Positions 1 through 64,000 of a DNA stretch of 64,000 bases are shown in pieces (position 1 is the first letter of the stretch; every line of letters starts with the position of its first letter). Made by a program: the position numbers and the translations under genes. The stretch spans positions 1 to 64,000 of the IMG/VR virus record IMGVR_UViG_3300010297_000002. One strand, 5' to 3'. The stretch is from a virus. The notes below the pieces were generated by a model. It was given only the letters and a program-made list of their open reading frames with translations, searched no databases and was not told the origin of the DNA.

Positions 1-1965
1 GATAACAGCTTTTTGGTCAACTCCTTAAACCAGAAGCAGACTCGTGAATTATCCAGCTTTGTTACCTCGGTTAATGTTAATTACAATGTAGATAGTCCTC
101 CAGCCACAGCAGATATCACTCTTAGGACTCCTCAACATCTGGTTGACGGCGTTAATGAGTCTTTGATTAAAGATGGCGAACTAGAGATCAAGGAGATGTC
201 TGAGGTTCGGATTTTTATGAAGAACAGGTTCCCTTTCAAGGGATCGGGGTTCTTCGGGAGTGATAAGGGAGTCTACGGCTATTCTCATGTTTTCTGGGGA
301 TTGGTGACTCGAATCGTTCGGACAACCAATAACTCTGAAAATTCAGTAACTCTCAATTGCAGTGATATGACTTGGTGGTTAAGTAAATCCCGAACAGCGT
401 TTCTACCTTCTCTTTATAATGTGGCTATCAATAAGTCAGATCGAAATTTAGGAGCTCACAAATCTATCTTTGGGAATCAGAACCCTTTCGAGATAGTTTA
501 TCAAGTTATGAATGTCTACCCGGAAGATCTTCAGTCAAACCTGAACCAATTTCAGTTGGCCAATAACGGTGCTCAGGACCTATCCAATCAGAGTCAGCGT
601 GATATCCAGGAGAAGTGGAAGCAACGATTCGAGAAAATAATTAGAAATCTCAGGATATTCGGTTTGAATGGTAATCGTATTAAGACGGACAATACCAACT
701 TTATTAAAAACGAGGCCTCTCAGTCTCGCTTGGAGAAGTTGAGGAGAGCTTACCCAGGTAAGGTTATCTCTTCTAATATAGATTTGAATACTGGGGACAA
801 TATTCTTAAATCAAATATCAAGGATGCCTTGGACGAGAGTTTACTAAATGACTTTTTACCTTATAAGGAGATAACGGTTCCGGCCCATTTCGAAACTTCA
901 TTTAGGTCTAGACTAGAGATAGTCCAGGAGTTGGCGAAGTCTATTGGGTTTGAGTTTTTTCAGGATACTAACGGTGAGATTCTTTTTAAACCGCCTTTTT
1001 ACAACATGCACGTTAATGAGTATGAGAACCCTATTTATGTTCTTCGTGATCTTGACATACAAGAAGCAGATTACTCCTCCGACGCTAATGAAGTAGTGAC
1101 TGAGATCAAGGTTTCTGGAAAGTTCGCTAATGAGGTTCCCTCAGGCTCGAATGCTAGCAGTATCATCTTTGGACTGTACCGAAGTGCGGAGTTGGCGGCT
1201 ATTTATGGTATCCAAGAAGAGGAAGTTCAGGCAGACTTTTGTCGAACTTCGAAGCAGTGTCTTAATTTTGCTATAAGTGAGTTAGATAGAATCAATGCTC
1301 GAAGGTTTACATCCTCAATAACTATAGAGGGTCGTCCTGAACTTAGAATAGGACGGCCAATCTTCATAGCTTCCAAGAATGAGTTTTATTACATTCGCGG
1401 GCTATCTCATTCCTTCTCGAATGGAAGTTTTAAAACTACTCTGGAACTTGACACTCGAAGAAGGCCCTTCTTCCGCCCTAATAGTATAGTCAATGAGGCG
1501 AATATACTAGAGAACGTTAGAGCTGGGGAATCCATTACTGAGCAGAAGGGGGCGGAGAATCCAAATAATCCAGAGTTGAAGACAATTGTTGCCGGGGGAG
1601 AGATTACGTATTCTTCTGGTTCTATTTTACATATTCAGGCCGATGAGACTAAAGTCACTCGTCACGCTTCCGATCAATTTGGTTACGAGTTGATTGGCGG
1701 ATTTGCTTACGGTAAGAATCAGACAATTTCGTCAACGGGCAAGATTGTGCCCCGAGGATCAAGTAAACAGGCGAATGATATTACTTTTCTTCAAGTAGGT
1801 CAGGAAGGTGTGGCTTCGATTGAGAGGCAGGACGGTCATCCTGATTTACGGGATGAAGAATTTAATGTTCAGTTTAACAACTTATTTCAATCATTGTTTA
1901 ATCTGGGTCGAGATACCTTAACGCAAAGGGCCCAAACTTTGATTAAGGAACTTCTAAAGAAATAA
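1..1965 (+). CDS. Baseplate hub / tail protein (phage late-control D / gp27-like), probably 5'-truncated by the window edge
   Basis: Frame is open from base 1. Motifs VFWGLVTRI, FEFFQDTNGEILFKPP, SITIEGRPELRIGRPI and YYIRGLSHSFS are typical of hub proteins. First gene of the baseplate cluster. Confidence 0.7.
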   Translation, partial: DNSFLVNSLNQKQTRELSSFVTSVNVNYNVDSPPATADITLRTPQHLVDGVNESLIKDGELEIKEMSEVRIFMKNRFPFKGSGFFGSDKGVYGYSHVFWGLVTRIVRTTNNSENSVTLNCSDMTWWLSKSRTAFLPSLYNVAINKSDRNLGAHKSIFGNQNPFEIVYQVMNVYPEDLQSNLNQFQLANNGAQDLSNQSQRDIQEKWKQRFEKIIRNLRIFGLNGNRIKTDNTNFIKNEASQSRLEKLRRAYPGKVISSNIDLNTGDNILKSNIKDALDESLLNDFLPYKEITVPAHFETSFRSRLEIVQELAKSIGFEFFQDTNGEILFKPPFYNMHVNEYENPIYVLRDLDIQEADYSSDANEVVTEIKVSGKFANEVPSGSNASSIIFGLYRSAELAAIYGIQEEEVQADFCRTSKQCLNFAISELDRINARRFTSSITIEGRPELRIGRPIFIASKNEFYYIRGLSHSFSNGSFKTTLELDTRRRPFFRPNSIVNEANILENVRAGESITEQKGAENPNNPELKTIVAGGEITYSSGSILHIQADETKVTRHASDQFGYELIGGFAYGKNQTISSTGKIVPRGSSKQANDITFLQVGQEGVASIERQDGHPDLRDEEFNVQFNNLFQSLFNLGRDTLTQRAQTLIKELLKK

Positions 1966-3953
1966 TGCCGATTTATAAAAGTACAGATGTAAAACAAAAA
2001 TCACCGATCGAGGGATACAATACCAGTAATAGTGCAGCTTACTTCTATTTAAGAGCAGGTAAGGTAGACTACTACGACCCCGTCATGAAGACGGTCGACA
2101 TCTTCTGGTTGGACAACAAGCTCCCTGAAACCGGCCTTTCTGTGGCCAATATGGTTTCTAGCGGTAGTGTGGCTTCAGGTATGCCCCCTTGCCGTGGGGA
2201 TGTTCTATTATTCTCCGCCCAGCGTCTCAATTTCGGTCGAGGTAAGTACACTGCGGTGGGCTATATGGCCTCGGCGGGCGTTCCGAACAGATTCGGAGGG
2301 TTCGTTTGGGATTCTACTCTAGGTAAGTACGTCTTGGGGTCAAATCGGAATCCAGAGTCGGGAGAATTCTACGTAAGTACCTGTGATAACGCGGAAATGA
2401 TGCTTCATAGCGATGTTGTTCTCAACACGGCTTCCTACACCAAGCTGGAGATGTTAGCTTCTCAGGATATTATTTTCGGAGCTTCCCGAGCGATAAATTA
2501 TTCAGGATCGGGATTCCACATGAACGTGGGTATGAACTCCATACCCGTAGCTTTCTTTGAGGGAACAGACGATCTCTCGATTAAATCCATCGCGAAAAAC
2601 GAGATTGATCCTAGTGAGGGAACCAGCAACTCTGAGTTTAATATTAAACCTGTGGTTCTTGAAGACGGAAAGTACCTTTATTCTGCGACTCCAGATGATA
2701 GTAAGGATAATATTGATAATGGAGGCAAGCCCTTCGTCGAGTTCGATATGTTTTTGCAGGAGAACGCCGAGCCTATCCCTACGACTCTAGGGTCGACGGA
2801 TCTTTTGAATAAGAAGTTCCTTCAACCTACGGATGACTCAGGAACTAACGAGGATCTAGGCCACAAGCTTAGGGTAGGTTTTGGAACTAAGATTGGGAAG
2901 GACCCGGATAAAAAGAAGACCTACGGACGGCCTGTTAAGCGTAATGTCTTTAAATCTGAGCAGTCTATGACTCTGGAGACTGACGAGGATAAGAAAGAGG
3001 AGCCGGTCAAGGAAAAGAAGAAGCATATCTTTACCACGGCTTTCTGGATCAACCTTTATAAGAAGGGCAAGGAGCTGGCCTTTCTTGAGTTAGATAAGTC
3101 AGGAACTCTTAAATTTCTATTAGATGGTGAGAAGCCTGAAGACGATTCTGAAGAGACCAGGGTCATGAACTCTATTGAAGGTAGGATTAATGGCCGTGTT
3201 AAAATCAGTTTCGGTCAACAGAAGCAGAAGTCCGGAGCGTCTTCTGGATCTGACACTACCGAAGGTAATGAGCCTAACTTTGACAGTAATAAGGTCGAAG
3301 AGGTTCAGAGCGATTCCTTTTTCTCCAGATTTGAATCTGGGTGTAATATGTACGCCGGTGCCGACGGTAGTGATACTTCCAAAGGAGGCTTCTTTCTGGA
3401 CTGCGGGACAGACAGTGCTTCGGCGAATGCTAAGTTCAATGTAACCGGAGAGTGGCATCGAGAAGTTAAGAAGAAGGAATTGGTTAAAATTCATGAGAGA
3501 TCCTTCGCTACTTACGAGAAGGAATACATTCGCTCAGGTAACAGTTATGCAGTGAATAAAGCCACCAATGCTTACGGTATTCAAGGTAACCCAGTAAACA
3601 TAGTCTCAGCTAATGAAACGGGTTTGATTCGCCTTGGTATCGGAGACAAAGCTTCTATTAATGAGGATTCGGGTGCAATAGAGAATGCTACGGAGATTAT
3701 TAAGGGGGCTTTAGGCGGTTCGGACTACACCATAGACTTCGGCCAGTTGAACGTTGTTTTTAAAACTTCAGGAAATGTTACTTTTGATGCGGGGTTGGTT
3801 AAAGTAGGTAAAGGAGCCACGCTAGGGGTTGGTGCGATGGGTTCAAGAAGTATAGTTCAGAACCACTCGACCGCGATATTGAGAACCGAGCTCTCTAATC
3901 TATTGAAGGTTGAGAGGGGTGGATCTAAGGGAGGCTTCGTTTATCCGAGGTAA
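1965..3953 (+). CDS. Baseplate central spike-like protein (gpV/gp5-like)
   Basis: Directly follows the hub gene (TAATG overlap). OB-fold-like N-terminus (GKVDYYDPVMKTVDI...MPPCRGDVLL) and beta-rich C-terminus. Confidence 0.5.
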   Translation: MPIYKSTDVKQKSPIEGYNTSNSAAYFYLRAGKVDYYDPVMKTVDIFWLDNKLPETGLSVANMVSSGSVASGMPPCRGDVLLFSAQRLNFGRGKYTAVGYMASAGVPNRFGGFVWDSTLGKYVLGSNRNPESGEFYVSTCDNAEMMLHSDVVLNTASYTKLEMLASQDIIFGASRAINYSGSGFHMNVGMNSIPVAFFEGTDDLSIKSIAKNEIDPSEGTSNSEFNIKPVVLEDGKYLYSATPDDSKDNIDNGGKPFVEFDMFLQENAEPIPTTLGSTDLLNKKFLQPTDDSGTNEDLGHKLRVGFGTKIGKDPDKKKTYGRPVKRNVFKSEQSMTLETDEDKKEEPVKEKKKHIFTTAFWINLYKKGKELAFLELDKSGTLKFLLDGEKPEDDSEETRVMNSIEGRINGRVKISFGQQKQKSGASSGSDTTEGNEPNFDSNKVEEVQSDSFFSRFESGCNMYAGADGSDTSKGGFFLDCGTDSASANAKFNVTGEWHREVKKKELVKIHERSFATYEKEYIRSGNSYAVNKATNAYGIQGNPVNIVSANETGLIRLGIGDKASINEDSGAIENATEIIKGALGGSDYTIDFGQLNVVFKTSGNVTFDAGLVKVGKGATLGVGAMGSRSIVQNHSTAILRTELSNLLKVERGGSKGGFVYPR

Positions 3954-3964
3954 GGAATAATTAT

Positions 3965-4924
3965 ATGGCTACTACCGACCAAAGTTTTATCAATGCGTTT
4001 CAAGAGATAGCAACTTCTGAGAAAGTTGAGACTATAAATACAAGATACATCGACCCAGTCCAGGAAGCTGAAACTATAGCATCCCTTGAGCAAGAAGTTC
4101 AGGATCTCCTAGACTCAATAACTGAGTTAGACTCGGAGACCGATATATACAACTTGGCCATTAGTTCTGTGGTTAAGGGTATTAATGATTATCTAGAGTC
4201 AAAGCTCGCTGAGCTCAAAGCGGACGATGCAGACGCTGGGAGATTCCTTGTATATGGCCTCACTAACGGAGGCTTTCTAGGTGGCGGAGGCGGCCTAGGT
4301 GGCGGAGGTTTCTTCGTTCCCGGAACTGCGGTTCCTCCCTCATACGTTCCCGATTACGACCCGGAGGCTCCAGATGTGGAAGTCCGGGATGGTCGGGTTC
4401 TTATCCCCTATCAGATCCATTATTCTTATTTGAATAGCGACCCAACCTCCGGGAGGTCTCCTGGGATCGACCCAGATATAAATCCTGATGGTAGTCCTAC
4501 CAACCAAGCTCCGGCAGATCCTACTATTCGAGGAGCCGCTCTATACACGGTAAACACTGACGGTTATACTCGAAGCTACCCTGGTAATAGACTTCCGACC
4601 TCAGATCCTTTATACGAGTTCTTTGAGATAGGCATCGAGATCTATTATTATCAGCCGTACTCCCGATTGGTTGGGACTACTTACGTCCTAGACCACATAA
4701 AGATCGAGGTTCTGAATACCTCCAATGACCCAGAGCTTGCTTCAAAGGTAGCTGAGGCTGTGGCCATCTACGACCTTTTCGAAAATTCCGCTTTTGGCGG
4801 GGAAGAGGTCATTGGTTCTTATGCGGAGTCTGTTCAGAATCTCTCTCAGGTTCAGGGCATTCGTGATCAGATAGCGAGGCTTCAATTCAGAAACCAAGTT
4901 CTACGAGACATGGTGGAGGGATAA
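3965..4924 (+). CDS. Hypothetical virion protein (coiled-coil ends, Gly/Pro-rich centre)
   Basis: 319-aa ORF with AAGGA RBS, inside the baseplate cluster. Confidence 0.45.
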   Translation: MATTDQSFINAFQEIATSEKVETINTRYIDPVQEAETIASLEQEVQDLLDSITELDSETDIYNLAISSVVKGINDYLESKLAELKADDADAGRFLVYGLTNGGFLGGGGGLGGGGFFVPGTAVPPSYVPDYDPEAPDVEVRDGRVLIPYQIHYSYLNSDPTSGRSPGIDPDINPDGSPTNQAPADPTIRGAALYTVNTDGYTRSYPGNRLPTSDPLYEFFEIGIEIYYYQPYSRLVGTTYVLDHIKIEVLNTSNDPELASKVAEAVAIYDLFENSAFGGEEVIGSYAESVQNLSQVQGIRDQIARLQFRNQVLRDMVEG

Positions 4925-4927
4925 TCC

Positions 4928-5782
4928 ATGAGCTTGAAGAAGGTAAGAGAGGTTTTAAGAGTAATTAAACAAATCGGAGGGGCCTCAAATGTTAGGGACC
5001 CCGAGCCTCTTAATAAATCTCAGGAAAAGTTTCAGAAGATCGAAGAAGACGGGACCTCCAAGGTCAGGCTTCCCGATAATGTTCCTATCCCTGGATCTTC
5101 TCCCAATTCATTTAATTCTTCCAAGAGAGTTTCCGAGTCTTTAGGAAACTTCGGCTCGTTCTCCGATGATGATCGTGAAAGCGATGTTATTGAGCGAAAA
5201 CCTCGAGCCTCCGTGTTCGTAGGAAATCTTTCATCTTTCTGCCACAAGGACGACATTGATTACCTACTGAGCTTCGTAAATAAGTTCTCTTCCGATCTCA
5301 ATAGTGATTTGATAACTCACATAGAGAAGGAGCTGAAAAGGATCGAAAAGCTTCTAAAAAGGTGCTTCGCTATCGAGGCCAAGATGCTGGAAAACCATAA
5401 GACCAGTGCCCAGACTCTCAAACAGATATTTGAGGCGGTCAAAGCTGGAGCTTCTGGTGGTTCGGGTATTTATTATGGAGGCGATCGGGATTCAGATGGG
5501 GTGACAACTACGGAAGCTCTTCGTAAGTACATGCCGGAGGAGACTGGATTTGAGACAGATCTCACCACTAGGGCTGTCGAAGAAGCTAAGCTTCCGTATA
5601 AACCGGTAATCAACAGGATTAACGAATGTCAGTACACTGGGATGTCTTTGATTAAAAGGTATTATCTTTTAAATGACTTGAAATCGTCTCTTGAAGACAA
5701 GGATAAGCTTTCAACAGCCACGGAATCCTTGGAGTACGTGAAGAGTAATTTGAAGATATTTAAGAACGTAAAGAGTGACTAA
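4928..5782 (+). CDS. Hypothetical protein
   Basis: 284-aa ORF with GGAGG RBS, tightly packed with neighbours. Confidence 0.5.
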   Translation: MSLKKVREVLRVIKQIGGASNVRDPEPLNKSQEKFQKIEEDGTSKVRLPDNVPIPGSSPNSFNSSKRVSESLGNFGSFSDDDRESDVIERKPRASVFVGNLSSFCHKDDIDYLLSFVNKFSSDLNSDLITHIEKELKRIEKLLKRCFAIEAKMLENHKTSAQTLKQIFEAVKAGASGGSGIYYGGDRDSDGVTTTEALRKYMPEETGFETDLTTRAVEEAKLPYKPVINRINECQYTGMSLIKRYYLLNDLKSSLEDKDKLSTATESLEYVKSNLKIFKNVKSD

Positions 5783-5785
5783 TAG

Positions 5786-6778
5786 ATGAGCTACGATTTC
5801 AGATTAAGGAATGCTTGTGATCATAGGGTTGTTCAAGAAAGAGTCTTTTTAGAGTCGGACAGCCAAAGAATCCTAATCCCTCGTTTCGTCAGCAATTCTC
5901 GTGTTTTTAAGCTTTATATCAACGGTGAGTTGATTGATCCTCTCGATGATGAGTTCGGTTATGTTGTAAGAGTCCGAACAGAAATTGGAGAGACTATCGA
6001 CACTGGGACAGATACCCTGGTCCATATCAAAGATAACGAATACAAGCTTCGTGAAGATGATGTTCTCAATGAAACTTTGGTTTTTAGAGATCTTTTGGAT
6101 CTTAATACGGTTTACGATCCCTCTAACTTTGAAGTTTATACGGACGTGGATTATAAGACGGTAGTTCGGGTTTTACCGACCTCGACCATAACAGAGAACT
6201 CTTGGGTCCATATGACTTATGACTATGCGGCCAAATTTGTGGAGAGCTCTAACTATGAACAGTTCGAGGTAGTCTTCGATCAAGCGATCATCAGCGATTC
6301 TTTTGTATTTGAGGTAACCTACACCACAGATACCTTCAATTGTAGAAAGTGTAATGGTCTTGATTACCATAACGATTTAGCTTTAGACACTGTAGGAAAC
6401 TACCTAACTGTAGAAGGAACAGACAAGCTTCTTCAGGATGCTTACATCTTTACGTTCACCCGAAAAGGGTCCGATCCCTTTTATCCTCGATTAGGTACTT
6501 TTCTACTCGATTTTATTGGAACCCGTTTTACCGAGTCTAAAGAAGTTCAGATGCAGGTTGATGTTCGAGATACTTTACTTCTACTCCAAAAGCTTCAAAG
6601 AGATCAGGCTAAGGTTCAGTTTATTTCAGATCCAGAGACTTTTGAAAGTTTCCAAAAAGTTAGAGTCGAGCAGGATGAAACCGACTTGACTAGATTTAAT
6701 ATCCGAGTAAGAATTAATTCCCGATCCGTGGATGATTTAGAAGTTTCTAGCGAAATTCGATTTTTTAGAGTGAGTTAA
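5786..6778 (+). CDS. Baseplate wedge / sheath-initiator protein (gp25/GpW-like C-terminus) with N-terminal extension and CxH + CxxC
   Basis: C-terminal TVEGTDKLLQD...TRKGSDPFYPRLGT is gp25-like. Lies directly upstream of the baseplate J gene. Confidence 0.65.
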   Translation: MSYDFRLRNACDHRVVQERVFLESDSQRILIPRFVSNSRVFKLYINGELIDPLDDEFGYVVRVRTEIGETIDTGTDTLVHIKDNEYKLREDDVLNETLVFRDLLDLNTVYDPSNFEVYTDVDYKTVVRVLPTSTITENSWVHMTYDYAAKFVESSNYEQFEVVFDQAIISDSFVFEVTYTTDTFNCRKCNGLDYHNDLALDTVGNYLTVEGTDKLLQDAYIFTFTRKGSDPFYPRLGTFLLDFIGTRFTESKEVQMQVDVRDTLLLLQKLQRDQAKVQFISDPETFESFQKVRVEQDETDLTRFNIRVRINSRSVDDLEVSSEIRFFRVS

Positions 6779-6779
6779 A

Positions 6780-9700
6780 ATGACCAACTTAAGAAGACCA
6801 TTAATAGTTGAACCCTTTTCTCCAGAAACGGAGAACGCGACTTCTTTGAATTTCGCTACGAATCTTAATACAGTCGAGATTGTAGCTAAGATTTCAGTAG
6901 ATACTATGCAGGTCAGGCTGGTTCTCCCGAGTACGGTAGCTTCCGAGCCTCTAAATATCACTTCTACAGTAGAGTGGTTTAAGTTAGACGGTACGACTCT
7001 AGTACCCGCTCCTTTCGGTCCCGATACTGGAGAGGTTAATTTCCCTCTTCAGGAAGAGTTCTACATTAAATTTGATCTGGCCCTGGTCTCTAACAGCCTA
7101 AACGTCGCCACTCTGCGAGTACATGACGGGAACTACGATTATGATCAGGCCGCGAATGTTCCACCAAATGATTCTATTACTACCGAAGAAGTAGTTCTTC
7201 AGATCAATCAAAACTCCTCGGCTTTTTTAGGAGTCTCGGTAGCTCCTCCTACGGTACTATTCACTGACTACAAAACAGATACCGTGAGGGTTAATTGGGA
7301 AGATGTTAATAATGTAGATGCCCGCCCATTGGGGTCTGGTTACAAAATCTACTATACCATGGAGCAGACTAATCGGACAGGCTCTTATAAGCTGGTCAAC
7401 GATGACCCGATCTCTTCCTTTAGTCTAGGGGACGTTGATAAGACCATCCTGTCAGATACGATTACTCGTAGCGTTGGTCGGGAAGAGGTAGATCAAGAAG
7501 GGACTGGAACCACGTCGGAATTCACTTTCGCAGAAGAGCCTGCTTACGTGGATGAGTATTACCTCAGAAATGTGGTCGATGGTCTGACTCCTTCTTCTAC
7601 TTTTACAGCAACTTTAGCCGGAAGCACTGCCTCTTTCGCAGGAACTTCTGTTTTAGAGAAGGTCGGTGCTAAGGCAGAATCCAACGGTCAGATAAACACT
7701 GTTGTAAGCTGGGTAGCCGGGGTATCTGTAACTTTCGCAGACCCTTGGGTTGTAACTGGATCTCAAACAGTCAACGTGGTAGGAGGCCGTCTGAAGGAGT
7801 TAAGCGAGATCGCCGTTCGGGACGCAGCCCAGTCAGACTTAAATACTGCGAATATGGCTCTGATCAATTTTCAACATCAGCCGACGTTCGCTACTTCGGT
7901 TTCTTTAGGATCAGATACGGTCGATTTCTCAGTGTTGAGTTTATCTACTGAACTTTTTCAGTCGGTAGGATTAGTAGTCCAGTTCACTGATGGTTCCAAC
8001 ATTCAAAACCTTTCCGTGGTTTCCTGGATTGAGGATGTTTCGGTTTCCTTCTCAGGGACCTTTGCATTCAACCATAATCAGATGGACCCCCTTCCTTCAG
8101 TATTTAGTCAGGATGACTGCGAGGCTTACATCAAGTATTTGGATGAGAGGCTATTAGATCCGTCTGGGTTCGGTTTAACCGCACTCGATATTCAGCAGAT
8201 GACTTTTGATGCTAATGTTGTCGTGAACAAGTACAAGGGTCTAACCCAGTTTTACACTTACCAAGGCGTAGACGAAGTGGTTTCCCGCCATATCGAGACA
8301 GCGAGCATCGTGGTTACTAACTATCCCCAGTTCCTCGGATCTTATACTTACAATGTGGTAGATTCAGTGTTTGAGGTAGACCTCTATTACACGCTTCGCC
8401 AGTCCATCCAGGGAACTTCCCCTAATTTTAGTCCTTACTATTTCTATTACGTTAAGACCTACATCACTCCTGCGGAGTTGGACGATAACGAAGGCCTGTA
8501 CTTAACCCAACAGGCCTTTGAGGTATTCCCTATCTACAACGAGACTTTCTTTAGGGAGATCACTACCGAAGTTGAAACCATAACTCGAAAAGATGAGCTT
8601 ACCAGACTTCTCAGGTTGGATGTTACCAGTGATGACCTGACCTCTCCGGATGTTCTCTCTACCGATCTCCTGATCTTTTTCCAGATCAGTTTTTTACACA
8701 AGGATACAGCTAGAAGGCTTTTGGTTGAAAGTGCTGTCTCTAAGGAGACATTCGCTTCGATCTTAGATTCAGATTTAACCGAGACTCGTCCCGAAACACC
8801 GACTGAGGTAGACATTCAGAAAACGGTAATTGAAGCCATCTCTTCTGTTGAGCCCGATCTAGACTTAAAGCCCGGGTCAGTTGTTAGAACTGTTTTCATT
8901 AATCCATTCTCCACCGCTGTTGAGAATCTCTCTTACAGAGAGTACTTTCGTGAGATATCACAGAGTTTTGTGACTCTTCTAGAGTTCGACGAGGTGGACT
9001 CTAACGGCGACTCGCTTGCAGTTGAGTCGTCTGAGAACAAGCTTAGGTTAAGGGATGCTTATGGGTTGGATAATTCAACCGCTTCCAATCAGCTAATACA
9101 GGACTTCATTGATTCAAAGTTTGATCTTCTGGCTAATAACTTTGGAGTTCTTAGAACTACCGGAACCACAGCCTCAGGAGAGGTTACATTCTCCCTGTCT
9201 AGTTTACCTGACGATAACGCTCTTATCGCTCCTTTAGGAACTGTGGTCTCTACGATCTCACCGGCGGTAGAGTTCTCGACTCTGATAGAGATTCGTAAGA
9301 GTGATTTCACTACGGTCAAGAACGCAGATGGATTCTTCACCGCGAATGCGTTCATCCAATCTTTAGAGCCAGGAGCTATTAATCTGGTTCCGGCCAATTC
9401 GATATCGATTGTAAACGGAGCTACGGTTGGGGATCTCAGGGTCACTAACTCTGAGGCCACTTACGGCGGTACAGATGTTCAGAATAACTTAGAGTTGGTG
9501 GAGACTGTTCGTAAAAAGATTCTTTCAGTAGACACTGGAACAGTAAACGGGTATCTCCAGAAAATGGCTGAGATGGGTACTGTTGAGAGGGCTAGGATCG
9601 TTAAGTCCGGTAACGAGTTTATGAGACGAGACTTCGATTTCTCTTTAAACCGAAAAGGTTACAACGCAGTCGATGTTTATGTGAAGGGACTTTATCCTAC

Positions 9701-12002
9701 TTCTCATACTCAAACCTCAGGATTCTATTATCGAGATCGACTAAGCTTGGCAGCCGATTTCGACCACACAATAATCGTTGACCCTTTTGATGAAGGGACT
9801 CAGCTTCCTACCACAGTCACGGTCTCAGGAAATCAGATTTTAACCTCAGACACTTCTTTGATGGAGACTGTTGGGGTTTATGTTTTAGTGGCTGGTCAGT
9901 ATAATCGAGTAGTCGGGTGGTCCTCTAACGTATCCGTAACATTTGAAGATGCTTGGGCAGTTACTGGAACTCAGAATGCGTCAGTGGTTGAGAGTTACCA
10001 TGTGATTGATCTGACTCTTAACAACTCCACAGAGACGGCCAAGTACCTGGACGTTTATACTGTTCATAGTATGAAATCTAATTACATTGAGGCAAACAAG
10101 ATCGCTTTGGGGTTCACGACAGAGTTCGTGGATACTACCAATGTAGTTATTCGGGATAACTTCAGGATTTTTATACCGATCTCCGGGGATCAGAACCTGA
10201 TTAACAATAATATTCCGAATAATTCTACAGTTATTCTTGATGTTACTTTCCGAAAGGACTTCACGGTTCCCTGGGAGAAGAAGCCATTTATCTCTGTATC
10301 CAGTATTGTGGACTCCGCCGGAACTAATCTGGTAGAGAATCTAAACTACTCTACGTACAATAATTCAGTGGCTCTAATGGAACGAGGCTCCTTAATCGAG
10401 GACTCAGGTTTAAACATCTTCACTTCTCCGAGCCCGGAAGTTTTAGAGTTCGAGTTTGATTCAGACGATGCCGAGAATGCCCGCATCGTAGAGTTAGATG
10501 ATTGCTGGTTCACTTCGGCTCCTTACCTGGATGCAGTTTCGGCTTCAGATAAGTTCTACCTATCGCAGGACAGTTCATCTCCTTTTACCGTGGTGATTAA
10601 GGGCGGTTACTTTTACATAAACATCGCTCGGCCTTTAGATCAGGTTATCGCCACAGTAGGTTCGAGCTATATCGTTGAGGATGATAGTTACACCGTTTTC
10701 TACGGTCCAGATTACTCTCTTTCAAAGGTTATTCGAGCCAGCTATAATACGGATATTTTTATAGACGAGATCAAGTACGCTTACTACCCGATCGTTGAGT
10801 TTGAATCCCCAGACACTCCTCTCTCCCAGGTGGAGCATGGTAGTTCGTTTACAACGGCCCATTACAACCTTTATAAGACTAATGACAAAGGCGTGATGAT
10901 TCGTCTTCTGGATACGAATTTCGATACGATAGGTTCATCCTCCGCGACTTTGAAGGTTACTTACTACAATAACCTTCCTATTGCAGAAGCCTCCAATTTC
11001 AATACTCCGTCGGCAGCTACCGAAGCCTCGGACTACAATGTGACTTTGGTTTTGGATGAGTCTTATACTCTTTCAAAGAGAGGAATCGATGTTTCTTCCA
11101 TCGTGGTACGTCCGACGAATGAACTAGAGGTGGATCTCGAGCCCTATGTGATCGTTCAGGATTATTTACTTAGGGAAGTTGATGATCGTGTTGAAATCTC
11201 AAAAACTCCGAATGGTAACATTGGGCCCGGTCAGTCTGTGGATATCGAATATTATTACTCGAATGAGGTCTCAGCCACCTTTAACTACGATCTGCAGGTC
11301 AATCAGATCAGCTCTGATCTGGAGCTTTTCGCCCATGCGGGTTCGAATTACTTAGTGAAGAAACTTCAACCGCTTCTGGTCAATATCAAAGCGATCATCT
11401 TCTTGTACAACATTAACAATCAGAATTCGATTGATTCTCAAATTCGAAGAGATATCGTAACTTATGTAGATCGTTTAGAGGTTGGTGATGATTTGTTTGA
11501 ATCAGACATTATCGGGCTCATTGAAAACGTTTCTGGAGTCCGTAACGTAAGAGTTAAGCTCGCGGGACTTTCTATCGAAGAAGGTGAAGTTTCTTACGTA
11601 GAGACTATTCCCAGAGATAGATTCAGCCTGTTTGAGTCAGGACCGGTAGATGTCTACTACTCACCAGCCACTTCTATCGATTCCCAAGGTAATACAGTTT
11701 CTCTTTTGAATAATATTCCTTTAGATGGAGGCGGTACTCCAGATAAGGAGAGATCAGTCTACATTGACGGGGCGTACTACGAATTGGCTAGCTCTCCTTA
11801 CGAGGTTAGTCAGAGAAGGGGATTGGCTTATATATCCTCTTCTGGTAGCGTCTATGTCTCGTTCATCGATCCTACTAAGGATGATGTCATCATCGAGGTC
11901 ACTTATCAGGTTGCTTCTAGTTCGGTTGCGGCGGATATCACGGTATTCCCTTTCCAGTTCATTCAGATTAATCGAATGGAATTTACCTACGTAGAGGCTT
12001 AA
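6780..12002 (+). CDS. Large baseplate J-like wedge protein (1740 aa)
   Basis: Baseplate J hallmarks: DLKPGSVVRTVFINP, LDLLANNFGVLR-like segment followed by ASGEVTF, NSEATYGGTD, GTVNGY, VDVYVKG, LEVGDDLFESDIIGLIENVSGV. Confidence 0.8.
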   Translation: MTNLRRPLIVEPFSPETENATSLNFATNLNTVEIVAKISVDTMQVRLVLPSTVASEPLNITSTVEWFKLDGTTLVPAPFGPDTGEVNFPLQEEFYIKFDLALVSNSLNVATLRVHDGNYDYDQAANVPPNDSITTEEVVLQINQNSSAFLGVSVAPPTVLFTDYKTDTVRVNWEDVNNVDARPLGSGYKIYYTMEQTNRTGSYKLVNDDPISSFSLGDVDKTILSDTITRSVGREEVDQEGTGTTSEFTFAEEPAYVDEYYLRNVVDGLTPSSTFTATLAGSTASFAGTSVLEKVGAKAESNGQINTVVSWVAGVSVTFADPWVVTGSQTVNVVGGRLKELSEIAVRDAAQSDLNTANMALINFQHQPTFATSVSLGSDTVDFSVLSLSTELFQSVGLVVQFTDGSNIQNLSVVSWIEDVSVSFSGTFAFNHNQMDPLPSVFSQDDCEAYIKYLDERLLDPSGFGLTALDIQQMTFDANVVVNKYKGLTQFYTYQGVDEVVSRHIETASIVVTNYPQFLGSYTYNVVDSVFEVDLYYTLRQSIQGTSPNFSPYYFYYVKTYITPAELDDNEGLYLTQQAFEVFPIYNETFFREITTEVETITRKDELTRLLRLDVTSDDLTSPDVLSTDLLIFFQISFLHKDTARRLLVESAVSKETFASILDSDLTETRPETPTEVDIQKTVIEAISSVEPDLDLKPGSVVRTVFINPFSTAVENLSYREYFREISQSFVTLLEFDEVDSNGDSLAVESSENKLRLRDAYGLDNSTASNQLIQDFIDSKFDLLANNFGVLRTTGTTASGEVTFSLSSLPDDNALIAPLGTVVSTISPAVEFSTLIEIRKSDFTTVKNADGFFTANAFIQSLEPGAINLVPANSISIVNGATVGDLRVTNSEATYGGTDVQNNLELVETVRKKILSVDTGTVNGYLQKMAEMGTVERARIVKSGNEFMRRDFDFSLNRKGYNAVDVYVKGLYPTSHTQTSGFYYRDRLSLAADFDHTIIVDPFDEGTQLPTTVTVSGNQILTSDTSLMETVGVYVLVAGQYNRVVGWSSNVSVTFEDAWAVTGTQNASVVESYHVIDLTLNNSTETAKYLDVYTVHSMKSNYIEANKIALGFTTEFVDTTNVVIRDNFRIFIPISGDQNLINNNIPNNSTVILDVTFRKDFTVPWEKKPFISVSSIVDSAGTNLVENLNYSTYNNSVALMERGSLIEDSGLNIFTSPSPEVLEFEFDSDDAENARIVELDDCWFTSAPYLDAVSASDKFYLSQDSSSPFTVVIKGGYFYINIARPLDQVIATVGSSYIVEDDSYTVFYGPDYSLSKVIRASYNTDIFIDEIKYAYYPIVEFESPDTPLSQVEHGSSFTTAHYNLYKTNDKGVMIRLLDTNFDTIGSSSATLKVTYYNNLPIAEASNFNTPSAATEASDYNVTLVLDESYTLSKRGIDVSSIVVRPTNELEVDLEPYVIVQDYLLREVDDRVEISKTPNGNIGPGQSVDIEYYYSNEVSATFNYDLQVNQISSDLELFAHAGSNYLVKKLQPLLVNIKAIIFLYNINNQNSIDSQIRRDIVTYVDRLEVGDDLFESDIIGLIENVSGVRNVRVKLAGLSIEEGEVSYVETIPRDRFSLFESGPVDVYYSPATSIDSQGNTVSLLNNIPLDGGGTPDKERSVYIDGAYYELASSPYEVSQRRGLAYISSSGSVYVSFIDPTKDDVIIEVTYQVASSSVAADITVFPFQFIQINRMEFTYVEA

Positions 12003-13192
12003 TGGCGGATCTATCCTTACTCGATAAGTTATTTTCATACGAGGAACTTCTAGATGCTGAGAAAGTCTGGAGGGATTTCTTCAAGTCCCAGTTATCTTCT
12101 TTGTACGATGATAATGTAATACATTCCACGCAGTACTCGATCATCATTCGGGCCTTTTCCAGGATTTTAGGTGGATTAGATCTTCTGTTTGAACGATCTT
12201 ACGAGAATATGTCCTTAGAGGATGTTCTTACTGATTTTCTTTACACCAATTTTGGGTTTCTTTTAGAAGAGCGGCCTAACGATTTCTCCCGTGAGGAGTA
12301 CCGGACTTTTCTAGTTAATCTGGTGGATATTCTTTTTAAGGGTCTTACAATCTCCGTAGCCAAGAATGATGTTGCGGCTCAGTTTGATTCCACCAGTATC
12401 GCAGTGGAGTTTGCTCAAAAGTTGAGAAACACTTCTCTTGGTGTGTCTGGTATGGATCAGGAAAATTCAAATCTGGATGTGGATGTCCCTACTTTAGGTC
12501 TGATCTTAGATGGGGATTCAGAGGCGGCTTTTTTCCAGTCTTCTAAAGAGAACAATGATGTTTATGTTGTTTCTCGGTTAGGGGAAGATTCCTCTTTCCA
12601 CGCTACCGAGCTTTCCATGGTGGCCGGTATCGTAGACCTGCTGAGCTCTGCAATCGCTCCTCCCCAGGTTCGTCTCGTGGTTAATTCGCAGGTGAGTTCT
12701 TTCAACACAGATACTTCCGATCCTCTGTCTCCTTACGTCGGATCGCAGACGGAGTTATTGGAGACCTTCCAGTCAATCACCAATTTCCAGATTATTGACA
12801 CTCATATCCGTTATGTTCCTGAATTTGTGGTTAAGTTGGATACGGAATATGTGGTTCCAGGAGACACCTACGATACTTCCAGAATAAATGAGCCCACAAT
12901 CACAATCTCACCTGAATACGTGTTCTTAGTGGATGACTTCTATAATGTAACCACAGTTACAGCCGAGAATCCTCCAAGGGTGGACGAAACCGCGAGTGTT
13001 GTGCCAGTATGTGCTTATTATGGTTCAATCACCTATGGAAGCTTCTACTACGAGTGTGCAGGGCCCTTTTCACAGTACACTTCACCGTTCTCTTTCGGCA
13101 CGATGACTTTCGGTGAGTTTTTGGGGGAACTGGTTCAGCCTCAGTCTGTGGTTTCCGACGAGTTGGAAATCGGAAACTTCATCATTGCTTAG
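12002..13192 (+). CDS. Baseplate wedge subunit (gpI/gp7-like)
   Basis: Follows baseplate J. LYTNFGFLLE...EEYRTFL...LFKG pattern. Confidence 0.55.
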   Translation: MADLSLLDKLFSYEELLDAEKVWRDFFKSQLSSLYDDNVIHSTQYSIIIRAFSRILGGLDLLFERSYENMSLEDVLTDFLYTNFGFLLEERPNDFSREEYRTFLVNLVDILFKGLTISVAKNDVAAQFDSTSIAVEFAQKLRNTSLGVSGMDQENSNLDVDVPTLGLILDGDSEAAFFQSSKENNDVYVVSRLGEDSSFHATELSMVAGIVDLLSSAIAPPQVRLVVNSQVSSFNTDTSDPLSPYVGSQTELLETFQSITNFQIIDTHIRYVPEFVVKLDTEYVVPGDTYDTSRINEPTITISPEYVFLVDDFYNVTTVTAENPPRVDETASVVPVCAYYGSITYGSFYYECAGPFSQYTSPFSFGTMTFGEFLGELVQPQSVVSDELEIGNFIIA

Positions 13193-13641
13193 GTGTAGTT
13201 AATTCTCCAAAGAACGGTAATCTTAGTGGTTGCGTTCTTGGTGATCTTAGGATCGAGTACGATCCTGGCCACCATCCGCTCATCTTCTGTCAAGAGTGCG
13301 AACTCGCCGATATCATTACCATTGGCCTCGGTTTCTAGAAGATCGAGTTGATACTGAGAGGTGAAAAGGTCAGTTTTCAGTTTATTGGTTAAGGCTTTAA
13401 CCGTCCCACCAATAGTAGCGTTGAGGTCTGTTAGAACTCCGTTAGTAGGCGTTCCTGGGTCAGGATTATTATCAGTTCCTGCTTTGTACTTACTAATGAC
13501 AGAGTTTGCGTCTCCGGCCACCATCCCGGCTAAGGAATTAGGGAAAATCGGAGACAGGGTGTTATTTAATTCTATCCTCTCAACGAGGTCTCCAGAATTA
13601 AAAATAAGTACTGTTGCTCTTCCGTAATGATTCTTAGACAT
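13189..13641 (-). CDS. Tail-fibre attachment / collar-type protein (DUF3751-like)
   Basis: KAGT...EANGNDIGEFALLT...MVAR...ITK...ITVLWRI pattern. GAGGA RBS on the minus strand. Confidence 0.6.
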   Translation of the reverse strand: MSKNHYGRATVLIFNSGDLVERIELNNTLSPIFPNSLAGMVAGDANSVISKYKAGTDNNPDPGTPTNGVLTDLNATIGGTVKALTNKLKTDLFTSQYQLDLLETEANGNDIGEFALLTEDERMVARIVLDPKITKNATTKITVLWRINYT

Positions 13642-13650
13642 TCTATCCTC

Positions 13651-14127
13651 TTAGGTAAATTCGAGGTCCCATTCTACACCGAACTGAGTCAAATCTGTAT
13701 ACGTAATATTGGGGATTATGAGAATTCTGCTCACCATTTTATTGTTTGAGGTGAAGAGGCCCATCTCCTTATATGTACCTTGGGGACCTTCTTGAGGAAG
13801 CATCTCTAATTGGACTCTGGCTATATTGTTCGCGGTTATGAACTGGATTCCGGTGATGTTCTTTTGGAACACGGGATTAGCTAGATCTCCTTGGTTATGT
13901 CCGGGAGGTGGGGTATCGAGAGTTCCGACTTTGAAATACGCTATATCAAAGTTAGAGTCTTCAACTCCAATACCAGCCAAAGCTTCTTTCATCTTGAAGG
14001 TAATTAGATTTTCTTTTCTGATGACCTGGATAAGCTTTCCGTTTTCGTAGACTTTTATCTTAGGATATCCTCGACAAGATTTGATGAAATATTCCTCATC
14101 AAAAGTGTTTTTAATCGGTGAACTCAT
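13651..14127 (-). CDS. Tail-fibre attachment / collar-type protein (DUF3751-like), paralog
   Basis: NLIT...YFKVGT...YKEMGLF...MVSR...VEWDLEF pattern. Confidence 0.6.
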   Translation of the reverse strand: MSSPIKNTFDEEYFIKSCRGYPKIKVYENGKLIQVIRKENLITFKMKEALAGIGVEDSNFDIAYFKVGTLDTPPPGHNQGDLANPVFQKNITGIQFITANNIARVQLEMLPQEGPQGTYKEMGLFTSNNKMVSRILIIPNITYTDLTQFGVEWDLEFT

Positions 14128-14266
14128 TCTTTACTCGCTGCAATTATCTTTTAATTTTCCTGGTTATAGTGAGCTGATTCTCTCTAAAAAATAGAAATTA
14201 AATCGGCTTACTATTATAATAGCAAAATTAAGCAAAAACTATTTATTTTGCTGGGAAGAATGAACT
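14128..14266. promoter_or_regulatory. Divergent AT-rich promoter region with palindromic -10 (CTATTATAATAG, 14211-14222)
   Basis: Only divergent intergenic region in the window. TATAAT is present on both strands. AGCAAAA direct and inverted repeats at 14221-14252. Confidence 0.5.
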
Positions 14267-15469
14267 ATGCCTACGTTTAAAGGAAACATTACAGAGATAA
14301 ATTGGCTCATCCAAGGAGAAACCGGTTCCGGTAACACTCTCGCGGATACCAGTCCAAGTTACCCTAATGGAAATCTCAATAGACCTCTGGTAGAGCTTTG
14401 GGAGAATACAGTAAACCTCGACGATAGAGTTACTGTTCTTGAAGGGATATCCGGTGGTAGTATCTCGACCGACTTCGTTCAGTCTGGAACTTCTACGATA
14501 TCTACGACTAGCACTCCTGAGACATATATTGTTTTCGGGAGCAACCTGAGTCAGATTAATCAGCCTCTGGCTTCGGCCATCTCAAGCGTAAGTGCTAATG
14601 TTAACTCTACTATCAGTTCAGCTATAGCCAGCGAAACAGCAAACATCACTCCCACAGCCACTACTTCGAAGTATAACGCTTTACTGGGGACAGACTCATG
14701 TTCGATTACAGTGACGGGTACAGAGTGTTGGGCGAATGTTGTCGCAGCGAGTTCGGACACGGTATTGGGCGGTAACGATGTTACCCAAACTTTTGTGGCT
14801 GGTGCGGACAATTGTATAGTTAATGCTTCGAATCATGCCGTTCTTTTGGCCTCCCAGAGAGTCCAACTCGACGGCCTGGATCATGTTGTGGCCGGAGGTT
14901 ACGCATCTTCTGGATCAGCGTTATCATCCAATCGGAAATGGCAACTGAACAGTAAGACAGGTGATATTCTAGCTTCTGGTGTGATTACGGGTAGTAGTTC
15001 TTTTTCCGATTTTGCGGAGTACTTCGAATCCGGTAGTGGTGAGGCTATCCCGACAGGGTTCATAGTAGCTCTCGATGGAGAGAACATTCGTAAGGCGAAT
15101 TCAGCGGATACGGACCTTCTCGGGGTTATTTCAGAAACACCAGCTATGGTTCTAGGATCTCAGGAATTCGTATGGCAAGGACGTACTCTACGAAATGAGT
15201 TCGGGGGACTAACTAATGAAGAGAACCCCGATTATGATGGGAGTATCCCGTATAAGCCTCGTAAAGAAAGACCCGAGTGGAACATCGTAGGACTGCTTGG
15301 TCAGATATACGTTCGTTGTGATGAAACAGTTAAGCCTGGGGATTATATCTGGGCTAATGATTATGGAATAGCCACTGCTGCAGCTTCAGGGTCTTGGAGG
15401 GTCATGAAGATGACTACTCCTTATGACGAGGCAAAAGGTTATGGAGTAGCTCTGGTCTTTGTTCGTTGA
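14267..15469 (+). CDS. Tail fibre/appendage with C-terminal peptidase G2 intramolecular-chaperone autocleavage domain
   Basis: SDFAEYFES...LLGVIS...YKPRKERPEWNIVGLLGQIYVRCDETVKPGDYI matches Peptidase_G2 (phi29-like pre-neck appendage type). N-terminal LNRPLVELWENT fibre anchor. Confidence 0.8.
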   Translation: MPTFKGNITEINWLIQGETGSGNTLADTSPSYPNGNLNRPLVELWENTVNLDDRVTVLEGISGGSISTDFVQSGTSTISTTSTPETYIVFGSNLSQINQPLASAISSVSANVNSTISSAIASETANITPTATTSKYNALLGTDSCSITVTGTECWANVVAASSDTVLGGNDVTQTFVAGADNCIVNASNHAVLLASQRVQLDGLDHVVAGGYASSGSALSSNRKWQLNSKTGDILASGVITGSSSFSDFAEYFESGSGEAIPTGFIVALDGENIRKANSADTDLLGVISETPAMVLGSQEFVWQGRTLRNEFGGLTNEENPDYDGSIPYKPRKERPEWNIVGLLGQIYVRCDETVKPGDYIWANDYGIATAAASGSWRVMKMTTPYDEAKGYGVALVFVR

Positions 15470-15476
15470 GGATTTT

Positions 15477-16025
15477 GTGAGTAGTATTAAAGGTTTTACA
15501 TATATTTCAACTGGAGATCCATTTGATCCTGACATGATCAAGGTTCTTGGGCATAATGATTCCGTTCCCCTCGGAGAGAAGAGGGTAATGGCTGCTTTCG
15601 CTAAAGGCGATAAGACAGTATTTTACAAGTACTTAGCCATAGGTTCAGGAAATACTACTGATTTTAAAGATCCTGTAGCTCCTCCTACCAATCAGTACAT
15701 TATCGATAACTATTTCTCCGTCGCAGGGGGTCCCGAGAATAGATTGTTTACAGAGTTTTATCGTGTACCTCTATTCAGGTCGACATTCATCGATTCTTTA
15801 GGGAATCCGACGAATGATATTACCGATGAGATTCTTTTGATTTGGCAAATTCCTAATGACGAGGCTACCGGTGTTTGGAGAGAGTTAGCTATTTTTGGAG
15901 GAACAGCCGACGAGGAATTAAATTCTGGAATCATGGTGCATTATCAAACCATCGCGGATTTCTCCAAGACTCCGTTTGCTTTCGCAGAGAAGCTTTTGAA
16001 TTTCCACTGGGTACTTAAGTTTTAG
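15477..16025 (+). CDS. Tail-fibre attachment / collar-type protein (third DUF3751-like paralog)
   Basis: YLAIGSG...LFTEFYR...EATGVWRELAIFGG...FSK...FHWVLKF. Start reassigned to GTG 15477 downstream of GAGGA. Confidence 0.6.
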   Translation: MSSIKGFTYISTGDPFDPDMIKVLGHNDSVPLGEKRVMAAFAKGDKTVFYKYLAIGSGNTTDFKDPVAPPTNQYIIDNYFSVAGGPENRLFTEFYRVPLFRSTFIDSLGNPTNDITDEILLIWQIPNDEATGVWRELAIFGGTADEELNSGIMVHYQTIADFSKTPFAFAEKLLNFHWVLKF

Positions 16026-16036
16026 GTAGGTCTTAA

Positions 16037-19000
16037 ATGTCGCAAGTAAAAATAGTAGTTACTCCTTATGACAAGGTATCTTTTAAGCCAGTTAAGACCC
16101 TTCTAAGTTCTGAGGTGAATGAGCTTCAGGATATTCGAAAATTGGAGGATATCCGTACTCGTCAATTCGCTTCCGGGGATGGTCCTAACGGGGAAAGTTT
16201 CCGAGTAGGGATAGTTGATGACGAGAACCTGAAGATCAGCCGAGGGTTCTTTGTTCATTTAGGGGAGACTCTCTATCTAGATGACGATGTAGTCCTCCCT
16301 TATGACATCAACCTTATTGATCAGGGAGAGCAGTACCGTGTAGTCTGTCGTTGGAGAGACGTTCCGATTGATTCTAGTCAAGACTCGGCGATTTTAGACA
16401 CCAGGGTGGGTCCGACTTCAGAAAGAGTAGCTAAAGAGCTCACCTTTTGCCTAGAGCGTGCGGATACGCTCTACAGGGTCGAAGAGAATCTGGTTCTTTT
16501 AGCAGATGCCAACTTTACGGGATCAGTCACATCACCGAATCCTTTAACTACCACTGATCTATTGGATCGAAGGTATGATCACTCTCAGCACTATGTTTCA
16601 GGTGGTCTTAATGTTGATGATTTCGACATCGTAGGTACAGACGCTAGGATCGTATTAACTTCAGGTTCTTTGTTCTACCTTCAGGAGTTTGTTCAAGTAC
16701 AGGACACAGCGGATCTGACTTTTTTAGTTCCTCTTCCGTCGGGCACTACAGGAACTTCTGAATCAAGAGTATTGCTCTATTACACAATTGAAGAGACTGC
16801 ACCCGATCAATTTACTGCTATACCAAACTACGTGGCTATGACAGATGAAGCCACTCTCAATGAGATCCCTCTCAGGCTTTATGAGGTAACTCTAACAGCC
16901 TCTGGTGTAGTTCCGGAGAGTATTAATGATGTCCGGGCCTTTGAGCCTGTTCTTCGTAAAGTCACTTCTTCTAGAGGTGCTCAATCGACTCTAGCGGATT
17001 TCTATGCTCTGAAGCCTCGTCCTCAGACAGTTCCTTCTTTGAGGGTGACCATTAATCAAGGGTGGTACTACCTTAAAGGTGAGTATTACTACTTGAGCGA
17101 GCAGTTTCAAGTACATGATCCTGTCTTCACCGCAGGAAATGTACGTAGAGACTCTGTGGTAATAACACCAGATAATGTTTTGACTTTGTATCAAGGAGCA
17201 GAAACATTAGCCACTCCTAATCCTCCGGAGTCTACTTCCATACCGGACGGGTCTTTACGAATTTATGATGTGGTAATCGAACAGCCCACGACCCAGATCG
17301 TTTACCCGGACGACCCCGCCAACATCGCTCCGGGAGAGATCCAAGACCGCCGTCCTATCATTACAGCGTTGGATGCCGCTACTGATATTTCTGTGGACAA
17401 TACCGGATTTTCCGGAGTCGGTAGTGGGGGGCTTTCCAACACTACCGAGAAGAGTCTTCAAGGCTATCTAGAAGAAATAGACGGTAAGTTTGTTTCTGTG
17501 GATAATGATGTGGCTAGTTTAGGGATCGTTCCTCAGGATTCAGCACCAGATATTGTAAATTTTGATGGAACCAGTAAAAGTTTAGAGATTGGCCATGACC
17601 CTTACACGGGGATAAATAATGACAACACCACCAAGGTGGGTATCTCTGTAATCAAAGATCCTTTGAACTCCAACCGTGTTCTGATCCAAAATACTTGGGA
17701 TGAGGACATGAGGTTGATTACCTCCCCGGTAGTCCTGGATTCTAGTTATCATACACATGCAGGCATTGGAGATCTTGAAAAAGGTGCCGAGATTAATTTC
17801 CGAGAAACTTTGATGGATTTCTCTGATCAGAACTTTACCAGAGCTTCTGAGTTTGTTCTCACGGATGCTTCGGCTTCTAAGTTTATTCGGATAGCTGCGG
17901 CAGGCTCTGTTCCAGCTCATTTTGCTTTAAGGCTAGATCCGTCGGGCGGTATTGAATTCGGGGTAGATGGTTACAAGATCGATGCATCTGGGTTTCAAGC
18001 TCAGTTTGATACTACTCGAGCGATTAGGACAGATGCTAATGGTGCCGGGGTTTACATCAATGCGATCACCTCTGGATTAGAGTTCATCGATGATGGAACG
18101 CTTACTAATCACAGTTACCTAGCTCTGAAAATCGCAGATGAGTTTACAATTGTCGGCGGGGCTCTGACTTTGAACCTATCCTCTACTGGTGGCTTGCTTG
18201 TAGACGGTGCTAATGAGCTCAGAGCAAACACCGACTGGCCTATTCACGTTAATGGAACAAATCAGATAGCTTTACGTTACCAGGATGTAGCCCCAACCCC
18301 TACTAATGAGTCTTACTTAGAGGCTCGAGCTGATTCAGGAACACCTTCCGAGTTTTATCTTGGTTTGAAGGTGGCTCCTCTTAGAGGTCTCGGAGCTTTT
18401 AACGATGGGAGCAAGAATTTACTATCCATGCTTATAGAGGCTCCTTTTAGCTTTAGCGGGTCGGGCGGTCTTCAATTGGACTTGAATTCCACTTATTTCA
18501 GTATTAACGGCTCAGATCAATTGGATTTTGATCCTTCTGGATTAGCGGATGGCCAAAGTATCATTGAGAACTTAGGTACTCTCAGTGTGAACGTTGATAC
18601 AAACTATTCTTTGACTATAGATCCTACCAACGGTCTTCGGGTAGTTGTAAACGCTACCGGGGGTCTTGAGGATACCGGATCGGGTCTGCAGGCTAACCTT
18701 GAGCCGACCAACCCTTCACTAGAGATCAAAGGTGGGGGAGAGCTTGGGGCTCGTATAGACGCTGACGGTGGTTTGGAAGTTAATGCAGACGGTATTAGGA
18801 TCGCGGGTTACGCTGATTCTAATTCAGTAGCCAGTGGCTACGTAGCTGGAGGGTCTTACTCCACTTCGGGACCTAACGAGAACCTAAATCCATCGGTAGC
18901 GGTTTATTCCTACAACGATAAGAGTTTCAGCTACTTGGCCGATCCAGCCGATCCTGGTTACATCTACGGAGTGCTCTTCGGGATTGATACAAAGGCTTAC

Positions 19001-19747
19001 CAGATGGGCGGGGAAGACGTGAGTAACACAGCACAGTCTTCCAATAATGAGTACGACTTCGGTACTGATACTTGGTCGGCTTCCACAGCGTTATCAGATC
19101 CAGTTACTCGGGCAATAGGTGTGGGGTTAGACACTTCCTTTGGGTGTCTGTTCGGAGGAGAGTTTGACTTGGGCAATGACCCGGTTCTCACTTTTGACGG
19201 TTCTACATTTAATACCGCCGCTACTGATTTAACTGCTATTAATGGAGACATCTCAGCTACTCGTGCTTCGATGGCTGGTGAGCTCTCGGATACCGATGTA
19301 GTCTGTTTTGGAGGCGGTATTGAATCTGCAACATACCAGAACGAAGTATTCACCATTGAATTCGCAGCGAATAAATTAAGTGTTGTCGGGGTAACTACCC
19401 TTGCGACGACTTTAACAAGTTCCGCAGGATTCTCAACTGCATTTTCTCTAGCTACCGATTTTATGAATTTCGCTGGAGGCAAGGATGGTGCAGTGACTTA
19501 TTATCGTTCTCATGATAAAGTAGATATCTCAACTCCGACTACAACTGCGGCAATGCCGATACCGGTGACGGGTATTGCGGATCTTTCTTCTGCGGTAATT
19601 AATGGAGAGGGTGTGCTGTTCGCAGGAACCACCATCGACGGTGATGCTCTTGGCGACGTTTTAATTTATAATGAAAATGATGATACTTGGAGAACGGAGA
19701 CCAAGATGCTGGTAGCTCTGAAAGGAACTTCGGCATTCTCGAGATAA
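16037..19747 (+). CDS. Long tail fibre / receptor-binding protein with beta-spiral-like shaft and C-terminal Kelch-like propeller
   Basis: N-terminal YDKVSFKP...LLSSEVNELQDI baseplate anchor. Central approx. 15-17 aa GGL/xLxVxxD repeats. C-terminal GG...Y...W Kelch-like repeats. Confidence 0.65.
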   Translation: MSQVKIVVTPYDKVSFKPVKTLLSSEVNELQDIRKLEDIRTRQFASGDGPNGESFRVGIVDDENLKISRGFFVHLGETLYLDDDVVLPYDINLIDQGEQYRVVCRWRDVPIDSSQDSAILDTRVGPTSERVAKELTFCLERADTLYRVEENLVLLADANFTGSVTSPNPLTTTDLLDRRYDHSQHYVSGGLNVDDFDIVGTDARIVLTSGSLFYLQEFVQVQDTADLTFLVPLPSGTTGTSESRVLLYYTIEETAPDQFTAIPNYVAMTDEATLNEIPLRLYEVTLTASGVVPESINDVRAFEPVLRKVTSSRGAQSTLADFYALKPRPQTVPSLRVTINQGWYYLKGEYYYLSEQFQVHDPVFTAGNVRRDSVVITPDNVLTLYQGAETLATPNPPESTSIPDGSLRIYDVVIEQPTTQIVYPDDPANIAPGEIQDRRPIITALDAATDISVDNTGFSGVGSGGLSNTTEKSLQGYLEEIDGKFVSVDNDVASLGIVPQDSAPDIVNFDGTSKSLEIGHDPYTGINNDNTTKVGISVIKDPLNSNRVLIQNTWDEDMRLITSPVVLDSSYHTHAGIGDLEKGAEINFRETLMDFSDQNFTRASEFVLTDASASKFIRIAAAGSVPAHFALRLDPSGGIEFGVDGYKIDASGFQAQFDTTRAIRTDANGAGVYINAITSGLEFIDDGTLTNHSYLALKIADEFTIVGGALTLNLSSTGGLLVDGANELRANTDWPIHVNGTNQIALRYQDVAPTPTNESYLEARADSGTPSEFYLGLKVAPLRGLGAFNDGSKNLLSMLIEAPFSFSGSGGLQLDLNSTYFSINGSDQLDFDPSGLADGQSIIENLGTLSVNVDTNYSLTIDPTNGLRVVVNATGGLEDTGSGLQANLEPTNPSLEIKGGGELGARIDADGGLEVNADGIRIAGYADSNSVASGYVAGGSYSTSGPNENLNPSVAVYSYNDKSFSYLADPADPGYIYGVLFGIDTKAYQMGGEDVSNTAQSSNNEYDFGTDTWSASTALSDPVTRAIGVGLDTSFGCLFGGEFDLGNDPVLTFDGSTFNTAATDLTAINGDISATRASMAGELSDTDVVCFGGGIESATYQNEVFTIEFAANKLSVVGVTTLATTLTSSAGFSTAFSLATDFMNFAGGKDGAVTYYRSHDKVDISTPTTTAAMPIPVTGIADLSSAVINGEGVLFAGTTIDGDALGDVLIYNENDDTWRTETKMLVALKGTSAFSR

Positions 19748-19748
19748 A

Positions 19749-20399
19749 ATGAATTGTGAGACCACGGAGATTATTCAAAGCGTAAAGAAGGATTGTGAAG
19801 AGTACTTAGATCAGACATTAGATCATCTTCCAAATCTTCATTCTGAGTTCCAGATCGATAATTTTGTTCTGGCCAAAGACGCTTATACCGGATTCGGTAT
19901 GTACAAGAAGGCCCAGCGAGAACTATCCCGCCGGGTCTCAGTTCTTCAAGACCTTTTCATTAATCTAGAGATGGCTCAGGCCGAGTTAGAGGTTCTGCAG
20001 GAGGAACTGGAAGACGGTGGACTAACCCCCGCTCGTGAAAAACTCAAGCAGGTCGAAATTAAAAAAGCTGATCTTAAGGTTTCTAGAATTAAATCAAATA
20101 TCAAGGATGTACACAAAGAGTACAAAGCTGTTCTCAGGAGTTACAAACCTCTTCATCTAGAGTTCAAAGATGCTGACCTGGAAGAAGAGGAATTGAAGTA
20201 TTGGTTTGAGCACTATAAGGTAAAGGTTCTTAGGGCCCTTCGCTATAAGGGTCTTATGGAAGCCGAAGCGGTTATGGATGGGTTGGATGATGTCTTTAGG
20301 GAGCGGCTCATAATAGAGGTTAGGTCTTTTCTGAGTAGAACTCTACCAGAAGAGCAGTTCGTTAAAGCTAAGAAATTATTGGAGTCTAGAAATGCCTAA
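19749..20399 (+). CDS. Coiled-coil protein, possible fibre chaperone
   Basis: 216 aa, helical. Immediately follows the Kelch-like fibre. Confidence 0.4.
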   Translation: MNCETTEIIQSVKKDCEEYLDQTLDHLPNLHSEFQIDNFVLAKDAYTGFGMYKKAQRELSRRVSVLQDLFINLEMAQAELEVLQEELEDGGLTPAREKLKQVEIKKADLKVSRIKSNIKDVHKEYKAVLRSYKPLHLEFKDADLEEEELKYWFEHYKVKVLRALRYKGLMEAEAVMDGLDDVFRERLIIEVRSFLSRTLPEEQFVKAKKLLESRNA

Positions 20400-21960
20400 T
20401 ACACAAAGAATTATGTTTAGTCCTGTGAAGAGAAGGTCTGTATCTCTTAGTCCTAACCCGACTGGAGATTCTTATCATGGAAGGCTACTTCACACTGGTT
20501 TAATCAGTCAGGTGGACTCTTCAACCCAGTTTACTGCTCTAAACTCGAACATTCCCGGAAATGTTCCTCCTGGTGTGGATCTTTCGACCCCATTGGCAAG
20601 TAATCCTCCCCATATAAATCCGAAAGGGTTAACCTATGTTCTTCGAGTTGTGTCGGAGACGGGGGTAGCTAACGATCAGTACCATTTCCTAACCTCAGCC
20701 GTGAATTCAGGATCGAACACGATTGTTCAGGTCAATACAGCCTCGTTCACTTCAGCCATCGAAGGATCTCGTTTCGATATCCTGATGCCTATTGATGATG
20801 GTGTTCGCTACCAGGGGGAGGTTTCCTCTTACGTAGGTACAGATATTATCTGTCTGGGCGGGAATAACGTAAGTGAGTTAGGTCAGGTTCTCACAGATTC
20901 TACTTTTGATGTGATTGTTATGCGGGCAGATCAGACTTATGAAAGAAAACTGGTTACTGGATTGGCTTTCACAAATAATACTTCTGCTGTCACGATCACC
21001 GTGGACTCTGCTTTCACTACGATCACTCCTTCATCGGGAGATCTAGTGATCATTAAATCCACGCTCTGGTCCAGTTTCTGTAATCCTAACCCAGATGCGG
21101 ATTCTGCTTTATCTACTTCTTTCTTCGATACAGGAAACGCAGCTTTTGTTCAGAGCCCGATGTTTGACTACGAGATGACTCACTCAACCGGTGAGTTTCA
21201 ATGGTTTGGGAATACGATTTTTGGAGTAAGTGATGCTGGAGAGGTGTCTGTCGGGGCTTACAATGGTGGGAACCTCAATGATGACAAGGGTGACTATTCT
21301 ACTTCTCTTCCTAATATTCCTTATGCGGTTAATCTGAAGGTCGGCGGTACAGCCCTCGGTTCAGTTAATTTCATAACCGAGGAGCAGGCCGAGATCCTGA
21401 CTTCAGGATCTCAAGATGCGACCTCACTTCATAATCACGACAGTCGTTACTATTTGAAGTCGGAGACCTATAACCAGTCTGAGTTTAATGCAGGTACTTC
21501 TGCGAATCCAGGAACCGGTGTACTAGATCCCAGGTATTACACTAAGACAGAGGTGTACACTAAGACAGAGGCTTCGAATCTTTTCTTAACCAAGAGTGCT
21601 AATCTTTCCGATTTGGGTAATACTGCCACAGCCAGAAACAACTTGAGTGTCTATTCCAAGACGGAGATTGATAACCAGATAAAAGAGATTCCAATCTTTT
21701 TATATACTTTTTTAAATGTTGCATACACGAATTCACAAGCAACTCGAGACAGGTTACAGCTAGTTCACCCAGCTTCTTTATACAAGGAGGGGCAAAAGGC
21801 TATTGTAAGGCTCCATTTTCAATATGGTATGGCTATTGGTGCAGGCCTTCTGCTAGACTTCGGTCATTACTTTTGGGTACAGGGCGGTGTCTGGAGGATT
21901 GATACAGTAACTATGGAAGCGGCGATGCCGGGTTACGTTAACCAGTTAAATTTTGTCTGA
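20392..21960 (+). CDS. Tail fibre protein
   Basis: HNHDSRYYLKSE, repeated YTKTE and KSANLSDL...ARNNL motifs typical of phage fibres. Confidence 0.7.
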   Translation: MPNTQRIMFSPVKRRSVSLSPNPTGDSYHGRLLHTGLISQVDSSTQFTALNSNIPGNVPPGVDLSTPLASNPPHINPKGLTYVLRVVSETGVANDQYHFLTSAVNSGSNTIVQVNTASFTSAIEGSRFDILMPIDDGVRYQGEVSSYVGTDIICLGGNNVSELGQVLTDSTFDVIVMRADQTYERKLVTGLAFTNNTSAVTITVDSAFTTITPSSGDLVIIKSTLWSSFCNPNPDADSALSTSFFDTGNAAFVQSPMFDYEMTHSTGEFQWFGNTIFGVSDAGEVSVGAYNGGNLNDDKGDYSTSLPNIPYAVNLKVGGTALGSVNFITEEQAEILTSGSQDATSLHNHDSRYYLKSETYNQSEFNAGTSANPGTGVLDPRYYTKTEVYTKTEASNLFLTKSANLSDLGNTATARNNLSVYSKTEIDNQIKEIPIFLYTFLNVAYTNSQATRDRLQLVHPASLYKEGQKAIVRLHFQYGMAIGAGLLLDFGHYFWVQGGVWRIDTVTMEAAMPGYVNQLNFV

Positions 21961-22477
21961 TATGGATATTAGAACTTTTGAAATATTTCCAGGAGTCGCG
22001 GTACACGAGAACTTTGTTCCCAATGTTTCGGACATTGTCCAGTATCTTTTCGATAATGAACAGAGCCTGAACTTTATTGCCCGCACGGGTAAGTACAAAG
22101 TGAAAACGGTGGGAGTAGAGTCTAAGGTCAGCTCTCTTCTCAAAGACGACATTCCTGCAGAGCTTAAGGAGATGATTTTTGCGGGCCTTCCCGAGAGGCA
22201 CCGCCTCTTTCATCATGATATTCAGATTCAGAGATATACTAGGGGAGGTTCTATAACGATTCATAAAGAGGCCTCTTCTTATAGCGAACTACATTTATTT
22301 AATTTGTATTCTGATCCTGAAGCCGGGGACGGCCTAACAGTCTATGATAGAGATTCAGACCAGTGGCATTTCATTGAAGATCGTCCGGGCAATTTTATTG
22401 AGTTCGGCACAGATATTTATCATTGTATTAAGGAAATTAAATCTGATTTACGGTATTCTATGGTGGTTGGATTTTAA
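21953..22477 (+). CDS. 2OG-Fe(II) oxygenase superfamily protein
   Basis: IQIQRY..GG....HxE, distal H (YHCI) and RYS motif of the double-stranded beta-helix fold. Confidence 0.7.
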   Translation: MSDMDIRTFEIFPGVAVHENFVPNVSDIVQYLFDNEQSLNFIARTGKYKVKTVGVESKVSSLLKDDIPAELKEMIFAGLPERHRLFHHDIQIQRYTRGGSITIHKEASSYSELHLFNLYSDPEAGDGLTVYDRDSDQWHFIEDRPGNFIEFGTDIYHCIKEIKSDLRYSMVVGF

Positions 22478-22488
22478 AGGGACTTGTT

Positions 22489-23085
22489 ATGTTTGCTATT
22501 TTTGATAAGAGAGATGGAAGTTTTTTAGCTTGTTTAGAGGAACTACACGAACACCATAATGAGCAGAATTACCTCATTAAGAAGCTTCCTGAGGATTTCG
22601 ATGCGGAAGATTCAGTCTATGTCGGTGATTTTTACAAGGGGAAGATCATTGATAAGTCAGAGAATCCTAACGTCTTGCGAGAGGAGCATCTTAAGTTCTC
22701 TACGACTATTCAGATTCAAGAAGAGTATTCGCTTCATAAGCAGTTAAACATCATAATTGAGCAGTTGGATGCTTTAGATAATTCAATTAAAACCGATGAT
22801 TTCAAGAAGATGTCTAAGTACCTTAAAGCAGCTCGAAATGAGTACAAGACCCGTAGGAAGGGTTATGTGGAGAGTCAGGATACCATCTTCATTAATGAGG
22901 TCGGCGAGGAGGAAGGCACCCACAGATCTGCGGACGATGCTCTCACTCGTGAAGAACTGAAGAAGGCTTTCGATTCCTCGGAGGATTACGTAGTCTCCTA
23001 CAAGGCCTCTCCGAACGTCCCCATCAAACTCAAGCCTAAAGAAGTCAAAAAGATTAAATTAAACGAGCCTGTGAAGAGTAAATGA
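22489..23085 (+). CDS. Putative tail-fibre assembly chaperone
   Basis: IQEEYSLHKQLNI motif resembles fibre chaperones. Located after the fibre genes. Confidence 0.4.
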   Translation: MFAIFDKRDGSFLACLEELHEHHNEQNYLIKKLPEDFDAEDSVYVGDFYKGKIIDKSENPNVLREEHLKFSTTIQIQEEYSLHKQLNIIIEQLDALDNSIKTDDFKKMSKYLKAARNEYKTRRKGYVESQDTIFINEVGEEEGTHRSADDALTREELKKAFDSSEDYVVSYKASPNVPIKLKPKEVKKIKLNEPVKSK

Positions 23086-24773
23086 CATTACTAGACGATC
23101 TTAGAACAGGTCGGAAGGATGTCAGCTCGCTCCAGATTCCTCATCTGAAAGAAGGGATCAGCCTTTTCGACTACCAAAAAATTGCCGTAGCGGCCTTCCT
23201 TTCCCACAGGAAACTAATTCTGTATGATCAGATGGGGTTTGGGAAGACTTGCATGTCTTTCGCTTCTTATGTGATTCTTAAGCAGAAGATCCCCGATCTT
23301 AAATTGATTTATGCCACGGTTAAGTCGGGTATCTACCAAGCAGAGACAGAATTTAATACCTTCTTTGATGGATTTAAGACCATAGTAGTTCGGTCCGATG
23401 GTTGGACTAAGCTTCGCCGGGAGAAGATCTACATGAAGGGCGAGCATGATTGCTATTTCATGGGACACCGCAGGATGGTTCTAGATGCCAAGTGGATCGC
23501 AAAGTGCCTCAGCCCCTGCGTGATCGTGCTGGACGAGTCTAATTATTTCAAAGGACTGGATTCAAAGGCTCATAAAGTCGCGGCCCAACTTCGTGACATC
23601 GTTCCTTATATGTGGCAGCTTACAGCAGATCCCATCGAGAATAGTATTAAGGATGCCTATGGGTTGATGGATCTGGTAGATACTACTCTTTACGGTGATT
23701 TCGAGCAATTTAAGCAGGAATTCTGCATCGTTAAGAAAACTCGGATACCTAAGCCCGCAAAATGGAAATCTCCTGGGTTTATGGAGATTGACTCGGTTGT
23801 GGCTTATAAGAACAAAGATGAATTTAGAAGACGATTTGATCTGGCCGCCCTCGGACGTACTCGAAAAGATGTTCAGAATGAGCTCCCGGATCTTAAGGTT
23901 CGTAATCTTGAAGTTGAGCTTCCTCGAAAAGATAAAAAGATCTACGATGAGATCGAGGAAGGTTTGCTTTCTAATCTTCGTGGTTACGAGAAGTTGAAGG
24001 ATCACTCTTCCAGTGAGGGTGCTTATCTCGAGAACATGATTCGTTGTCAGCAGATTTTAGGGTGTCCTACTGAAGTAATGGGGACTCTGGTCCAAAGCCT
24101 CAACGATGTTCGAGAGAGATCTCAGGAGCTTACAGTGAAGAAGCTCCAGCAATTACAAGAAGATTCCGAAGAGGACTATATTCCTAATGAATATGATTTC
24201 AGGTTCGCGGAGCACTGGGACGATCGATTCAAGTACATTTCATCTCTTCTAGCGAATTACACCATGGAGACCACAGCCAAGTGTGAGGAGATCAAGCGTC
24301 TTCTTCAGGACGAGCTTCCTGGAGAGAAGGTGATCATATTCAGTTCCTTTCTTAAGGTTATCGATTACCTCGAACCGCGTTTAGATGACTGGAAGCCGCT
24401 GAGAATTACGGGGGCCGAGAATGCCCAGGTTCGTGAAAAGAATCGTCGGCAGTTTGTGGAGTCTGAGGATCGTAATGTTCTTTTGGTAACTACAGCCGCT
24501 CTTCGAGGATTGAACCTGCAGCGAGCTTCTTGTATTATTTGTCACGATATACCGATGACCTGGGGCAAGCTTCGTCAGTTAGTAGGTAGAATCATTCGAA
24601 CCGGGTCTCTTCATGAGATGGTGAATCTTATTATCTTGATTGCCAAGGGAACTATTGATCAAACTATTCATAAGAAATTGTACTCTACCCAGCAAGATGT
24701 TGAGCGTATTCTGGGAGATTTAGATAAGGATAAAATTGTGACAGGCGAAATGGTTCGGTCTCATCGCTTTTAA
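23082..24773 (+). CDS. SNF2-family (SF2) helicase
   Basis: LFDYQ, DQMGFGKT (Walker A), VLDES (Walker B), LTADPIEN, KVIIFS, GLNLQ, QLVGRIIR. Confidence 0.85.
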   Translation: MTLLDDLRTGRKDVSSLQIPHLKEGISLFDYQKIAVAAFLSHRKLILYDQMGFGKTCMSFASYVILKQKIPDLKLIYATVKSGIYQAETEFNTFFDGFKTIVVRSDGWTKLRREKIYMKGEHDCYFMGHRRMVLDAKWIAKCLSPCVIVLDESNYFKGLDSKAHKVAAQLRDIVPYMWQLTADPIENSIKDAYGLMDLVDTTLYGDFEQFKQEFCIVKKTRIPKPAKWKSPGFMEIDSVVAYKNKDEFRRRFDLAALGRTRKDVQNELPDLKVRNLEVELPRKDKKIYDEIEEGLLSNLRGYEKLKDHSSSEGAYLENMIRCQQILGCPTEVMGTLVQSLNDVRERSQELTVKKLQQLQEDSEEDYIPNEYDFRFAEHWDDRFKYISSLLANYTMETTAKCEEIKRLLQDELPGEKVIIFSSFLKVIDYLEPRLDDWKPLRITGAENAQVREKNRRQFVESEDRNVLLVTTAALRGLNLQRASCIICHDIPMTWGKLRQLVGRIIRTGSLHEMVNLIILIAKGTIDQTIHKKLYSTQQDVERILGDLDKDKIVTGEMVRSHRF

Positions 24774-24802
24774 TTGTATCGAATTCGAGTAATATAGGCT
24801 CT

Positions 24803-25411
24803 ATGAAAGTTAACATTCCCGGTTTCACTCAAAAAGAATCCTGTAAGACCTGTCCAGGAGAAATTAGAAAGAAGGTCAACGGTAAGGTTTCCACCAAGTA
24901 CTGTTATTGTCTTGGGATGGAGATAGCTTATCGGATGCTCGGCGATAGTCTTTATCCTCATTTTGATCCCAGTTCTGAGAAGATTAAAGCGGTTTTAGCC
25001 AGTGATGGTTTTCAATCGAAGAAGCTTTTTATTAAAGAGACCAAGAAGGATAATTTCAAGAAGGTCATGGCGACCTATGTTTTCCGTCATAGGCTTAAAA
25101 AGTTCATGATAACGGACTCTTATCGGATCATGGAGGCCTATCTAGGGTTAGATGAGGAGTACAAGACCTATCGTCAGATGATAGACTCCAACGATATGAT
25201 TGTGATACGCATGGGCGAGACTGAGCGGGATGTGAATCGTTTCGATGAGACTTTCAAACAGTTCTTGGTCTTAGCCGAGCTTAAAGAAGATTTGGTTCTT
25301 TGGCTGGTTTCTTCCCGTGGACCGCAAGATAAGTTCTATAAGAATTTTTATTCTTTACACTCCCAACCGTTTTTCTCGAACCCAATGCATTTCAAAGGAG
25401 CCCAATTATGA
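24803..25411 (+). CDS. Putative degenerate helicase loader (DnaC/DnaI-like) with N-terminal Zn ribbon
   Basis: CxxC...CxC Zn motif and position directly upstream of DnaB. No intact Walker A visible. Confidence 0.4.
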   Translation: MKVNIPGFTQKESCKTCPGEIRKKVNGKVSTKYCYCLGMEIAYRMLGDSLYPHFDPSSEKIKAVLASDGFQSKKLFIKETKKDNFKKVMATYVFRHRLKKFMITDSYRIMEAYLGLDEEYKTYRQMIDSNDMIVIRMGETERDVNRFDETFKQFLVLAELKEDLVLWLVSSRGPQDKFYKNFYSLHSQPFFSNPMHFKGAQL

Positions 25412-26895
25412 GGATGGAGGAGCTCCAAATATTAAGAGGAGTGATTCGATTAGACACCGAGGCATCCTCGGATGAGCTTTTAGGGAATTACACTCAGTTG
25501 ATGGCCAAGAAGTTAGCTTTTTCTCCTGAGGTCGCCGATGTTCTCAACTTCGTTAGTGAGTACTATAAGTCTACTTCCGGGTTTCCTCAATACCGGGAGG
25601 TCGAGGATCACTTTAGGACTAAGAATAATTTCAATCTAGTTCGGAATTTGGAAACACTGAAAAAAGTTCAGAGACCGGACGAGCAGCAGTTTACTTACAA
25701 TCTAAAAAAGTATGCTCAGGATTATGAAACGGATCTGGTTCGTAAGGCTATGGAAGAGACCCTGAACTATATTTCTGAGAATAGGCCTAAGATCTCGATC
25801 AATGAGTCTCTGGCTGAGCAAGCTCTGAGCAAACTTAATGATCAGGTAGCCTCTCTGTACTCGAGGTCCCATGGGAATGTTTTCACTTCGGGGAATGTCG
25901 CGGATTATTACGCTAATTTTAAACTGAAGATGGAGGAATCCATGTATGATAATCAGTCCCAGGTAATACCTTCTGGAGTCTCAATTATAGACCAACACAT
26001 CAGTGGAATAGCCAAAGGTAATCTCGCTTTTTTGATCGGGTACGCAGGGTCCTTTAAGACCGGAGCCTGTATGAACTGGTGTATGGAGGCCATTCGCCTT
26101 GGGTACAACGTTCTTTATGTATCAATGGAGAATTCCGCTATCGAACTCACTAACCAGATTCTTTCCTGCCACGCATCGGATGCAGATTTGTTTGGACACC
26201 TCGGTATTCCTACACCGTCGCACACGGATATCGGCGATGGTAATGTAACGGAGGCTCAGCAGGAATTGATTGATACTGCTTACCAGGATTATATGATTAG
26301 ACAGCAGAATGGGGAGTACGGTCAGTTTTTTGTCCATCAGCCGGAAGTAGCCGAGGTTACTCTTTCTTATGTTCGGAATATTACTAACTTCTTCAACGCG
26401 AAGTGCGGTAATGAGTTGGACATGCTGGTAATCGATGCTCCTTACTTGATGACTCCAGAACTCTACAAGTCAGATTTTAGAGCAGCTCTGAACCAGATCA
26501 TCAGGTCTCTTAAGTTGTTCGCACAGTCTTTCAATAAGGGGGAAGGGTTGGCAGTCCTCTGTCCACACCAGATTAATCGTGATGGGCACGACCGGGCGTT
26601 AAAGAACAAGGATTTTATCTACGACCATAAGTGTATTGCAGATTTGAACGAGATTGAGAAGTCGGCGGATCTCGCAATGACTGTTTTTTCTGATAACGAG
26701 GATCTACGAGTTACGAACCAGGTTCTCGTTCAGTTTTTGAAGTCCCGTCACCATGGGGTCCCGAAGTACCAGAATTTCCCTATCTACGCAAACCTAGCGA
26801 CTCGTCGTTGGGGAAACTTGAACCTGGATAGTTCTGGTAATTACGAGGACCAGTTCGACTTCTCCCTCGAGGAGACATTTTTGGGAGAAGGTTAA
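25408..26895 (+). CDS. dnaB: Replicative DNA helicase (DnaB-like SF4)
   Basis: GYAGSFKT, YVSME, MLVID, HQINR, EIEKSADL, KSR motifs. Confidence 0.85.
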   Translation: MRMEELQILRGVIRLDTEASSDELLGNYTQLMAKKLAFSPEVADVLNFVSEYYKSTSGFPQYREVEDHFRTKNNFNLVRNLETLKKVQRPDEQQFTYNLKKYAQDYETDLVRKAMEETLNYISENRPKISINESLAEQALSKLNDQVASLYSRSHGNVFTSGNVADYYANFKLKMEESMYDNQSQVIPSGVSIIDQHISGIAKGNLAFLIGYAGSFKTGACMNWCMEAIRLGYNVLYVSMENSAIELTNQILSCHASDADLFGHLGIPTPSHTDIGDGNVTEAQQELIDTAYQDYMIRQQNGEYGQFFVHQPEVAEVTLSYVRNITNFFNAKCGNELDMLVIDAPYLMTPELYKSDFRAALNQIIRSLKLFAQSFNKGEGLAVLCPHQINRDGHDRALKNKDFIYDHKCIADLNEIEKSADLAMTVFSDNEDLRVTNQVLVQFLKSRHHGVPKYQNFPIYANLATRRWGNLNLDSSGNYEDQFDFSLEETFLGEG

Positions 26896-27506
26896 TGGCT
26901 ACTCTCAGACAAAGAATACAAAGAGTAGCTAAGAATCTTTCCATGATGGATGCTTACCCTTATATTACCGGGAAGAGTATCCATGTCCTTGACAACCGGC
27001 CTAAGCAAGTCAAGTGTTATATCCATGGTTCGGATCGTAAGCCCTCAGCTCGTATCTTTACCGATGGTAAGATGTACTGCTTCACATGCCATGAGATGTT
27101 CGATTCATACTCGTTTAGTATGAAGTTCAGGAATATTCCTTTCAATGATTACCGAGCTGCGGATGAGCTTTTACAAGAGCTTGAGTCCAGGTTCAACCTC
27201 TTGTCCATTCCATTGGAAGAGGTTAAGGAAGACAAGAACGAATCTTGGGATAAAGTGGTCTCTTCGAACAAGAAGGAAGTCGAAGCCCAGGTCAAGGCCA
27301 GTTTGGATGAGGACAAACGATCTTTCATTAATAAGTGGGTCGATGTCAACGAAAAAGCGATTAACTGTTCTGACGAATGTAAACGGCAGAAAATATATGA
27401 GGGCCTGGATAAAGCCCTTGCTTATTCATCGGATCAGAAAGACTACTACGGTGGGTGGGATTTTCTGTTCAAATTAGAGAATTTACTTTGGGAAAATGAG
27501 AATTGA
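26895..27506 (+). CDS. Primase CHC2 zinc-finger protein (no TOPRIM domain)
   Basis: CYIHGSDRKPSARIF...YCFTC matches the DnaG Zn-binding domain. Confidence 0.75.
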   Translation: MATLRQRIQRVAKNLSMMDAYPYITGKSIHVLDNRPKQVKCYIHGSDRKPSARIFTDGKMYCFTCHEMFDSYSFSMKFRNIPFNDYRAADELLQELESRFNLLSIPLEEVKEDKNESWDKVVSSNKKEVEAQVKASLDEDKRSFINKWVDVNEKAINCSDECKRQKIYEGLDKALAYSSDQKDYYGGWDFLFKLENLLWENEN

Positions 27507-28692
27507 GCTTGTATTCAAAAAAGGAAAATCATGCGATTGGCTCCCCGGATTTTTACATTATATTCATGAGACTCGAGTAGGTTTATACAATCTAGGGTTC
27601 TCAGGTGTTGAAGTTCGTCATGATCTTGATTTCTTTCATCAGAAGTATGTGTTCTCTTGTCCAGACGGTCAGGAGATTTCTTCGAACATTGTTTCGAAGT
27701 TTTTGGCGTTCTTCCACAAGCCATCCTTTCGTGGAGTCAAAGATCATTCTCTTCAGATAAACCAGAGGTTTTTCCGGGAGAAGATGTACTCTTTCATTAC
27801 TCTCCAAGGGTTTTTAGACTCCCAGGTCTATTCCAAAATCGGCCTCCGAAGTAAGTTCAATCAATACTCATTCGATTGGTTTCAAAAGTACACCCACCAA
27901 TTGCTAGATGCTTTCTATTCTTGGTACTTTGTTAGGGAAAACTATTGCATCACTGTTCGCGGAGCTTCGGATAAAGTTGCAGATGAGATCTATCGTTCTG
28001 TAGACACAATGTTCACCGCTAGAACTTTCACTCATAGGGATTGCCTTCCCTATTTTGATGAGGATTCCCTAGAAGTTCCAGACTTCGATTCCAAGTTTAT
28101 GGACTTTTTGGGAACCTTGATTCCGCCCATGCAAGAGGGCTTCGATCGTAGGGCTGAGAAAAGCTCTGTGTTTCATCAAGGAAAGCTTACCGTTTTTAGT
28201 AAGCACTTCAAGATATGGTGGCTTTGTGTTCCTAAGTCAAATAAGAATTTGACTACTTTACTTTTTTTAAAATATTTCATTTTGAGGAAGATTAAATCCC
28301 TCCTGAAGTCAGAGTTCGATCTTTTGAAGTTGGGGGAGTACCTCAAAGTTTACGTACAGGACAACGTTTGTTTTTTTTATTTTTTCAAACCTCTAGAATT
28401 GATGGAAGAAGTGAAAACCCCAGGAACTATGGGAGATTTTCTCAAGGTCCCAGACATCAGTCTAAATTCATTAGATGTCAAGGCCTTGTTTTCTAAGTTC
28501 AAACGAGGTAATTCTTTAGATCAGATGCATACAAAAACTTTCATCGAGAGCTCTTTTTGCTCAGTGGAAGATCTTGGGTATTTGTCTTTAGTAGCTCCAG
28601 AGTTTTCCATTCAAAATCTTCTGGACATTAAGCCTAAGCAGGCTAAGGAACTTAACGTCGAAGGACTGAGATTCTTCGAGATAAAGGGATAG
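27496..28692 (+). CDS. Hypothetical protein
   Basis: 398-aa Phe-rich ORF in the replication operon. No recognised motif. Confidence 0.5.
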   Translation: MRIELVFKKGKSCDWLPGFLHYIHETRVGLYNLGFSGVEVRHDLDFFHQKYVFSCPDGQEISSNIVSKFLAFFHKPSFRGVKDHSLQINQRFFREKMYSFITLQGFLDSQVYSKIGLRSKFNQYSFDWFQKYTHQLLDAFYSWYFVRENYCITVRGASDKVADEIYRSVDTMFTARTFTHRDCLPYFDEDSLEVPDFDSKFMDFLGTLIPPMQEGFDRRAEKSSVFHQGKLTVFSKHFKIWWLCVPKSNKNLTTLLFLKYFILRKIKSLLKSEFDLLKLGEYLKVYVQDNVCFFYFFKPLELMEEVKTPGTMGDFLKVPDISLNSLDVKALFSKFKRGNSLDQMHTKTFIESSFCSVEDLGYLSLVAPEFSIQNLLDIKPKQAKELNVEGLRFFEIKG

Positions 28693-28693
28693 T

Positions 28694-31600
28694 ATGATTA
28701 TTAATGTTCGGGATGTCCTAAAACCAGAAGTAATGCCGGGTAGGGGAGATTTTTTAAAAGAAGTCGCGAGAGAGGAAATGGTAGAGCCTTGGATGGATGA
28801 GATGACCTTCCTGCTTCTCAACGACATGGACGAGATAGTAGATTATTTTGAATCAGCGTTATCCACGGCGGAGTACATCGCAATCGACTCGGAAACTACA
28901 GGACTTAACGTGCGGACTGCGGAGATCGTAGGTCTTTCTTTTTCTTACAGGGATAAGGAGTGTGCTTACATTCCTTTGAATCATAATTTTGGGCTGAACG
29001 CTCCCTACGGTCGATTTATGGATTTTTTCAGGTCGATCATACCCAAGACCAAGTGGGTTTTTTACAACGCTAAGTACGATGCTGAGGTTTTTCATTTTAA
29101 TGGAATCCATATGAAGGCTGGTGAGAATTTCGAAGATGCGATGCTCGCCGTCTGCCTCCATGACTCTAATGATGCCCAGGGTAAAGGACTGAAGACGGCT
29201 TCTAAAATTTATCTTCAGCGTAAGATGATTGAGTTTAAGAACGTGGCTGGGGTCGAGGGCGTAGATGACGACGATATGGTCGGGGAAGGATTTAAGAACG
29301 CGAAGTTGGAGGAAGCTTGTTTATACGCAGCTTCAGATGCTCTTAATACTCGTGATCTGTACGAGATGTTCAAATACGTAAAGGAAGAGCAGAAGATCAT
29401 CTATGAAATGGAGACTGAGCTTATCGATGTGGTTCGTGAGATGGAGCGGAACGGTGTTGCTATCGATGTTCCTTATTTCAAAACGTTGGAGCGGAGAATT
29501 AGTTCAAAGATGGAGAGGATTAAGCAAGAGGTTTATAGCAAATGTAATGTGGAGTACGGAGCGTTTAATATAGACTCGGGCCCTCAGGTTGGTCGTGTTT
29601 TCTTCGAGGATCTTGGAATCGAGAACCCCTTCAAGACAGATAAGGGTAAGTACAAAACTGACGAGAAAACCATGCTAAAGCTCGCAGAAACCTCGGGTAA
29701 TGATGTTCTTCTCAGTTATCGGGACTATAAGAAGGTCCAGAAGTTGATGAGCAATTACGTAACTCCCTACATCCAAGATCTAGATCTAAAGATTGGATAT
29801 GTGGCATTCAAGCAATTCTCTATCTCCACGGGTAGATTCGGAGGAGGAGGGGGAAAAGCTCTTTCCCACTACCTGCCTGGAGTTAATCCTCAGAATATCC
29901 CGGCCATTCGTCCTAAGAAGGGTCAGAAGGTTCGGAAGATAAAGGTAGCTCGTCAGGAAGACATGCCCGAGGATCATTACTGTTACGAGTACATCTTCGA
30001 CGGCAAGGACGGCATCTATTGTACAAGAACAGATTGTTCGGGATGTCCATTTGAATCAACGTGCGAGAACGAGCTCTTAGAAGATATTGAGATTGATACT
30101 TCTCCAAACATCCGCCGAGGTTTCATTGCTCGTGATCCGGATAACTACATTTTTACTATCGATTTCTCGGGAGTGGAATTGAGGATGGCCGCCAACCTCT
30201 CTAAGGAGCCGAAGTGGATTGATTCGTTCATAAACGGAGACGGGGATCTTCACATGCTTTCGGCCATGAACATTTTTAAGAAGCCTGCGAAGCAGATCTC
30301 CAAAGCGGAGCGATCCTTGGGCAAGACGGTTAATTTTCTCGCCCTCTACGGAGGTGGTCCTTTTGGTTTGAGTCAACAGGCCAAGATACCGGAGGATGAA
30401 GCAGCCAGGGTTTTAAAGAATTATTGGGAAGGTATCCCAATGGTGGACGATCTTCGTAAACAGGTTTGGAAGGAAGCTGAGACTCGTCATGCGGCATTCA
30501 CTAAACTAGGTCGGAAGCGTCCTATGCCCGCCTTTAAATTAGATCCCCAGAGGGCAGAGACTCGTGAAGAGCAAAAGGATATTCGAAAGGCTCAAAGTGC
30601 TGCTAAGCGGGAGGCGTTTTCTCATAAGATTCAAGGATCTTCTGCGGATCTTATGAAGATGGCCATGCTTCGTTGCAGCCGTAGGATTAAGAAGAATGGG
30701 TGGGAAGATAAACTTATGATCCTTCTTACTGTACACGACGAATTGGTTTTTGAGTGCCATAAGGACATTATTTTTGACGCGATGCGTGAGATGTCAGAGT
30801 GTATGCAAGTACCGTTCCCCGATTTTGAAGTTCCTTTTATCACTGATATCGAATTTTCAGATCACGTTAAATCTAATTGGGGGATGACCACAGAATGTCG
30901 TATTTATGACGATGGTAATGTTTACCCCACTAAGCTCATGAAACAAGCAGCCGACGCTAAGATGACAGTACCGGAGTATCTCCACTCGACTGGTGGAGAA
31001 GTCCGACCCCCGGTTACCCCAGGTTACTCTGATAAGGTGGTCAGCTACTCAGGAGATGTTACCGAGGAGAGTAAGGAAGTAGTTGAGGTTGAACCTGAGA
31101 AGGAGTTTCCTTTTTACCAAAAGACAGATGCTGAGATCTTAAAGTTTATCAAAGAGAACTCGATCAAGGTTGATGTCCTTGCCGAAGAGGTTCAAAAAGT
31201 CAAGACCTTCGCTAAGCAGGTTGTAGAGATGAAGCAATCCGAATCTCATCACATAATCGATGGAAGTAAGCAGGTCGAGAGATTTTTCACGGGAACCCTA
31301 GGCGAAGTAGCTTTGGAAAAATTACTAGGCGTTCGCTTTGTGGATTGGTCTGTGGGGGACTCTAAGGACTTCAATGCTCCGGATTTGAAAATTCTTGGTT
31401 TGGACGCTGGAGTCAAGACCGTGGAGATTGGTAAGTTTCCCCTGATATTTAAGGAACCGAAGTATCCCGAGATCTTTATGTTTAGAGAGGGAATCAACGC
31501 TGTGTATATTCTAGGGGTGGCTTCCGTGGAGGTCCTTAAACAGTACCAGGAAGACTGTTTAGTCCTTTCACCCGAACTTCGATCCAGGGGAACCAAGTCC

Positions 31601-31996
31601 GGCTTCTATGGGTTGGATAAACTTAAATCCTTTTCCTCATTCGATGAGTTAAAGGAGGTTCTTAACTTCTCTCCAGAAGAGTCAGAGAATGCGGAGGATT
31701 CGGCTCCTAAGATCGTGGGTAAGGAGCCCAAGAGTGTTCTCCCCGGACATAAGACTACGGAGTTTCCGAATATTAAGCTTAACCTGGATGGTAAGGAAGA
31801 CCAGACCTTCGACTTTAAGAATACTCCGTTGACTCGAAGGTTAGCCCGCCAGCTTGAAGATATTTTTGAGACTATTCCAGGAGTGTCCGATGTTTTTCTG
31901 GATTTTTCCACGGATAGTCGAGAGTTGGTGCTTCATCGTCCTAAGGTTAATCTTTCGAAGTTTCGCATTAAGTACTCGACTTTTTTCTCTAAGTGA
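28694..31996 (+). CDS. polA: Family A DNA polymerase (3'-5' exonuclease + polymerase) with Cys-rich insertion and C-terminal extra domains
   Basis: ExoI DSETTG, ExoII YNAKYD, ExoIII YAASD. Motif A DFSGVELR, motif B KTVNFLALYG, motif C VHDELVF. Confidence 0.92.
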   Translation: MIINVRDVLKPEVMPGRGDFLKEVAREEMVEPWMDEMTFLLLNDMDEIVDYFESALSTAEYIAIDSETTGLNVRTAEIVGLSFSYRDKECAYIPLNHNFGLNAPYGRFMDFFRSIIPKTKWVFYNAKYDAEVFHFNGIHMKAGENFEDAMLAVCLHDSNDAQGKGLKTASKIYLQRKMIEFKNVAGVEGVDDDDMVGEGFKNAKLEEACLYAASDALNTRDLYEMFKYVKEEQKIIYEMETELIDVVREMERNGVAIDVPYFKTLERRISSKMERIKQEVYSKCNVEYGAFNIDSGPQVGRVFFEDLGIENPFKTDKGKYKTDEKTMLKLAETSGNDVLLSYRDYKKVQKLMSNYVTPYIQDLDLKIGYVAFKQFSISTGRFGGGGGKALSHYLPGVNPQNIPAIRPKKGQKVRKIKVARQEDMPEDHYCYEYIFDGKDGIYCTRTDCSGCPFESTCENELLEDIEIDTSPNIRRGFIARDPDNYIFTIDFSGVELRMAANLSKEPKWIDSFINGDGDLHMLSAMNIFKKPAKQISKAERSLGKTVNFLALYGGGPFGLSQQAKIPEDEAARVLKNYWEGIPMVDDLRKQVWKEAETRHAAFTKLGRKRPMPAFKLDPQRAETREEQKDIRKAQSAAKREAFSHKIQGSSADLMKMAMLRCSRRIKKNGWEDKLMILLTVHDELVFECHKDIIFDAMREMSECMQVPFPDFEVPFITDIEFSDHVKSNWGMTTECRIYDDGNVYPTKLMKQAADAKMTVPEYLHSTGGEVRPPVTPGYSDKVVSYSGDVTEESKEVVEVEPEKEFPFYQKTDAEILKFIKENSIKVDVLAEEVQKVKTFAKQVVEMKQSESHHIIDGSKQVERFFTGTLGEVALEKLLGVRFVDWSVGDSKDFNAPDLKILGLDAGVKTVEIGKFPLIFKEPKYPEIFMFREGINAVYILGVASVEVLKQYQEDCLVLSPELRSRGTKSGFYGLDKLKSFSSFDELKEVLNFSPEESENAEDSAPKIVGKEPKSVLPGHKTTEFPNIKLNLDGKEDQTFDFKNTPLTRRLARQLEDIFETIPGVSDVFLDFSTDSRELVLHRPKVNLSKFRIKYSTFFSK

Positions 31997-32011
31997 TTGG
32001 AATTATAAAAG

Positions 32012-32039
32012 TCCGTGGGTAAGCTCACGGGTTTTTTTT
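32012..32039 (+). terminator. Intrinsic terminator after the DNA polymerase gene
   Basis: CCGTGGG-TAAG-CTCACGG stem followed by G and T8. Confidence 0.85.
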
Positions 32040-32105
32040 CTTTAATAAAAGGGAGGTAATGAACCCCTTTTGTTCTACGGAAAATACTATATTCGGAAGG
32101 ATCTG

Positions 32106-35100
32106 ATGAAAGACCTAAATACTAAAAATCTTCGTAAAACTGTAATTGCAAACGTAGTAGATCAAGTTATGGGTAGAGACTTCTCTACTTTCTTGAAATT
32201 GAAGCCAGATTCTCAGTTAGAGGTTTTGTCCAAATTAGTTTCTGAATATGGCCAGGATCAACGAGTTCTTGTCAAAAGAGCGGCTCTTTCGCAAATTAAA
32301 TCAATGATTGGTGTGGTCGCTGCTTCTAGAGAAGAGGATGCCGCCGACCAGGGACGATTTCGGGAACGAGACGTTGATGTTCTTAATGATGTTTTTTCTT
32401 CAGAAGTCAGGGGTTTGGCCTCTCGAGCGATCTTGGACCAGAACAAGGCCCTCGCTGAGCAGCTTGATAACAAGTGGGGTTTAGGATTCTTTTCCGAGTT
32501 GGGTACAGATACCATTAAGGAGATCGTCGCTAAGTTTAAGGATTTTTGGACAAAGACCAACTTCAATAAGCAGAAGAAAACTTCCCGTGTTTTTGACGAG
32601 AAGTTTGAGACTTTCCGAGAAGCGGTTTCCGATTATAAGGACTTAGAGGACGAGTTTAAGGAAGCTGCGGCGAAGAGGGCCCAGATGGTTAAGGATCTTC
32701 AGACTTTTACCCAAGATCCTGAGGTTAAGCAGGAGGCTTACGATACTTTCGATGTTTATGAAAATAAAGACCTTATTCTGAAGGAGTTGAATACGTTTAT
32801 CGATCGTCTGGGTAGATTTGGTATTAAGTCTCTTCTAGACTCCAAGCAATTCGCGGCGTTTGTCGACTTTTACCAAGATGATCTTCCTGGTATTGGGGCG
32901 GCACTTTTCAAAGCCAGTTCCATTTTCGATAAAAATAAGGACTTTTTGAATGATACTAAGGTCAAGGTTTATGACGAAGATCGTCAAGAGGCCGTAGAGT
33001 CCTCTCTATCGAAGATACTTTCTGAGAACTTTAATCGTGATATTTATTTACTCACTCTCGACGAAAACATCAGAGAGCTTGAAGAGTATAAATCGGAGTT
33101 GAAGGACGAGGAGCCTACAGAAAGAAATCTTAAAGAACTTCGTAAAGTTGAGAAGTCCATAGAAAGTTTTAGAGCACGTCAGGAAGATCTTGAAGAGTCT
33201 AGAAGTTGGATTGTGGACGGATTAGAGAATCTGGATATTTATGGGATGATCAAGGGAGATCTTCAGAAATTCCGAAAAAAAGCAACCGAGGAGTTTTTGG
33301 CGAAAAGAAAAGAAATTGAAGATCGTGAGCGTGTAGACTCAGATGGTAATAAACTTCCCAGGATGGCCCCTCCTAAGTTGACCTCTCAGGACAAAAGAGA
33401 GATCGAAAAGGCAACAGAAAAATATCGAAGAAAATTATTAGAAAAGGCTCGCCAAGAGGCTACGGAGAAAGGTCTAGGTTTTCCAGAAGCAGTTCGGAAG
33501 GATCTAGGTGTCTTGAGAGAGAGCGTCAACCATATTCAAGAAACGTTATTCGACTTTAAGAGTTATATTGAGAAATCTCGTAATAACGCCATAGATTCTC
33601 TACAGGAGATTACCAGAGGTGAGGTAGATTGGGATTCGGTTAATGCGGTCGAAGACTATGAGAGAATTCAGAATATGCTGACGAGGCGAGAGAGTACCAT
33701 TCGAAAGCGTTTAGATTTTTTTGGTTATAGCGACTACCGAATCTTTATTGACCGTAGCACGGGGTACACGGCTATAACCCTGGACGGTAAAACTGTTCCA
33801 GTTCGTGATCTTATGAAAAGCATCACTAAGTCCGACCTTCTGGATAGGTACGAAAGAGGTTCGAACTCTCCCAAAGAAAGTTTCAATGCGGATTATGATT
33901 CCACTCTTAGTGATTTGGTTTCTGAGGTTGGAGACGTTCTAGATAAGCAGGTAGAGAAAGAAGATCTTGAGGCTATGAAGTCGAAGTTTACTGAGCTCAT
34001 CTCGGGGCAGAATGAGAAAGGTGAGTTGGACGAGGATTCTTCTCGTAGGGCCTTTGAATTTATGACAGACTTGAGCTCATCTCTTGCTCTCTTCGACAAA
34101 AAGGTTCAGTTGGAGGAAGCCCTGGAGCTTTCCAATAACGGCGAGAAGTCAGGTTTGGATGTTAACATAAAAGCCTTGGCTCCTGCGATCTTCAGAAAAG
34201 ACAAAGCTCCTAAGAACCCAATGCTCCCCGATTTAGACGAGACCACTTACCAAGCTTTCATGGCCAAGGTTTTTGGAATTAATGTAGACAAGCCCTTAGA
34301 GGATCTTTCTGATGAAGAAGTCCAGGCTATGTCCTTTGATCCGGTTCTTTTAAAGAAGATTTCTGACTCGGAGTCCTTTCGAGACGTTAGTAGTATGGTA
34401 ACTAAGGCTCCTGGAATTCTGAAAGACCTAGAGTCTGCTGAGGAGTCTCAAATTTATCGTGAGATCCTTTCAGATGTCACTAAATCTATTAAAGCTATGG
34501 ATGATGTGCGTCTAGATACCGTCGGAGGTTCCTCAGGGGGTGAGGGGAGCTCTCCCTCCGATCTCGTTCAAGATTCCATTGAAATTTTAAAAAGTGCTAT
34601 TGCAGGTCTTCCTACCCAGGTATTTACTACAGAGGGTATGGAGGGTTCTAGCGTTTTCCAATCACTTAACCAAGAAGCTCTTACGTTTTTAGCAGAATCT
34701 GTAATAGATTTCCCTCAGTTCTTTAATCCAGAGACAGTGCGGGTGTTTAAAGACGATGCCGCTGCTGTCAAAGCTGCACGAGATGCTCTAGCAGCTAATT
34801 CCAAGGCTATTCGCGATCTGGAAGAGTCTAAGGGTAACAGTAAAAAATCGCATAAAAAATTAGCAGAGCCGGAACCTACCAGTTCTTTGGAAGAGTTGAG
34901 AGCAAAAACGCCTAAATTAGAGAAGGACCTGAAGGATAAGAAGAGGGTTCTTGAACAAAAACTGAAGAGTATTAATATTTTAGACTCTTTGGATTTAGGT
35001 GCTCAGGGGGCCGGGGACGCTTCTACGGTTAGGGTCTTCAGCAACATGGTAGAGAAGCTGCAGAAGGTGGTTTCCAATTCACTTCAAATGAAGGTTTTGG

Positions 35101-38100
35101 AAGAGTTGGCCGTGCTGAATAGGGATAAAATTGAGGAAAGAGCAGGACAGCTTCTTTTGATCGCCGATGCGGTTAAGACTCAAGCACAGGATTCCGACAT
35201 TGCGGCCAAGTGGGCTAAGAAGCTTAAAACAGAGAAAGGCGATTCTGTTTTGGCTATGGTCAAAGAAGCTCTAGAGTACTTTAATCCGGATTCTTCCAAA
35301 GGAGATTTCGCTAAATATCTTCAGAAGTCCTCAGTCAATAATAAAGGAGAAGCGTCTCTTCCTTCGGTGTTTGCTCTAACATCCGAAGGTAAGGCTGTAG
35401 CAGGATCGGAAAGCATAAGTAAGCTTGCTGTGAGTGCTCTTATGTCTGATGTTTTCGATGAGTCCATGAGAGACCAAGATAAGGCTGCTAAGGTTTATGA
35501 TGAGATTGGTTCTTGGCAAGTCAATGCAGTCGATCCTGAAAAGGCTAAGCTTCTTAAAGATTTTCGAAGCAGTCTTGAGGATAATTTTATCAAAGAGAAT
35601 AGTAGTGATTGGAGGGCTCACGAGGCTGCCAAGAAAGAAAAGTTCAAGGCTGAGAGAAAGTTGGCGAAGTCTAGTGCTGGTTTAAGTGAGCTTCGTAGGA
35701 AGCTTAAGAAGTACGCTGATCTTTTAGAGAAGGGGCCCAAGGATCAAGAGACTCTGGAGAAGAAGATTAAACGTCTCAGTAACGAGAAAGCCATGCTTAA
35801 GCGTATCGATAAGCAGAAGAATTCTATGGTTGAGCTAGAGGCACAATTTAAGGAACTGCACGCGAAGTGTGGTCCTTTAGTAGAAGCGGAGAGAGCTCAT
35901 TCTACGGCCAAGAGAGAGTACGGTGAATTAGGTTCTATTCCTTCCGTGTCCTTGAGTAATGAGGATAGGAAGAACATTGAAGAGCGTAAGGCCGAGCTAC
36001 GCCAGATAATGGAGGAGAACTTTACTAAGATCAAGGAGTCCAAGGAACGTGGAGATTGTTCCATAGACGAATTTAACAAGGTTTCCTCAGATTATTTTTC
36101 AAAGAAAGAAAAGCTCGAAAAATTAGAAGCAGAGTATGCTACTCGTGAGGATGCTCTTCAAAGAGCAGAATCTCAGCTTCGAAAGCTTAAATCTAGTATG
36201 GGAGCGGCTCCCGGACGCTTAAGTAAGCTGAGGGATGCGTTTGATAAAGATAACCCCGATTCTAAACTCAGCAAACACTATCAACTCATAGATGAGAGAA
36301 ATAAGGCTCGTGAGGATTATGCATCAACTTACGGGGTGATAGCTAAAGGAATGGCGGATATTGATTCCAAAGTAGAAGAGAAAAGACAATCCTTGTTTAA
36401 GGATAGAATTGCTGAGTCAGGTGTTCTCTCTTCCATACAGAATGACTTGAACGATGAATCTCTAATTGCGGATAAAATTGATGAATTGGGATTATCTTCA
36501 ATTCTAGAGCCGGTCTTAGACAAGGTTCCGACGGATCTTCTAAATGTCGGCGATAGGTTCAAATTTGAAGAAGAGAATACGGGCGTTTTGAACCCGCATC
36601 CAGACGGAGGTACTATTCTATCTCCAGAGGCCTCGTCAATACTAGGGGATCTGGTAGCTTCGAAGTTCACGACATCTCTACCAGAGAGCTCTTCTGTTCG
36701 TAGGTTTTTTGAGGATTCAATGCTGTCTTCTTCTAACTTGGATAAGTTGGATCTAGGAAAGTATGTACGGCAAACTGTCTCCAACACTGCTGTGGACTTT
36801 GCTAGAAAGGCTCAGAGAGATAAGGGTATGTCAACCAGTCTGGTTGATCGTCTTTCGGGAAATAAGAGAGGCGAGACCGCACTTATTATGGAGTTGGCTT
36901 CTGGTGAGGACGTGGAGGAGACTTTAATAAGTCAAGAGCAGGTCACTGAGGGTAAAGATCAAGCCGAGGGTATCACTGGTCAAGATGTTCTTCAGGATAT
37001 TGAGAATCAGGATCAAGACCAAGAACGTGAGGATATGCTGCGGAAGCGTACCCCCGATAAGAAAGATGAAAGCGACCTGGGAGACAGTCGTGTTGAACAG
37101 ATGGTCAATGGTTTTCGTGTGGAGATGGATAGAGTTTTACCAATTCTGGCTAATGAGACGCTTTTCCTTGATAAGGGTGAGAAATTGAAAAAAGATCTAG
37201 AGAAGTTCAATATGCCTCAGTTACAGAAGGCTTTTGGGTTCACTGATCAATCTCAGAAAAATTATGAAGAAATCTTGGCGACCAAGAGAGCTCTTTATGA
37301 CCAACTAGGCAGGAACGGTTTTGTCAACTTATTCAAGAACGGGGCTAGGTTGGAGCGAGTTATAGGTAGAGGCCCATTCAAGGAGATGTCCGAAGAGATC
37401 TTTTCTTCTAAAGAAGCGTATGCTAAGACTTCACCGGTTTATATCTTGATGAAGTACTTTATTCTTCCTTATGTCGATATCTGGATGTCCGGAGCGAGTG
37501 ATCCTCAGGCTGTTCTTAAAGATAAAATCATGAAAGAAGTTGAGTCTGGGATTTTGAGCCTTTCAATGCAAAAGTCGTTTGATGAGTTTATGCAAGATCT
37601 TTCGAATAACAAAAGTTCTCAGGAGAGGGCGAAGGCCATCTTTGAAGAAGCCAACGAAGAGCTTTTAAAGTCTATTATAAATCCTAAAGAAATGAATAAT
37701 TTTGTGGTCGGTAGGGTATTCAACAAAACGGATTTCTTAGCAGCACTATCGGTGTTCAATATGCCATACATGAAGGCCCTGGTTCCTAAGGACGGTAAAC
37801 TTTACTTTATTCCCGAGACGGACACCAGGGAACAATTTTTGTCCGCGAATCCTGAAAAAGCTAAAGAGATGTTAGACTCATTAGGTTCCGACCCATCGGG
37901 TAAGTTTTATGCGAATAAATCCGCTCCAGTCATCTATGAGCTGGATTTCACTAAGGGTATTAAGTTAAAAGAGACTAATCCTCTGTTTAAGGCCGCGATT
38001 TCTAAGGTTCGTGCAAACACAGTCGAAGATTTCATGAAGGCCCTTGATCCCGTATTCCAGGATTACTTCAAGGAGATCTACCAGAAAAATGTCGATAGGT

Positions 38101-41100
38101 TTGATAGGTCCTTTAATGTTAAAAAAGTTCTAAGTTTTGTAAAAGACTGGGAATCTCCCGATCAGAAAAAGAAAAGAAAGAAGCAAGAGGCTATCCTTCA
38201 ACGTAATCTAGATATCCAAAAGATGATGGCTTTCGAGAAAATGCGTCAGATCGCTCCCAGTTCTTATGCAGCTAAAGCGAGTGAGTATGAAAAGCTTATG
38301 AAAAAGCTTAAGGTTTCTTCATATGAAGAGCTTTTAGAAAAGTTTGATTCAGATTTCGTGAAAAACAAAGATAAAGCTGCGGTTAAAAAATTGAATGACT
38401 TCAAGACGATACGAGCTACTTTAGGCAGTGAGTGGGGCGAAGGCCTTACTGGTAAATCACGTATAATGAATATCTCCAGAAAGATCGATAAGCATTACCG
38501 TGAGCTTATGGAAGAGTATGATAATCTTATGTTCTCCCTCATGGACGGGGAGGATCGGGGAGACTTACGTACCGTTAAGAAAGAGTTCGAGGAATTAAAA
38601 GCCCGTGTGGACTCTAAGAAGTTTCTCAAGGACACTCAGCTTTTTAAGAAAATTTATGAAAGCACAGGTCAATCTAAGAAGACTGACTTCGGTCTTAAGG
38701 ACGCTTTAAAGTTCTCTGAGTACTTAAATTCCGGTTATCTCGGTAATCCGAAAGTTCTAGAAAAGTTCGGCTCATCTCTGAAGCCTGAAGATTCGAAGCA
38801 GTTTTTCAGGAGAGTGGGTCTTTTCTTTGCGACAATTAATAAGATCCAGGCGGACCCTAAGTTGAGGGACAAGCTTAGTTCAAAAATTAATAACAAGCTG
38901 AAGGGATTGGATTCCAGCCTCAATTCAAATCAAGATAAGGTAGATAGTCTGAGACTTTACTCAGAGTTTGATTTTGATTGGGATACTTATACAAAATCTC
39001 TTCGTGATTCCAAAAACCTCAAAGATCAGTACGATCGCTTTATAGAGATGTTGAAGGACCCGAAGGCTATGGCTTCCTTTTTGGAAGTTTCCGAAGCTTC
39101 TAAAGAAAAGATCCATCAGTTCTTGTATGGTCTTATGGACCCTGAAAGTACAAAAAATGAGATAGATGCGTATAACAGTCGTAAGGATAAGTTCGATGTT
39201 AATGTTTCTTCAGACGAAGTACAGGAGATCATGGACGCGGCTAAGTCGGGGAATCTGAGAGACAAGTTCAAGGATTTCTTCGATCTTCTTGATAGTGATC
39301 CTGAATTTAAGAGTTTTTTGTATAGATTGTCCGGCGGTTTGATGAAGGCCGCTTCTCAGTTATTGTCCAAGAAAGCTCTATTAGCCTCATTACAAGAAGA
39401 CTTGATCGATGCTAAAGAATCAGGAGATGCCGATTCCGAGGCTAATGCTCAATCCCTGGTGGACAGTCAGAGAGATGAGGTCTCCAAGGCTAATGCACGT
39501 TTGGGGGCTATTAAAGAGAGAGTTTTGGCGTTGTTGAAGTCCAAGAGCGTAAAAGGTAATCATAAGGGCTTGTTGGCTTTCTTGATTTCGGATATGGATC
39601 AGATTCAAGAACAAGCTGCCGCTTATAAGGATCGATCCGATAAATTATCTTCCAATGCCAACCGGTTCAGAATGGATCTTGATAGGTACAAGATGGACTA
39701 TGAAGAAGAGCGTTCTAAGTTTACTCGAGAGTTCGAGGACATTCCGGAGGATCAGGCCCGTACTGAGATTGAGTTGCAAGGAGATGCTGCGGCTCAAAAG
39801 GCTATGCGTGATGAGTTTAACCTTGCCCAGTCGGAGGTTATAAAGTTAGGCAACCAGAAGAAGAGTTTCCTGAACCAAGCCGGACCGCTCATGGATCTCT
39901 TGGAAGGCGGCGGGTCTAATGAAGCCATTAATAAGCACCGAGAAAAGTTTATGGATCAGTATAGAGGCCTTATTTTGAACTTGGATCGTTACGTTAAGGA
40001 CCCGAAGACTAAGGCTGTTTTGGAGAAGCATCTCTATAACCCTGTGTTTGAGAGCTTCAATAAGGTGGCTCCTAAGGTTAAAAAGGTTCTTCAAATGTTC
40101 ACTATTAAGAGCATGGAAAAGATCGCGGACTCCCTTCTATCAGATGACAAGGGCCTTAACGAGAAGGCTGCTGGGAACTTAAACTCTTTAGCGGATATTT
40201 TCGAAAAAGCTGATAAGTTTGGACCGATCTATGATCGAGAGCTTCAAAAGTACTTAGAGAATCCAGATCCTTCCAAGAATGGTGAGATAAAGAGTATTTT
40301 CGCTCTTCCAATGACTTTTGATCTAAGCACTCTACGCGATGTAAGAGGCTCGGATCTGATCCGCCAGAATTTTACAGCGAAGGCAGACAAGTTCGTAGCT
40401 AAATTGGCAGAAAAAGCAATACCTGTTTTTAATGCAAAACGCAATGAAGCCCTCGAGCAAGCCAAGTTCACACTGTTTAAGAACAATAAAGACATTCGTC
40501 CTTTCGACAAGTTGGAGAGCCTTCAGAAGGGATTAATTAATGAACTTTACTCTTTGAATAAAAAGAAACGTGAGCATGAGGGCGAGTACTTGGAGCTCTA
40601 CAATGCCCAGAAGTCTTCCGATGATCGAATAGAGGAAGGTGGATTTATGGGAGAGCTTCGAAAAAAGTTATCCGATATTTCATCTCAGATAGCTCGCAAG
40701 GAGGAAGAACTGTCTAAAGTTCGAGCGGAAATGAACCAGTACGAGGAAGCCGCAGATCTATCACTCAAAGGGGAGTTAGAGAACTTGGAGAGTGCTATAA
40801 GACCTTTCATCGGATCGACTTTTGGGAGATCCCTTTTTAAACTGGGTAAAGTTGGGGATCTCAAGAATCTTGACGAATTGGCTTCGTTTAAGTCCAAGGT
40901 TATTCCTAAGATTAACAATGCGATTAACGCCGGTAAGTGGGCTTCCGCGTATGCTCTGTATAAGGATAATCTGGATAACCTTAAGAATTATCCAGATAGT
41001 TATAAATCTTTGCGTAGAAAGTTTAAGAAGTACGCTAAAGACATCCAGCTTCGGTTTGATTTTCAGGTACAGGGTTCGGACTCTTTAGAAGGATTGCAAG

Positions 41101-41789
41101 AAGAACTTCAGACTCTTCTAGATAAGAGAATGAAGATTGAGAAGAAGCGAAGTGCTGCTATCAGGAAGTTGGAGTCTGAGCAGGCTCGCGACGCTAAACG
41201 AAGAGTGACTATGAACGAGAGGATTGAATCTCTTAATCAGAAGATCCAAGAATCTAAAAATCCAGATTCTCAGGTAAATCTTAACAGAAAGACCAGAATC
41301 CAGGAAATCGAGAACAGCTTAGCTCGTATGGACACGAGCAGTGATCGAGCTGTTGAGGAATTCGAGAAGATCGAGAAGTTCTTCGAACCCATCAATAATG
41401 GTGTCAAAAAACTTGTGGCAAAGATTAAAGAGCATAAGAAAAAGTTCGACAATGGCCATAACTCTTTGAATGCTCTTTATGCCGAAATCCACGCTAATGA
41501 GGACCTTCTACGAACGTTCGCGGACGGTCCGACTCTGTTTAAGATGGGTTTAATCAATCGCCCTGGTCCAAGGGGTGGTAGGATTAAGAGTCCTACGGCT
41601 AAGGGACTAGAAGCACAGATTAAGCGTGAGAATAAAATAGAAAGATTATTACGGCGGTTCAGTACCGCTATCGAGGAAGATATTTCGATTACTTCTTCTC
41701 TCAAAGATTTAGATTTATTGAAAAGATTATTAGTTAAGGAATTAACGAACCTACTTGAGGATGAGAGACTATCGGATTTGTTAGTTTAA
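32106..41789 (+). CDS. Giant (approx. 3.2 kaa) K/E/D-rich helical orphan protein, possibly an internal virion/ejected protein
   Basis: Uninterrupted ORF. ATG 32106 preferred (GGAAGG upstream) over TTG 32070. Extensive coiled-coil character, no recognisable catalytic motif. Confidence 0.55.
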   Translation: MKDLNTKNLRKTVIANVVDQVMGRDFSTFLKLKPDSQLEVLSKLVSEYGQDQRVLVKRAALSQIKSMIGVVAASREEDAADQGRFRERDVDVLNDVFSSEVRGLASRAILDQNKALAEQLDNKWGLGFFSELGTDTIKEIVAKFKDFWTKTNFNKQKKTSRVFDEKFETFREAVSDYKDLEDEFKEAAAKRAQMVKDLQTFTQDPEVKQEAYDTFDVYENKDLILKELNTFIDRLGRFGIKSLLDSKQFAAFVDFYQDDLPGIGAALFKASSIFDKNKDFLNDTKVKVYDEDRQEAVESSLSKILSENFNRDIYLLTLDENIRELEEYKSELKDEEPTERNLKELRKVEKSIESFRARQEDLEESRSWIVDGLENLDIYGMIKGDLQKFRKKATEEFLAKRKEIEDRERVDSDGNKLPRMAPPKLTSQDKREIEKATEKYRRKLLEKARQEATEKGLGFPEAVRKDLGVLRESVNHIQETLFDFKSYIEKSRNNAIDSLQEITRGEVDWDSVNAVEDYERIQNMLTRRESTIRKRLDFFGYSDYRIFIDRSTGYTAITLDGKTVPVRDLMKSITKSDLLDRYERGSNSPKESFNADYDSTLSDLVSEVGDVLDKQVEKEDLEAMKSKFTELISGQNEKGELDEDSSRRAFEFMTDLSSSLALFDKKVQLEEALELSNNGEKSGLDVNIKALAPAIFRKDKAPKNPMLPDLDETTYQAFMAKVFGINVDKPLEDLSDEEVQAMSFDPVLLKKISDSESFRDVSSMVTKAPGILKDLESAEESQIYREILSDVTKSIKAMDDVRLDTVGGSSGGEGSSPSDLVQDSIEILKSAIAGLPTQVFTTEGMEGSSVFQSLNQEALTFLAESVIDFPQFFNPETVRVFKDDAAAVKAARDALAANSKAIRDLEESKGNSKKSHKKLAEPEPTSSLEELRAKTPKLEKDLKDKKRVLEQKLKSINILDSLDLGAQGAGDASTVRVFSNMVEKLQKVVSNSLQMKVLEELAVLNRDKIEERAGQLLLIADAVKTQAQDSDIAAKWAKKLKTEKGDSVLAMVKEALEYFNPDSSKGDFAKYLQKSSVNNKGEASLPSVFALTSEGKAVAGSESISKLAVSALMSDVFDESMRDQDKAAKVYDEIGSWQVNAVDPEKAKLLKDFRSSLEDNFIKENSSDWRAHEAAKKEKFKAERKLAKSSAGLSELRRKLKKYADLLEKGPKDQETLEKKIKRLSNEKAMLKRIDKQKNSMVELEAQFKELHAKCGPLVEAERAHSTAKREYGELGSIPSVSLSNEDRKNIEERKAELRQIMEENFTKIKESKERGDCSIDEFNKVSSDYFSKKEKLEKLEAEYATREDALQRAESQLRKLKSSMGAAPGRLSKLRDAFDKDNPDSKLSKHYQLIDERNKAREDYASTYGVIAKGMADIDSKVEEKRQSLFKDRIAESGVLSSIQNDLNDESLIADKIDELGLSSILEPVLDKVPTDLLNVGDRFKFEEENTGVLNPHPDGGTILSPEASSILGDLVASKFTTSLPESSSVRRFFEDSMLSSSNLDKLDLGKYVRQTVSNTAVDFARKAQRDKGMSTSLVDRLSGNKRGETALIMELASGEDVEETLISQEQVTEGKDQAEGITGQDVLQDIENQDQDQEREDMLRKRTPDKKDESDLGDSRVEQMVNGFRVEMDRVLPILANETLFLDKGEKLKKDLEKFNMPQLQKAFGFTDQSQKNYEEILATKRALYDQLGRNGFVNLFKNGARLERVIGRGPFKEMSEEIFSSKEAYAKTSPVYILMKYFILPYVDIWMSGASDPQAVLKDKIMKEVESGILSLSMQKSFDEFMQDLSNNKSSQERAKAIFEEANEELLKSIINPKEMNNFVVGRVFNKTDFLAALSVFNMPYMKALVPKDGKLYFIPETDTREQFLSANPEKAKEMLDSLGSDPSGKFYANKSAPVIYELDFTKGIKLKETNPLFKAAISKVRANTVEDFMKALDPVFQDYFKEIYQKNVDRFDRSFNVKKVLSFVKDWESPDQKKKRKKQEAILQRNLDIQKMMAFEKMRQIAPSSYAAKASEYEKLMKKLKVSSYEELLEKFDSDFVKNKDKAAVKKLNDFKTIRATLGSEWGEGLTGKSRIMNISRKIDKHYRELMEEYDNLMFSLMDGEDRGDLRTVKKEFEELKARVDSKKFLKDTQLFKKIYESTGQSKKTDFGLKDALKFSEYLNSGYLGNPKVLEKFGSSLKPEDSKQFFRRVGLFFATINKIQADPKLRDKLSSKINNKLKGLDSSLNSNQDKVDSLRLYSEFDFDWDTYTKSLRDSKNLKDQYDRFIEMLKDPKAMASFLEVSEASKEKIHQFLYGLMDPESTKNEIDAYNSRKDKFDVNVSSDEVQEIMDAAKSGNLRDKFKDFFDLLDSDPEFKSFLYRLSGGLMKAASQLLSKKALLASLQEDLIDAKESGDADSEANAQSLVDSQRDEVSKANARLGAIKERVLALLKSKSVKGNHKGLLAFLISDMDQIQEQAAAYKDRSDKLSSNANRFRMDLDRYKMDYEEERSKFTREFEDIPEDQARTEIELQGDAAAQKAMRDEFNLAQSEVIKLGNQKKSFLNQAGPLMDLLEGGGSNEAINKHREKFMDQYRGLILNLDRYVKDPKTKAVLEKHLYNPVFESFNKVAPKVKKVLQMFTIKSMEKIADSLLSDDKGLNEKAAGNLNSLADIFEKADKFGPIYDRELQKYLENPDPSKNGEIKSIFALPMTFDLSTLRDVRGSDLIRQNFTAKADKFVAKLAEKAIPVFNAKRNEALEQAKFTLFKNNKDIRPFDKLESLQKGLINELYSLNKKKREHEGEYLELYNAQKSSDDRIEEGGFMGELRKKLSDISSQIARKEEELSKVRAEMNQYEEAADLSLKGELENLESAIRPFIGSTFGRSLFKLGKVGDLKNLDELASFKSKVIPKINNAINAGKWASAYALYKDNLDNLKNYPDSYKSLRRKFKKYAKDIQLRFDFQVQGSDSLEGLQEELQTLLDKRMKIEKKRSAAIRKLESEQARDAKRRVTMNERIESLNQKIQESKNPDSQVNLNRKTRIQEIENSLARMDTSSDRAVEEFEKIEKFFEPINNGVKKLVAKIKEHKKKFDNGHNSLNALYAEIHANEDLLRTFADGPTLFKMGLINRPGPRGGRIKSPTAKGLEAQIKRENKIERLLRRFSTAIEEDISITSSLKDLDLLKRLLVKELTNLLEDERLSDLLV

Positions 41790-41837
41790 TTCTTGAAATT
41801 ATAAACGGCTTTCGTTATCCTAAATACCAGGAGTATT

Positions 41838-43358
41838 ATGATGGCGAAAGATGCAAGAAAAGCGGCTAGTTCTGTCAATTTAATTTCGGTTGATAGCACT
41901 GTCATTCCCTTTTCCACATCTGTCCAGCGAAACGGTCTGGGCAGATCCAATGTCACTACTCGTGTAGGTAAAGAGGGCCAAGTTGTTGATGGCCGGACGG
42001 GTGAGATTATGGAAGACAAAAAATCAACCTCTACTTTAGACGCAAGCTCCGAAGGAAGTTCCCCTTTAGATTCAGATTCTTTTTCCATGCAAGGAGATCT
42101 TCTGAGTAATATGGGAATGTCCTCGGCTAACCCAGGAGTAGCTCGTAATGTTCCTGCGTCCCCGGCGTATGGTGCGGCTTCCTCTGCAGCGGCTCGAGAT
42201 GCTATGTATCAAAGAGCCCAGGGGAGCCTAGCGGCTCCCGCAGGTGCCAATCAAGGTCGTTATATGTACGGGGTTCATAATTCCGAGCAGTTAGAATCCC
42301 AGAGGAATTCTTATAACTTAGGATCGGGTGAAGTCCAAAGCTCCGCTACGGACTTTGATCCCTTCGTATTCAAAGATCGTTTATTGAAGTTCTTTAAGGC
42401 TCGCCAGAAGATGTTACGAGCTGCCCAGGAAAAGGGTGAAGAAGAGTTGGAGAAGTGTCTTAAGTCTAAGTACAAGTCGTATTTCACAGCCCCCAGGGTA
42501 AAGGTAGACTTCGATCAACTGCTGTTTGTGATCACCGACTTACTGGAGTTTGGTGACTTAGATGATTGCCCAGCTTTCGATAATCTTCTGGATATCAAAG
42601 GCGTTCCACCAGATTACGAAGAGCAGAGAATGCGGTTCGAGGAACAGCAGAAAATGGCCATGGAGGCTAACCGCCATCGAGTGGCCGAGCAGCAACGACT
42701 TATGGATGTAGAATCAGCTAAGCATTTCATTCCAGATCGAGCTATGCGTTATAGTGCGGAAGAGGGCGAAGATAGCAGACCTCTTACTCCAGAAGATCTA
42801 GCAGGTCCGGAGCCGGAAGACGGCGAGGAGATCAACCTCACTGTAAGAACAGGAACGCCTACCGACGGCAAAATTACACCTAATTCACGCCCTGTTCAGG
42901 ACTCAGGGGGATCTACTAACTTTGACGCTTACTTCGGAACTTCTTCGGAAGATCTTCCGAATTATCAGAGAGTTCGTCGTACAGGTTCTACTAAAGTTCT
43001 TTCTGCGGATGAGTTGGTAGCTGGACTGACCGCTAAGAAGGAAGGAGTCGAAGAGCATTCTATCGATATCCTGAAGGCGGAAGAGTTCGAGTCTTGTAAG
43101 AAGTTCAAGTGCCCAAAGTACTCTTTGTTCTCTGTTGGGGACTATGCTTCTATTACTGGAAGAAACCCAGACGTGAAGACCAGTACCTTGTTCAAAGCCT
43201 GTTGTGATTGCTTCAATAAAGAAGGGTGTCCTCAGTCTAAGGTTTATAATGAGGGAGAGACTATCATTTACCAGTCCACCCTAGAATCTATAGGCGATGC
43301 GGAAGCTGCTCATAACGTGATTTTATCCCTCAGGCTTAAGAAGGCCGGGTCTCAATAA
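41838..43358 (+). CDS. Hypothetical protein (low-complexity N-terminus, C-terminal Cys cluster)
   Basis: AGGAG RBS. CxxxxC...CCxC...C near the C-terminus. Confidence 0.55.
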   Translation: MMAKDARKAASSVNLISVDSTVIPFSTSVQRNGLGRSNVTTRVGKEGQVVDGRTGEIMEDKKSTSTLDASSEGSSPLDSDSFSMQGDLLSNMGMSSANPGVARNVPASPAYGAASSAAARDAMYQRAQGSLAAPAGANQGRYMYGVHNSEQLESQRNSYNLGSGEVQSSATDFDPFVFKDRLLKFFKARQKMLRAAQEKGEEELEKCLKSKYKSYFTAPRVKVDFDQLLFVITDLLEFGDLDDCPAFDNLLDIKGVPPDYEEQRMRFEEQQKMAMEANRHRVAEQQRLMDVESAKHFIPDRAMRYSAEEGEDSRPLTPEDLAGPEPEDGEEINLTVRTGTPTDGKITPNSRPVQDSGGSTNFDAYFGTSSEDLPNYQRVRRTGSTKVLSADELVAGLTAKKEGVEEHSIDILKAEEFESCKKFKCPKYSLFSVGDYASITGRNPDVKTSTLFKACCDCFNKEGCPQSKVYNEGETIIYQSTLESIGDAEAAHNVILSLRLKKAGSQ

Positions 43359-43385
43359 TTCATTAATATTTCACGCCAAAGTGAG

Positions 43386-43658
43386 ATGAGATCAGACCTA
43401 GTAGCATTTTTTCAAGCAGTTAGTTACGCCTACGATAAGTGGGAAAGTTACTCCGAGAAGGATAACGCATTCTTTGTAGATTCCTTCAAGAACGACCATG
43501 TTCCTAGAATCATGGAGATATGGGGACTGGATCACAAAGCGGCTAATGAGGCTGTCGATGATGCTATCTTCAGTGTTAAATCAAGATCAGTTCTTGCTAA
43601 AAAGCATTCAAAGTCTGTAGTTGCCAATCTACACTTCCTGAGCAAAAGGCTAAAGTAA
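43386..43658 (+). CDS. Hypothetical protein
   Basis: 90-aa ORF, tightly packed. Confidence 0.5.
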   Translation: MRSDLVAFFQAVSYAYDKWESYSEKDNAFFVDSFKNDHVPRIMEIWGLDHKAANEAVDDAIFSVKSRSVLAKKHSKSVVANLHFLSKRLK

Positions 43659-43659
43659 G

Positions 43660-44238
43660 ATGGATGACTCTTTGTTTCTTCCCCAGGATATAATGGAGAA
43701 GAAGGACATAGCTAAGTGTTTCTTTCATTTGTCGAAAGCTCTTCAGAGTATGAAGATGGTGATGAGTGATTCCTTCGATCGAAGAGATCCATCTCTTATT
43801 AAAGAATATGAACGAGACGTTCAGAGGAAGCTAAAGAACCTTCACATGAGTCTAGATGCCCCTAAGTATACAGATACTGGGGATATGGATGTGGAATTCG
43901 TTTCTAACATGGCGATTCCAATGGCTCCTCTTTTAGAAAAGCTCCACAATTTCCTACTCAAGAGGCTGGATACTGTTTCTTTGTTTATAGACAGTAACTA
44001 CTATTTCGGCCTGACGAAGAACCTTCGAAGATATGTAATGTCTCACTACAACCTAACTGCTGAGGATTTAGATTCTCTGCAGAAGAGAGGGTCTTATTTT
44101 ATTTATGACCAGGATCGGGATTCATTATTTATTTTTGACAAGAAGCTTCTCCCAGCAGTTCTGAAGTACCTTGTTTACAAGGGCGAGGACGTTGAGCTCT
44201 TCTATATTTTGAAGAAAATGGAATTTCTTTTAAAATAA
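43660..44238 (+). CDS. Hypothetical protein
   Basis: 192-aa ORF, tightly packed. Confidence 0.5.
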   Translation: MDDSLFLPQDIMEKKDIAKCFFHLSKALQSMKMVMSDSFDRRDPSLIKEYERDVQRKLKNLHMSLDAPKYTDTGDMDVEFVSNMAIPMAPLLEKLHNFLLKRLDTVSLFIDSNYYFGLTKNLRRYVMSHYNLTAEDLDSLQKRGSYFIYDQDRDSLFIFDKKLLPAVLKYLVYKGEDVELFYILKKMEFLLK

Positions 44239-44344
44239 TTTCCAATTTTTGAATTTTCTTTTAGTTTTGTTTTTCGATCAGTAATATCTCTACAGGTATT
44301 TGTTTTGGTAATAGGGTATTAACGAACTACAGGAGTTTAAAACT

Positions 44345-45493
44345 ATGGAAACTGCCGAAAATACAAACAAGGTGCATTACCGCCCACGACCTTCTAAGAC
44401 GGAAGGTTACTTTTCAGATGAGAACATTACGATTCTCTCAAACGCAATCACATTCAATCAACCAGTCTTGCTTCAAGGTGAGTCGGGCACTGGTAAGAGT
44501 ACGATTGTACGATGCCTCGCTCGTCAAAAGGGTGTCGAGGTTGTACGTATCGATGGCTCGGGGAATTTGACCGAAGATGAGATCATCGGATGTCAGACTT
44601 TGGAGCCCGGTGAAGGCGGTATGCCTAAGCTGACTTGGAAAGACGGATTTCTCACGGACTGTGTACGTCATGGTAAGTGGTTGATCCTTGAGGAAATCAA
44701 TGGTATCAAGCCGTCAGTACGCCTGTCATTACACTCCATTTTGGAGGACACAGGGTATTTGACTCTTCATACAGGTGATAAGGTCTTCAAACATCCTGAT
44801 TTCCGATTCTTCGCCACGATGAATCCTCCTTCGATTCAGTACACTGGTACTCAGCGAGATAACTTCGCTTTTAAGGATCGTTTCATTCCAATTCCGATTT
44901 CGTACCTGGATGCGGAGACTGAAACTGAACTTCTTCTGGAGTACTTTGGTTATGGTGAGGCTTACTACGCTCACGAAAAGATCAAGGAAGTTATCAGTAC
45001 TCTGTGTGAATATGCTTCCAGTCAGAGAGAGCGTTATGCTAACGGCGATGGAATCGAGTTCCCATTGACCACTCGTAAGTTGATTCAGTTGATTCAGCAC
45101 GCCCATACCATGAACTTTGATCTGGTTTTCGATCAGTTCATGAGAGGTATTTCTGACAAGGCTTCCGCCAAGGCGATGCATGATCAGTTGGTGACCATGA
45201 TTTCCCCAGGGTCTACTGATGATGTGATCTTCAAGGACAGTGGGAAGACTATCCCATCTACGGACCTTACAGCGGCAATTGAAGCTCTGGAGGACGGTGT
45301 TCATGAAACCAAGATCAGTGGTAGTTCTCCTACCGAGGCCATCATTAACATGGGCAAGGACGTTGACTACTTTAAGGTAGCTTACAACTTCTCTTACGAG
45401 GATGTTGTAGCTGACGAAGAACTCTCTGAGTTCGATGCCTTGTGTATCGAGTCCGCTCGTGATTTCATGATCGGTCGCGGATACTTAAAGTAA
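44345..45493 (+). CDS. MoxR-family AAA+ ATPase (CobS/CbbQ/NorQ-like)
   Basis: GESGTGKS Walker A, ILEEIN Walker B, FATMNP sensor, DRF arginine finger. AGGAG RBS. Confidence 0.9.
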   Translation: METAENTNKVHYRPRPSKTEGYFSDENITILSNAITFNQPVLLQGESGTGKSTIVRCLARQKGVEVVRIDGSGNLTEDEIIGCQTLEPGEGGMPKLTWKDGFLTDCVRHGKWLILEEINGIKPSVRLSLHSILEDTGYLTLHTGDKVFKHPDFRFFATMNPPSIQYTGTQRDNFAFKDRFIPIPISYLDAETETELLLEYFGYGEAYYAHEKIKEVISTLCEYASSQRERYANGDGIEFPLTTRKLIQLIQHAHTMNFDLVFDQFMRGISDKASAKAMHDQLVTMISPGSTDDVIFKDSGKTIPSTDLTAAIEALEDGVHETKISGSSPTEAIINMGKDVDYFKVAYNFSYEDVVADEELSEFDALCIESARDFMIGRGYLK

Positions 45494-45525
45494 TAGTAGT
45501 ACGGATTTTACCCTAGAGGTCTACA

Positions 45526-47355
45526 ATGTCTGAGATTATTCAAGAAAATAAAAACACTAACGCCAAAAAAGCCATACCCAATTACTCGGTGGGTTTGTCC
45601 CGAGCTGATCAGCTCGCTAAGGCCATCGTAAACAAGTATGGGGTTAACGTGAAGGTTGGGGAGTCTCCCTGCGTAGATCTCAAAACCAATACCATCTACG
45701 TACCTCCGTTCGATCCGAATGATGATACTGATGTTTCAAACATGATTCATTATATTGTTCATGAGGTTGGACACATCCTCTACTCGGATCAAACGGAGCT
45801 TCGTGGAATTAAGTTCAAGATCCTGAATGTGACCGAAGACCAAAGAATTAATGCCAAGCAAGAGTTGAAGTACGCTGGAATCAGTTTCAAGGTCATGGAG
45901 CAGAGAATCATGGATAAGATGGCTCGTTCCAATAAGAAGTCCCAGGAGAGGGTCGATGACTTTGTAAAGAAGCTAGAGGAGTCTGGTGTAGACCAGCTCT
46001 TTGGTATCGACAAAGAGAAGATCAAAGAGAACCAAGAGGCTATCGAGAACTTGAACATCTTCATTTCAGGTCTTCTGATGAAATGTCATGGTGTTGCTAA
46101 GGCTAAGATTAAAAAGCACTTCAAGAGGCAGGATTGGTGGCAGGCCTATGAGTCCATCGAGAGTCTTCTGGAGCATAAATGGGTGAAGATTCCGTCCTCA
46201 GCCCTGCTGGAGGATGATGCTGAGGCCATCTTCGATGCGATCAAGGATTTACTTCCTGAGAACTTCGAGAACGAAACTACGTCCGACGGGTCCCATGTGG
46301 TCTCCATGCCAGCGGATGGGTTCGGTCAAGGAGACCCAGCCGATCAATCTGATCAGGGGCAGCAAGGGGGCCAGGGCGGTGACCAACCTTTATCTCAGCA
46401 AGGGGGGACCCACTCAGAGAATGGTTTTTCTAATGAGGACTTGGAGAATAAAGTAAAGAACTCCTCTTGCCGTAGTGACAATGTCACTGAGGAGGAGTCC
46501 TGGTCCGATGGTGACAAGAACAACAACCCCTCTTACGGGACAAATCTCACTGATAGGGTTATGGAGAACACAACTTTCTACCGGTATAACCCGAACAGTC
46601 ATGCAGGTTCTTGGTCTCAGCGAGATCGTTTAGATCTTCGGTCGAAGATGTTCTACAACCGATTTCTAGATATGCTTCTAGTCGAAGACCAGATAGATCA
46701 TCAGGACGGTTATTCTTCTGGGAAGTTGGCCAAGCCTCATAAGATCATGACCAGTCCTCGAATCTTCTCTAAGATTCAAGATGGAGTTACTCATGAAAAG
46801 GTAGACGTAACGATTATTTGCGACTATTCCGGTTCCATGGGAGGTTACACCCAGAATGTGGCTGAAGTAGGAGGAGGGATTGCTTTGGCTTTGTCGAAGC
46901 TGCAGATCCCTCATCAGATGTTCGGTTACGACTCATCATATGGGAGTGACTGTAAGGTTTATGAGATAATTCCTTACAGCACTATATTTGATGCACGGAT
47001 GTGCGACGCTCTGTTTAAGATGAATTCTGGTGGAGGAACCCCGACCGGAGAGGCCTTGATGTATTGCTTGGAAAAGCATGTGTTACCCAAGCCTGGGTTT
47101 CGTAAGTTGGTGTTTTTGATTACGGACGGATGTCCGAATAATCCTTCTTACACGGAAGATATAGTTAAAATCTACCGAAGGTACAAGGACATCAAGTTAT
47201 CCGGTATTGGAGTGGGTAGTAGTTGTGAGAACCTACTCCGACATATACCAGACGCAATGCTGATGAAGGACTTCGAGCAGTTCACTGTCGAAGGGCAGCA
47301 GAAGTTCTTTAATGACCTGGAGAAATTCATGGTTGGCGGTCGCACAATAATTTAG
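45526..47355 (+). CDS. CobT-like vWA protein with N-terminal HExxH metallopeptidase-like domain
   Basis: HEVGH, NVTEDQRIN, acidic Gly/Gln linker, MIDAS DYSGS, GGTP, ITDG. Confidence 0.88.
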   Translation: MSEIIQENKNTNAKKAIPNYSVGLSRADQLAKAIVNKYGVNVKVGESPCVDLKTNTIYVPPFDPNDDTDVSNMIHYIVHEVGHILYSDQTELRGIKFKILNVTEDQRINAKQELKYAGISFKVMEQRIMDKMARSNKKSQERVDDFVKKLEESGVDQLFGIDKEKIKENQEAIENLNIFISGLLMKCHGVAKAKIKKHFKRQDWWQAYESIESLLEHKWVKIPSSALLEDDAEAIFDAIKDLLPENFENETTSDGSHVVSMPADGFGQGDPADQSDQGQQGGQGGDQPLSQQGGTHSENGFSNEDLENKVKNSSCRSDNVTEEESWSDGDKNNNPSYGTNLTDRVMENTTFYRYNPNSHAGSWSQRDRLDLRSKMFYNRFLDMLLVEDQIDHQDGYSSGKLAKPHKIMTSPRIFSKIQDGVTHEKVDVTIICDYSGSMGGYTQNVAEVGGGIALALSKLQIPHQMFGYDSSYGSDCKVYEIIPYSTIFDARMCDALFKMNSGGGTPTGEALMYCLEKHVLPKPGFRKLVFLITDGCPNNPSYTEDIVKIYRRYKDIKLSGIGVGSSCENLLRHIPDAMLMKDFEQFTVEGQQKFFNDLEKFMVGGRTII

Positions 47356-47357
47356 TA

Positions 47358-47386
47358 TTGACAATAGTTATTTGATAACTTAAGAT
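47358..47386 (+). promoter_or_regulatory. Sigma70-type promoter of the leader-tRNA operon
   Basis: TTGACA (47358-47363), 17-nt spacer, TAAGAT (47381-47386). Confidence 0.85.
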
Positions 47387-47393
47387 TAAGTAT

Positions 47394-47474
47394 ATGACTT
47401 ACAAGTTTTTGGTAAATAGTGATTCCAGTTCCTCTTCGGATTCAGATCCGAGGGGAGGGTTTCCTGTTCGCTAA
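47394..47474 (+). CDS. Ser/Asp-rich attenuator leader peptide MTYKFLVNSDSSSSSDSDPRGGFPVR (26 aa, not in the ORF track)
   Basis: ATG at the predicted +1. Codons 9-18 are AGT GAT TCC AGT TCC TCT TCG GAT TCA GAT. Stop TAA at 47472-47474, upstream of the terminator. Confidence 0.8.
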   Translation: MTYKFLVNSDSSSSSDSDPRGGFPVR

Positions 47475-47506
47475 AAATTAGCAAGTCATTTGCAAAAACC
47501 CTCACC
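47431..47506 (+). promoter_or_regulatory. Attenuator protector (1:2) and antiterminator (2:3) elements
   Basis: CTCTTCGGAT-tcag-ATCCGAGGGG hairpin. GAGGGTTT (47455-47462) is complementary to AAACCCTC (47496-47503), which overlaps the terminator 5' arm. Confidence 0.75.
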
Positions 47507-47530
47507 CGAAAAGGTGGGGGTTTTTTGTTT
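47494..47530 (+). terminator. Attenuator intrinsic terminator (3:4) immediately upstream of the tRNA genes
   Basis: AAAAA-CCCTCACC-cgaaaa-GGTGGGGG-TTTTTTGTTT. Confidence 0.88.
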
Positions 47531-47536
47531 TCATTT

Positions 47537-47609
47537 GGTTCCGTAGCTCAATGGTTAGAGTACCGGCCTGTCACGTCGGGGGTTGCGAGTTCGAGTCTCG
47601 TCGGAACCG
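47537..47609 (+). tRNA. tRNA-Asp(GTC)
   Basis: GGTTCCG/CGGAACC acceptor stem, CCGGC-ctGTCac-GTCGG anticodon arm, GTTCGAG T-loop. No encoded CCA. Confidence 0.95.
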
Positions 47610-47614
47610 TATTT

Positions 47615-47697
47615 GGAAGAGATCCGGCTAGATGAGGAGCACGCCTGGAAAGCGTGTGCGTTGAAAAGCGTTGCGGGGGCGGGACCTGCCTCTTCCG
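47615..47697 (+). tRNA. tRNA-Ser(GGA), non-canonical D and T loops
   Basis: GGAAGAG/CTCTTCC acceptor stem, CACGC-ctGGAaa-GCGTG anticodon arm, long variable arm. T-loop GGCGGGA instead of TTCGRAY. Confidence 0.75.
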
Positions 47698-47704
47698 TAT
47701 TTTT

Positions 47705-47787
47705 AGTAGGTTGGCCGAGTGGTAAGGTATACGGTTGCTAACCGTAAGTCTCCGTAAGGAGCGGTGGTTCGATCCCACCACCTACTG
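47705..47787 (+). tRNA. tRNA-Ser(GCT)
   Basis: AGTAGGT/ACCTACT acceptor stem, TACGG-ttGCTaa-CCGTA, long variable arm, TTCGATC T-loop. Confidence 0.92.
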
Positions 47788-47793
47788 CATTTT

Positions 47794-47879
47794 AGTAGAT
47801 CGGCCGAGTGGTTGAAGGCAGCCGCCTCGAAAGCGGTAGAACTTGATCAGTTCCGTAGGTTCGAATCCTACATCTACTG
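47794..47879 (+). tRNA. tRNA-Ser(CGA)
   Basis: AGTAGAT/ATCTACT acceptor stem, GCCGC-ctCGAaa-GCGGT, long variable arm, TTCGAAT T-loop. Confidence 0.92.
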
Positions 47880-47884
47880 TATTT

Positions 47885-47971
47885 GGAAGCGTGGCAGAGT
47901 GCTCTATTGCGTCTGATTTGAGATCAGATGATCCTTACCGGGGTCCGTGGGTCGGAATCCCACCGCTTCCT
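47885..47971 (+). tRNA. tRNA-Ser(TGA), partly non-canonical
   Basis: GGAAGCG/CGCTTCC acceptor stem, TCTGA-ttTGAga-TCAGA, long variable arm. T-loop TCGGAAT. D-loop lacks GG. Confidence 0.82.
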
Positions 47972-48034
47972 CTTTTATTTCTTTGATAATACGGCTTTTG
48001 GTAGAGAATCCTTCACTTCAACTCCAGGCAGGCA

Positions 48035-48547
48035 ATGAAAAATATCAAGATCAAGGTCAAAGGCTCCAAATTTGAGATGGACCAATCTCTCTATGACTAT
48101 ATCAATGAGATCGAGATCAAGGAAATTAAGACATTAGAAGAGGAACTTGCAGTCGAGAAGTTCCGATCCTTGAGAGACCTTTATCAAGAGTATATCCGAC
48201 CTGTTCAGCACGCTAAGAAAGCTTTTTCTATTTCGACTCCAGAAGTTCAGCTCGAAGTGGTTTTACAAGCCGACCCTCCTTCTCACAGAAACCTCATTGG
48301 GTTTCGTCGTGATGGTAAGGTAATTAAGGGTCAATTTTCGATCCCGGTTATTGTTGAAGGGGCTCAGGAGCGGGAAGTAGTGCCGTTCGTGAACTGGTAC
48401 ATTAACAGTTTTAGTTGTTTAATAAGATACCTACTTTGTAAGCAAGCTGGGGTGCGGGTTATCCAGCCTTTAGAAGACCGAAAAAACTGGAATCTTGAGG
48501 CAGGCAAGTTAAACCTGGACTTAGATTTCGTTGTTGTTTTTGAGTAG
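48035..48547 (+). CDS. Hypothetical protein
   Basis: 170-aa ORF. Confidence 0.5.
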   Translation: MKNIKIKVKGSKFEMDQSLYDYINEIEIKEIKTLEEELAVEKFRSLRDLYQEYIRPVQHAKKAFSISTPEVQLEVVLQADPPSHRNLIGFRRDGKVIKGQFSIPVIVEGAQEREVVPFVNWYINSFSCLIRYLLCKQAGVRVIQPLEDRKNWNLEAGKLNLDLDFVVVFE

Positions 48548-48552
48548 GTCAA

Positions 48553-51500
48553 ATGGCTAAGTTTAAAACCGTAAAGAGTAGATTAGATTTTCTAGATCAA
48601 TCCTTAATAGACTTGGATACCGCTCTTTCATTCGCCCCAGGCGGAGTGATCGATGCCCAAGTAGCGAATGGTCTGCAGAGAGTAGATTACCGTCGATTCA
48701 CTCGACTTCAGGATTTCCAACATTTGGTAACTGTAGGTCTTGGGAACACCGATGCCCTTCTCTCGGATGTGACCATGGCCTCGAGGATTGCAATAGCTCC
48801 TGCGGAAAATGGCCAGATCTCAGAGAGCTCTCAGTTCTCTTCTGTGACAGTCACTCAACCTCCTACTGGAGGAAGTCCTCAGCAGAAAACAATGGAATAT
48901 GATTTCTCTGCGTTCTCTTCTTTCTTCCCCGGATACACTTACACAGTAGTTCTAGAGTTGATCCCTCTTTCAGGACCGACTCCGGTTTCTTACGTTGCTC
49001 AACCTTCTGACACCACCCTGGTCGATATCCTTACGGGGCTAATTACAGAGCTCACAGTCAATGGTTACACTGGAAGATATGCTTTCTCAGTAGTCGGAGC
49101 CGGAGATACTCTACAAGTTGTTGGAAACACTCCAGGAGATGATTATCCTGTTGCATATGGTTTAGTTAACACTCCAGCTCCTAATACAATCTCTCCTACA
49201 GTTACCGTTCCAGCGATTACTGTGGGTAATACGGCTAAAATAATTGAATACAGTTTCGCGGCGATCTCTCTTCAGACTGGAGACTACTACACTCTCAGTT
49301 TAGAGAGTCCGGATATTCATGGACTTCAAGAGTTCACTTACAGAGTGAAGGACACAGATACAACCAAAGAGATCGTTTTAAACCACGTTAAGGATTCCGT
49401 ACCTGCCGAGCTTGAGGAAAGATACATAATCACGGTAGTTGCTCCGGATATTCTTAGAATCGAGAGTGTGGAAGTCGGAGATGATTTCCCTACCCGTGAT
49501 TTTGAAGTCATGACCGTAACAGAGACTCCAGCCGACTTCAATTCTATCGACTTCTGGTGGTTCAATCCTGTTTCCAAGGAATGGGAAATTTCCCCAGATC
49601 CTGAAGTAAACAATAATGACATTTTTGAATTCACTCGTAATGTTCGCACTTTCGATGAGTTGAAGAAAAACGATGGTGGGTTCTATTTCAAGTTTTGGAT
49701 CAACACAGACAATTTACCAGGGGCACCCGGACCGGCCACTCACCAGATTAACTTCTTTGATTTTGCTTACGGAGTGGACAATCGCCCGGTGTTCTACTTT
49801 ACCGAGATGTTGGATTCCCTGAACAGACCTCTTCCTACTGTCGAACCTATGGAGATTAACAACTACGTAGTAGTTTCTTCAGGATCTAAGGATGGAAACA
49901 ATGTTCTTTACCGTTTGATTATAGACCATGAAGAGTCAGGTAAGGATTGGAGACAGTCTCGAGTTTTCTGGAGAATCAATGGGGTAGCGGAGGAGTTTCA
50001 AGAAGTACCTGCTTACACCCCTAGAATGGATAAGCAGTGTACCGAAGCGGATTGGGTTCATAGTGTTCGAGCTTATCGCCTTCCACCAGAGATTTTCGAA
50101 GTAGTGGATACTCAGATTCACCTGGAGGCGAAGTTAGTCGATCAGGACGGGTTAGAGACCTTTGCTGATCAGATCTTGATTCTACCTAACCATCGTGTTC
50201 CTCAGATTGAGGAAGTCTTGGTTTCCGGCGTAGATACGTTTGACATACCCATCTCTGACTATATTGAGACCGGTGGTAATATTCGGATCACCAAAGCTTC
50301 TCCCACAGATTATCCCCAGGTAATTCTCGGAGAGACCCTTTCTGTAGAACAAGGTCCCCTTACCGAACTTCGTCAAGTTAAGGAAGTCACAGATACCTAT
50401 ATCGATATTTTCGGGGGTGTTCCTCCGTTTAATTCCGGTAATCCGCTTACTCTGAGGAAGACCGATGAGTTCGGATGGTATCCAGCAGAGGCTACTACCA
50501 TTTCGTCAGGTTTCTTTGATTTCACAGACCTTAATCGAGGTCTCCTTGGCGATTCTTCCGTTTTAAACCTAATCGAAGTTAATGATGTTGTGAGGCTGGC
50601 TCAGCTTAATGCTGGCGGCACAGCCTGGACTACTGTTGATATCGAAGTTTGTAGAGTCGGCCACAGCACCGGACCTACTTCTTCAATTGAGTTTACTCAA
50701 GGACCATATAGTTTAAACGGCCAGGGGTTCTCTACCAATGATAGTCTTTCCGATTATTTCAACATGGCGAACCCTCTTACTCTGCTGAGGATGGAAAAGA
50801 ATGAGCATTTTGAAGGAACATCTACTGTCGTTGAACATCACTATACAGATACTATTAGACCGTTCAGGTATGTCAATGATATTGAACTATTCGACGGAGC
50901 AAGTATTTCTCGGGCTTATATTACTTCTCACGATGAATCAACGGTTTTGATCGAGTTCACAACCTTAACTCTTCCTACCTTGGTGGAGGACATTAAAGCG
51001 TGGTCTTACGATCTATCAACTTTGGATCTAAACGATAAAGTTAGTGAGGTAGACTCGATCTATGAGAGATTCGTTCTGTTCATTGAGGATAGTACTGCTT
51101 TCGCTAATACCCAGAACTGCTCCAAGAGAATCTCATTGCCTCCTTACGAGGTAACTCTGGACATCAAGGAAGAGACCACTTTGAACCCTCTCGGGATCGC
51201 TAGAGTGTTCAACCCAAAGGCTCCCCAGCCTACAAATGCTATTCTTGATCCAGATTATACTCAGTTTAACGGGTTTGATTCTCCTTATCTGAACGTGATG
51301 AATTCTGATTTCACAGCTTTTCAGGCTGGGTCTTCTTTCAACAGCGGTAAGTTCGAGAACTACCCACAGTTGAAGTACGGGTTGCAAAACCAAGAGAACT
51401 CTTTTCAGTACATCGTCGGATTTACCAAGATGAAGCTGGACCAGGGACAAAACTATATTACGGTTTGGACAGACGATCACTTTCCAAAGATTGTGCCGAT

Positions 51501-53343
51501 CACTGTCGATACCGACGGTCAGGTAATTAGTATTGAGCTTACCGCAAAGACGGCTCCTATTCTGGCTGAGATCGCTGCTATCCAGGCCACAGTGGGTAAC
51601 ATCGACACCAACGTTGAGTCTATCCTAACCGAAGTTACTGCGATCAATACAGAACTGGTTACGGTAAATACTAATCTGGGATTGATTAATTCCGAGTTAG
51701 TTAATGTCAATACTCAGTTGGGGACGATCATTACTCAGGTTGGGGATATTCAAACTGATGTGGGCGTTATTCAAGGGGACGTTAGTACTATCCTAAGTGA
51801 GGTTAATCAGATCCTGACAGAAACTCAGGGACTCTATCCTTACATTGATGGTAAGACTACAGACATTATCAATGAAGTCCAGGCTACAGATTGCACTGCT
51901 GGAATAGCTGCGGTAGAAGTTAAGGTAGACCTTCTGAATGGTAAAGTAAATTCACTGCAGTCTGATACCGCGAACATAATCGGAATAACCACAGACACTC
52001 GAGATTTAGCTCAGGATGCTACTTTTGGTTTTGAAGCGACTAAGAATCTCCTGGATCAGGTGAACACCACTACAGTAGCCTCTAGAGCAGTTTTAGATAA
52101 TGCAAGTTACGGTAATGCCTCACTATCTACCAAGTTGGGAGCGATTAAGATTGTAGTCGATGATACTCTCGACCAGTCCCAGACTAATAACGCCGGAATC
52201 GGCCAAGTTTTGACCGACACTACGAACATCACCTCCGACATTAATGGAGTGAGTGCTCAAATTGTGTCTATGCAGGCGGATGTGGACGCTATTCAAACGA
52301 ATGTCCTTCAGTTGGCTGCTCAGAACAACACGATCGAGTCTGTTGTTCAGGACAACAATAACATCGGAACGAACACTAACAACGCTGTTGTTAGTATGCA
52401 ACTTGATGTTACTTCGATTAAGACGGACACTTCCAATATTCTGGCGGATGTTGCTGTTCTTGATTCTAAAGTCTCTACTACCCAGTCCGCAGTCAATTTG
52501 ATCAAAGCGGATACAGGAAGTCTTCTTACCGATACTGCAAATATTCGAACAGACACTACTCAATTACTTACAGATCTGTCTGCGGTGGATACCACCACAA
52601 CCTCGACTAATAGTGGTGTAGGAACTTTATTAGGTAATGAACCTACTAAGATAACCCTGATATCTCAGATTGATACGAATGTGATGACTTCTCTTGCAGA
52701 TACGGCTCAACTTAAGACAGACACAGCACAGATTTTGAGTACACAGTCTTCTACGGGTCCTCAGATTGATGGAATCGAGGCTGGGGTAAATCAACTTAAT
52801 GTGAACCTGACCTCTGTAACGAGTACTGTCAATGATACAAACCTTAAGGTTAAGGACGCTAGTACCGGCCTTCAGGCCACCAAAGCGGTCATTGATCAGA
52901 TCTTAGCTGACCTCACCACCCACCACACCACTGTGGATGGGAAACTGGATAATATTCAGACCTCGATCGACAATCTTCCTTTGAATACAGAGATTGTTCA
53001 GATCCTGGATATTGTTTCCAGCCCGACTTACGGTAATGAGGCGATCCAGTTGGCTGTCGGAGCACTACTTTCCCAGGTCGATTTCCAAGCAGAGATCGAC
53101 CAGTTAAAGGGAGCAGGTTTTGCTTCTGGTCCAGATTCATTGGCGGCTCAGTCAGCTAATCTTCAGACCTTGGTTTCAGGGTTGTACACTGTGGCGGACA
53201 TCTGGAATGCTCCGGACAGAACTTTGACAGAGGCCGTCGACTTGATCATCTCTCTTAGAGATCAATTGGATCGAATTGAGAATAATCAAGCAGATACACT
53301 AACTTACGATAAATTACATAACCCACCTGTGAAGGGTAGTTAA
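48553..53343 (+). CDS. Large virion fibre-like protein with beta-rich N-terminal domains and a long C-terminal coiled coil
   Basis: 1596 aa, Thr/Asn/Val-rich. Roughly the last third is heptad-like (VNTNLGLINSELVNVNTQLGTI...). C-terminal ADIW motif. Confidence 0.55.
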   Translation: MAKFKTVKSRLDFLDQSLIDLDTALSFAPGGVIDAQVANGLQRVDYRRFTRLQDFQHLVTVGLGNTDALLSDVTMASRIAIAPAENGQISESSQFSSVTVTQPPTGGSPQQKTMEYDFSAFSSFFPGYTYTVVLELIPLSGPTPVSYVAQPSDTTLVDILTGLITELTVNGYTGRYAFSVVGAGDTLQVVGNTPGDDYPVAYGLVNTPAPNTISPTVTVPAITVGNTAKIIEYSFAAISLQTGDYYTLSLESPDIHGLQEFTYRVKDTDTTKEIVLNHVKDSVPAELEERYIITVVAPDILRIESVEVGDDFPTRDFEVMTVTETPADFNSIDFWWFNPVSKEWEISPDPEVNNNDIFEFTRNVRTFDELKKNDGGFYFKFWINTDNLPGAPGPATHQINFFDFAYGVDNRPVFYFTEMLDSLNRPLPTVEPMEINNYVVVSSGSKDGNNVLYRLIIDHEESGKDWRQSRVFWRINGVAEEFQEVPAYTPRMDKQCTEADWVHSVRAYRLPPEIFEVVDTQIHLEAKLVDQDGLETFADQILILPNHRVPQIEEVLVSGVDTFDIPISDYIETGGNIRITKASPTDYPQVILGETLSVEQGPLTELRQVKEVTDTYIDIFGGVPPFNSGNPLTLRKTDEFGWYPAEATTISSGFFDFTDLNRGLLGDSSVLNLIEVNDVVRLAQLNAGGTAWTTVDIEVCRVGHSTGPTSSIEFTQGPYSLNGQGFSTNDSLSDYFNMANPLTLLRMEKNEHFEGTSTVVEHHYTDTIRPFRYVNDIELFDGASISRAYITSHDESTVLIEFTTLTLPTLVEDIKAWSYDLSTLDLNDKVSEVDSIYERFVLFIEDSTAFANTQNCSKRISLPPYEVTLDIKEETTLNPLGIARVFNPKAPQPTNAILDPDYTQFNGFDSPYLNVMNSDFTAFQAGSSFNSGKFENYPQLKYGLQNQENSFQYIVGFTKMKLDQGQNYITVWTDDHFPKIVPITVDTDGQVISIELTAKTAPILAEIAAIQATVGNIDTNVESILTEVTAINTELVTVNTNLGLINSELVNVNTQLGTIITQVGDIQTDVGVIQGDVSTILSEVNQILTETQGLYPYIDGKTTDIINEVQATDCTAGIAAVEVKVDLLNGKVNSLQSDTANIIGITTDTRDLAQDATFGFEATKNLLDQVNTTTVASRAVLDNASYGNASLSTKLGAIKIVVDDTLDQSQTNNAGIGQVLTDTTNITSDINGVSAQIVSMQADVDAIQTNVLQLAAQNNTIESVVQDNNNIGTNTNNAVVSMQLDVTSIKTDTSNILADVAVLDSKVSTTQSAVNLIKADTGSLLTDTANIRTDTTQLLTDLSAVDTTTTSTNSGVGTLLGNEPTKITLISQIDTNVMTSLADTAQLKTDTAQILSTQSSTGPQIDGIEAGVNQLNVNLTSVTSTVNDTNLKVKDASTGLQATKAVIDQILADLTTHHTTVDGKLDNIQTSIDNLPLNTEIVQILDIVSSPTYGNEAIQLAVGALLSQVDFQAEIDQLKGAGFASGPDSLAAQSANLQTLVSGLYTVADIWNAPDRTLTEAVDLIISLRDQLDRIENNQADTLTYDKLHNPPVKGS

Positions 53344-53355
53344 TAGGAGCGGAAA

Positions 53356-53814
53356 ATGGCATTGACATTTCCTTTATACAAAGATGATATTGAGCCTACT
53401 GTAAAGGCTATTCAACAAGAGCAGAGCTCCGGATCTTTTTTCGTAGCGGTATCTGCAGAACAAACAGTAACTGGATCTTCTTCACTGGATTTCAGTATGG
53501 CCGCTGCTGAGGGTGTAGAGACTCATCAGTTTAAGATGGGCCATATTGTAGTTACTTCTGAGGATGGGACTGGTGGTCTTCCAGGATGTTCTAAGTTTGA
53601 TCTTAAGATTTTCGAAAGAGCTGCGAGACTTCCTGGTGATTTAATTTATCAGCAGTCTAACTTGGATGCTTCTGAAATGAATCGTCTGGTTTTGAACGCA
53701 GATACTATTTTTGCCAACCGAGATGCTTCTCCCTCTGGAACAGTTTACGTGACGATCTCCAATAAAGATCTAACTGACAAGAAGTTCGTCATTGAGCTTC
53801 GCTGCTTTAAGTAA
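53356..53814 (+). CDS. Putative small virion structural protein
   Basis: AGGAG RBS. Beta-rich, follows the fibre gene. Confidence 0.4.
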   Translation: MALTFPLYKDDIEPTVKAIQQEQSSGSFFVAVSAEQTVTGSSSLDFSMAAAEGVETHQFKMGHIVVTSEDGTGGLPGCSKFDLKIFERAARLPGDLIYQQSNLDASEMNRLVLNADTIFANRDASPSGTVYVTISNKDLTDKKFVIELRCFK

Positions 53815-53826
53815 TAGGAGCTCTTT

Positions 53827-54132
53827 ATGGAACAACAGAACACTGTGAAGCCTCAGTCTAGGACTGAGAAAAGATGGTTTGAGAGCAAAAAGCTTATTGC
53901 TTTCCTGATCAGCCTTTACACTTATTACCTTTTGATTCCTTCCGGGAATCCAGATTGGAAGGTAATGGCTGTTAATGCGTGCTTTATCTTCTCGATGTAT
54001 GTAGCCTTAGCTTTCTTCAAAACTTATAAAGACGTTCAGCTTTTTCTAAAGCAGGTCGATGAGTTAATTGAGCCTAACACAGCAGGTAACAATGCTAAAG
54101 AAGCTAGCGAAGAAGGTTCTGATAAGAATTAA
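53827..54132 (+). CDS. Putative holin (2 transmembrane segments)
   Basis: KRWFESKK followed by two hydrophobic helices and a charged C-terminal tail. Confidence 0.5.
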   Translation: MEQQNTVKPQSRTEKRWFESKKLIAFLISLYTYYLLIPSGNPDWKVMAVNACFIFSMYVALAFFKTYKDVQLFLKQVDELIEPNTAGNNAKEASEEGSDKN

Positions 54133-54146
54133 ATAATCTTGGACTT

Positions 54147-54190
54147 AAGGCCCACACTTTGGTTAAATAGAGTGTGGGCCTTTTTCTTTT
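54147..54190 (+). terminator. Intrinsic terminator
   Basis: AAGGCCCACACT...AGTGTGGGCCTT stem followed by a T-rich tract. Confidence 0.8.
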
Positions 54191-54201
54191 AGGGGATCAA
54201 A

Positions 54202-54606
54202 ATGGATCAAATTTTACAATATGTAATCGGTGCATTGGTACTGTTATTCGGGGTTGTACTCGGTAAAGGTAAGTTCGATGCCGCTATGTTTAAGCGTGGA
54301 TTTAATAAGCTAATGAAGAAGGGCCGCGAAGAGTTAGAGACTGCCGCTGACGATGCTAATGCTGCTAATCAAGAAACAGCCGAGGCTATCAATAAGGCTA
54401 AGCAAGTTGTTGAACAGACAACCCAGACCGATAACCAACTCACGGAATCAGCACAAGAGGAAGTCGAAGATCTGGACCATGAGTCCGAGCTTCAAAAGCA
54501 GAAAGTAGAGACGGTTGAAAAACTGCCCGAGAGTGATATTCAGCAACAGATCGAAGATGATCTCGTGGCAGAACTTCAGAGACAAGAGCGTGAGAACAAC
54601 TCCTAA
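54202..54606 (+). CDS. Putative inner-membrane spanin-like protein (N-terminal TM + coiled coil)
   Basis: ILQYVIGALVLLFGVVLG followed by an acidic coiled coil. Adjacent to the holin-like gene. Confidence 0.4.
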   Translation: MDQILQYVIGALVLLFGVVLGKGKFDAAMFKRGFNKLMKKGREELETAADDANAANQETAEAINKAKQVVEQTTQTDNQLTESAQEEVEDLDHESELQKQKVETVEKLPESDIQQQIEDDLVAELQRQERENNS

Positions 54607-54616
54607 GGAGAACCTC

Positions 54617-55105
54617 GTGAAACTTCTACTTTTTTTAATTTTTTCTTTTTCTTCATTTTCCCAGGAATCAGCCCCTGGGATTTTTCTCACTACGGGTGAT
54701 ATCTTGGTGGACTATGGATGGGAACAGCTAAAGCCTAAATCCCAGGTCTGGAAGAGGGGAACCACAGCTCCTCCGTCTACGGTCTTTTACTATACGATTC
54801 GTGAGAAGCAGGTTCTTGAAGATAAGATTAAGAGAATGAGAGCCGAGATCAAGAATCTACGAGCCCGTGTGGTGAACTATGCTCGATCGGAACAATCTTT
54901 CAGATCCGTGGTTTCAGACATCGAAGCTAAACATCTGGCCGAGACCAATAAATTAAATAACTACGTTGAGAAGTGTGACATGCTGTTAAACTCTGCTTCA
55001 AACTACGTGAACTCGAAGAAGCAGGGTAACTCCGGAGGGGGATTTCTCAAAGGTGTCGGAAGCACGATCACCCAAGGATTAATTTTCAAAGGATTGTGTA
55101 AGTAG
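54617..55105 (+). CDS. Secreted coiled-coil protein, possible second spanin component
   Basis: Start reassigned to GTG 54617 after AAGGAG. MKLLLFLIFSFSSFS-Q signal peptide, coiled coil, Gly-rich amphipathic C-terminus. Confidence 0.4.
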   Translation: MKLLLFLIFSFSSFSQESAPGIFLTTGDILVDYGWEQLKPKSQVWKRGTTAPPSTVFYYTIREKQVLEDKIKRMRAEIKNLRARVVNYARSEQSFRSVVSDIEAKHLAETNKLNNYVEKCDMLLNSASNYVNSKKQGNSGGGFLKGVGSTITQGLIFKGLCK

Positions 55106-55106
55106 C

Positions 55107-55436
55107 ATGGATGATAAAGATCTAGAAGTCCCCGAGGGAATTAACCTCTTGGACAGGAATTTTAAGATTTCTAAAGAGGCTCAAGAATTAGCTGGAGATT
55201 GTCTCGAAAAGTTAAAGCATGGCATATTTTTCTGTTCTATACTTAAAAAAGATACCACTTATGTGAAATGTTTCTCTTGCCCCGAGAGCTCCAAATGTCA
55301 TATCTTTGATGATATGAATAAAAAGGCGGAGCTTTACGAGTTCCACTTGGAGATCGATATGATGGAAGAATCTCCTAAAGAGAAGAAACAGGTTAAAAAA
55401 CAGAAAAAGAAAAAAGGAAATGCTAAGAAGGCTTGA
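55107..55436 (+). CDS. Small Cys-containing protein with basic tail
   Basis: C-x11-CxxC-x5-C motif and Lys-rich C-terminus. Confidence 0.45.
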   Translation: MDDKDLEVPEGINLLDRNFKISKEAQELAGDCLEKLKHGIFFCSILKKDTTYVKCFSCPESSKCHIFDDMNKKAELYEFHLEIDMMEESPKEKKQVKKQKKKKGNAKKA

Positions 55437-56319
55437 GTCGAATCCAAATGTAGTAACGTTACTACAACGTAAAGAACTTTACCCAGCTTACCTCTTCCGC
55501 TTTAATTCAGACGATGACTCTGAGGCGGAAGTTTTTTCTTTGACTGAGAAGATAGTTGGTCCTTTCTCAGAAGAACGACCAAATCCAAATTTACTTTTAC
55601 TCAACGAGGATAAGTACGATAGTGAGTCTCTGGATGATCTTCCCAACTTCTTAGATTTCGCGAGTCACGATGGCCGTCCCAAGATCGTTTTGATCAACAA
55701 CCTGGATAGAATGTCTCTTCTCCAGCAGAACAGCTTTTTGAAGGTCCTGGAAGACGCTTATTACAATGTTAGCTTCTTTCTAACCACTAAAGACTCCACC
55801 CAGGTTTTGGATACAATTAAATCTAGAAGTGTTCTGGTTGATTGTCCGAAGATGTCTGAAGACCATTTCTCTGACATTGCTCAAGCCCACCAGATACCTC
55901 AGGATAAGATTGCTATCTATTATCGGATTTTTAACGGTGATCTTAGCTTTCGTAAGTTTGACAATATCGAGATGGTGCGATTCGCTCTGTACAAGATCTT
56001 TTATAATACCAATAGTCCTGATATTCTTTACAATCTGTCGGTACTCATACCGGAGACCCCGTACACTCTCCAGGATCTAGTCAAGCAGTATTCAATTGTC
56101 CCCCTGGTCCGTATGCTTCGTTCGTTTTATCTGGATCGCATTCTGGTTTTGTTAGGATCAGAAGTTCGGTATAATACCGATTACGCTGAGTACATTAAGA
56201 ACATGACGCTCACTTTCGATAAGGCCAGTCGAGCCCAGACGAGACTCTCTCGAGTGGAGGGCCGTGGAAGTTCCAATTTTAATTATCTGTGGTTGAAGGG
56301 AGTTTTACTTGTCCGTTAA
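55420..56319 (+). CDS. DNA polymerase III delta-prime (HolB)-like clamp-loader subunit
   Basis: KIVLINNLDRMS..QQNSFLKVLED...FFLTT...VLDTIKSR matches the delta'/gamma AAA+ core. No Walker A. Confidence 0.75.
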   Translation: MLRRLESNPNVVTLLQRKELYPAYLFRFNSDDDSEAEVFSLTEKIVGPFSEERPNPNLLLLNEDKYDSESLDDLPNFLDFASHDGRPKIVLINNLDRMSLLQQNSFLKVLEDAYYNVSFFLTTKDSTQVLDTIKSRSVLVDCPKMSEDHFSDIAQAHQIPQDKIAIYYRIFNGDLSFRKFDNIEMVRFALYKIFYNTNSPDILYNLSVLIPETPYTLQDLVKQYSIVPLVRMLRSFYLDRILVLLGSEVRYNTDYAEYIKNMTLTFDKASRAQTRLSRVEGRGSSNFNYLWLKGVLLVR

Positions 56320-57352
56320 GTTGACCCCTCTTTTTGAGCTTTTAGAGGCCCAGGCTATCCCAAGTAGGTTGATTATAGCGTTCGGAGACCCTAAGAAAGG
56401 AAGCTCAGTTCGCCATCTATTCCGTCAAATTCTTCGGAAGAGATTGGTGGAACAGAGTCACGGTGCAGATCCGGAAGAGTCTTGGGTTTTTGAGAATAAT
56501 CAATCGAAGCTTAACGCTGGAGATTTTCTCGACAATTGCACAGCATCAGGGCTCATTCCAATTCCTAAGTTTTATTACTACGACGACATTGCGAAGATCA
56601 AAGGTCTGAAGTCGTTGAAGTTCTCCAAGGACCTTAAGAATATTCTGATCAGGAATCACACGATTTTGGACTACCATAAATCAAATCTGACTAAGGATTT
56701 AGAGAAGTGTGCTTCCCTACCCTCGGCCCCCATCTATGTGTCTATGGAACCTCCAAAGCCTTTGACCCCCGAGCACCGGGTTTTGATTTCTCATGCGGTC
56801 AAGCATAGTTGTGGTAAAGAATCCTCTAGAGATCTTTTGGAATTCCTTTCTCGTCGCTATGAATTCGATTTCCCGAAGTTGATGCAAGATCTCTTTTTCT
56901 TGAGTCTGGCAGTAGATGATTTCGATTCACAGGAGCTGACTACCCAGACTTTTGAAATGAACATAATTCACCAGAGAGTCTATGATGCGGGTCTTTTTAT
57001 AGACCTGTTCGTTTCAAAACAGGTTCATCACTGCCTCTCTATTGTAGATTTTCTTTACCACAAAGAAGATCCAACTTACCTTTTGATTACGTACCTGCAG
57101 AACTTCTTAGATAGGATGACTTTTATTCTTAGGCACCCGAATATGAGTAACTTCGATTTGGCCAGAAACGTGAGGTCCAGTTTCAGGGATATTGATATGT
57201 GTAAGAAGTATGCTCAGATGTGGAACGAGGAGAGCCTGCGTGAGGTATTCATAGGACTCTATCAGCTTGAAGAGGCGTATGCTTCAAAGTTCTTTCCTAA
57301 GTCTCTCGGCAAGACAATGCTAGACCAGCTTATAATGAAATCCCTGGTCTAG
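56309..57352 (+). CDS. DNA polymerase III delta (HolA)-like subunit, divergent
   Basis: Size, adjacency to the holB-like gene, and pattern IIAFGD...FLDNCTASGL...W.EESL..V..GLYQLE resembling HolA. Confidence 0.5.
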   Translation: MSVKLTPLFELLEAQAIPSRLIIAFGDPKKGSSVRHLFRQILRKRLVEQSHGADPEESWVFENNQSKLNAGDFLDNCTASGLIPIPKFYYYDDIAKIKGLKSLKFSKDLKNILIRNHTILDYHKSNLTKDLEKCASLPSAPIYVSMEPPKPLTPEHRVLISHAVKHSCGKESSRDLLEFLSRRYEFDFPKLMQDLFFLSLAVDDFDSQELTTQTFEMNIIHQRVYDAGLFIDLFVSKQVHHCLSIVDFLYHKEDPTYLLITYLQNFLDRMTFILRHPNMSNFDLARNVRSSFRDIDMCKKYAQMWNEESLREVFIGLYQLEEAYASKFFPKSLGKTMLDQLIMKSLV

Positions 57353-57413
57353 TTTTAGTTGTTTAATTTTTTCCAGCTAATATAGGGCATGTATTTTGTG
57401 CAAAAGGATTGAA

Positions 57414-58358
57414 ATGGCAGATCTATTTAAAAATCTGGGATATTTGAATAAAAGATTGAGTTCGACTGCTGGGCCTGAGACTAAGGCTCCTGAGGTTAAA
57501 GAGGTTCAAGCGAATAAAGAAGTAACTGCTTCTGAGGAAACGACCGTTTTGAGTGTAGATGAGTACAACAGGGTAGTTGAGGTTCTCGATAGCATTATTC
57601 CAGTAGAGTATGAGTCTGGCCGTGAATTGGCCGAACATATCGCTCGTAGTCTTCGATACGCTTCCTACGACAGCGTAGGTAAGGTTCCTCGTCCTTCTGA
57701 AGAGTTTGTTGCAGAGGTAATTCAGTCTTTTTTGAAGAAGCAAGGGTATAAGATTGAAGCTAAGAACACTCTTCGATTTGTGGCCAGTTCTAAAGATTTC
57801 AAGATGAGTTTCGAGCCTCGTGATATGACATTGGCTAAGTCTGTTTACGAGCAGACTCTTAGATTTCGAAAGGCTGCTGCGATCCTTCCGGATCTTAAGT
57901 TCGTGGAAGGTCTAGCCAAGAAAGCTTTCAGCACTCTTTTGAAGGTTAAGCCTAAAGACCCTTCAAAGTGTTTGGCTGGTATTATCCACACTATGTTCTT
58001 TGACTACGCTATGGACAAGAACATTTACCTTACTTCCAGTTTTTATCACGAACTTCGAAACAAGTATATGCCAGCGATTAAAGCCAATTTTGGAGTTGAT
58101 GAGATTAAGTATTACGCAGCCAATGCTCATGATAAAGCTCTCGTAGCCAAGATTGAAGAGGCCATTGCTAATCCTAAGAGCCACCTTGCTTTATATAAGG
58201 AAGCAAAGTCTATTTATCCAGAGCTTTCTGAGAGACCTCTCTGTGAACGAATTCTTTACTTATCAGAGTTACTGGGATATGAAGATCCTAAGGTCAAGCG
58301 ATTGGCCGCTTCTTTGAGTAAGGAAACTAAATTGGAGTTTAAGTTTGCCGCCTATTAA
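57414..58358 (+). CDS. Hypothetical protein, possible internal head protein
   Basis: ATG 57414 after AAGGA. Repeated VxA[SN]-type motifs. Confidence 0.45.
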   Translation: MADLFKNLGYLNKRLSSTAGPETKAPEVKEVQANKEVTASEETTVLSVDEYNRVVEVLDSIIPVEYESGRELAEHIARSLRYASYDSVGKVPRPSEEFVAEVIQSFLKKQGYKIEAKNTLRFVASSKDFKMSFEPRDMTLAKSVYEQTLRFRKAAAILPDLKFVEGLAKKAFSTLLKVKPKDPSKCLAGIIHTMFFDYAMDKNIYLTSSFYHELRNKYMPAIKANFGVDEIKYYAANAHDKALVAKIEEAIANPKSHLALYKEAKSIYPELSERPLCERILYLSELLGYEDPKVKRLAASLSKETKLEFKFAAY

Positions 58359-58821
58359 AGAATTCTACCAAGAACTTCTTAAAAGAACCCTGGGGATTTC
58401 AGATGTCGAGTCTGTGCCTCGATTGAAGCTTGGTAAAGTAGAAAATAAATTTTATGCGGGCTATGATCAAGTCACGATTCATAAATTTTTTGAATGCTCG
58501 AATAAGGAATTCCGCCTGGAATTCTTTTTTCTTGAGAGGAATGACTTGTATAGTCTTTGTAAGTACATAATTTGGAAGGGTGATAAGATTCACAACACTA
58601 AGGTTTTCCCTTATGTGTACAAAGATCTCGAAGCTTTTTGTAGATCTTTTGCAGTTGAGACTCCCCTCCCGGTTTTAGACCTGATTCGTTCGATGGTAGA
58701 GGTTGCTGAGGAGCCTAAGAAGGCTTCGGCGAAGAAATCTTCGAAGTCGAAGAAGAAGGATGACAAAAAAGAGTTAGAAGAGGCTGAGGAGCCATCTAAG
58801 GAGCTAGCAGAAAATGAATGA
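58345..58821 (+). CDS. Hypothetical protein
   Basis: 158 aa with a charged C-terminal tail. Confidence 0.45.
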   Translation: MPPIKEFYQELLKRTLGISDVESVPRLKLGKVENKFYAGYDQVTIHKFFECSNKEFRLEFFFLERNDLYSLCKYIIWKGDKIHNTKVFPYVYKDLEAFCRSFAVETPLPVLDLIRSMVEVAEEPKKASAKKSSKSKKKDDKKELEEAEEPSKELAENE

Positions 58822-59224
58822 AGTATTTTTCCAGCGTAAGGATCGCTTTGTAAAATATCCACAAACACCCGCAGCGGTTAACTACGTGGCTTCCACCTGG
58901 GTTTCAGCTTTCAATACTGGAGCTCTCGAGTTCGGTGGGGAACTGAGTTCTTTTCAGATTTCCTTTACTGAAGGAGCGACCACAACCCCAACGGCTCCGG
59001 TCCACCGTCTACTTCACATTCCTAAGGGAGAGACTACGGGAGCGGTGTTCTACCCAGACATTGATGGTCAGGAAGAAACCAAGTCCGGTGAGTGTATTGT
59101 TAACTATCCTAGTTTGAAAGTCCAGCCTGGGGATCAGGTAATCGTTCAGGTTAACTGTAACGCTGATGCTACCGGAACTGCTCAAGCTACGGTAGATTTC
59201 GTAGAGTTCAAAGAGAAGAGGTAA
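58814..59224 (+). CDS. Putative small virion protein (beta-sandwich)
   Basis: AAGGAG RBS. Beta-rich, LKVQPGDQVIVQV ending. Confidence 0.4.
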   Translation: MNEVFFQRKDRFVKYPQTPAAVNYVASTWVSAFNTGALEFGGELSSFQISFTEGATTTPTAPVHRLLHIPKGETTGAVFYPDIDGQEETKSGECIVNYPSLKVQPGDQVIVQVNCNADATGTAQATVDFVEFKEKR

Positions 59225-59228
59225 TCTA

Positions 59229-59633
59229 ATGGCTAGACTGGTTACAAGAAAAGATTTAGATAATTTGGTTACAGGAGTAGCCGGTCCAGTTACTGCCCAG
59301 TCAGCGGTAACTAAAGGTCAGGTTCTTCGATTAGACACAGCGGGTGAAGCTAGACCTGCCAATAACTTGGTATCCGATTCCATTGGTAGAATCTTAGGTC
59401 TGGCTACTAAAGACGCTGGTGCTGGATTCCCCGTTGAGTATCAGTACATTGGTCCTTTTCAAATGCCTGTTGACCAAGGATGGGCTTACGGCCAGGATTT
59501 GTATTGGGACGCTTCCGGAAATCTTACCGCGACTCCACCTACTCCAGTTTTAGGGGAATTCATTCAGATTGCTGGGTTTGCTTTGAGCTCGGATACTATT
59601 TTCCTTGTTCAGGTTCCTGGTTACCCTTTCTAA
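59229..59633 (+). CDS. Capsid cement / head-fibre-like protein (DUF2190-like)
   Basis: AVTKGQV...LGLAT...G....GQDLYWDASGNLTATPP...IAGFALS pattern. Confidence 0.5.
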   Translation: MARLVTRKDLDNLVTGVAGPVTAQSAVTKGQVLRLDTAGEARPANNLVSDSIGRILGLATKDAGAGFPVEYQYIGPFQMPVDQGWAYGQDLYWDASGNLTATPPTPVLGEFIQIAGFALSSDTIFLVQVPGYPF

Positions 59634-59654
59634 TCAATTAGATTTAAAAGATTT

Positions 59655-59690
59655 AGAGGTTCGTTCAAAAAAAATGAACGAACCTCTTTT
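59655..59690 (+). terminator. Intrinsic terminator (13-bp perfect inverted repeat)
   Basis: AGAGGTTCGTTCA-A7-TGAACGAACCTCT followed by a T-rich tract. Confidence 0.75.
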
Positions 59691-59720
59691 ATTTGTATTG
59701 AGGTCATCATAGTATGACTC

Positions 59721-61946
59721 ATGGCAAATTATTTTTACTTCAAAACCGGGGATATAGTTTACAACAATGTGAACTATTACATTCTCAATGGTCGGGACGC
59801 TATTACGGGAGAACCTTGCGTTCTTAAGGGTCGGTTTCACGATGTTCAGTTAGGAGACACCTTCTGGGTATCCGCCTCTCAAGAGAAGCCGTCAACTTTC
59901 TCCAAGACTAAAGGTAAGACTGTATTCTCCGCCAAGGATTATCACCCGCTGTTCCCGTCGGATTTATCTGCCGAGCCCAGGCTTGTAGGCGACTTCTGTG
60001 AGCAATACATAGAGTCTGAGGCTCTTAAGCCTGCTTTTAAGGCCGTGGTTAAAGCTCAGGGAACAGATTTCATTAACGATGCTTCTATGCTTCGAAATCT
60101 AGGGTTTACTCCTCCTAAGAGCGTTTCGAAGAAGAAGTTAGATTCCCTGATCTCGGTTATGGTGGGAAAGTATGTGCCCTCCTTAGCCTATTCCCTTCTG
60201 TTTAAGTTCAGAATCTCTCGGAAGAGGATTATGTTGATTCTGGATAGGTTTGAAGAGAGGGCCTTGAAAGAGATTTATGAGAAGCCTTATCTTTTGACTA
60301 TTCTCGGAGGGGTTTCAATTACTAAAACCGAGGAGTTCATCTCCACTAACAATCTTCCAGAAGATCGTGAGATGAAGATAGATGCTGAGGTTATTCATAT
60401 CGCTGATAATCTTACTCGTAAAGATGGTCATATGTACGCTTCGTTATCTGAAGCTTTGATGTACCTCAGTACGCAGTATGGAGAAGATCGTAAAAGTTCC
60501 ATGACGAGGATGCAGCGATTAGAGAATGAGAAACTTCTGTACTACGATCCGAAGAGGGAGATCTACTCTTCTTACTACAATTATGTTATTGAGGAAGAGA
60601 TCTTCAAGTACATCTCTTATAAGTTGAAGAATCCTAAGGAGTTTCCTGAGCTGGAAGATGAAGAGTTTTTCAGGAAAGATTTCAAGAGGAACAAGATATT
60701 CGAGCTTACTGACAATCAGTTCTCGGTAATTGAAGCTCTGAGGAAGAATGATCTTCTAGTCATTTCTGGCCGAGCAGGCTCAGGAAAGTCTACAGTAGTA
60801 TCAGCCCTGGTGGAGTATCTTAAGGAAGTTAGGAAGTCTTTTGTTCTTCTTTCGACAACTGGAAGAGCGGCTAAGGTTTTGAAATCAAAGACTTCCCACG
60901 AGGTTAAGACTATTCATTCTCATTTGAAGTTCGACGGGTTGAACTTTGGAATGGGCAAGAAGCACAAGTTAACCGAAGATGTGATTATCATGGATGAGGC
61001 TAGTATGTGTGATTCTTCCCTGGCACATGCTTTGATCTGTGCTATGAAGGCCGGAGCTAAGTTGGTTCTGGTGGGAGATACTCAACAACTACCTCCAGTA
61101 GGCCCAGGAGGCCTTCTCAATATTTTGAACTCCCATAAGGACGTTCCTCGTTTAGAGCTGACCAGAGTCTTTCGTCAAGGGTCCAACTCAGACATTCTTT
61201 CACAGTCTGAAGGTGTGATTGTGGGGACCGGGTTCGATGAGGTTCCAGGGTCGAGTAATTTTAAAGTTTTGAAGAATCTGAGTAATGATCAGGTTCAGGG
61301 AGTCGCTCTTCAATTCGTAATAGACTGTACGAAGGCGAATAAGTCTTTTGTGGTGCTTTCTCCTAGTCGTAAAGGTCCTAAGGGTGTGGTCAACTTAAAT
61401 AACCACATTCAACGTTGTATTAATCCGAGAGCCCAAGACACCAATGCGGTTTGTTTTCGAAATGGGAACTACACCTTCTTTGAGGGAGACCGTGTGATGT
61501 TCACAAGGAATAACTGGGTGAGTAAACCACCCGTCTGTAATGGGGATATTGGGAAGATCGATAGGATCTCAGCGGATAAGGTCTTTATACTGATGGATGG
61601 GGACACCGTGAAGTACTCCTGGGCTGAGGCAGAAGCTTCCCTGGAGTTGGCGTATGCTATGACGGTCCATAAATCACAGGGATCAGAGTACGATTGCGTT
61701 TTGTTCGTGGTTGATGAGATCATGGAGCGAATGCTGACCCGGAATTTAATTTATACTGGGTTCACTCGAGCTAAAGCCAAATTGGTAGTCTCAACCAGTA
61801 CAGACTTCATGAACAAAAGCAGCAATTTAATTTCGGAAAATGACAATAGAAGTAAAAATAGTTGGTTGGATGTCTTTCTTTCAGATTTCGATCTTAGTAA
61901 AGTTAAATCCAGCGGAAAATTTAAAAAGATTAAGAAGTTCTTTTAG
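59721..61946 (+). CDS. recD2: RecD2-like SF1B helicase
   Basis: GRAGSGKS, MDEASM, LVGDTQQLPPVGPG, LTRVFRQ, AYAMTVHKSQGSEY, YTGFTRAK. N-terminal OB/HhH region. Confidence 0.9.
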   Translation: MANYFYFKTGDIVYNNVNYYILNGRDAITGEPCVLKGRFHDVQLGDTFWVSASQEKPSTFSKTKGKTVFSAKDYHPLFPSDLSAEPRLVGDFCEQYIESEALKPAFKAVVKAQGTDFINDASMLRNLGFTPPKSVSKKKLDSLISVMVGKYVPSLAYSLLFKFRISRKRIMLILDRFEERALKEIYEKPYLLTILGGVSITKTEEFISTNNLPEDREMKIDAEVIHIADNLTRKDGHMYASLSEALMYLSTQYGEDRKSSMTRMQRLENEKLLYYDPKREIYSSYYNYVIEEEIFKYISYKLKNPKEFPELEDEEFFRKDFKRNKIFELTDNQFSVIEALRKNDLLVISGRAGSGKSTVVSALVEYLKEVRKSFVLLSTTGRAAKVLKSKTSHEVKTIHSHLKFDGLNFGMGKKHKLTEDVIIMDEASMCDSSLAHALICAMKAGAKLVLVGDTQQLPPVGPGGLLNILNSHKDVPRLELTRVFRQGSNSDILSQSEGVIVGTGFDEVPGSSNFKVLKNLSNDQVQGVALQFVIDCTKANKSFVVLSPSRKGPKGVVNLNNHIQRCINPRAQDTNAVCFRNGNYTFFEGDRVMFTRNNWVSKPPVCNGDIGKIDRISADKVFILMDGDTVKYSWAEAEASLELAYAMTVHKSQGSEYDCVLFVVDEIMERMLTRNLIYTGFTRAKAKLVVSTSTDFMNKSSNLISENDNRSKNSWLDVFLSDFDLSKVKSSGKFKKIKKFF

Positions 61947-61954
61947 GAGAGATT

Positions 61955-62311
61955 ATGGCCGCAAAGAAAGAAGAAACCAAGACAAAAAAGACCAAGACTA
62001 AAAAAGAGGAAACGCCGGTGTTCGATCCCTCCAAGATCGATGAGTTGTGTCAAACAAAGTCGATTGCGATTTCGACCAAGCTACGCTTCGGATTTAACGA
62101 GGAGCTCTTTTTATCAGAGACTGTGGAGCTGGTCGCGGACTTGCCCGAGCTAGAGATGAGGAAGCTTAAGGCTTATAAGTTTAATCAACTTCAGATGGAT
62201 ATTCTGAAGTCGGCTCATATCTCAGGCCTACTCACAGTTGAAGACTACCAGAACAGAAGAACGAAGTTGGAGCAGGTGGCTCAGCTTTTCAACACGGATA
62301 AGAAAGAATAA
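61955..62311 (+). CDS. Hypothetical protein
   Basis: AGGAG RBS, 118 aa. Confidence 0.5.
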   Translation: MAAKKEETKTKKTKTKKEETPVFDPSKIDELCQTKSIAISTKLRFGFNEELFLSETVELVADLPELEMRKLKAYKFNQLQMDILKSAHISGLLTVEDYQNRRTKLEQVAQLFNTDKKE

Positions 62312-63072
62312 TGAATATCCCCATCAAAGATCAAATAGATGCCCTTAAGGACCTTGATGTCCTTAACATGGACCCTGAGGACATCGAGAAGGCCCTGGAG
62401 TTCCTAGACCCCGTCTACATAACTCTGAAGCATTTGTTAAGCAGGTTTAACCTCGCTGCGGTCTCCAGCCTTCTTTCAGATATGGAATCTCTGGTGGAGC
62501 AGTTGGAGGATATTCGGGAGTGGCAGTCAGTGCTTGAGCACTATGACGATAAGATCGCTTTCATCAATGCTCACTTGAATAATCTTAAAATTAAACTCGA
62601 TGATGAGATCGAGAATAAGAAGTTAGAAACAATGTTTGAGATCAGTGACGCTACTTCTGGAATGAAGCAGGCGGATCTTAGAAAGTTTGCATTATATCGG
62701 TGTAAAGATTTGGTAGCCAGGATGCGTGAAGTCGAGAAGCAGCTTATGGTTTGGGATTCCATGAAGCAGCAGTTTCGAAAGAAGGCGACTGACTTAAAAA
62801 ATCATGTAACCACGATTAAATCTTTAATCCACTCGCATGAACTGAGACCGGAGATTTTCTACAATCGAAAGGCCAGGGAAACGCAGAGTAAAGAAGCAGC
62901 TTCCCAGGGTATAGATCGAGTGGTAGGAAAATACTTGATTGATAACTCAGGTGATGTTACAAATAAAGAAATTAAATCGGAAAAGGAGGGAGTCCAACCC
63001 ACAGAAGATAATGATAATCAAAAAACGGCTTTAGACGTTTTCGACCAGTTTGAAAAAAATCCCAAAAGTTAA
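62311..63072 (+). CDS. Coiled-coil protein (possibly a UvsY-like recombination mediator)
   Basis: All-helical. Lies between the RecD2 and SSB-like genes. Function is inferred from context only. Confidence 0.35.
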   Translation: MNIPIKDQIDALKDLDVLNMDPEDIEKALEFLDPVYITLKHLLSRFNLAAVSSLLSDMESLVEQLEDIREWQSVLEHYDDKIAFINAHLNNLKIKLDDEIENKKLETMFEISDATSGMKQADLRKFALYRCKDLVARMREVEKQLMVWDSMKQQFRKKATDLKNHVTTIKSLIHSHELRPEIFYNRKARETQSKEAASQGIDRVVGKYLIDNSGDVTNKEIKSEKEGVQPTEDNDNQKTALDVFDQFEKNPKS

Positions 63073-63111
63073 TCGGCGAAATGCCAAAAGAGACAAATTA
63101 GGAGACTTGAG

Positions 63112-64000
63112 ATGAATGTTGATTTCGAAACCGTTCCATTAACTATGGACTCTACTAGTAAGAGGCTACCTACTTATAAGTTTAAGCAAGGTGAGCCCTC
63201 AAGAATTTATGTTTTCCCTGCGTTTTCAACCAGGGTTGTTCGAACACACTACCTGAAGGGTATGGGCGTGTTCAGGTGCTTATCACAAGATAGTGCCGCC
63301 GTTTGTTGCCAACACTTAGCAACAGACCAGGGTGCTTCCCAGAAGCGGAAGTTCGCTCTAATCTATCTTCGCTATTTCACGGATTCCTCCGGAAATCCCG
63401 TTACAGGTCAAGCTATTGATGAGAAGAACGTGTACTTCTGGTTGGCCCCACCCACAAAGCGTAATGATCTCGTTATGGAGGCTCAACGTTTTGGAGATAT
63501 CGGAGCCCAGGATTTCCTTATCCAACCAATGGACCCAAACAACAGAACCGTTAAGATTCAATCTTTCGGTGCTAACTCTGCGATTGTAGCCGATCCGGCT
63601 TATGCTGATGCTTTCCAGAAGGCATATCAGCGGGCTGAGGAAATGTACAATCAGATGGGTGAGAGAGCAGTTATTAATTACACAGAAGTTGACATCATGC
63701 AAAGATTTCAGAAGCTGGGTATCCTGCAGGGCGGTGTTCCTGCTAGTAACACTTTCGAACCTCAAGCTGCGGCTCAGCCAGCACAACAGGCGGCTGGATT
63801 TCCAGCTCCCGCAGCCCCCGCGTATCAGCAGCAGGCTATGCCTCAGGCACCAGCAGCTCCGGTTCAGCCAGTTCAGCAGGCCGCTCCAGCCCCACAGGTT
63901 GCAGCACCCCAGCCCGCCGCTCCGGCTCCAACTCCAGCAGCTCCGGCTCCAATGCCAGCAGCTACTCAAGCGGCAGCTCCCGCTCCAGAACCTCCACAGC
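63112..64000 (+). CDS. gp32-like single-stranded DNA-binding protein with Pro/Ala/Gln tail, 3'-truncated (missing from the ORF track)
   Basis: AGGAG RBS. Reads MNVDFETVPL...YKFKQGEPSRIYVF...THYLKGMGVFRCLSQDSAAVCCQHL (H/C/CC Zn site). Open to the window end. Confidence 0.6.
   Translation, partial: MNVDFETVPLTMDSTSKRLPTYKFKQGEPSRIYVFPAFSTRVVRTHYLKGMGVFRCLSQDSAAVCCQHLATDQGASQKRKFALIYLRYFTDSSGNPVTGQAIDEKNVYFWLAPPTKRNDLVMEAQRFGDIGAQDFLIQPMDPNNRTVKIQSFGANSAIVADPAYADAFQKAYQRAEEMYNQMGERAVINYTEVDIMQRFQKLGILQGGVPASNTFEPQAAAQPAQQAAGFPAPAAPAYQQQAMPQAPAAPVQPVQQAAPAPQVAAPQPAAPAPTPAAPAPMPAATQAAAPAPEPPQ

What the first reader, a model, noticed from the sequence alone, without database searches (positions are those of the whole stretch)
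47358..47971. Leader-peptide attenuator whose control codons match exactly the tRNA genes it precedes: a candidate tRNA-shortage sensor for phage tRNA expression
Seen in sequence: promoter TTGACA-N17-TAAGAT, then an unannotated 26-codon ORF (47394-47474). Its codons 9-18 (47418-47447) are only Ser and Asp: AGT GAT TCC AGT TCC TCT TCG GAT TCA GAT. An intrinsic terminator (47494-47530) lies 6 nt before tRNA-Asp(GTC), Ser(GGA), Ser(GCT), Ser(CGA) and Ser(TGA). Every downstream tRNA has a cognate codon in the tract (GAT-GTC, TCC/TCT-GGA, AGT-GCT, TCG-CGA, TCA-TGA), and no other amino acid occurs in it. The RNA has classic alternative pairings: 1:2 CTCTTCGGAT/ATCCGAGGGG, 2:3 GAGGGTTT/AAACCCTC (antiterminator) and 3:4 CCCTCACC/GGTGGGGG+U tract. 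Established knowledge: this is the logic of the trp/his/thr/pheM attenuators, which control biosynthesis or synthetase genes. Inference: a ribosome stalled on Ser/Asp codons frees segment 2, blocks the terminator and lets the phage transcribe replacement tRNAs, whereas translation to the stop codon covers segment 2 and terminates. This would be an isoacceptor-level feedback switch that detects tRNA depletion, for example by host anticodon nucleases or tRNA-modifying toxins, and triggers counter-defence. I do not know of a described attenuator controlling phage tRNA genes; novelty is unverified.
Basis: partly seen in the sequence, partly recalled or inferred. Interest (0 to 1): 0.96.

Follow-up and report, generated by a model that had tools for sequence, protein, structure and literature searches.

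The report
Ser/Asp leader attenuator before phage tRNAs
Just upstream of a phage's aspartate and serine tRNA genes lies a small RNA switch whose short reading frame holds ten consecutive serine and aspartate codons, so the phage may make these tRNAs only when they run short, a control not described for tRNA genes.

Summary
At 47358-47531 there is a sigma-70-like promoter, a 26-codon ORF that starts at the predicted transcript start, ten consecutive Ser/Asp codons, and a strong intrinsic terminator 5 nt before tRNA-Asp and three tRNA-Ser genes. A fifth, tRNA-Ser(GGA)-like element folds as a cloverleaf, but neither tRNA finder calls it.

The Ser/Asp run is far beyond chance: 0 of 100,000 shuffles reach it, and the next-longest run in the genome is 6. 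The terminator's 5' arm has a strong alternative partner upstream (-18.7 kcal/mol; 5 of 2000 shuffles reach it). With no ribosome, a 96-nt rod locks that partner away.

In folding snapshots, a ribosome at codons ~4-18 frees the antiterminator. A ribosome at codons 19-27 blocks it. The Ser/Asp tract is codons 9-18.

The switch architecture is therefore real. Ribosome stalling on Ser/Asp codons is the best reading (about 0.5).

Weak points:
- The ORF has no Shine-Dalgarno sequence, so translation would have to be leaderless.
- No relatives could be found, so there is no covariation test.
- There is no usable expression evidence.

My literature searches found no attenuator in front of tRNA genes. 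The scan's earlier notes concern this same genome only.

The parts
47358..47386 (+). Sigma-70-like promoter: -35 TTGACA (47358-47363), 17-nt spacer, -10 TAAGAT (47381-47386). The predicted start is 47392-47394.
   Evidence: 10 of 12 matches. It is one of 12 sites of this quality on both strands of the 73-kb genome. It begins 3 nt after the stop of the upstream gene. The start position is inferred from the usual spacing of about 7 nt after the -10 hexamer.
47394..47474 (+). Candidate leader ORF of 26 codons. ATG lies at the predicted 5' end, there is no Shine-Dalgarno sequence, and the stop is TAA at 47472-47474.
   Evidence: SD duplex is -1.4 kcal/mol; 73% of 500 random sites are at least as strong. 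The frame is closed upstream by TAA at 47376-47378 (read).
47418..47447 (+). Control tract: codons 9-18, 7 Ser and 3 Asp (AGT x2, TCC x2, TCT, TCG, TCA, GAT x3).
   Evidence: It is the only 10-codon Ser/Asp-only window in six frames of the genome. 0 of 100,000 shuffles reach it.
47394..47489 (+). 96-nt rod (anti-antiterminator). The 5' half, including the ATG and the tract, pairs with the 3' half, including segment 2 and the stop codon.
   Evidence: MFE of -59.7 kcal/mol with z = -7.96. Pair list. With no ribosome the antiterminator probability is 0.00.
47451..47462 (+). Segment 2, G-rich (GGGGAGGGUUU). It pairs either with the tract arm (47421-47436) or with segment 3.
47496..47507 (+). Segment 3, the 5' arm of the terminator (AAACCCUCACCC). 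It pairs with segment 2 to form the antiterminator (12 pairs; snapshot -19.6 kcal/mol) or with segment 4.
   Evidence: Duplex of -18.7 kcal/mol, reached by 5 of 2000 shuffles.
47494..47531 (+). Intrinsic terminator: 13-pair stem, 6-nt loop, U-rich tail. It ends 5 nt before tRNA-Asp.
   Evidence: -18.8 kcal/mol.
47536..47610 (+). tRNA-Asp (GTC)
   Evidence: ARAGORN; Rfam tRNA 66.9 bits.
47615..47698 (+). tRNA-Ser(GGA)-like element with a non-canonical T loop and D loop
   Evidence: Not called by ARAGORN or Rfam. The MFE is a class-II cloverleaf with anticodon loop CUGGAAA, z = -1.29.
47705..47788 (+). tRNA-Ser (GCT)
   Evidence: 56.8 bits.
47793..47880 (+). tRNA-Ser (CGA)
   Evidence: 52.5 bits.
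47885..47972 (+). tRNA-Ser (TGA)
   Evidence: 47.1 bits.
48035..54132 (+). Four protein genes (170, 1596, 152 and 101 aa) that lie downstream with no promoter-like site or terminator in between. They would share the read-through transcript up to the terminator at about 54148-54185.
   Evidence: Co-transcription is inferred.

Best explanation
This is a ribosome-mediated transcription attenuator, a leader-peptide switch. It gates transcription from its own promoter into the phage's Asp/Ser tRNA cluster and the genes behind it.

1. The RNA starts at or within 2 nt of the AUG, so the leader is translated, if at all, as a leaderless mRNA.
2. If no ribosome loads, the first 96 nt close into a rod that holds segment 2. 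The terminator then forms and transcription stops 5 nt before tRNA-Asp.
3. If a ribosome loads and runs freely to the stop codon, it covers segment 2 and the terminator forms again.
4. If the ribosome is held on the ten Ser/Asp codons because charged tRNA-Ser or tRNA-Asp is scarce, it opens the rod but leaves segment 2 free. Segment 2 pairs with the terminator's 5' arm and the polymerase reads on into the tRNA genes.

The products, Asp and Ser tRNAs, relieve the stall. The circuit would therefore be a negative feedback on decoding capacity for two amino acids this phage uses heavily.

Shown: the sequence elements, their improbability, and the alternative pairings with their dependence on ribosome position in folding models.

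Inferred: promoter use, the transcript start, translation, stalling, and the kinetic competition.
For: (1) The Ser/Asp run of 10 codons was reached by 0 of 100,000 shuffles. It is the only such window in six frames of the genome, where the next-longest run is 6.

(2) The two amino acids of the tract are exactly the two identities of the adjacent tRNAs.

(3) The duplex between segment 2 and the terminator arm is -18.7 kcal/mol. It was reached by 5 of 2000 shuffles and 2 of 1456 natural windows. The genome's two other intergenic terminators have no such partner: 90% and 86% of shuffles do as well.

(4) Folding snapshots give antiterminator probability 0.00 with no ribosome, 0.83-1.0 with the A site at codons 4-17/18 (3-17 if the footprint reaches 14 nt), and 0.00 from codon 18/19 to the stop. 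The tract is the last ten codons of the permissive window.

(5) The antiterminator snapshot (-19.6 kcal/mol) is comparable with the terminator (-18.8 kcal/mol).

(6) The -10 hexamer ends 7 nt before the ATG.

(7) No promoter-like site lies between the terminator and the tRNAs or inside the cluster, where spacers are 4-6 nt. The tRNAs therefore depend on read-through.

(8) The phage proteome holds 8.1% Ser and 7.2% Asp.

(9) Leaderless short ORFs acting as attenuators have a precedent in mycobacteria (bioRxiv 10.1101/834739; title and start of abstract seen).
Against: - There is no Shine-Dalgarno sequence (-1.4 kcal/mol), although this phage's genes use one (median -5.75 against a background of -3.0). 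The AUG is also paired in the finished rod.
- At equilibrium the terminator wins for every ribosome position, so the switch rests on an untested kinetic argument.
- The promoter rests on a consensus match only.
- Two other terminators in this genome also sit directly before the next gene with no promoter between. Terminators inside gene arrays are therefore a general trait here and may be passed by another mechanism.
- Upstream transcription can also run into the leader, because no terminator follows the upstream gene.
- There are no relatives, so neither conservation of the frame nor covariation can be tested.
- In one other run the leader is identical, which gives no information.
- The leader is a single case. 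None of 27 tRNA sub-clusters in six other phage loci showed a comparable signal.
Confidence: 0.5

Rival explanations
1. A ribosome-independent attenuator. The same three alternative helices are flipped by something other than a translating ribosome: an RNA-binding protein of phage or host, a small molecule, or direct binding of tRNA. The ORF would be incidental.
For: The alternative-pairing design is real and is shared by riboswitches, PyrR-type and T-box leaders. There is no Shine-Dalgarno sequence. Weak whole-length similarity to such leaders appears in Rfam: PyrR 21.9 bits and rnk leader 19 bits.
Against: It leaves unexplained the in-frame run of ten Ser/Asp codons (0 of 100,000 shuffles), its match to the tRNA identities, the ATG at the predicted start, and the fit between tract position and the permissive ribosome window. 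No Rfam family comes near its gathering score, and T-box is not listed at E <= 10.
Confidence: 0.15
2. The element is not a switch. It is either a stand-alone small RNA (promoter, rod, terminator; about 135 nt) or simply the terminator and stabilising hairpin that close the upstream operon. Phage polymerase or an antitermination factor would then carry transcription into the tRNAs.
For: Promoter, strongly folded RNA (z = -7.96) and terminator is the usual anatomy of a small RNA. Weak whole-length Rfam matches are to small RNAs: GibS 24.7 bits and BTnc231 19.4 bits. Two other terminators sit inside co-directional gene arrays with no promoter after them, which suggests a general way of passing terminators.
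Against: It does not predict the strong complement to the terminator arm, which the other two terminators lack. It does not predict the Ser/Asp run or its match to the neighbouring tRNAs. All Rfam scores are far below the gathering thresholds.
Confidence: 0.2
3. Coincidence. A pyrimidine-rich hairpin arm with a loose 6-nt periodicity (TTCNNN x4) happens to read as Ser/Asp in one frame next to Ser/Asp tRNAs.
For: The genome has 3 other loci with 10-codon windows of at most two amino acids. The arm must be C/U-rich to pair with the G-rich segment 2. The full codon-to-anticodon cover adds little (about 30% by my hand estimate).
Against: Even shuffles of the arm itself never exceed 8 (0 of 100,000). 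For a two-amino-acid tract to match the two tRNA identities by chance is about 1 in 190 (my arithmetic). Several independent features all fit one model.
Confidence: 0.1

Closest known systems
Leader-peptide transcription attenuators of amino-acid operons (trpL, hisL, pheL, thrL, ilvL) and of pheST (pheM) in enterobacteria (recalled from established knowledge)
   Same: A short ORF with a run of control codons. Four segments form 1:2, 2:3 (antiterminator) and 3:4 (terminator plus U tract). Termination is the default when the leader is untranslated or fully translated. Control by two amino acids, as in thrL (Thr/Ile). The distance of about 75-110 nt from tract to terminator is in the usual range.
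   Different: The regulated genes are tRNA genes cognate to the control codons, not biosynthetic or synthetase genes. The leader has no Shine-Dalgarno sequence and would be leaderless. It is phage-encoded. There is no sequence homology: Phe_leader scores 21 bits against 55 and Thr_leader 18.4 against 55.
Polycysteine leaderless short ORFs that act as Cys-responsive attenuators in mycobacteria (bioRxiv 10.1101/834739; title and start of abstract seen)
   Same: The short ORF begins at the 5' end of the transcript without a Shine-Dalgarno sequence. A run of codons for the sensed amino acid controls the operon downstream.
   Different: Those control cysteine-related protein genes in a host where leaderless mRNAs are common. 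I did not read their mechanism in detail, so I cannot say whether it is terminator-based.
T-box leaders (recalled)
   Same: They sense the tRNA charging state and switch between terminator and antiterminator upstream of translation-related genes.
   Different: T-box RNA binds tRNA directly through a specifier codon and a conserved T-box bulge. Neither was seen here, and Rfam lists no T-box match at E <= 10.
Small ORF plus terminator units before tRNA clusters of phiCbK-like Caulobacter phages
   Same: A short ORF of 39-48 codons, then hairpins and an intrinsic terminator about 15-20 nt before a tRNA cluster. The ORF is open in 7 of 7 aligned phages. The peptide is enriched in amino acids of the downstream tRNAs: 31 of 44 (P = 1e-6) and 33 of 38 (P = 2e-7).
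   Different: My folds showed no ribosome-dependent switch, and the competing helix is not significant (59 of 1000 shuffles). The peptide holds 7 Thr and 3 His, although the phiCbK paper's passages say these phages lack Thr tRNAs and that His tRNA is found only in Colossus (PMC3556154). An Ala/Pro/Ser/Thr/Lys low-complexity peptide is an alternative explanation.

Membership tests
Leader-peptide (ribosome-mediated) transcription attenuator | Intrinsic terminator between promoter and regulated genes | tested here: met
   13-pair stem plus U tract at 47494-47531, 5 nt before tRNA-Asp. No promoter-like site lies after it.
Leader-peptide (ribosome-mediated) transcription attenuator | Mutually exclusive antiterminator that uses the terminator's 5' arm, and an upstream segment that can sequester the antiterminator strand | tested here: met
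   The 2:3 duplex is -18.7 kcal/mol and was reached by 5 of 2000 shuffles. The rod sequesters segment 2 when no ribosome is present.
Leader-peptide (ribosome-mediated) transcription attenuator | Short ORF with a run of control codons, placed so that a stalled ribosome frees the antiterminator and a ribosome at the stop blocks it | tested here: met
   Ten Ser/Asp codons at codons 9-18. The permissive window is codons ~4-18 and the blocked window is codons 19-27 in folding snapshots. This is a model result, not an experiment.
Leader-peptide (ribosome-mediated) transcription attenuator | The leader ORF is translated (ribosome-binding signal or proven translation) | tested here: inconclusive
   There is no Shine-Dalgarno sequence (-1.4 kcal/mol against a gene median of -5.75). 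The ATG lies at the predicted transcript start, so leaderless initiation is possible. There are no translation data.
Leader-peptide (ribosome-mediated) transcription attenuator | Read-through responds to the supply of the cognate charged tRNA | not testable with these tools
   This needs reporter or in vitro coupled assays.
Leader-peptide (ribosome-mediated) transcription attenuator | Frame and control codons conserved in relatives | not testable with these tools
   No relatives were found in any collection.
T-box riboswitch | Match to the T-box covariance model (specifier loop and T-box bulge) | tested here: not met
   Not listed among Rfam matches at E <= 10 or E <= 5.
PyrR-binding attenuator (RF00515) | Score at or above the family's gathering threshold | tested here: not met
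   23.4 and 21.9 bits against a threshold of 54; E = 2.2 and 0.42.
tRNA (the fifth element, 47615-47698) | Recognised by tRNA models, with a canonical T loop and D loop | tested here: not met
   Not called by ARAGORN at default or lowered thresholds, nor by the Rfam tRNA model. A cloverleaf with a GGA anticodon loop does form.

The most novel reading that the evidence does not exclude
A phage carries a self-regulating tRNA supply. A leaderless leader peptide made of the codons read by the tRNAs behind it measures decoding speed for each Ser/Asp isoacceptor class. It opens a terminator only when one of them is limiting, for example from heavy phage demand, serine exhaustion or host tRNA-cleaving defences. 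This would be the first attenuator known to control tRNA genes, with the tRNA products closing the loop. The short ORF plus terminator units before the tRNA clusters of phiCbK-like Caulobacter phages may be a second, looser form of the same idea.
Probability: 0.45. Interest if true: 0.9.

Novelty: new variant of a known kind. Interest (0 to 1): 0.78.

Why it matters
Phage tRNA genes are usually discussed as a fixed supplement for codon usage. More recently they are also discussed as a counter to host enzymes that cut tRNAs. How phages regulate these genes is hardly known.

A switch that reads out the very codons served by the downstream tRNAs would make tRNA production demand-driven. It would extend classical attenuation from amino-acid supply to tRNA supply, and it would give a compact natural sensor of isoacceptor availability.

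The element is about 180 nt long, self-contained, and can be tested directly with a reporter fusion in laboratory strains.

Tried and rejected
Relatives. None were found.
- blastn of the region against 50,697 phage records hit only the tRNA parts.
- tblastn of the upstream 609-aa protein found nothing. The DNA polymerase found only matches below 60% identity.
- The search for related loci found nothing with the 609-aa protein, its 2-sequence alignment A1, or the AAA ATPase. Collections searched were viral contigs, metagenome contigs and genome contigs.
- DNA patterns from the leader hairpin, from tRNA-Asp and a degenerate pattern for the tract found nothing.
- Protein searches found only the window's own proteins plus one 34%-identical homologue, P0002.

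Reads. Contigs of four runs showed the same phage, nearly identical. One DNA contig spans 47309-47522 with 2 differences, both outside the leader. No contig of the two RNA libraries covered 47392-47482, but contig gaps are not evidence, and these libraries may hold DNA.

Equilibrium constrained folds were uninformative: the terminator always wins. I replaced them with co-transcriptional snapshots.

Rfam gave no family near its threshold.

Control survey. I examined 27 tRNA sub-clusters in six phage loci (L003-L008). The tRNA in L002 lay too near the locus start and was skipped. No case compared with the window. The lowest shuffle counts were 11, 22, 73 and 94 of 1000.

Following the 11-of-1000 case led to the Caulobacter units. 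They stay ambiguous and I do not count them as support. The 20-codon ORF before tRNA-Glu/Asp of Ccr5 is not enriched in Glu/Asp (3 of 19).

Literature. Five searches found no attenuator before tRNA genes. My recollection that an E. coli tRNA-Phe gene might have such a leader could not be checked: the pheV search returned only coronavirus papers. The library lacks most subscription journals and old papers, so absence in print is not shown. Supplementary files were not opened.

Scripts at (time limit; index error) failed. They were rerun corrected.
Full report
**What the window is.** The window is the first 64 kb of a 73,249-base virus record, estimated 42% complete.
- Nearly all long ORFs lie on the + strand.
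- The region holds a replication module: helicases, a DnaB-like helicase, a family A polymerase and an exonuclease V-like protein.
- The genes just upstream of the finding are an AAA_5 ATPase and a VWA-domain protein.
- The lineage is an orphan. The nearest polymerase matches in 50,697 phage records are below 60% identity.
- The upstream 609-aa protein has one homologue, at 34% identity, among 5.8 billion proteins. The downstream 170-aa protein has none.

**The observation.**
- Promoter-like site TTGACA-17-TAAGAT at 47358-47386.
- ATG ORF at 47394-47474.
- Ten Ser/Asp codons at 47418-47447.
- A 13-pair terminator at 47494-47525 with a U-rich tail.
- tRNA-Asp(GTC) from 47536, then tRNA-Ser GCT, CGA and TGA.

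The claimed tRNA-Ser(GGA) at 47615-47698 is not called by ARAGORN, even at lowered thresholds, nor by Rfam. Its minimum-energy fold is a complete class-II cloverleaf with anticodon loop CUGGAAA, but 18 of 200 shuffles fold as well. I treat it as a tRNA-like element of unproven function.

**Is it more than chance?** The Ser/Asp run is the strongest signal.
- It is the only 10-codon Ser/Asp-only window in all six frames of the genome.
- The next-longest Ser/Asp run is 6 (3 cases).
- 0 of 100,000 dinucleotide shuffles of the leader reach it (maximum 7).
- 0 of 100,000 shuffles of the pyrimidine-rich arm alone reach it (maximum 8).

Three other loci in the genome have 10-codon windows of at most two amino acids. 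Low complexity exists, but only this one matches the two identities of the adjacent tRNAs.

The leader RNA folds far better than shuffles: -59.7 kcal/mol, z = -7.96, 0 of 200 shuffles as good.

**The RNA design.** The minimum-energy fold is a 96-nt rod (47394-47489) followed by the terminator. The rod pairs the AUG and the Ser/Asp tract with the G-rich stretch at 47451-47462 and with the stop-codon region.

That same G-rich stretch is complementary to the terminator's 5' arm (47496-47507).
- The duplex is -18.7 kcal/mol.
- It is reached by 5 of 2000 dinucleotide shuffles of the upstream 100 nt, and by 2 of 1456 natural 100-nt windows of the genome.
- The genome's two other clean intergenic terminators (about 32012 and 54148) have no such upstream partner: 90% and 86% of shuffles do as well.

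The anti-antiterminator / antiterminator / terminator arrangement is therefore a real property of this locus and not a by-product of having a terminator.

**Ribosome geometry.** Equilibrium folds with a masked footprint always keep the terminator. The same holds for classical attenuators, whose decision is kinetic.

I therefore folded only the RNA available at the moment the terminator's 5' arm has emerged but its 3' arm has not (to 47508), starting just 3' of a ribosome placed at each codon.

| Ribosome position (A site) | Antiterminator |
|---|---|
| No ribosome | probability 0.00 (rod intact) |
| Codons 4-16 | 12 pairs, probability 0.83-1.0, -19.6 to -26.3 kcal/mol |
| Codons 17-18 | partial (9 and 7 pairs) |
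| Codon 19 to the stop | probability 0.00 |

The table assumes a footprint edge 11 nt past the A site. With an edge of 14 nt the boundaries move by one codon.

The Ser/Asp tract (codons 9-18) thus fills the last ten codons from which a stalled ribosome would free the antiterminator, and it ends where stalls stop being productive. The terminator hairpin alone is -18.8 kcal/mol, so the two structures are of similar strength. This is the geometry of the classical leader-peptide attenuators (recalled knowledge).

**What speaks against translation.**
- This phage's genes use Shine-Dalgarno sequences: median duplex -5.75 kcal/mol over 50 ORFs, against -3.0 at 500 random sites.
- The leader ORF scores -1.4, and 73% of the random sites are at least as strong.
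- The -10 hexamer ends at 47386, so the expected start is 47392-47394, at or within 2 nt of the AUG at 47394. Translation would have to be leaderless.
- Leaderless initiation is known in bacteria, and leaderless short ORFs acting as attenuators have been reported in mycobacteria (bioRxiv 10.1101/834739; title and start of abstract seen). The host here is unknown.
- The AUG is paired in the finished rod, but its partner (47484-47489) is made about 90 nt later. That leaves a short window for ribosome loading (inference).

**Context.**
- No promoter-like site lies between the terminator and the tRNAs, inside the cluster (spacers of 4-6 nt), or between the cluster and the next gene.
- No terminator follows until about 54148-54185. 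Read-through would feed the tRNAs and four protein genes (48035-54132).
- The upstream gene ends 3 nt before the -35 hexamer with no terminator of its own. Upstream transcription also enters the leader, where the ORF would sit inside a longer RNA without a ribosome-binding site.
- Two other terminators in this genome also stand directly before the next gene's ribosome-binding site with no promoter after them. The phage may have a general way of passing terminators. This is the main support for the rival readings.
- The phage proteome is fairly rich in Ser (8.1%) and Asp (7.2%), which fits a need for these tRNAs.

**Comparative and expression evidence.** None could be obtained.
- Every search for relatives failed.
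- The same phage occurs nearly unchanged in other sequencing runs. One DNA contig spans the leader with no difference inside it, so there is no covariation to read.
- The RNA-library contigs cannot show starts, ends or absence.

**Survey of other phages.** I examined 27 tRNA sub-clusters in six phage loci for a run of codons cognate to the sub-cluster in the 220 nt upstream, plus a terminator. No case compared with the window, which scored 0 of 1000 shuffles and had a terminator.

The best case (11 of 1000) led to a recurrent unit in Caulobacter phages.
- An annotated hypothetical ORF of 39-48 codons is followed by hairpins and a predicted terminator about 15-20 nt before a tRNA cluster that begins with tRNA-Pro. 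It is present in 26 phiCbK-like records.
- The ORF is open in 7 of 7 aligned phages, with one in-frame 9-nt insertion.
- Its peptide is enriched in amino acids of the downstream tRNAs: 31 of 44 against a background of 0.343, P = 1e-6; and 33 of 38 against 0.46, P = 2e-7.

Against counting it as a second example:
- My folds show no ribosome-dependent switch there, and the competing helix is reached by 59 of 1000 shuffles.
- The peptide holds 7 Thr and 3 His. ARAGORN finds no Thr or His tRNA in that cluster in Ccr5. The phiCbK paper's passages say Thr tRNAs are absent from those phages and His tRNA occurs only in Colossus (PMC3556154; passages seen; the word 'attenuat' does not occur in it).
- An Ala/Pro/Ser/Thr/Lys-rich low-complexity peptide is common in GC-rich genomes (recalled).
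- The short ORF before tRNA-Glu/Asp in Ccr5 is not enriched (3 of 19).

I report this as an open side lead, not as support.

**Known families.** No Rfam family approaches its gathering score. The best matches are GibS 24.7 against 115, PyrR 21.9-23.4 against 54, Phe_leader 21 against 55 and Thr_leader 18.4 against 55. The element works like a leader-peptide attenuator but is not a sequence member of any curated family.

Five literature searches found no attenuator in front of tRNA genes, phage or cellular. The library lacks most subscription and older papers, so this is no proof of absence.

**Verdict.** The switch architecture is real. Control by ribosome stalling on Ser/Asp codons is the reading that explains the most features at once: the codon run, its match to the tRNAs, the ATG at the transcript start, the position of the stop, and the ribosome-position dependence of the antiterminator. 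I give it about 0.5.

Translation without a Shine-Dalgarno sequence and the lack of any comparative or expression test keep it from being higher. The link to host anticodon nucleases is speculation beyond the data.

The earlier notes of this scan concern the same genome only. The rod noted there was confirmed here.

Noticed in passing
L011:2777-3029 (Caulobacter phage Ccr5), L012:1578-1830 (phiCbK), L007:6507-6746 (CcrBL9): A conserved short ORF (39-48 codons, annotated hypothetical) plus predicted terminator sits directly before the tRNA-Pro-led tRNA cluster in 26 phiCbK-like records. The peptide is enriched in amino acids of the downstream tRNAs (31 of 44 and 33 of 38). The frame is kept in 7 of 7 phages although many replacements are radical. 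My folds show no ribosome-dependent switch, and Thr and His residues lack matching tRNAs in Shapirovirus.
   Followed up: partly
L011:1837-1992 (Ccr5) and L012:158-204 (phiCbK): A second unit lies before tRNA-Glu/tRNA-Asp: a TTGACA-like site, a 20-codon ORF and a predicted terminator. The ORF is not enriched in Glu/Asp (3 of 19).
   Followed up: partly
window 47615-47698: A tRNA-Ser(GGA)-like cloverleaf with T loop GGCGGGA and an unusual D loop. ARAGORN and Rfam do not call it. It may be a non-canonical tRNA or a decayed copy.
   Followed up: partly
window 32012-32040 and 54148-54185: Two more strong intrinsic terminators lie inside co-directional gene arrays, each directly before the next gene's ribosome-binding site with no promoter-like site after it. 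Neither has an upstream complement to its 5' arm. This suggests a general read-through or antitermination mechanism, or a phage polymerase.
   Followed up: partly
window 32070-41789, 6780-12002, 48553-53343: Very large ORFs (3239, 1740 and 1596 aa). PHROGs gave no match for the 1740-aa ORF, and Pfam gave only a sub-threshold YabA match for the 1596-aa ORF. The 3239-aa ORF was not searched.
   Followed up: no
window 47339 and 47370: These are the only two differences seen between this record and a contig of an independent marine run over 47309-47522. One lies in the upstream gene's end and one in the promoter spacer. The leader itself is identical.
   Followed up: no
L011:4184-4266 and L011:3192-3262: Two tRNA-like stretches in Ccr5 that ARAGORN does not call. 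The first scores 44 bits against the tRNA-Sec model (threshold 47). The second gives a minus-strand match to a model that also matched the antisense of true tRNAs in the window.
   Followed up: no
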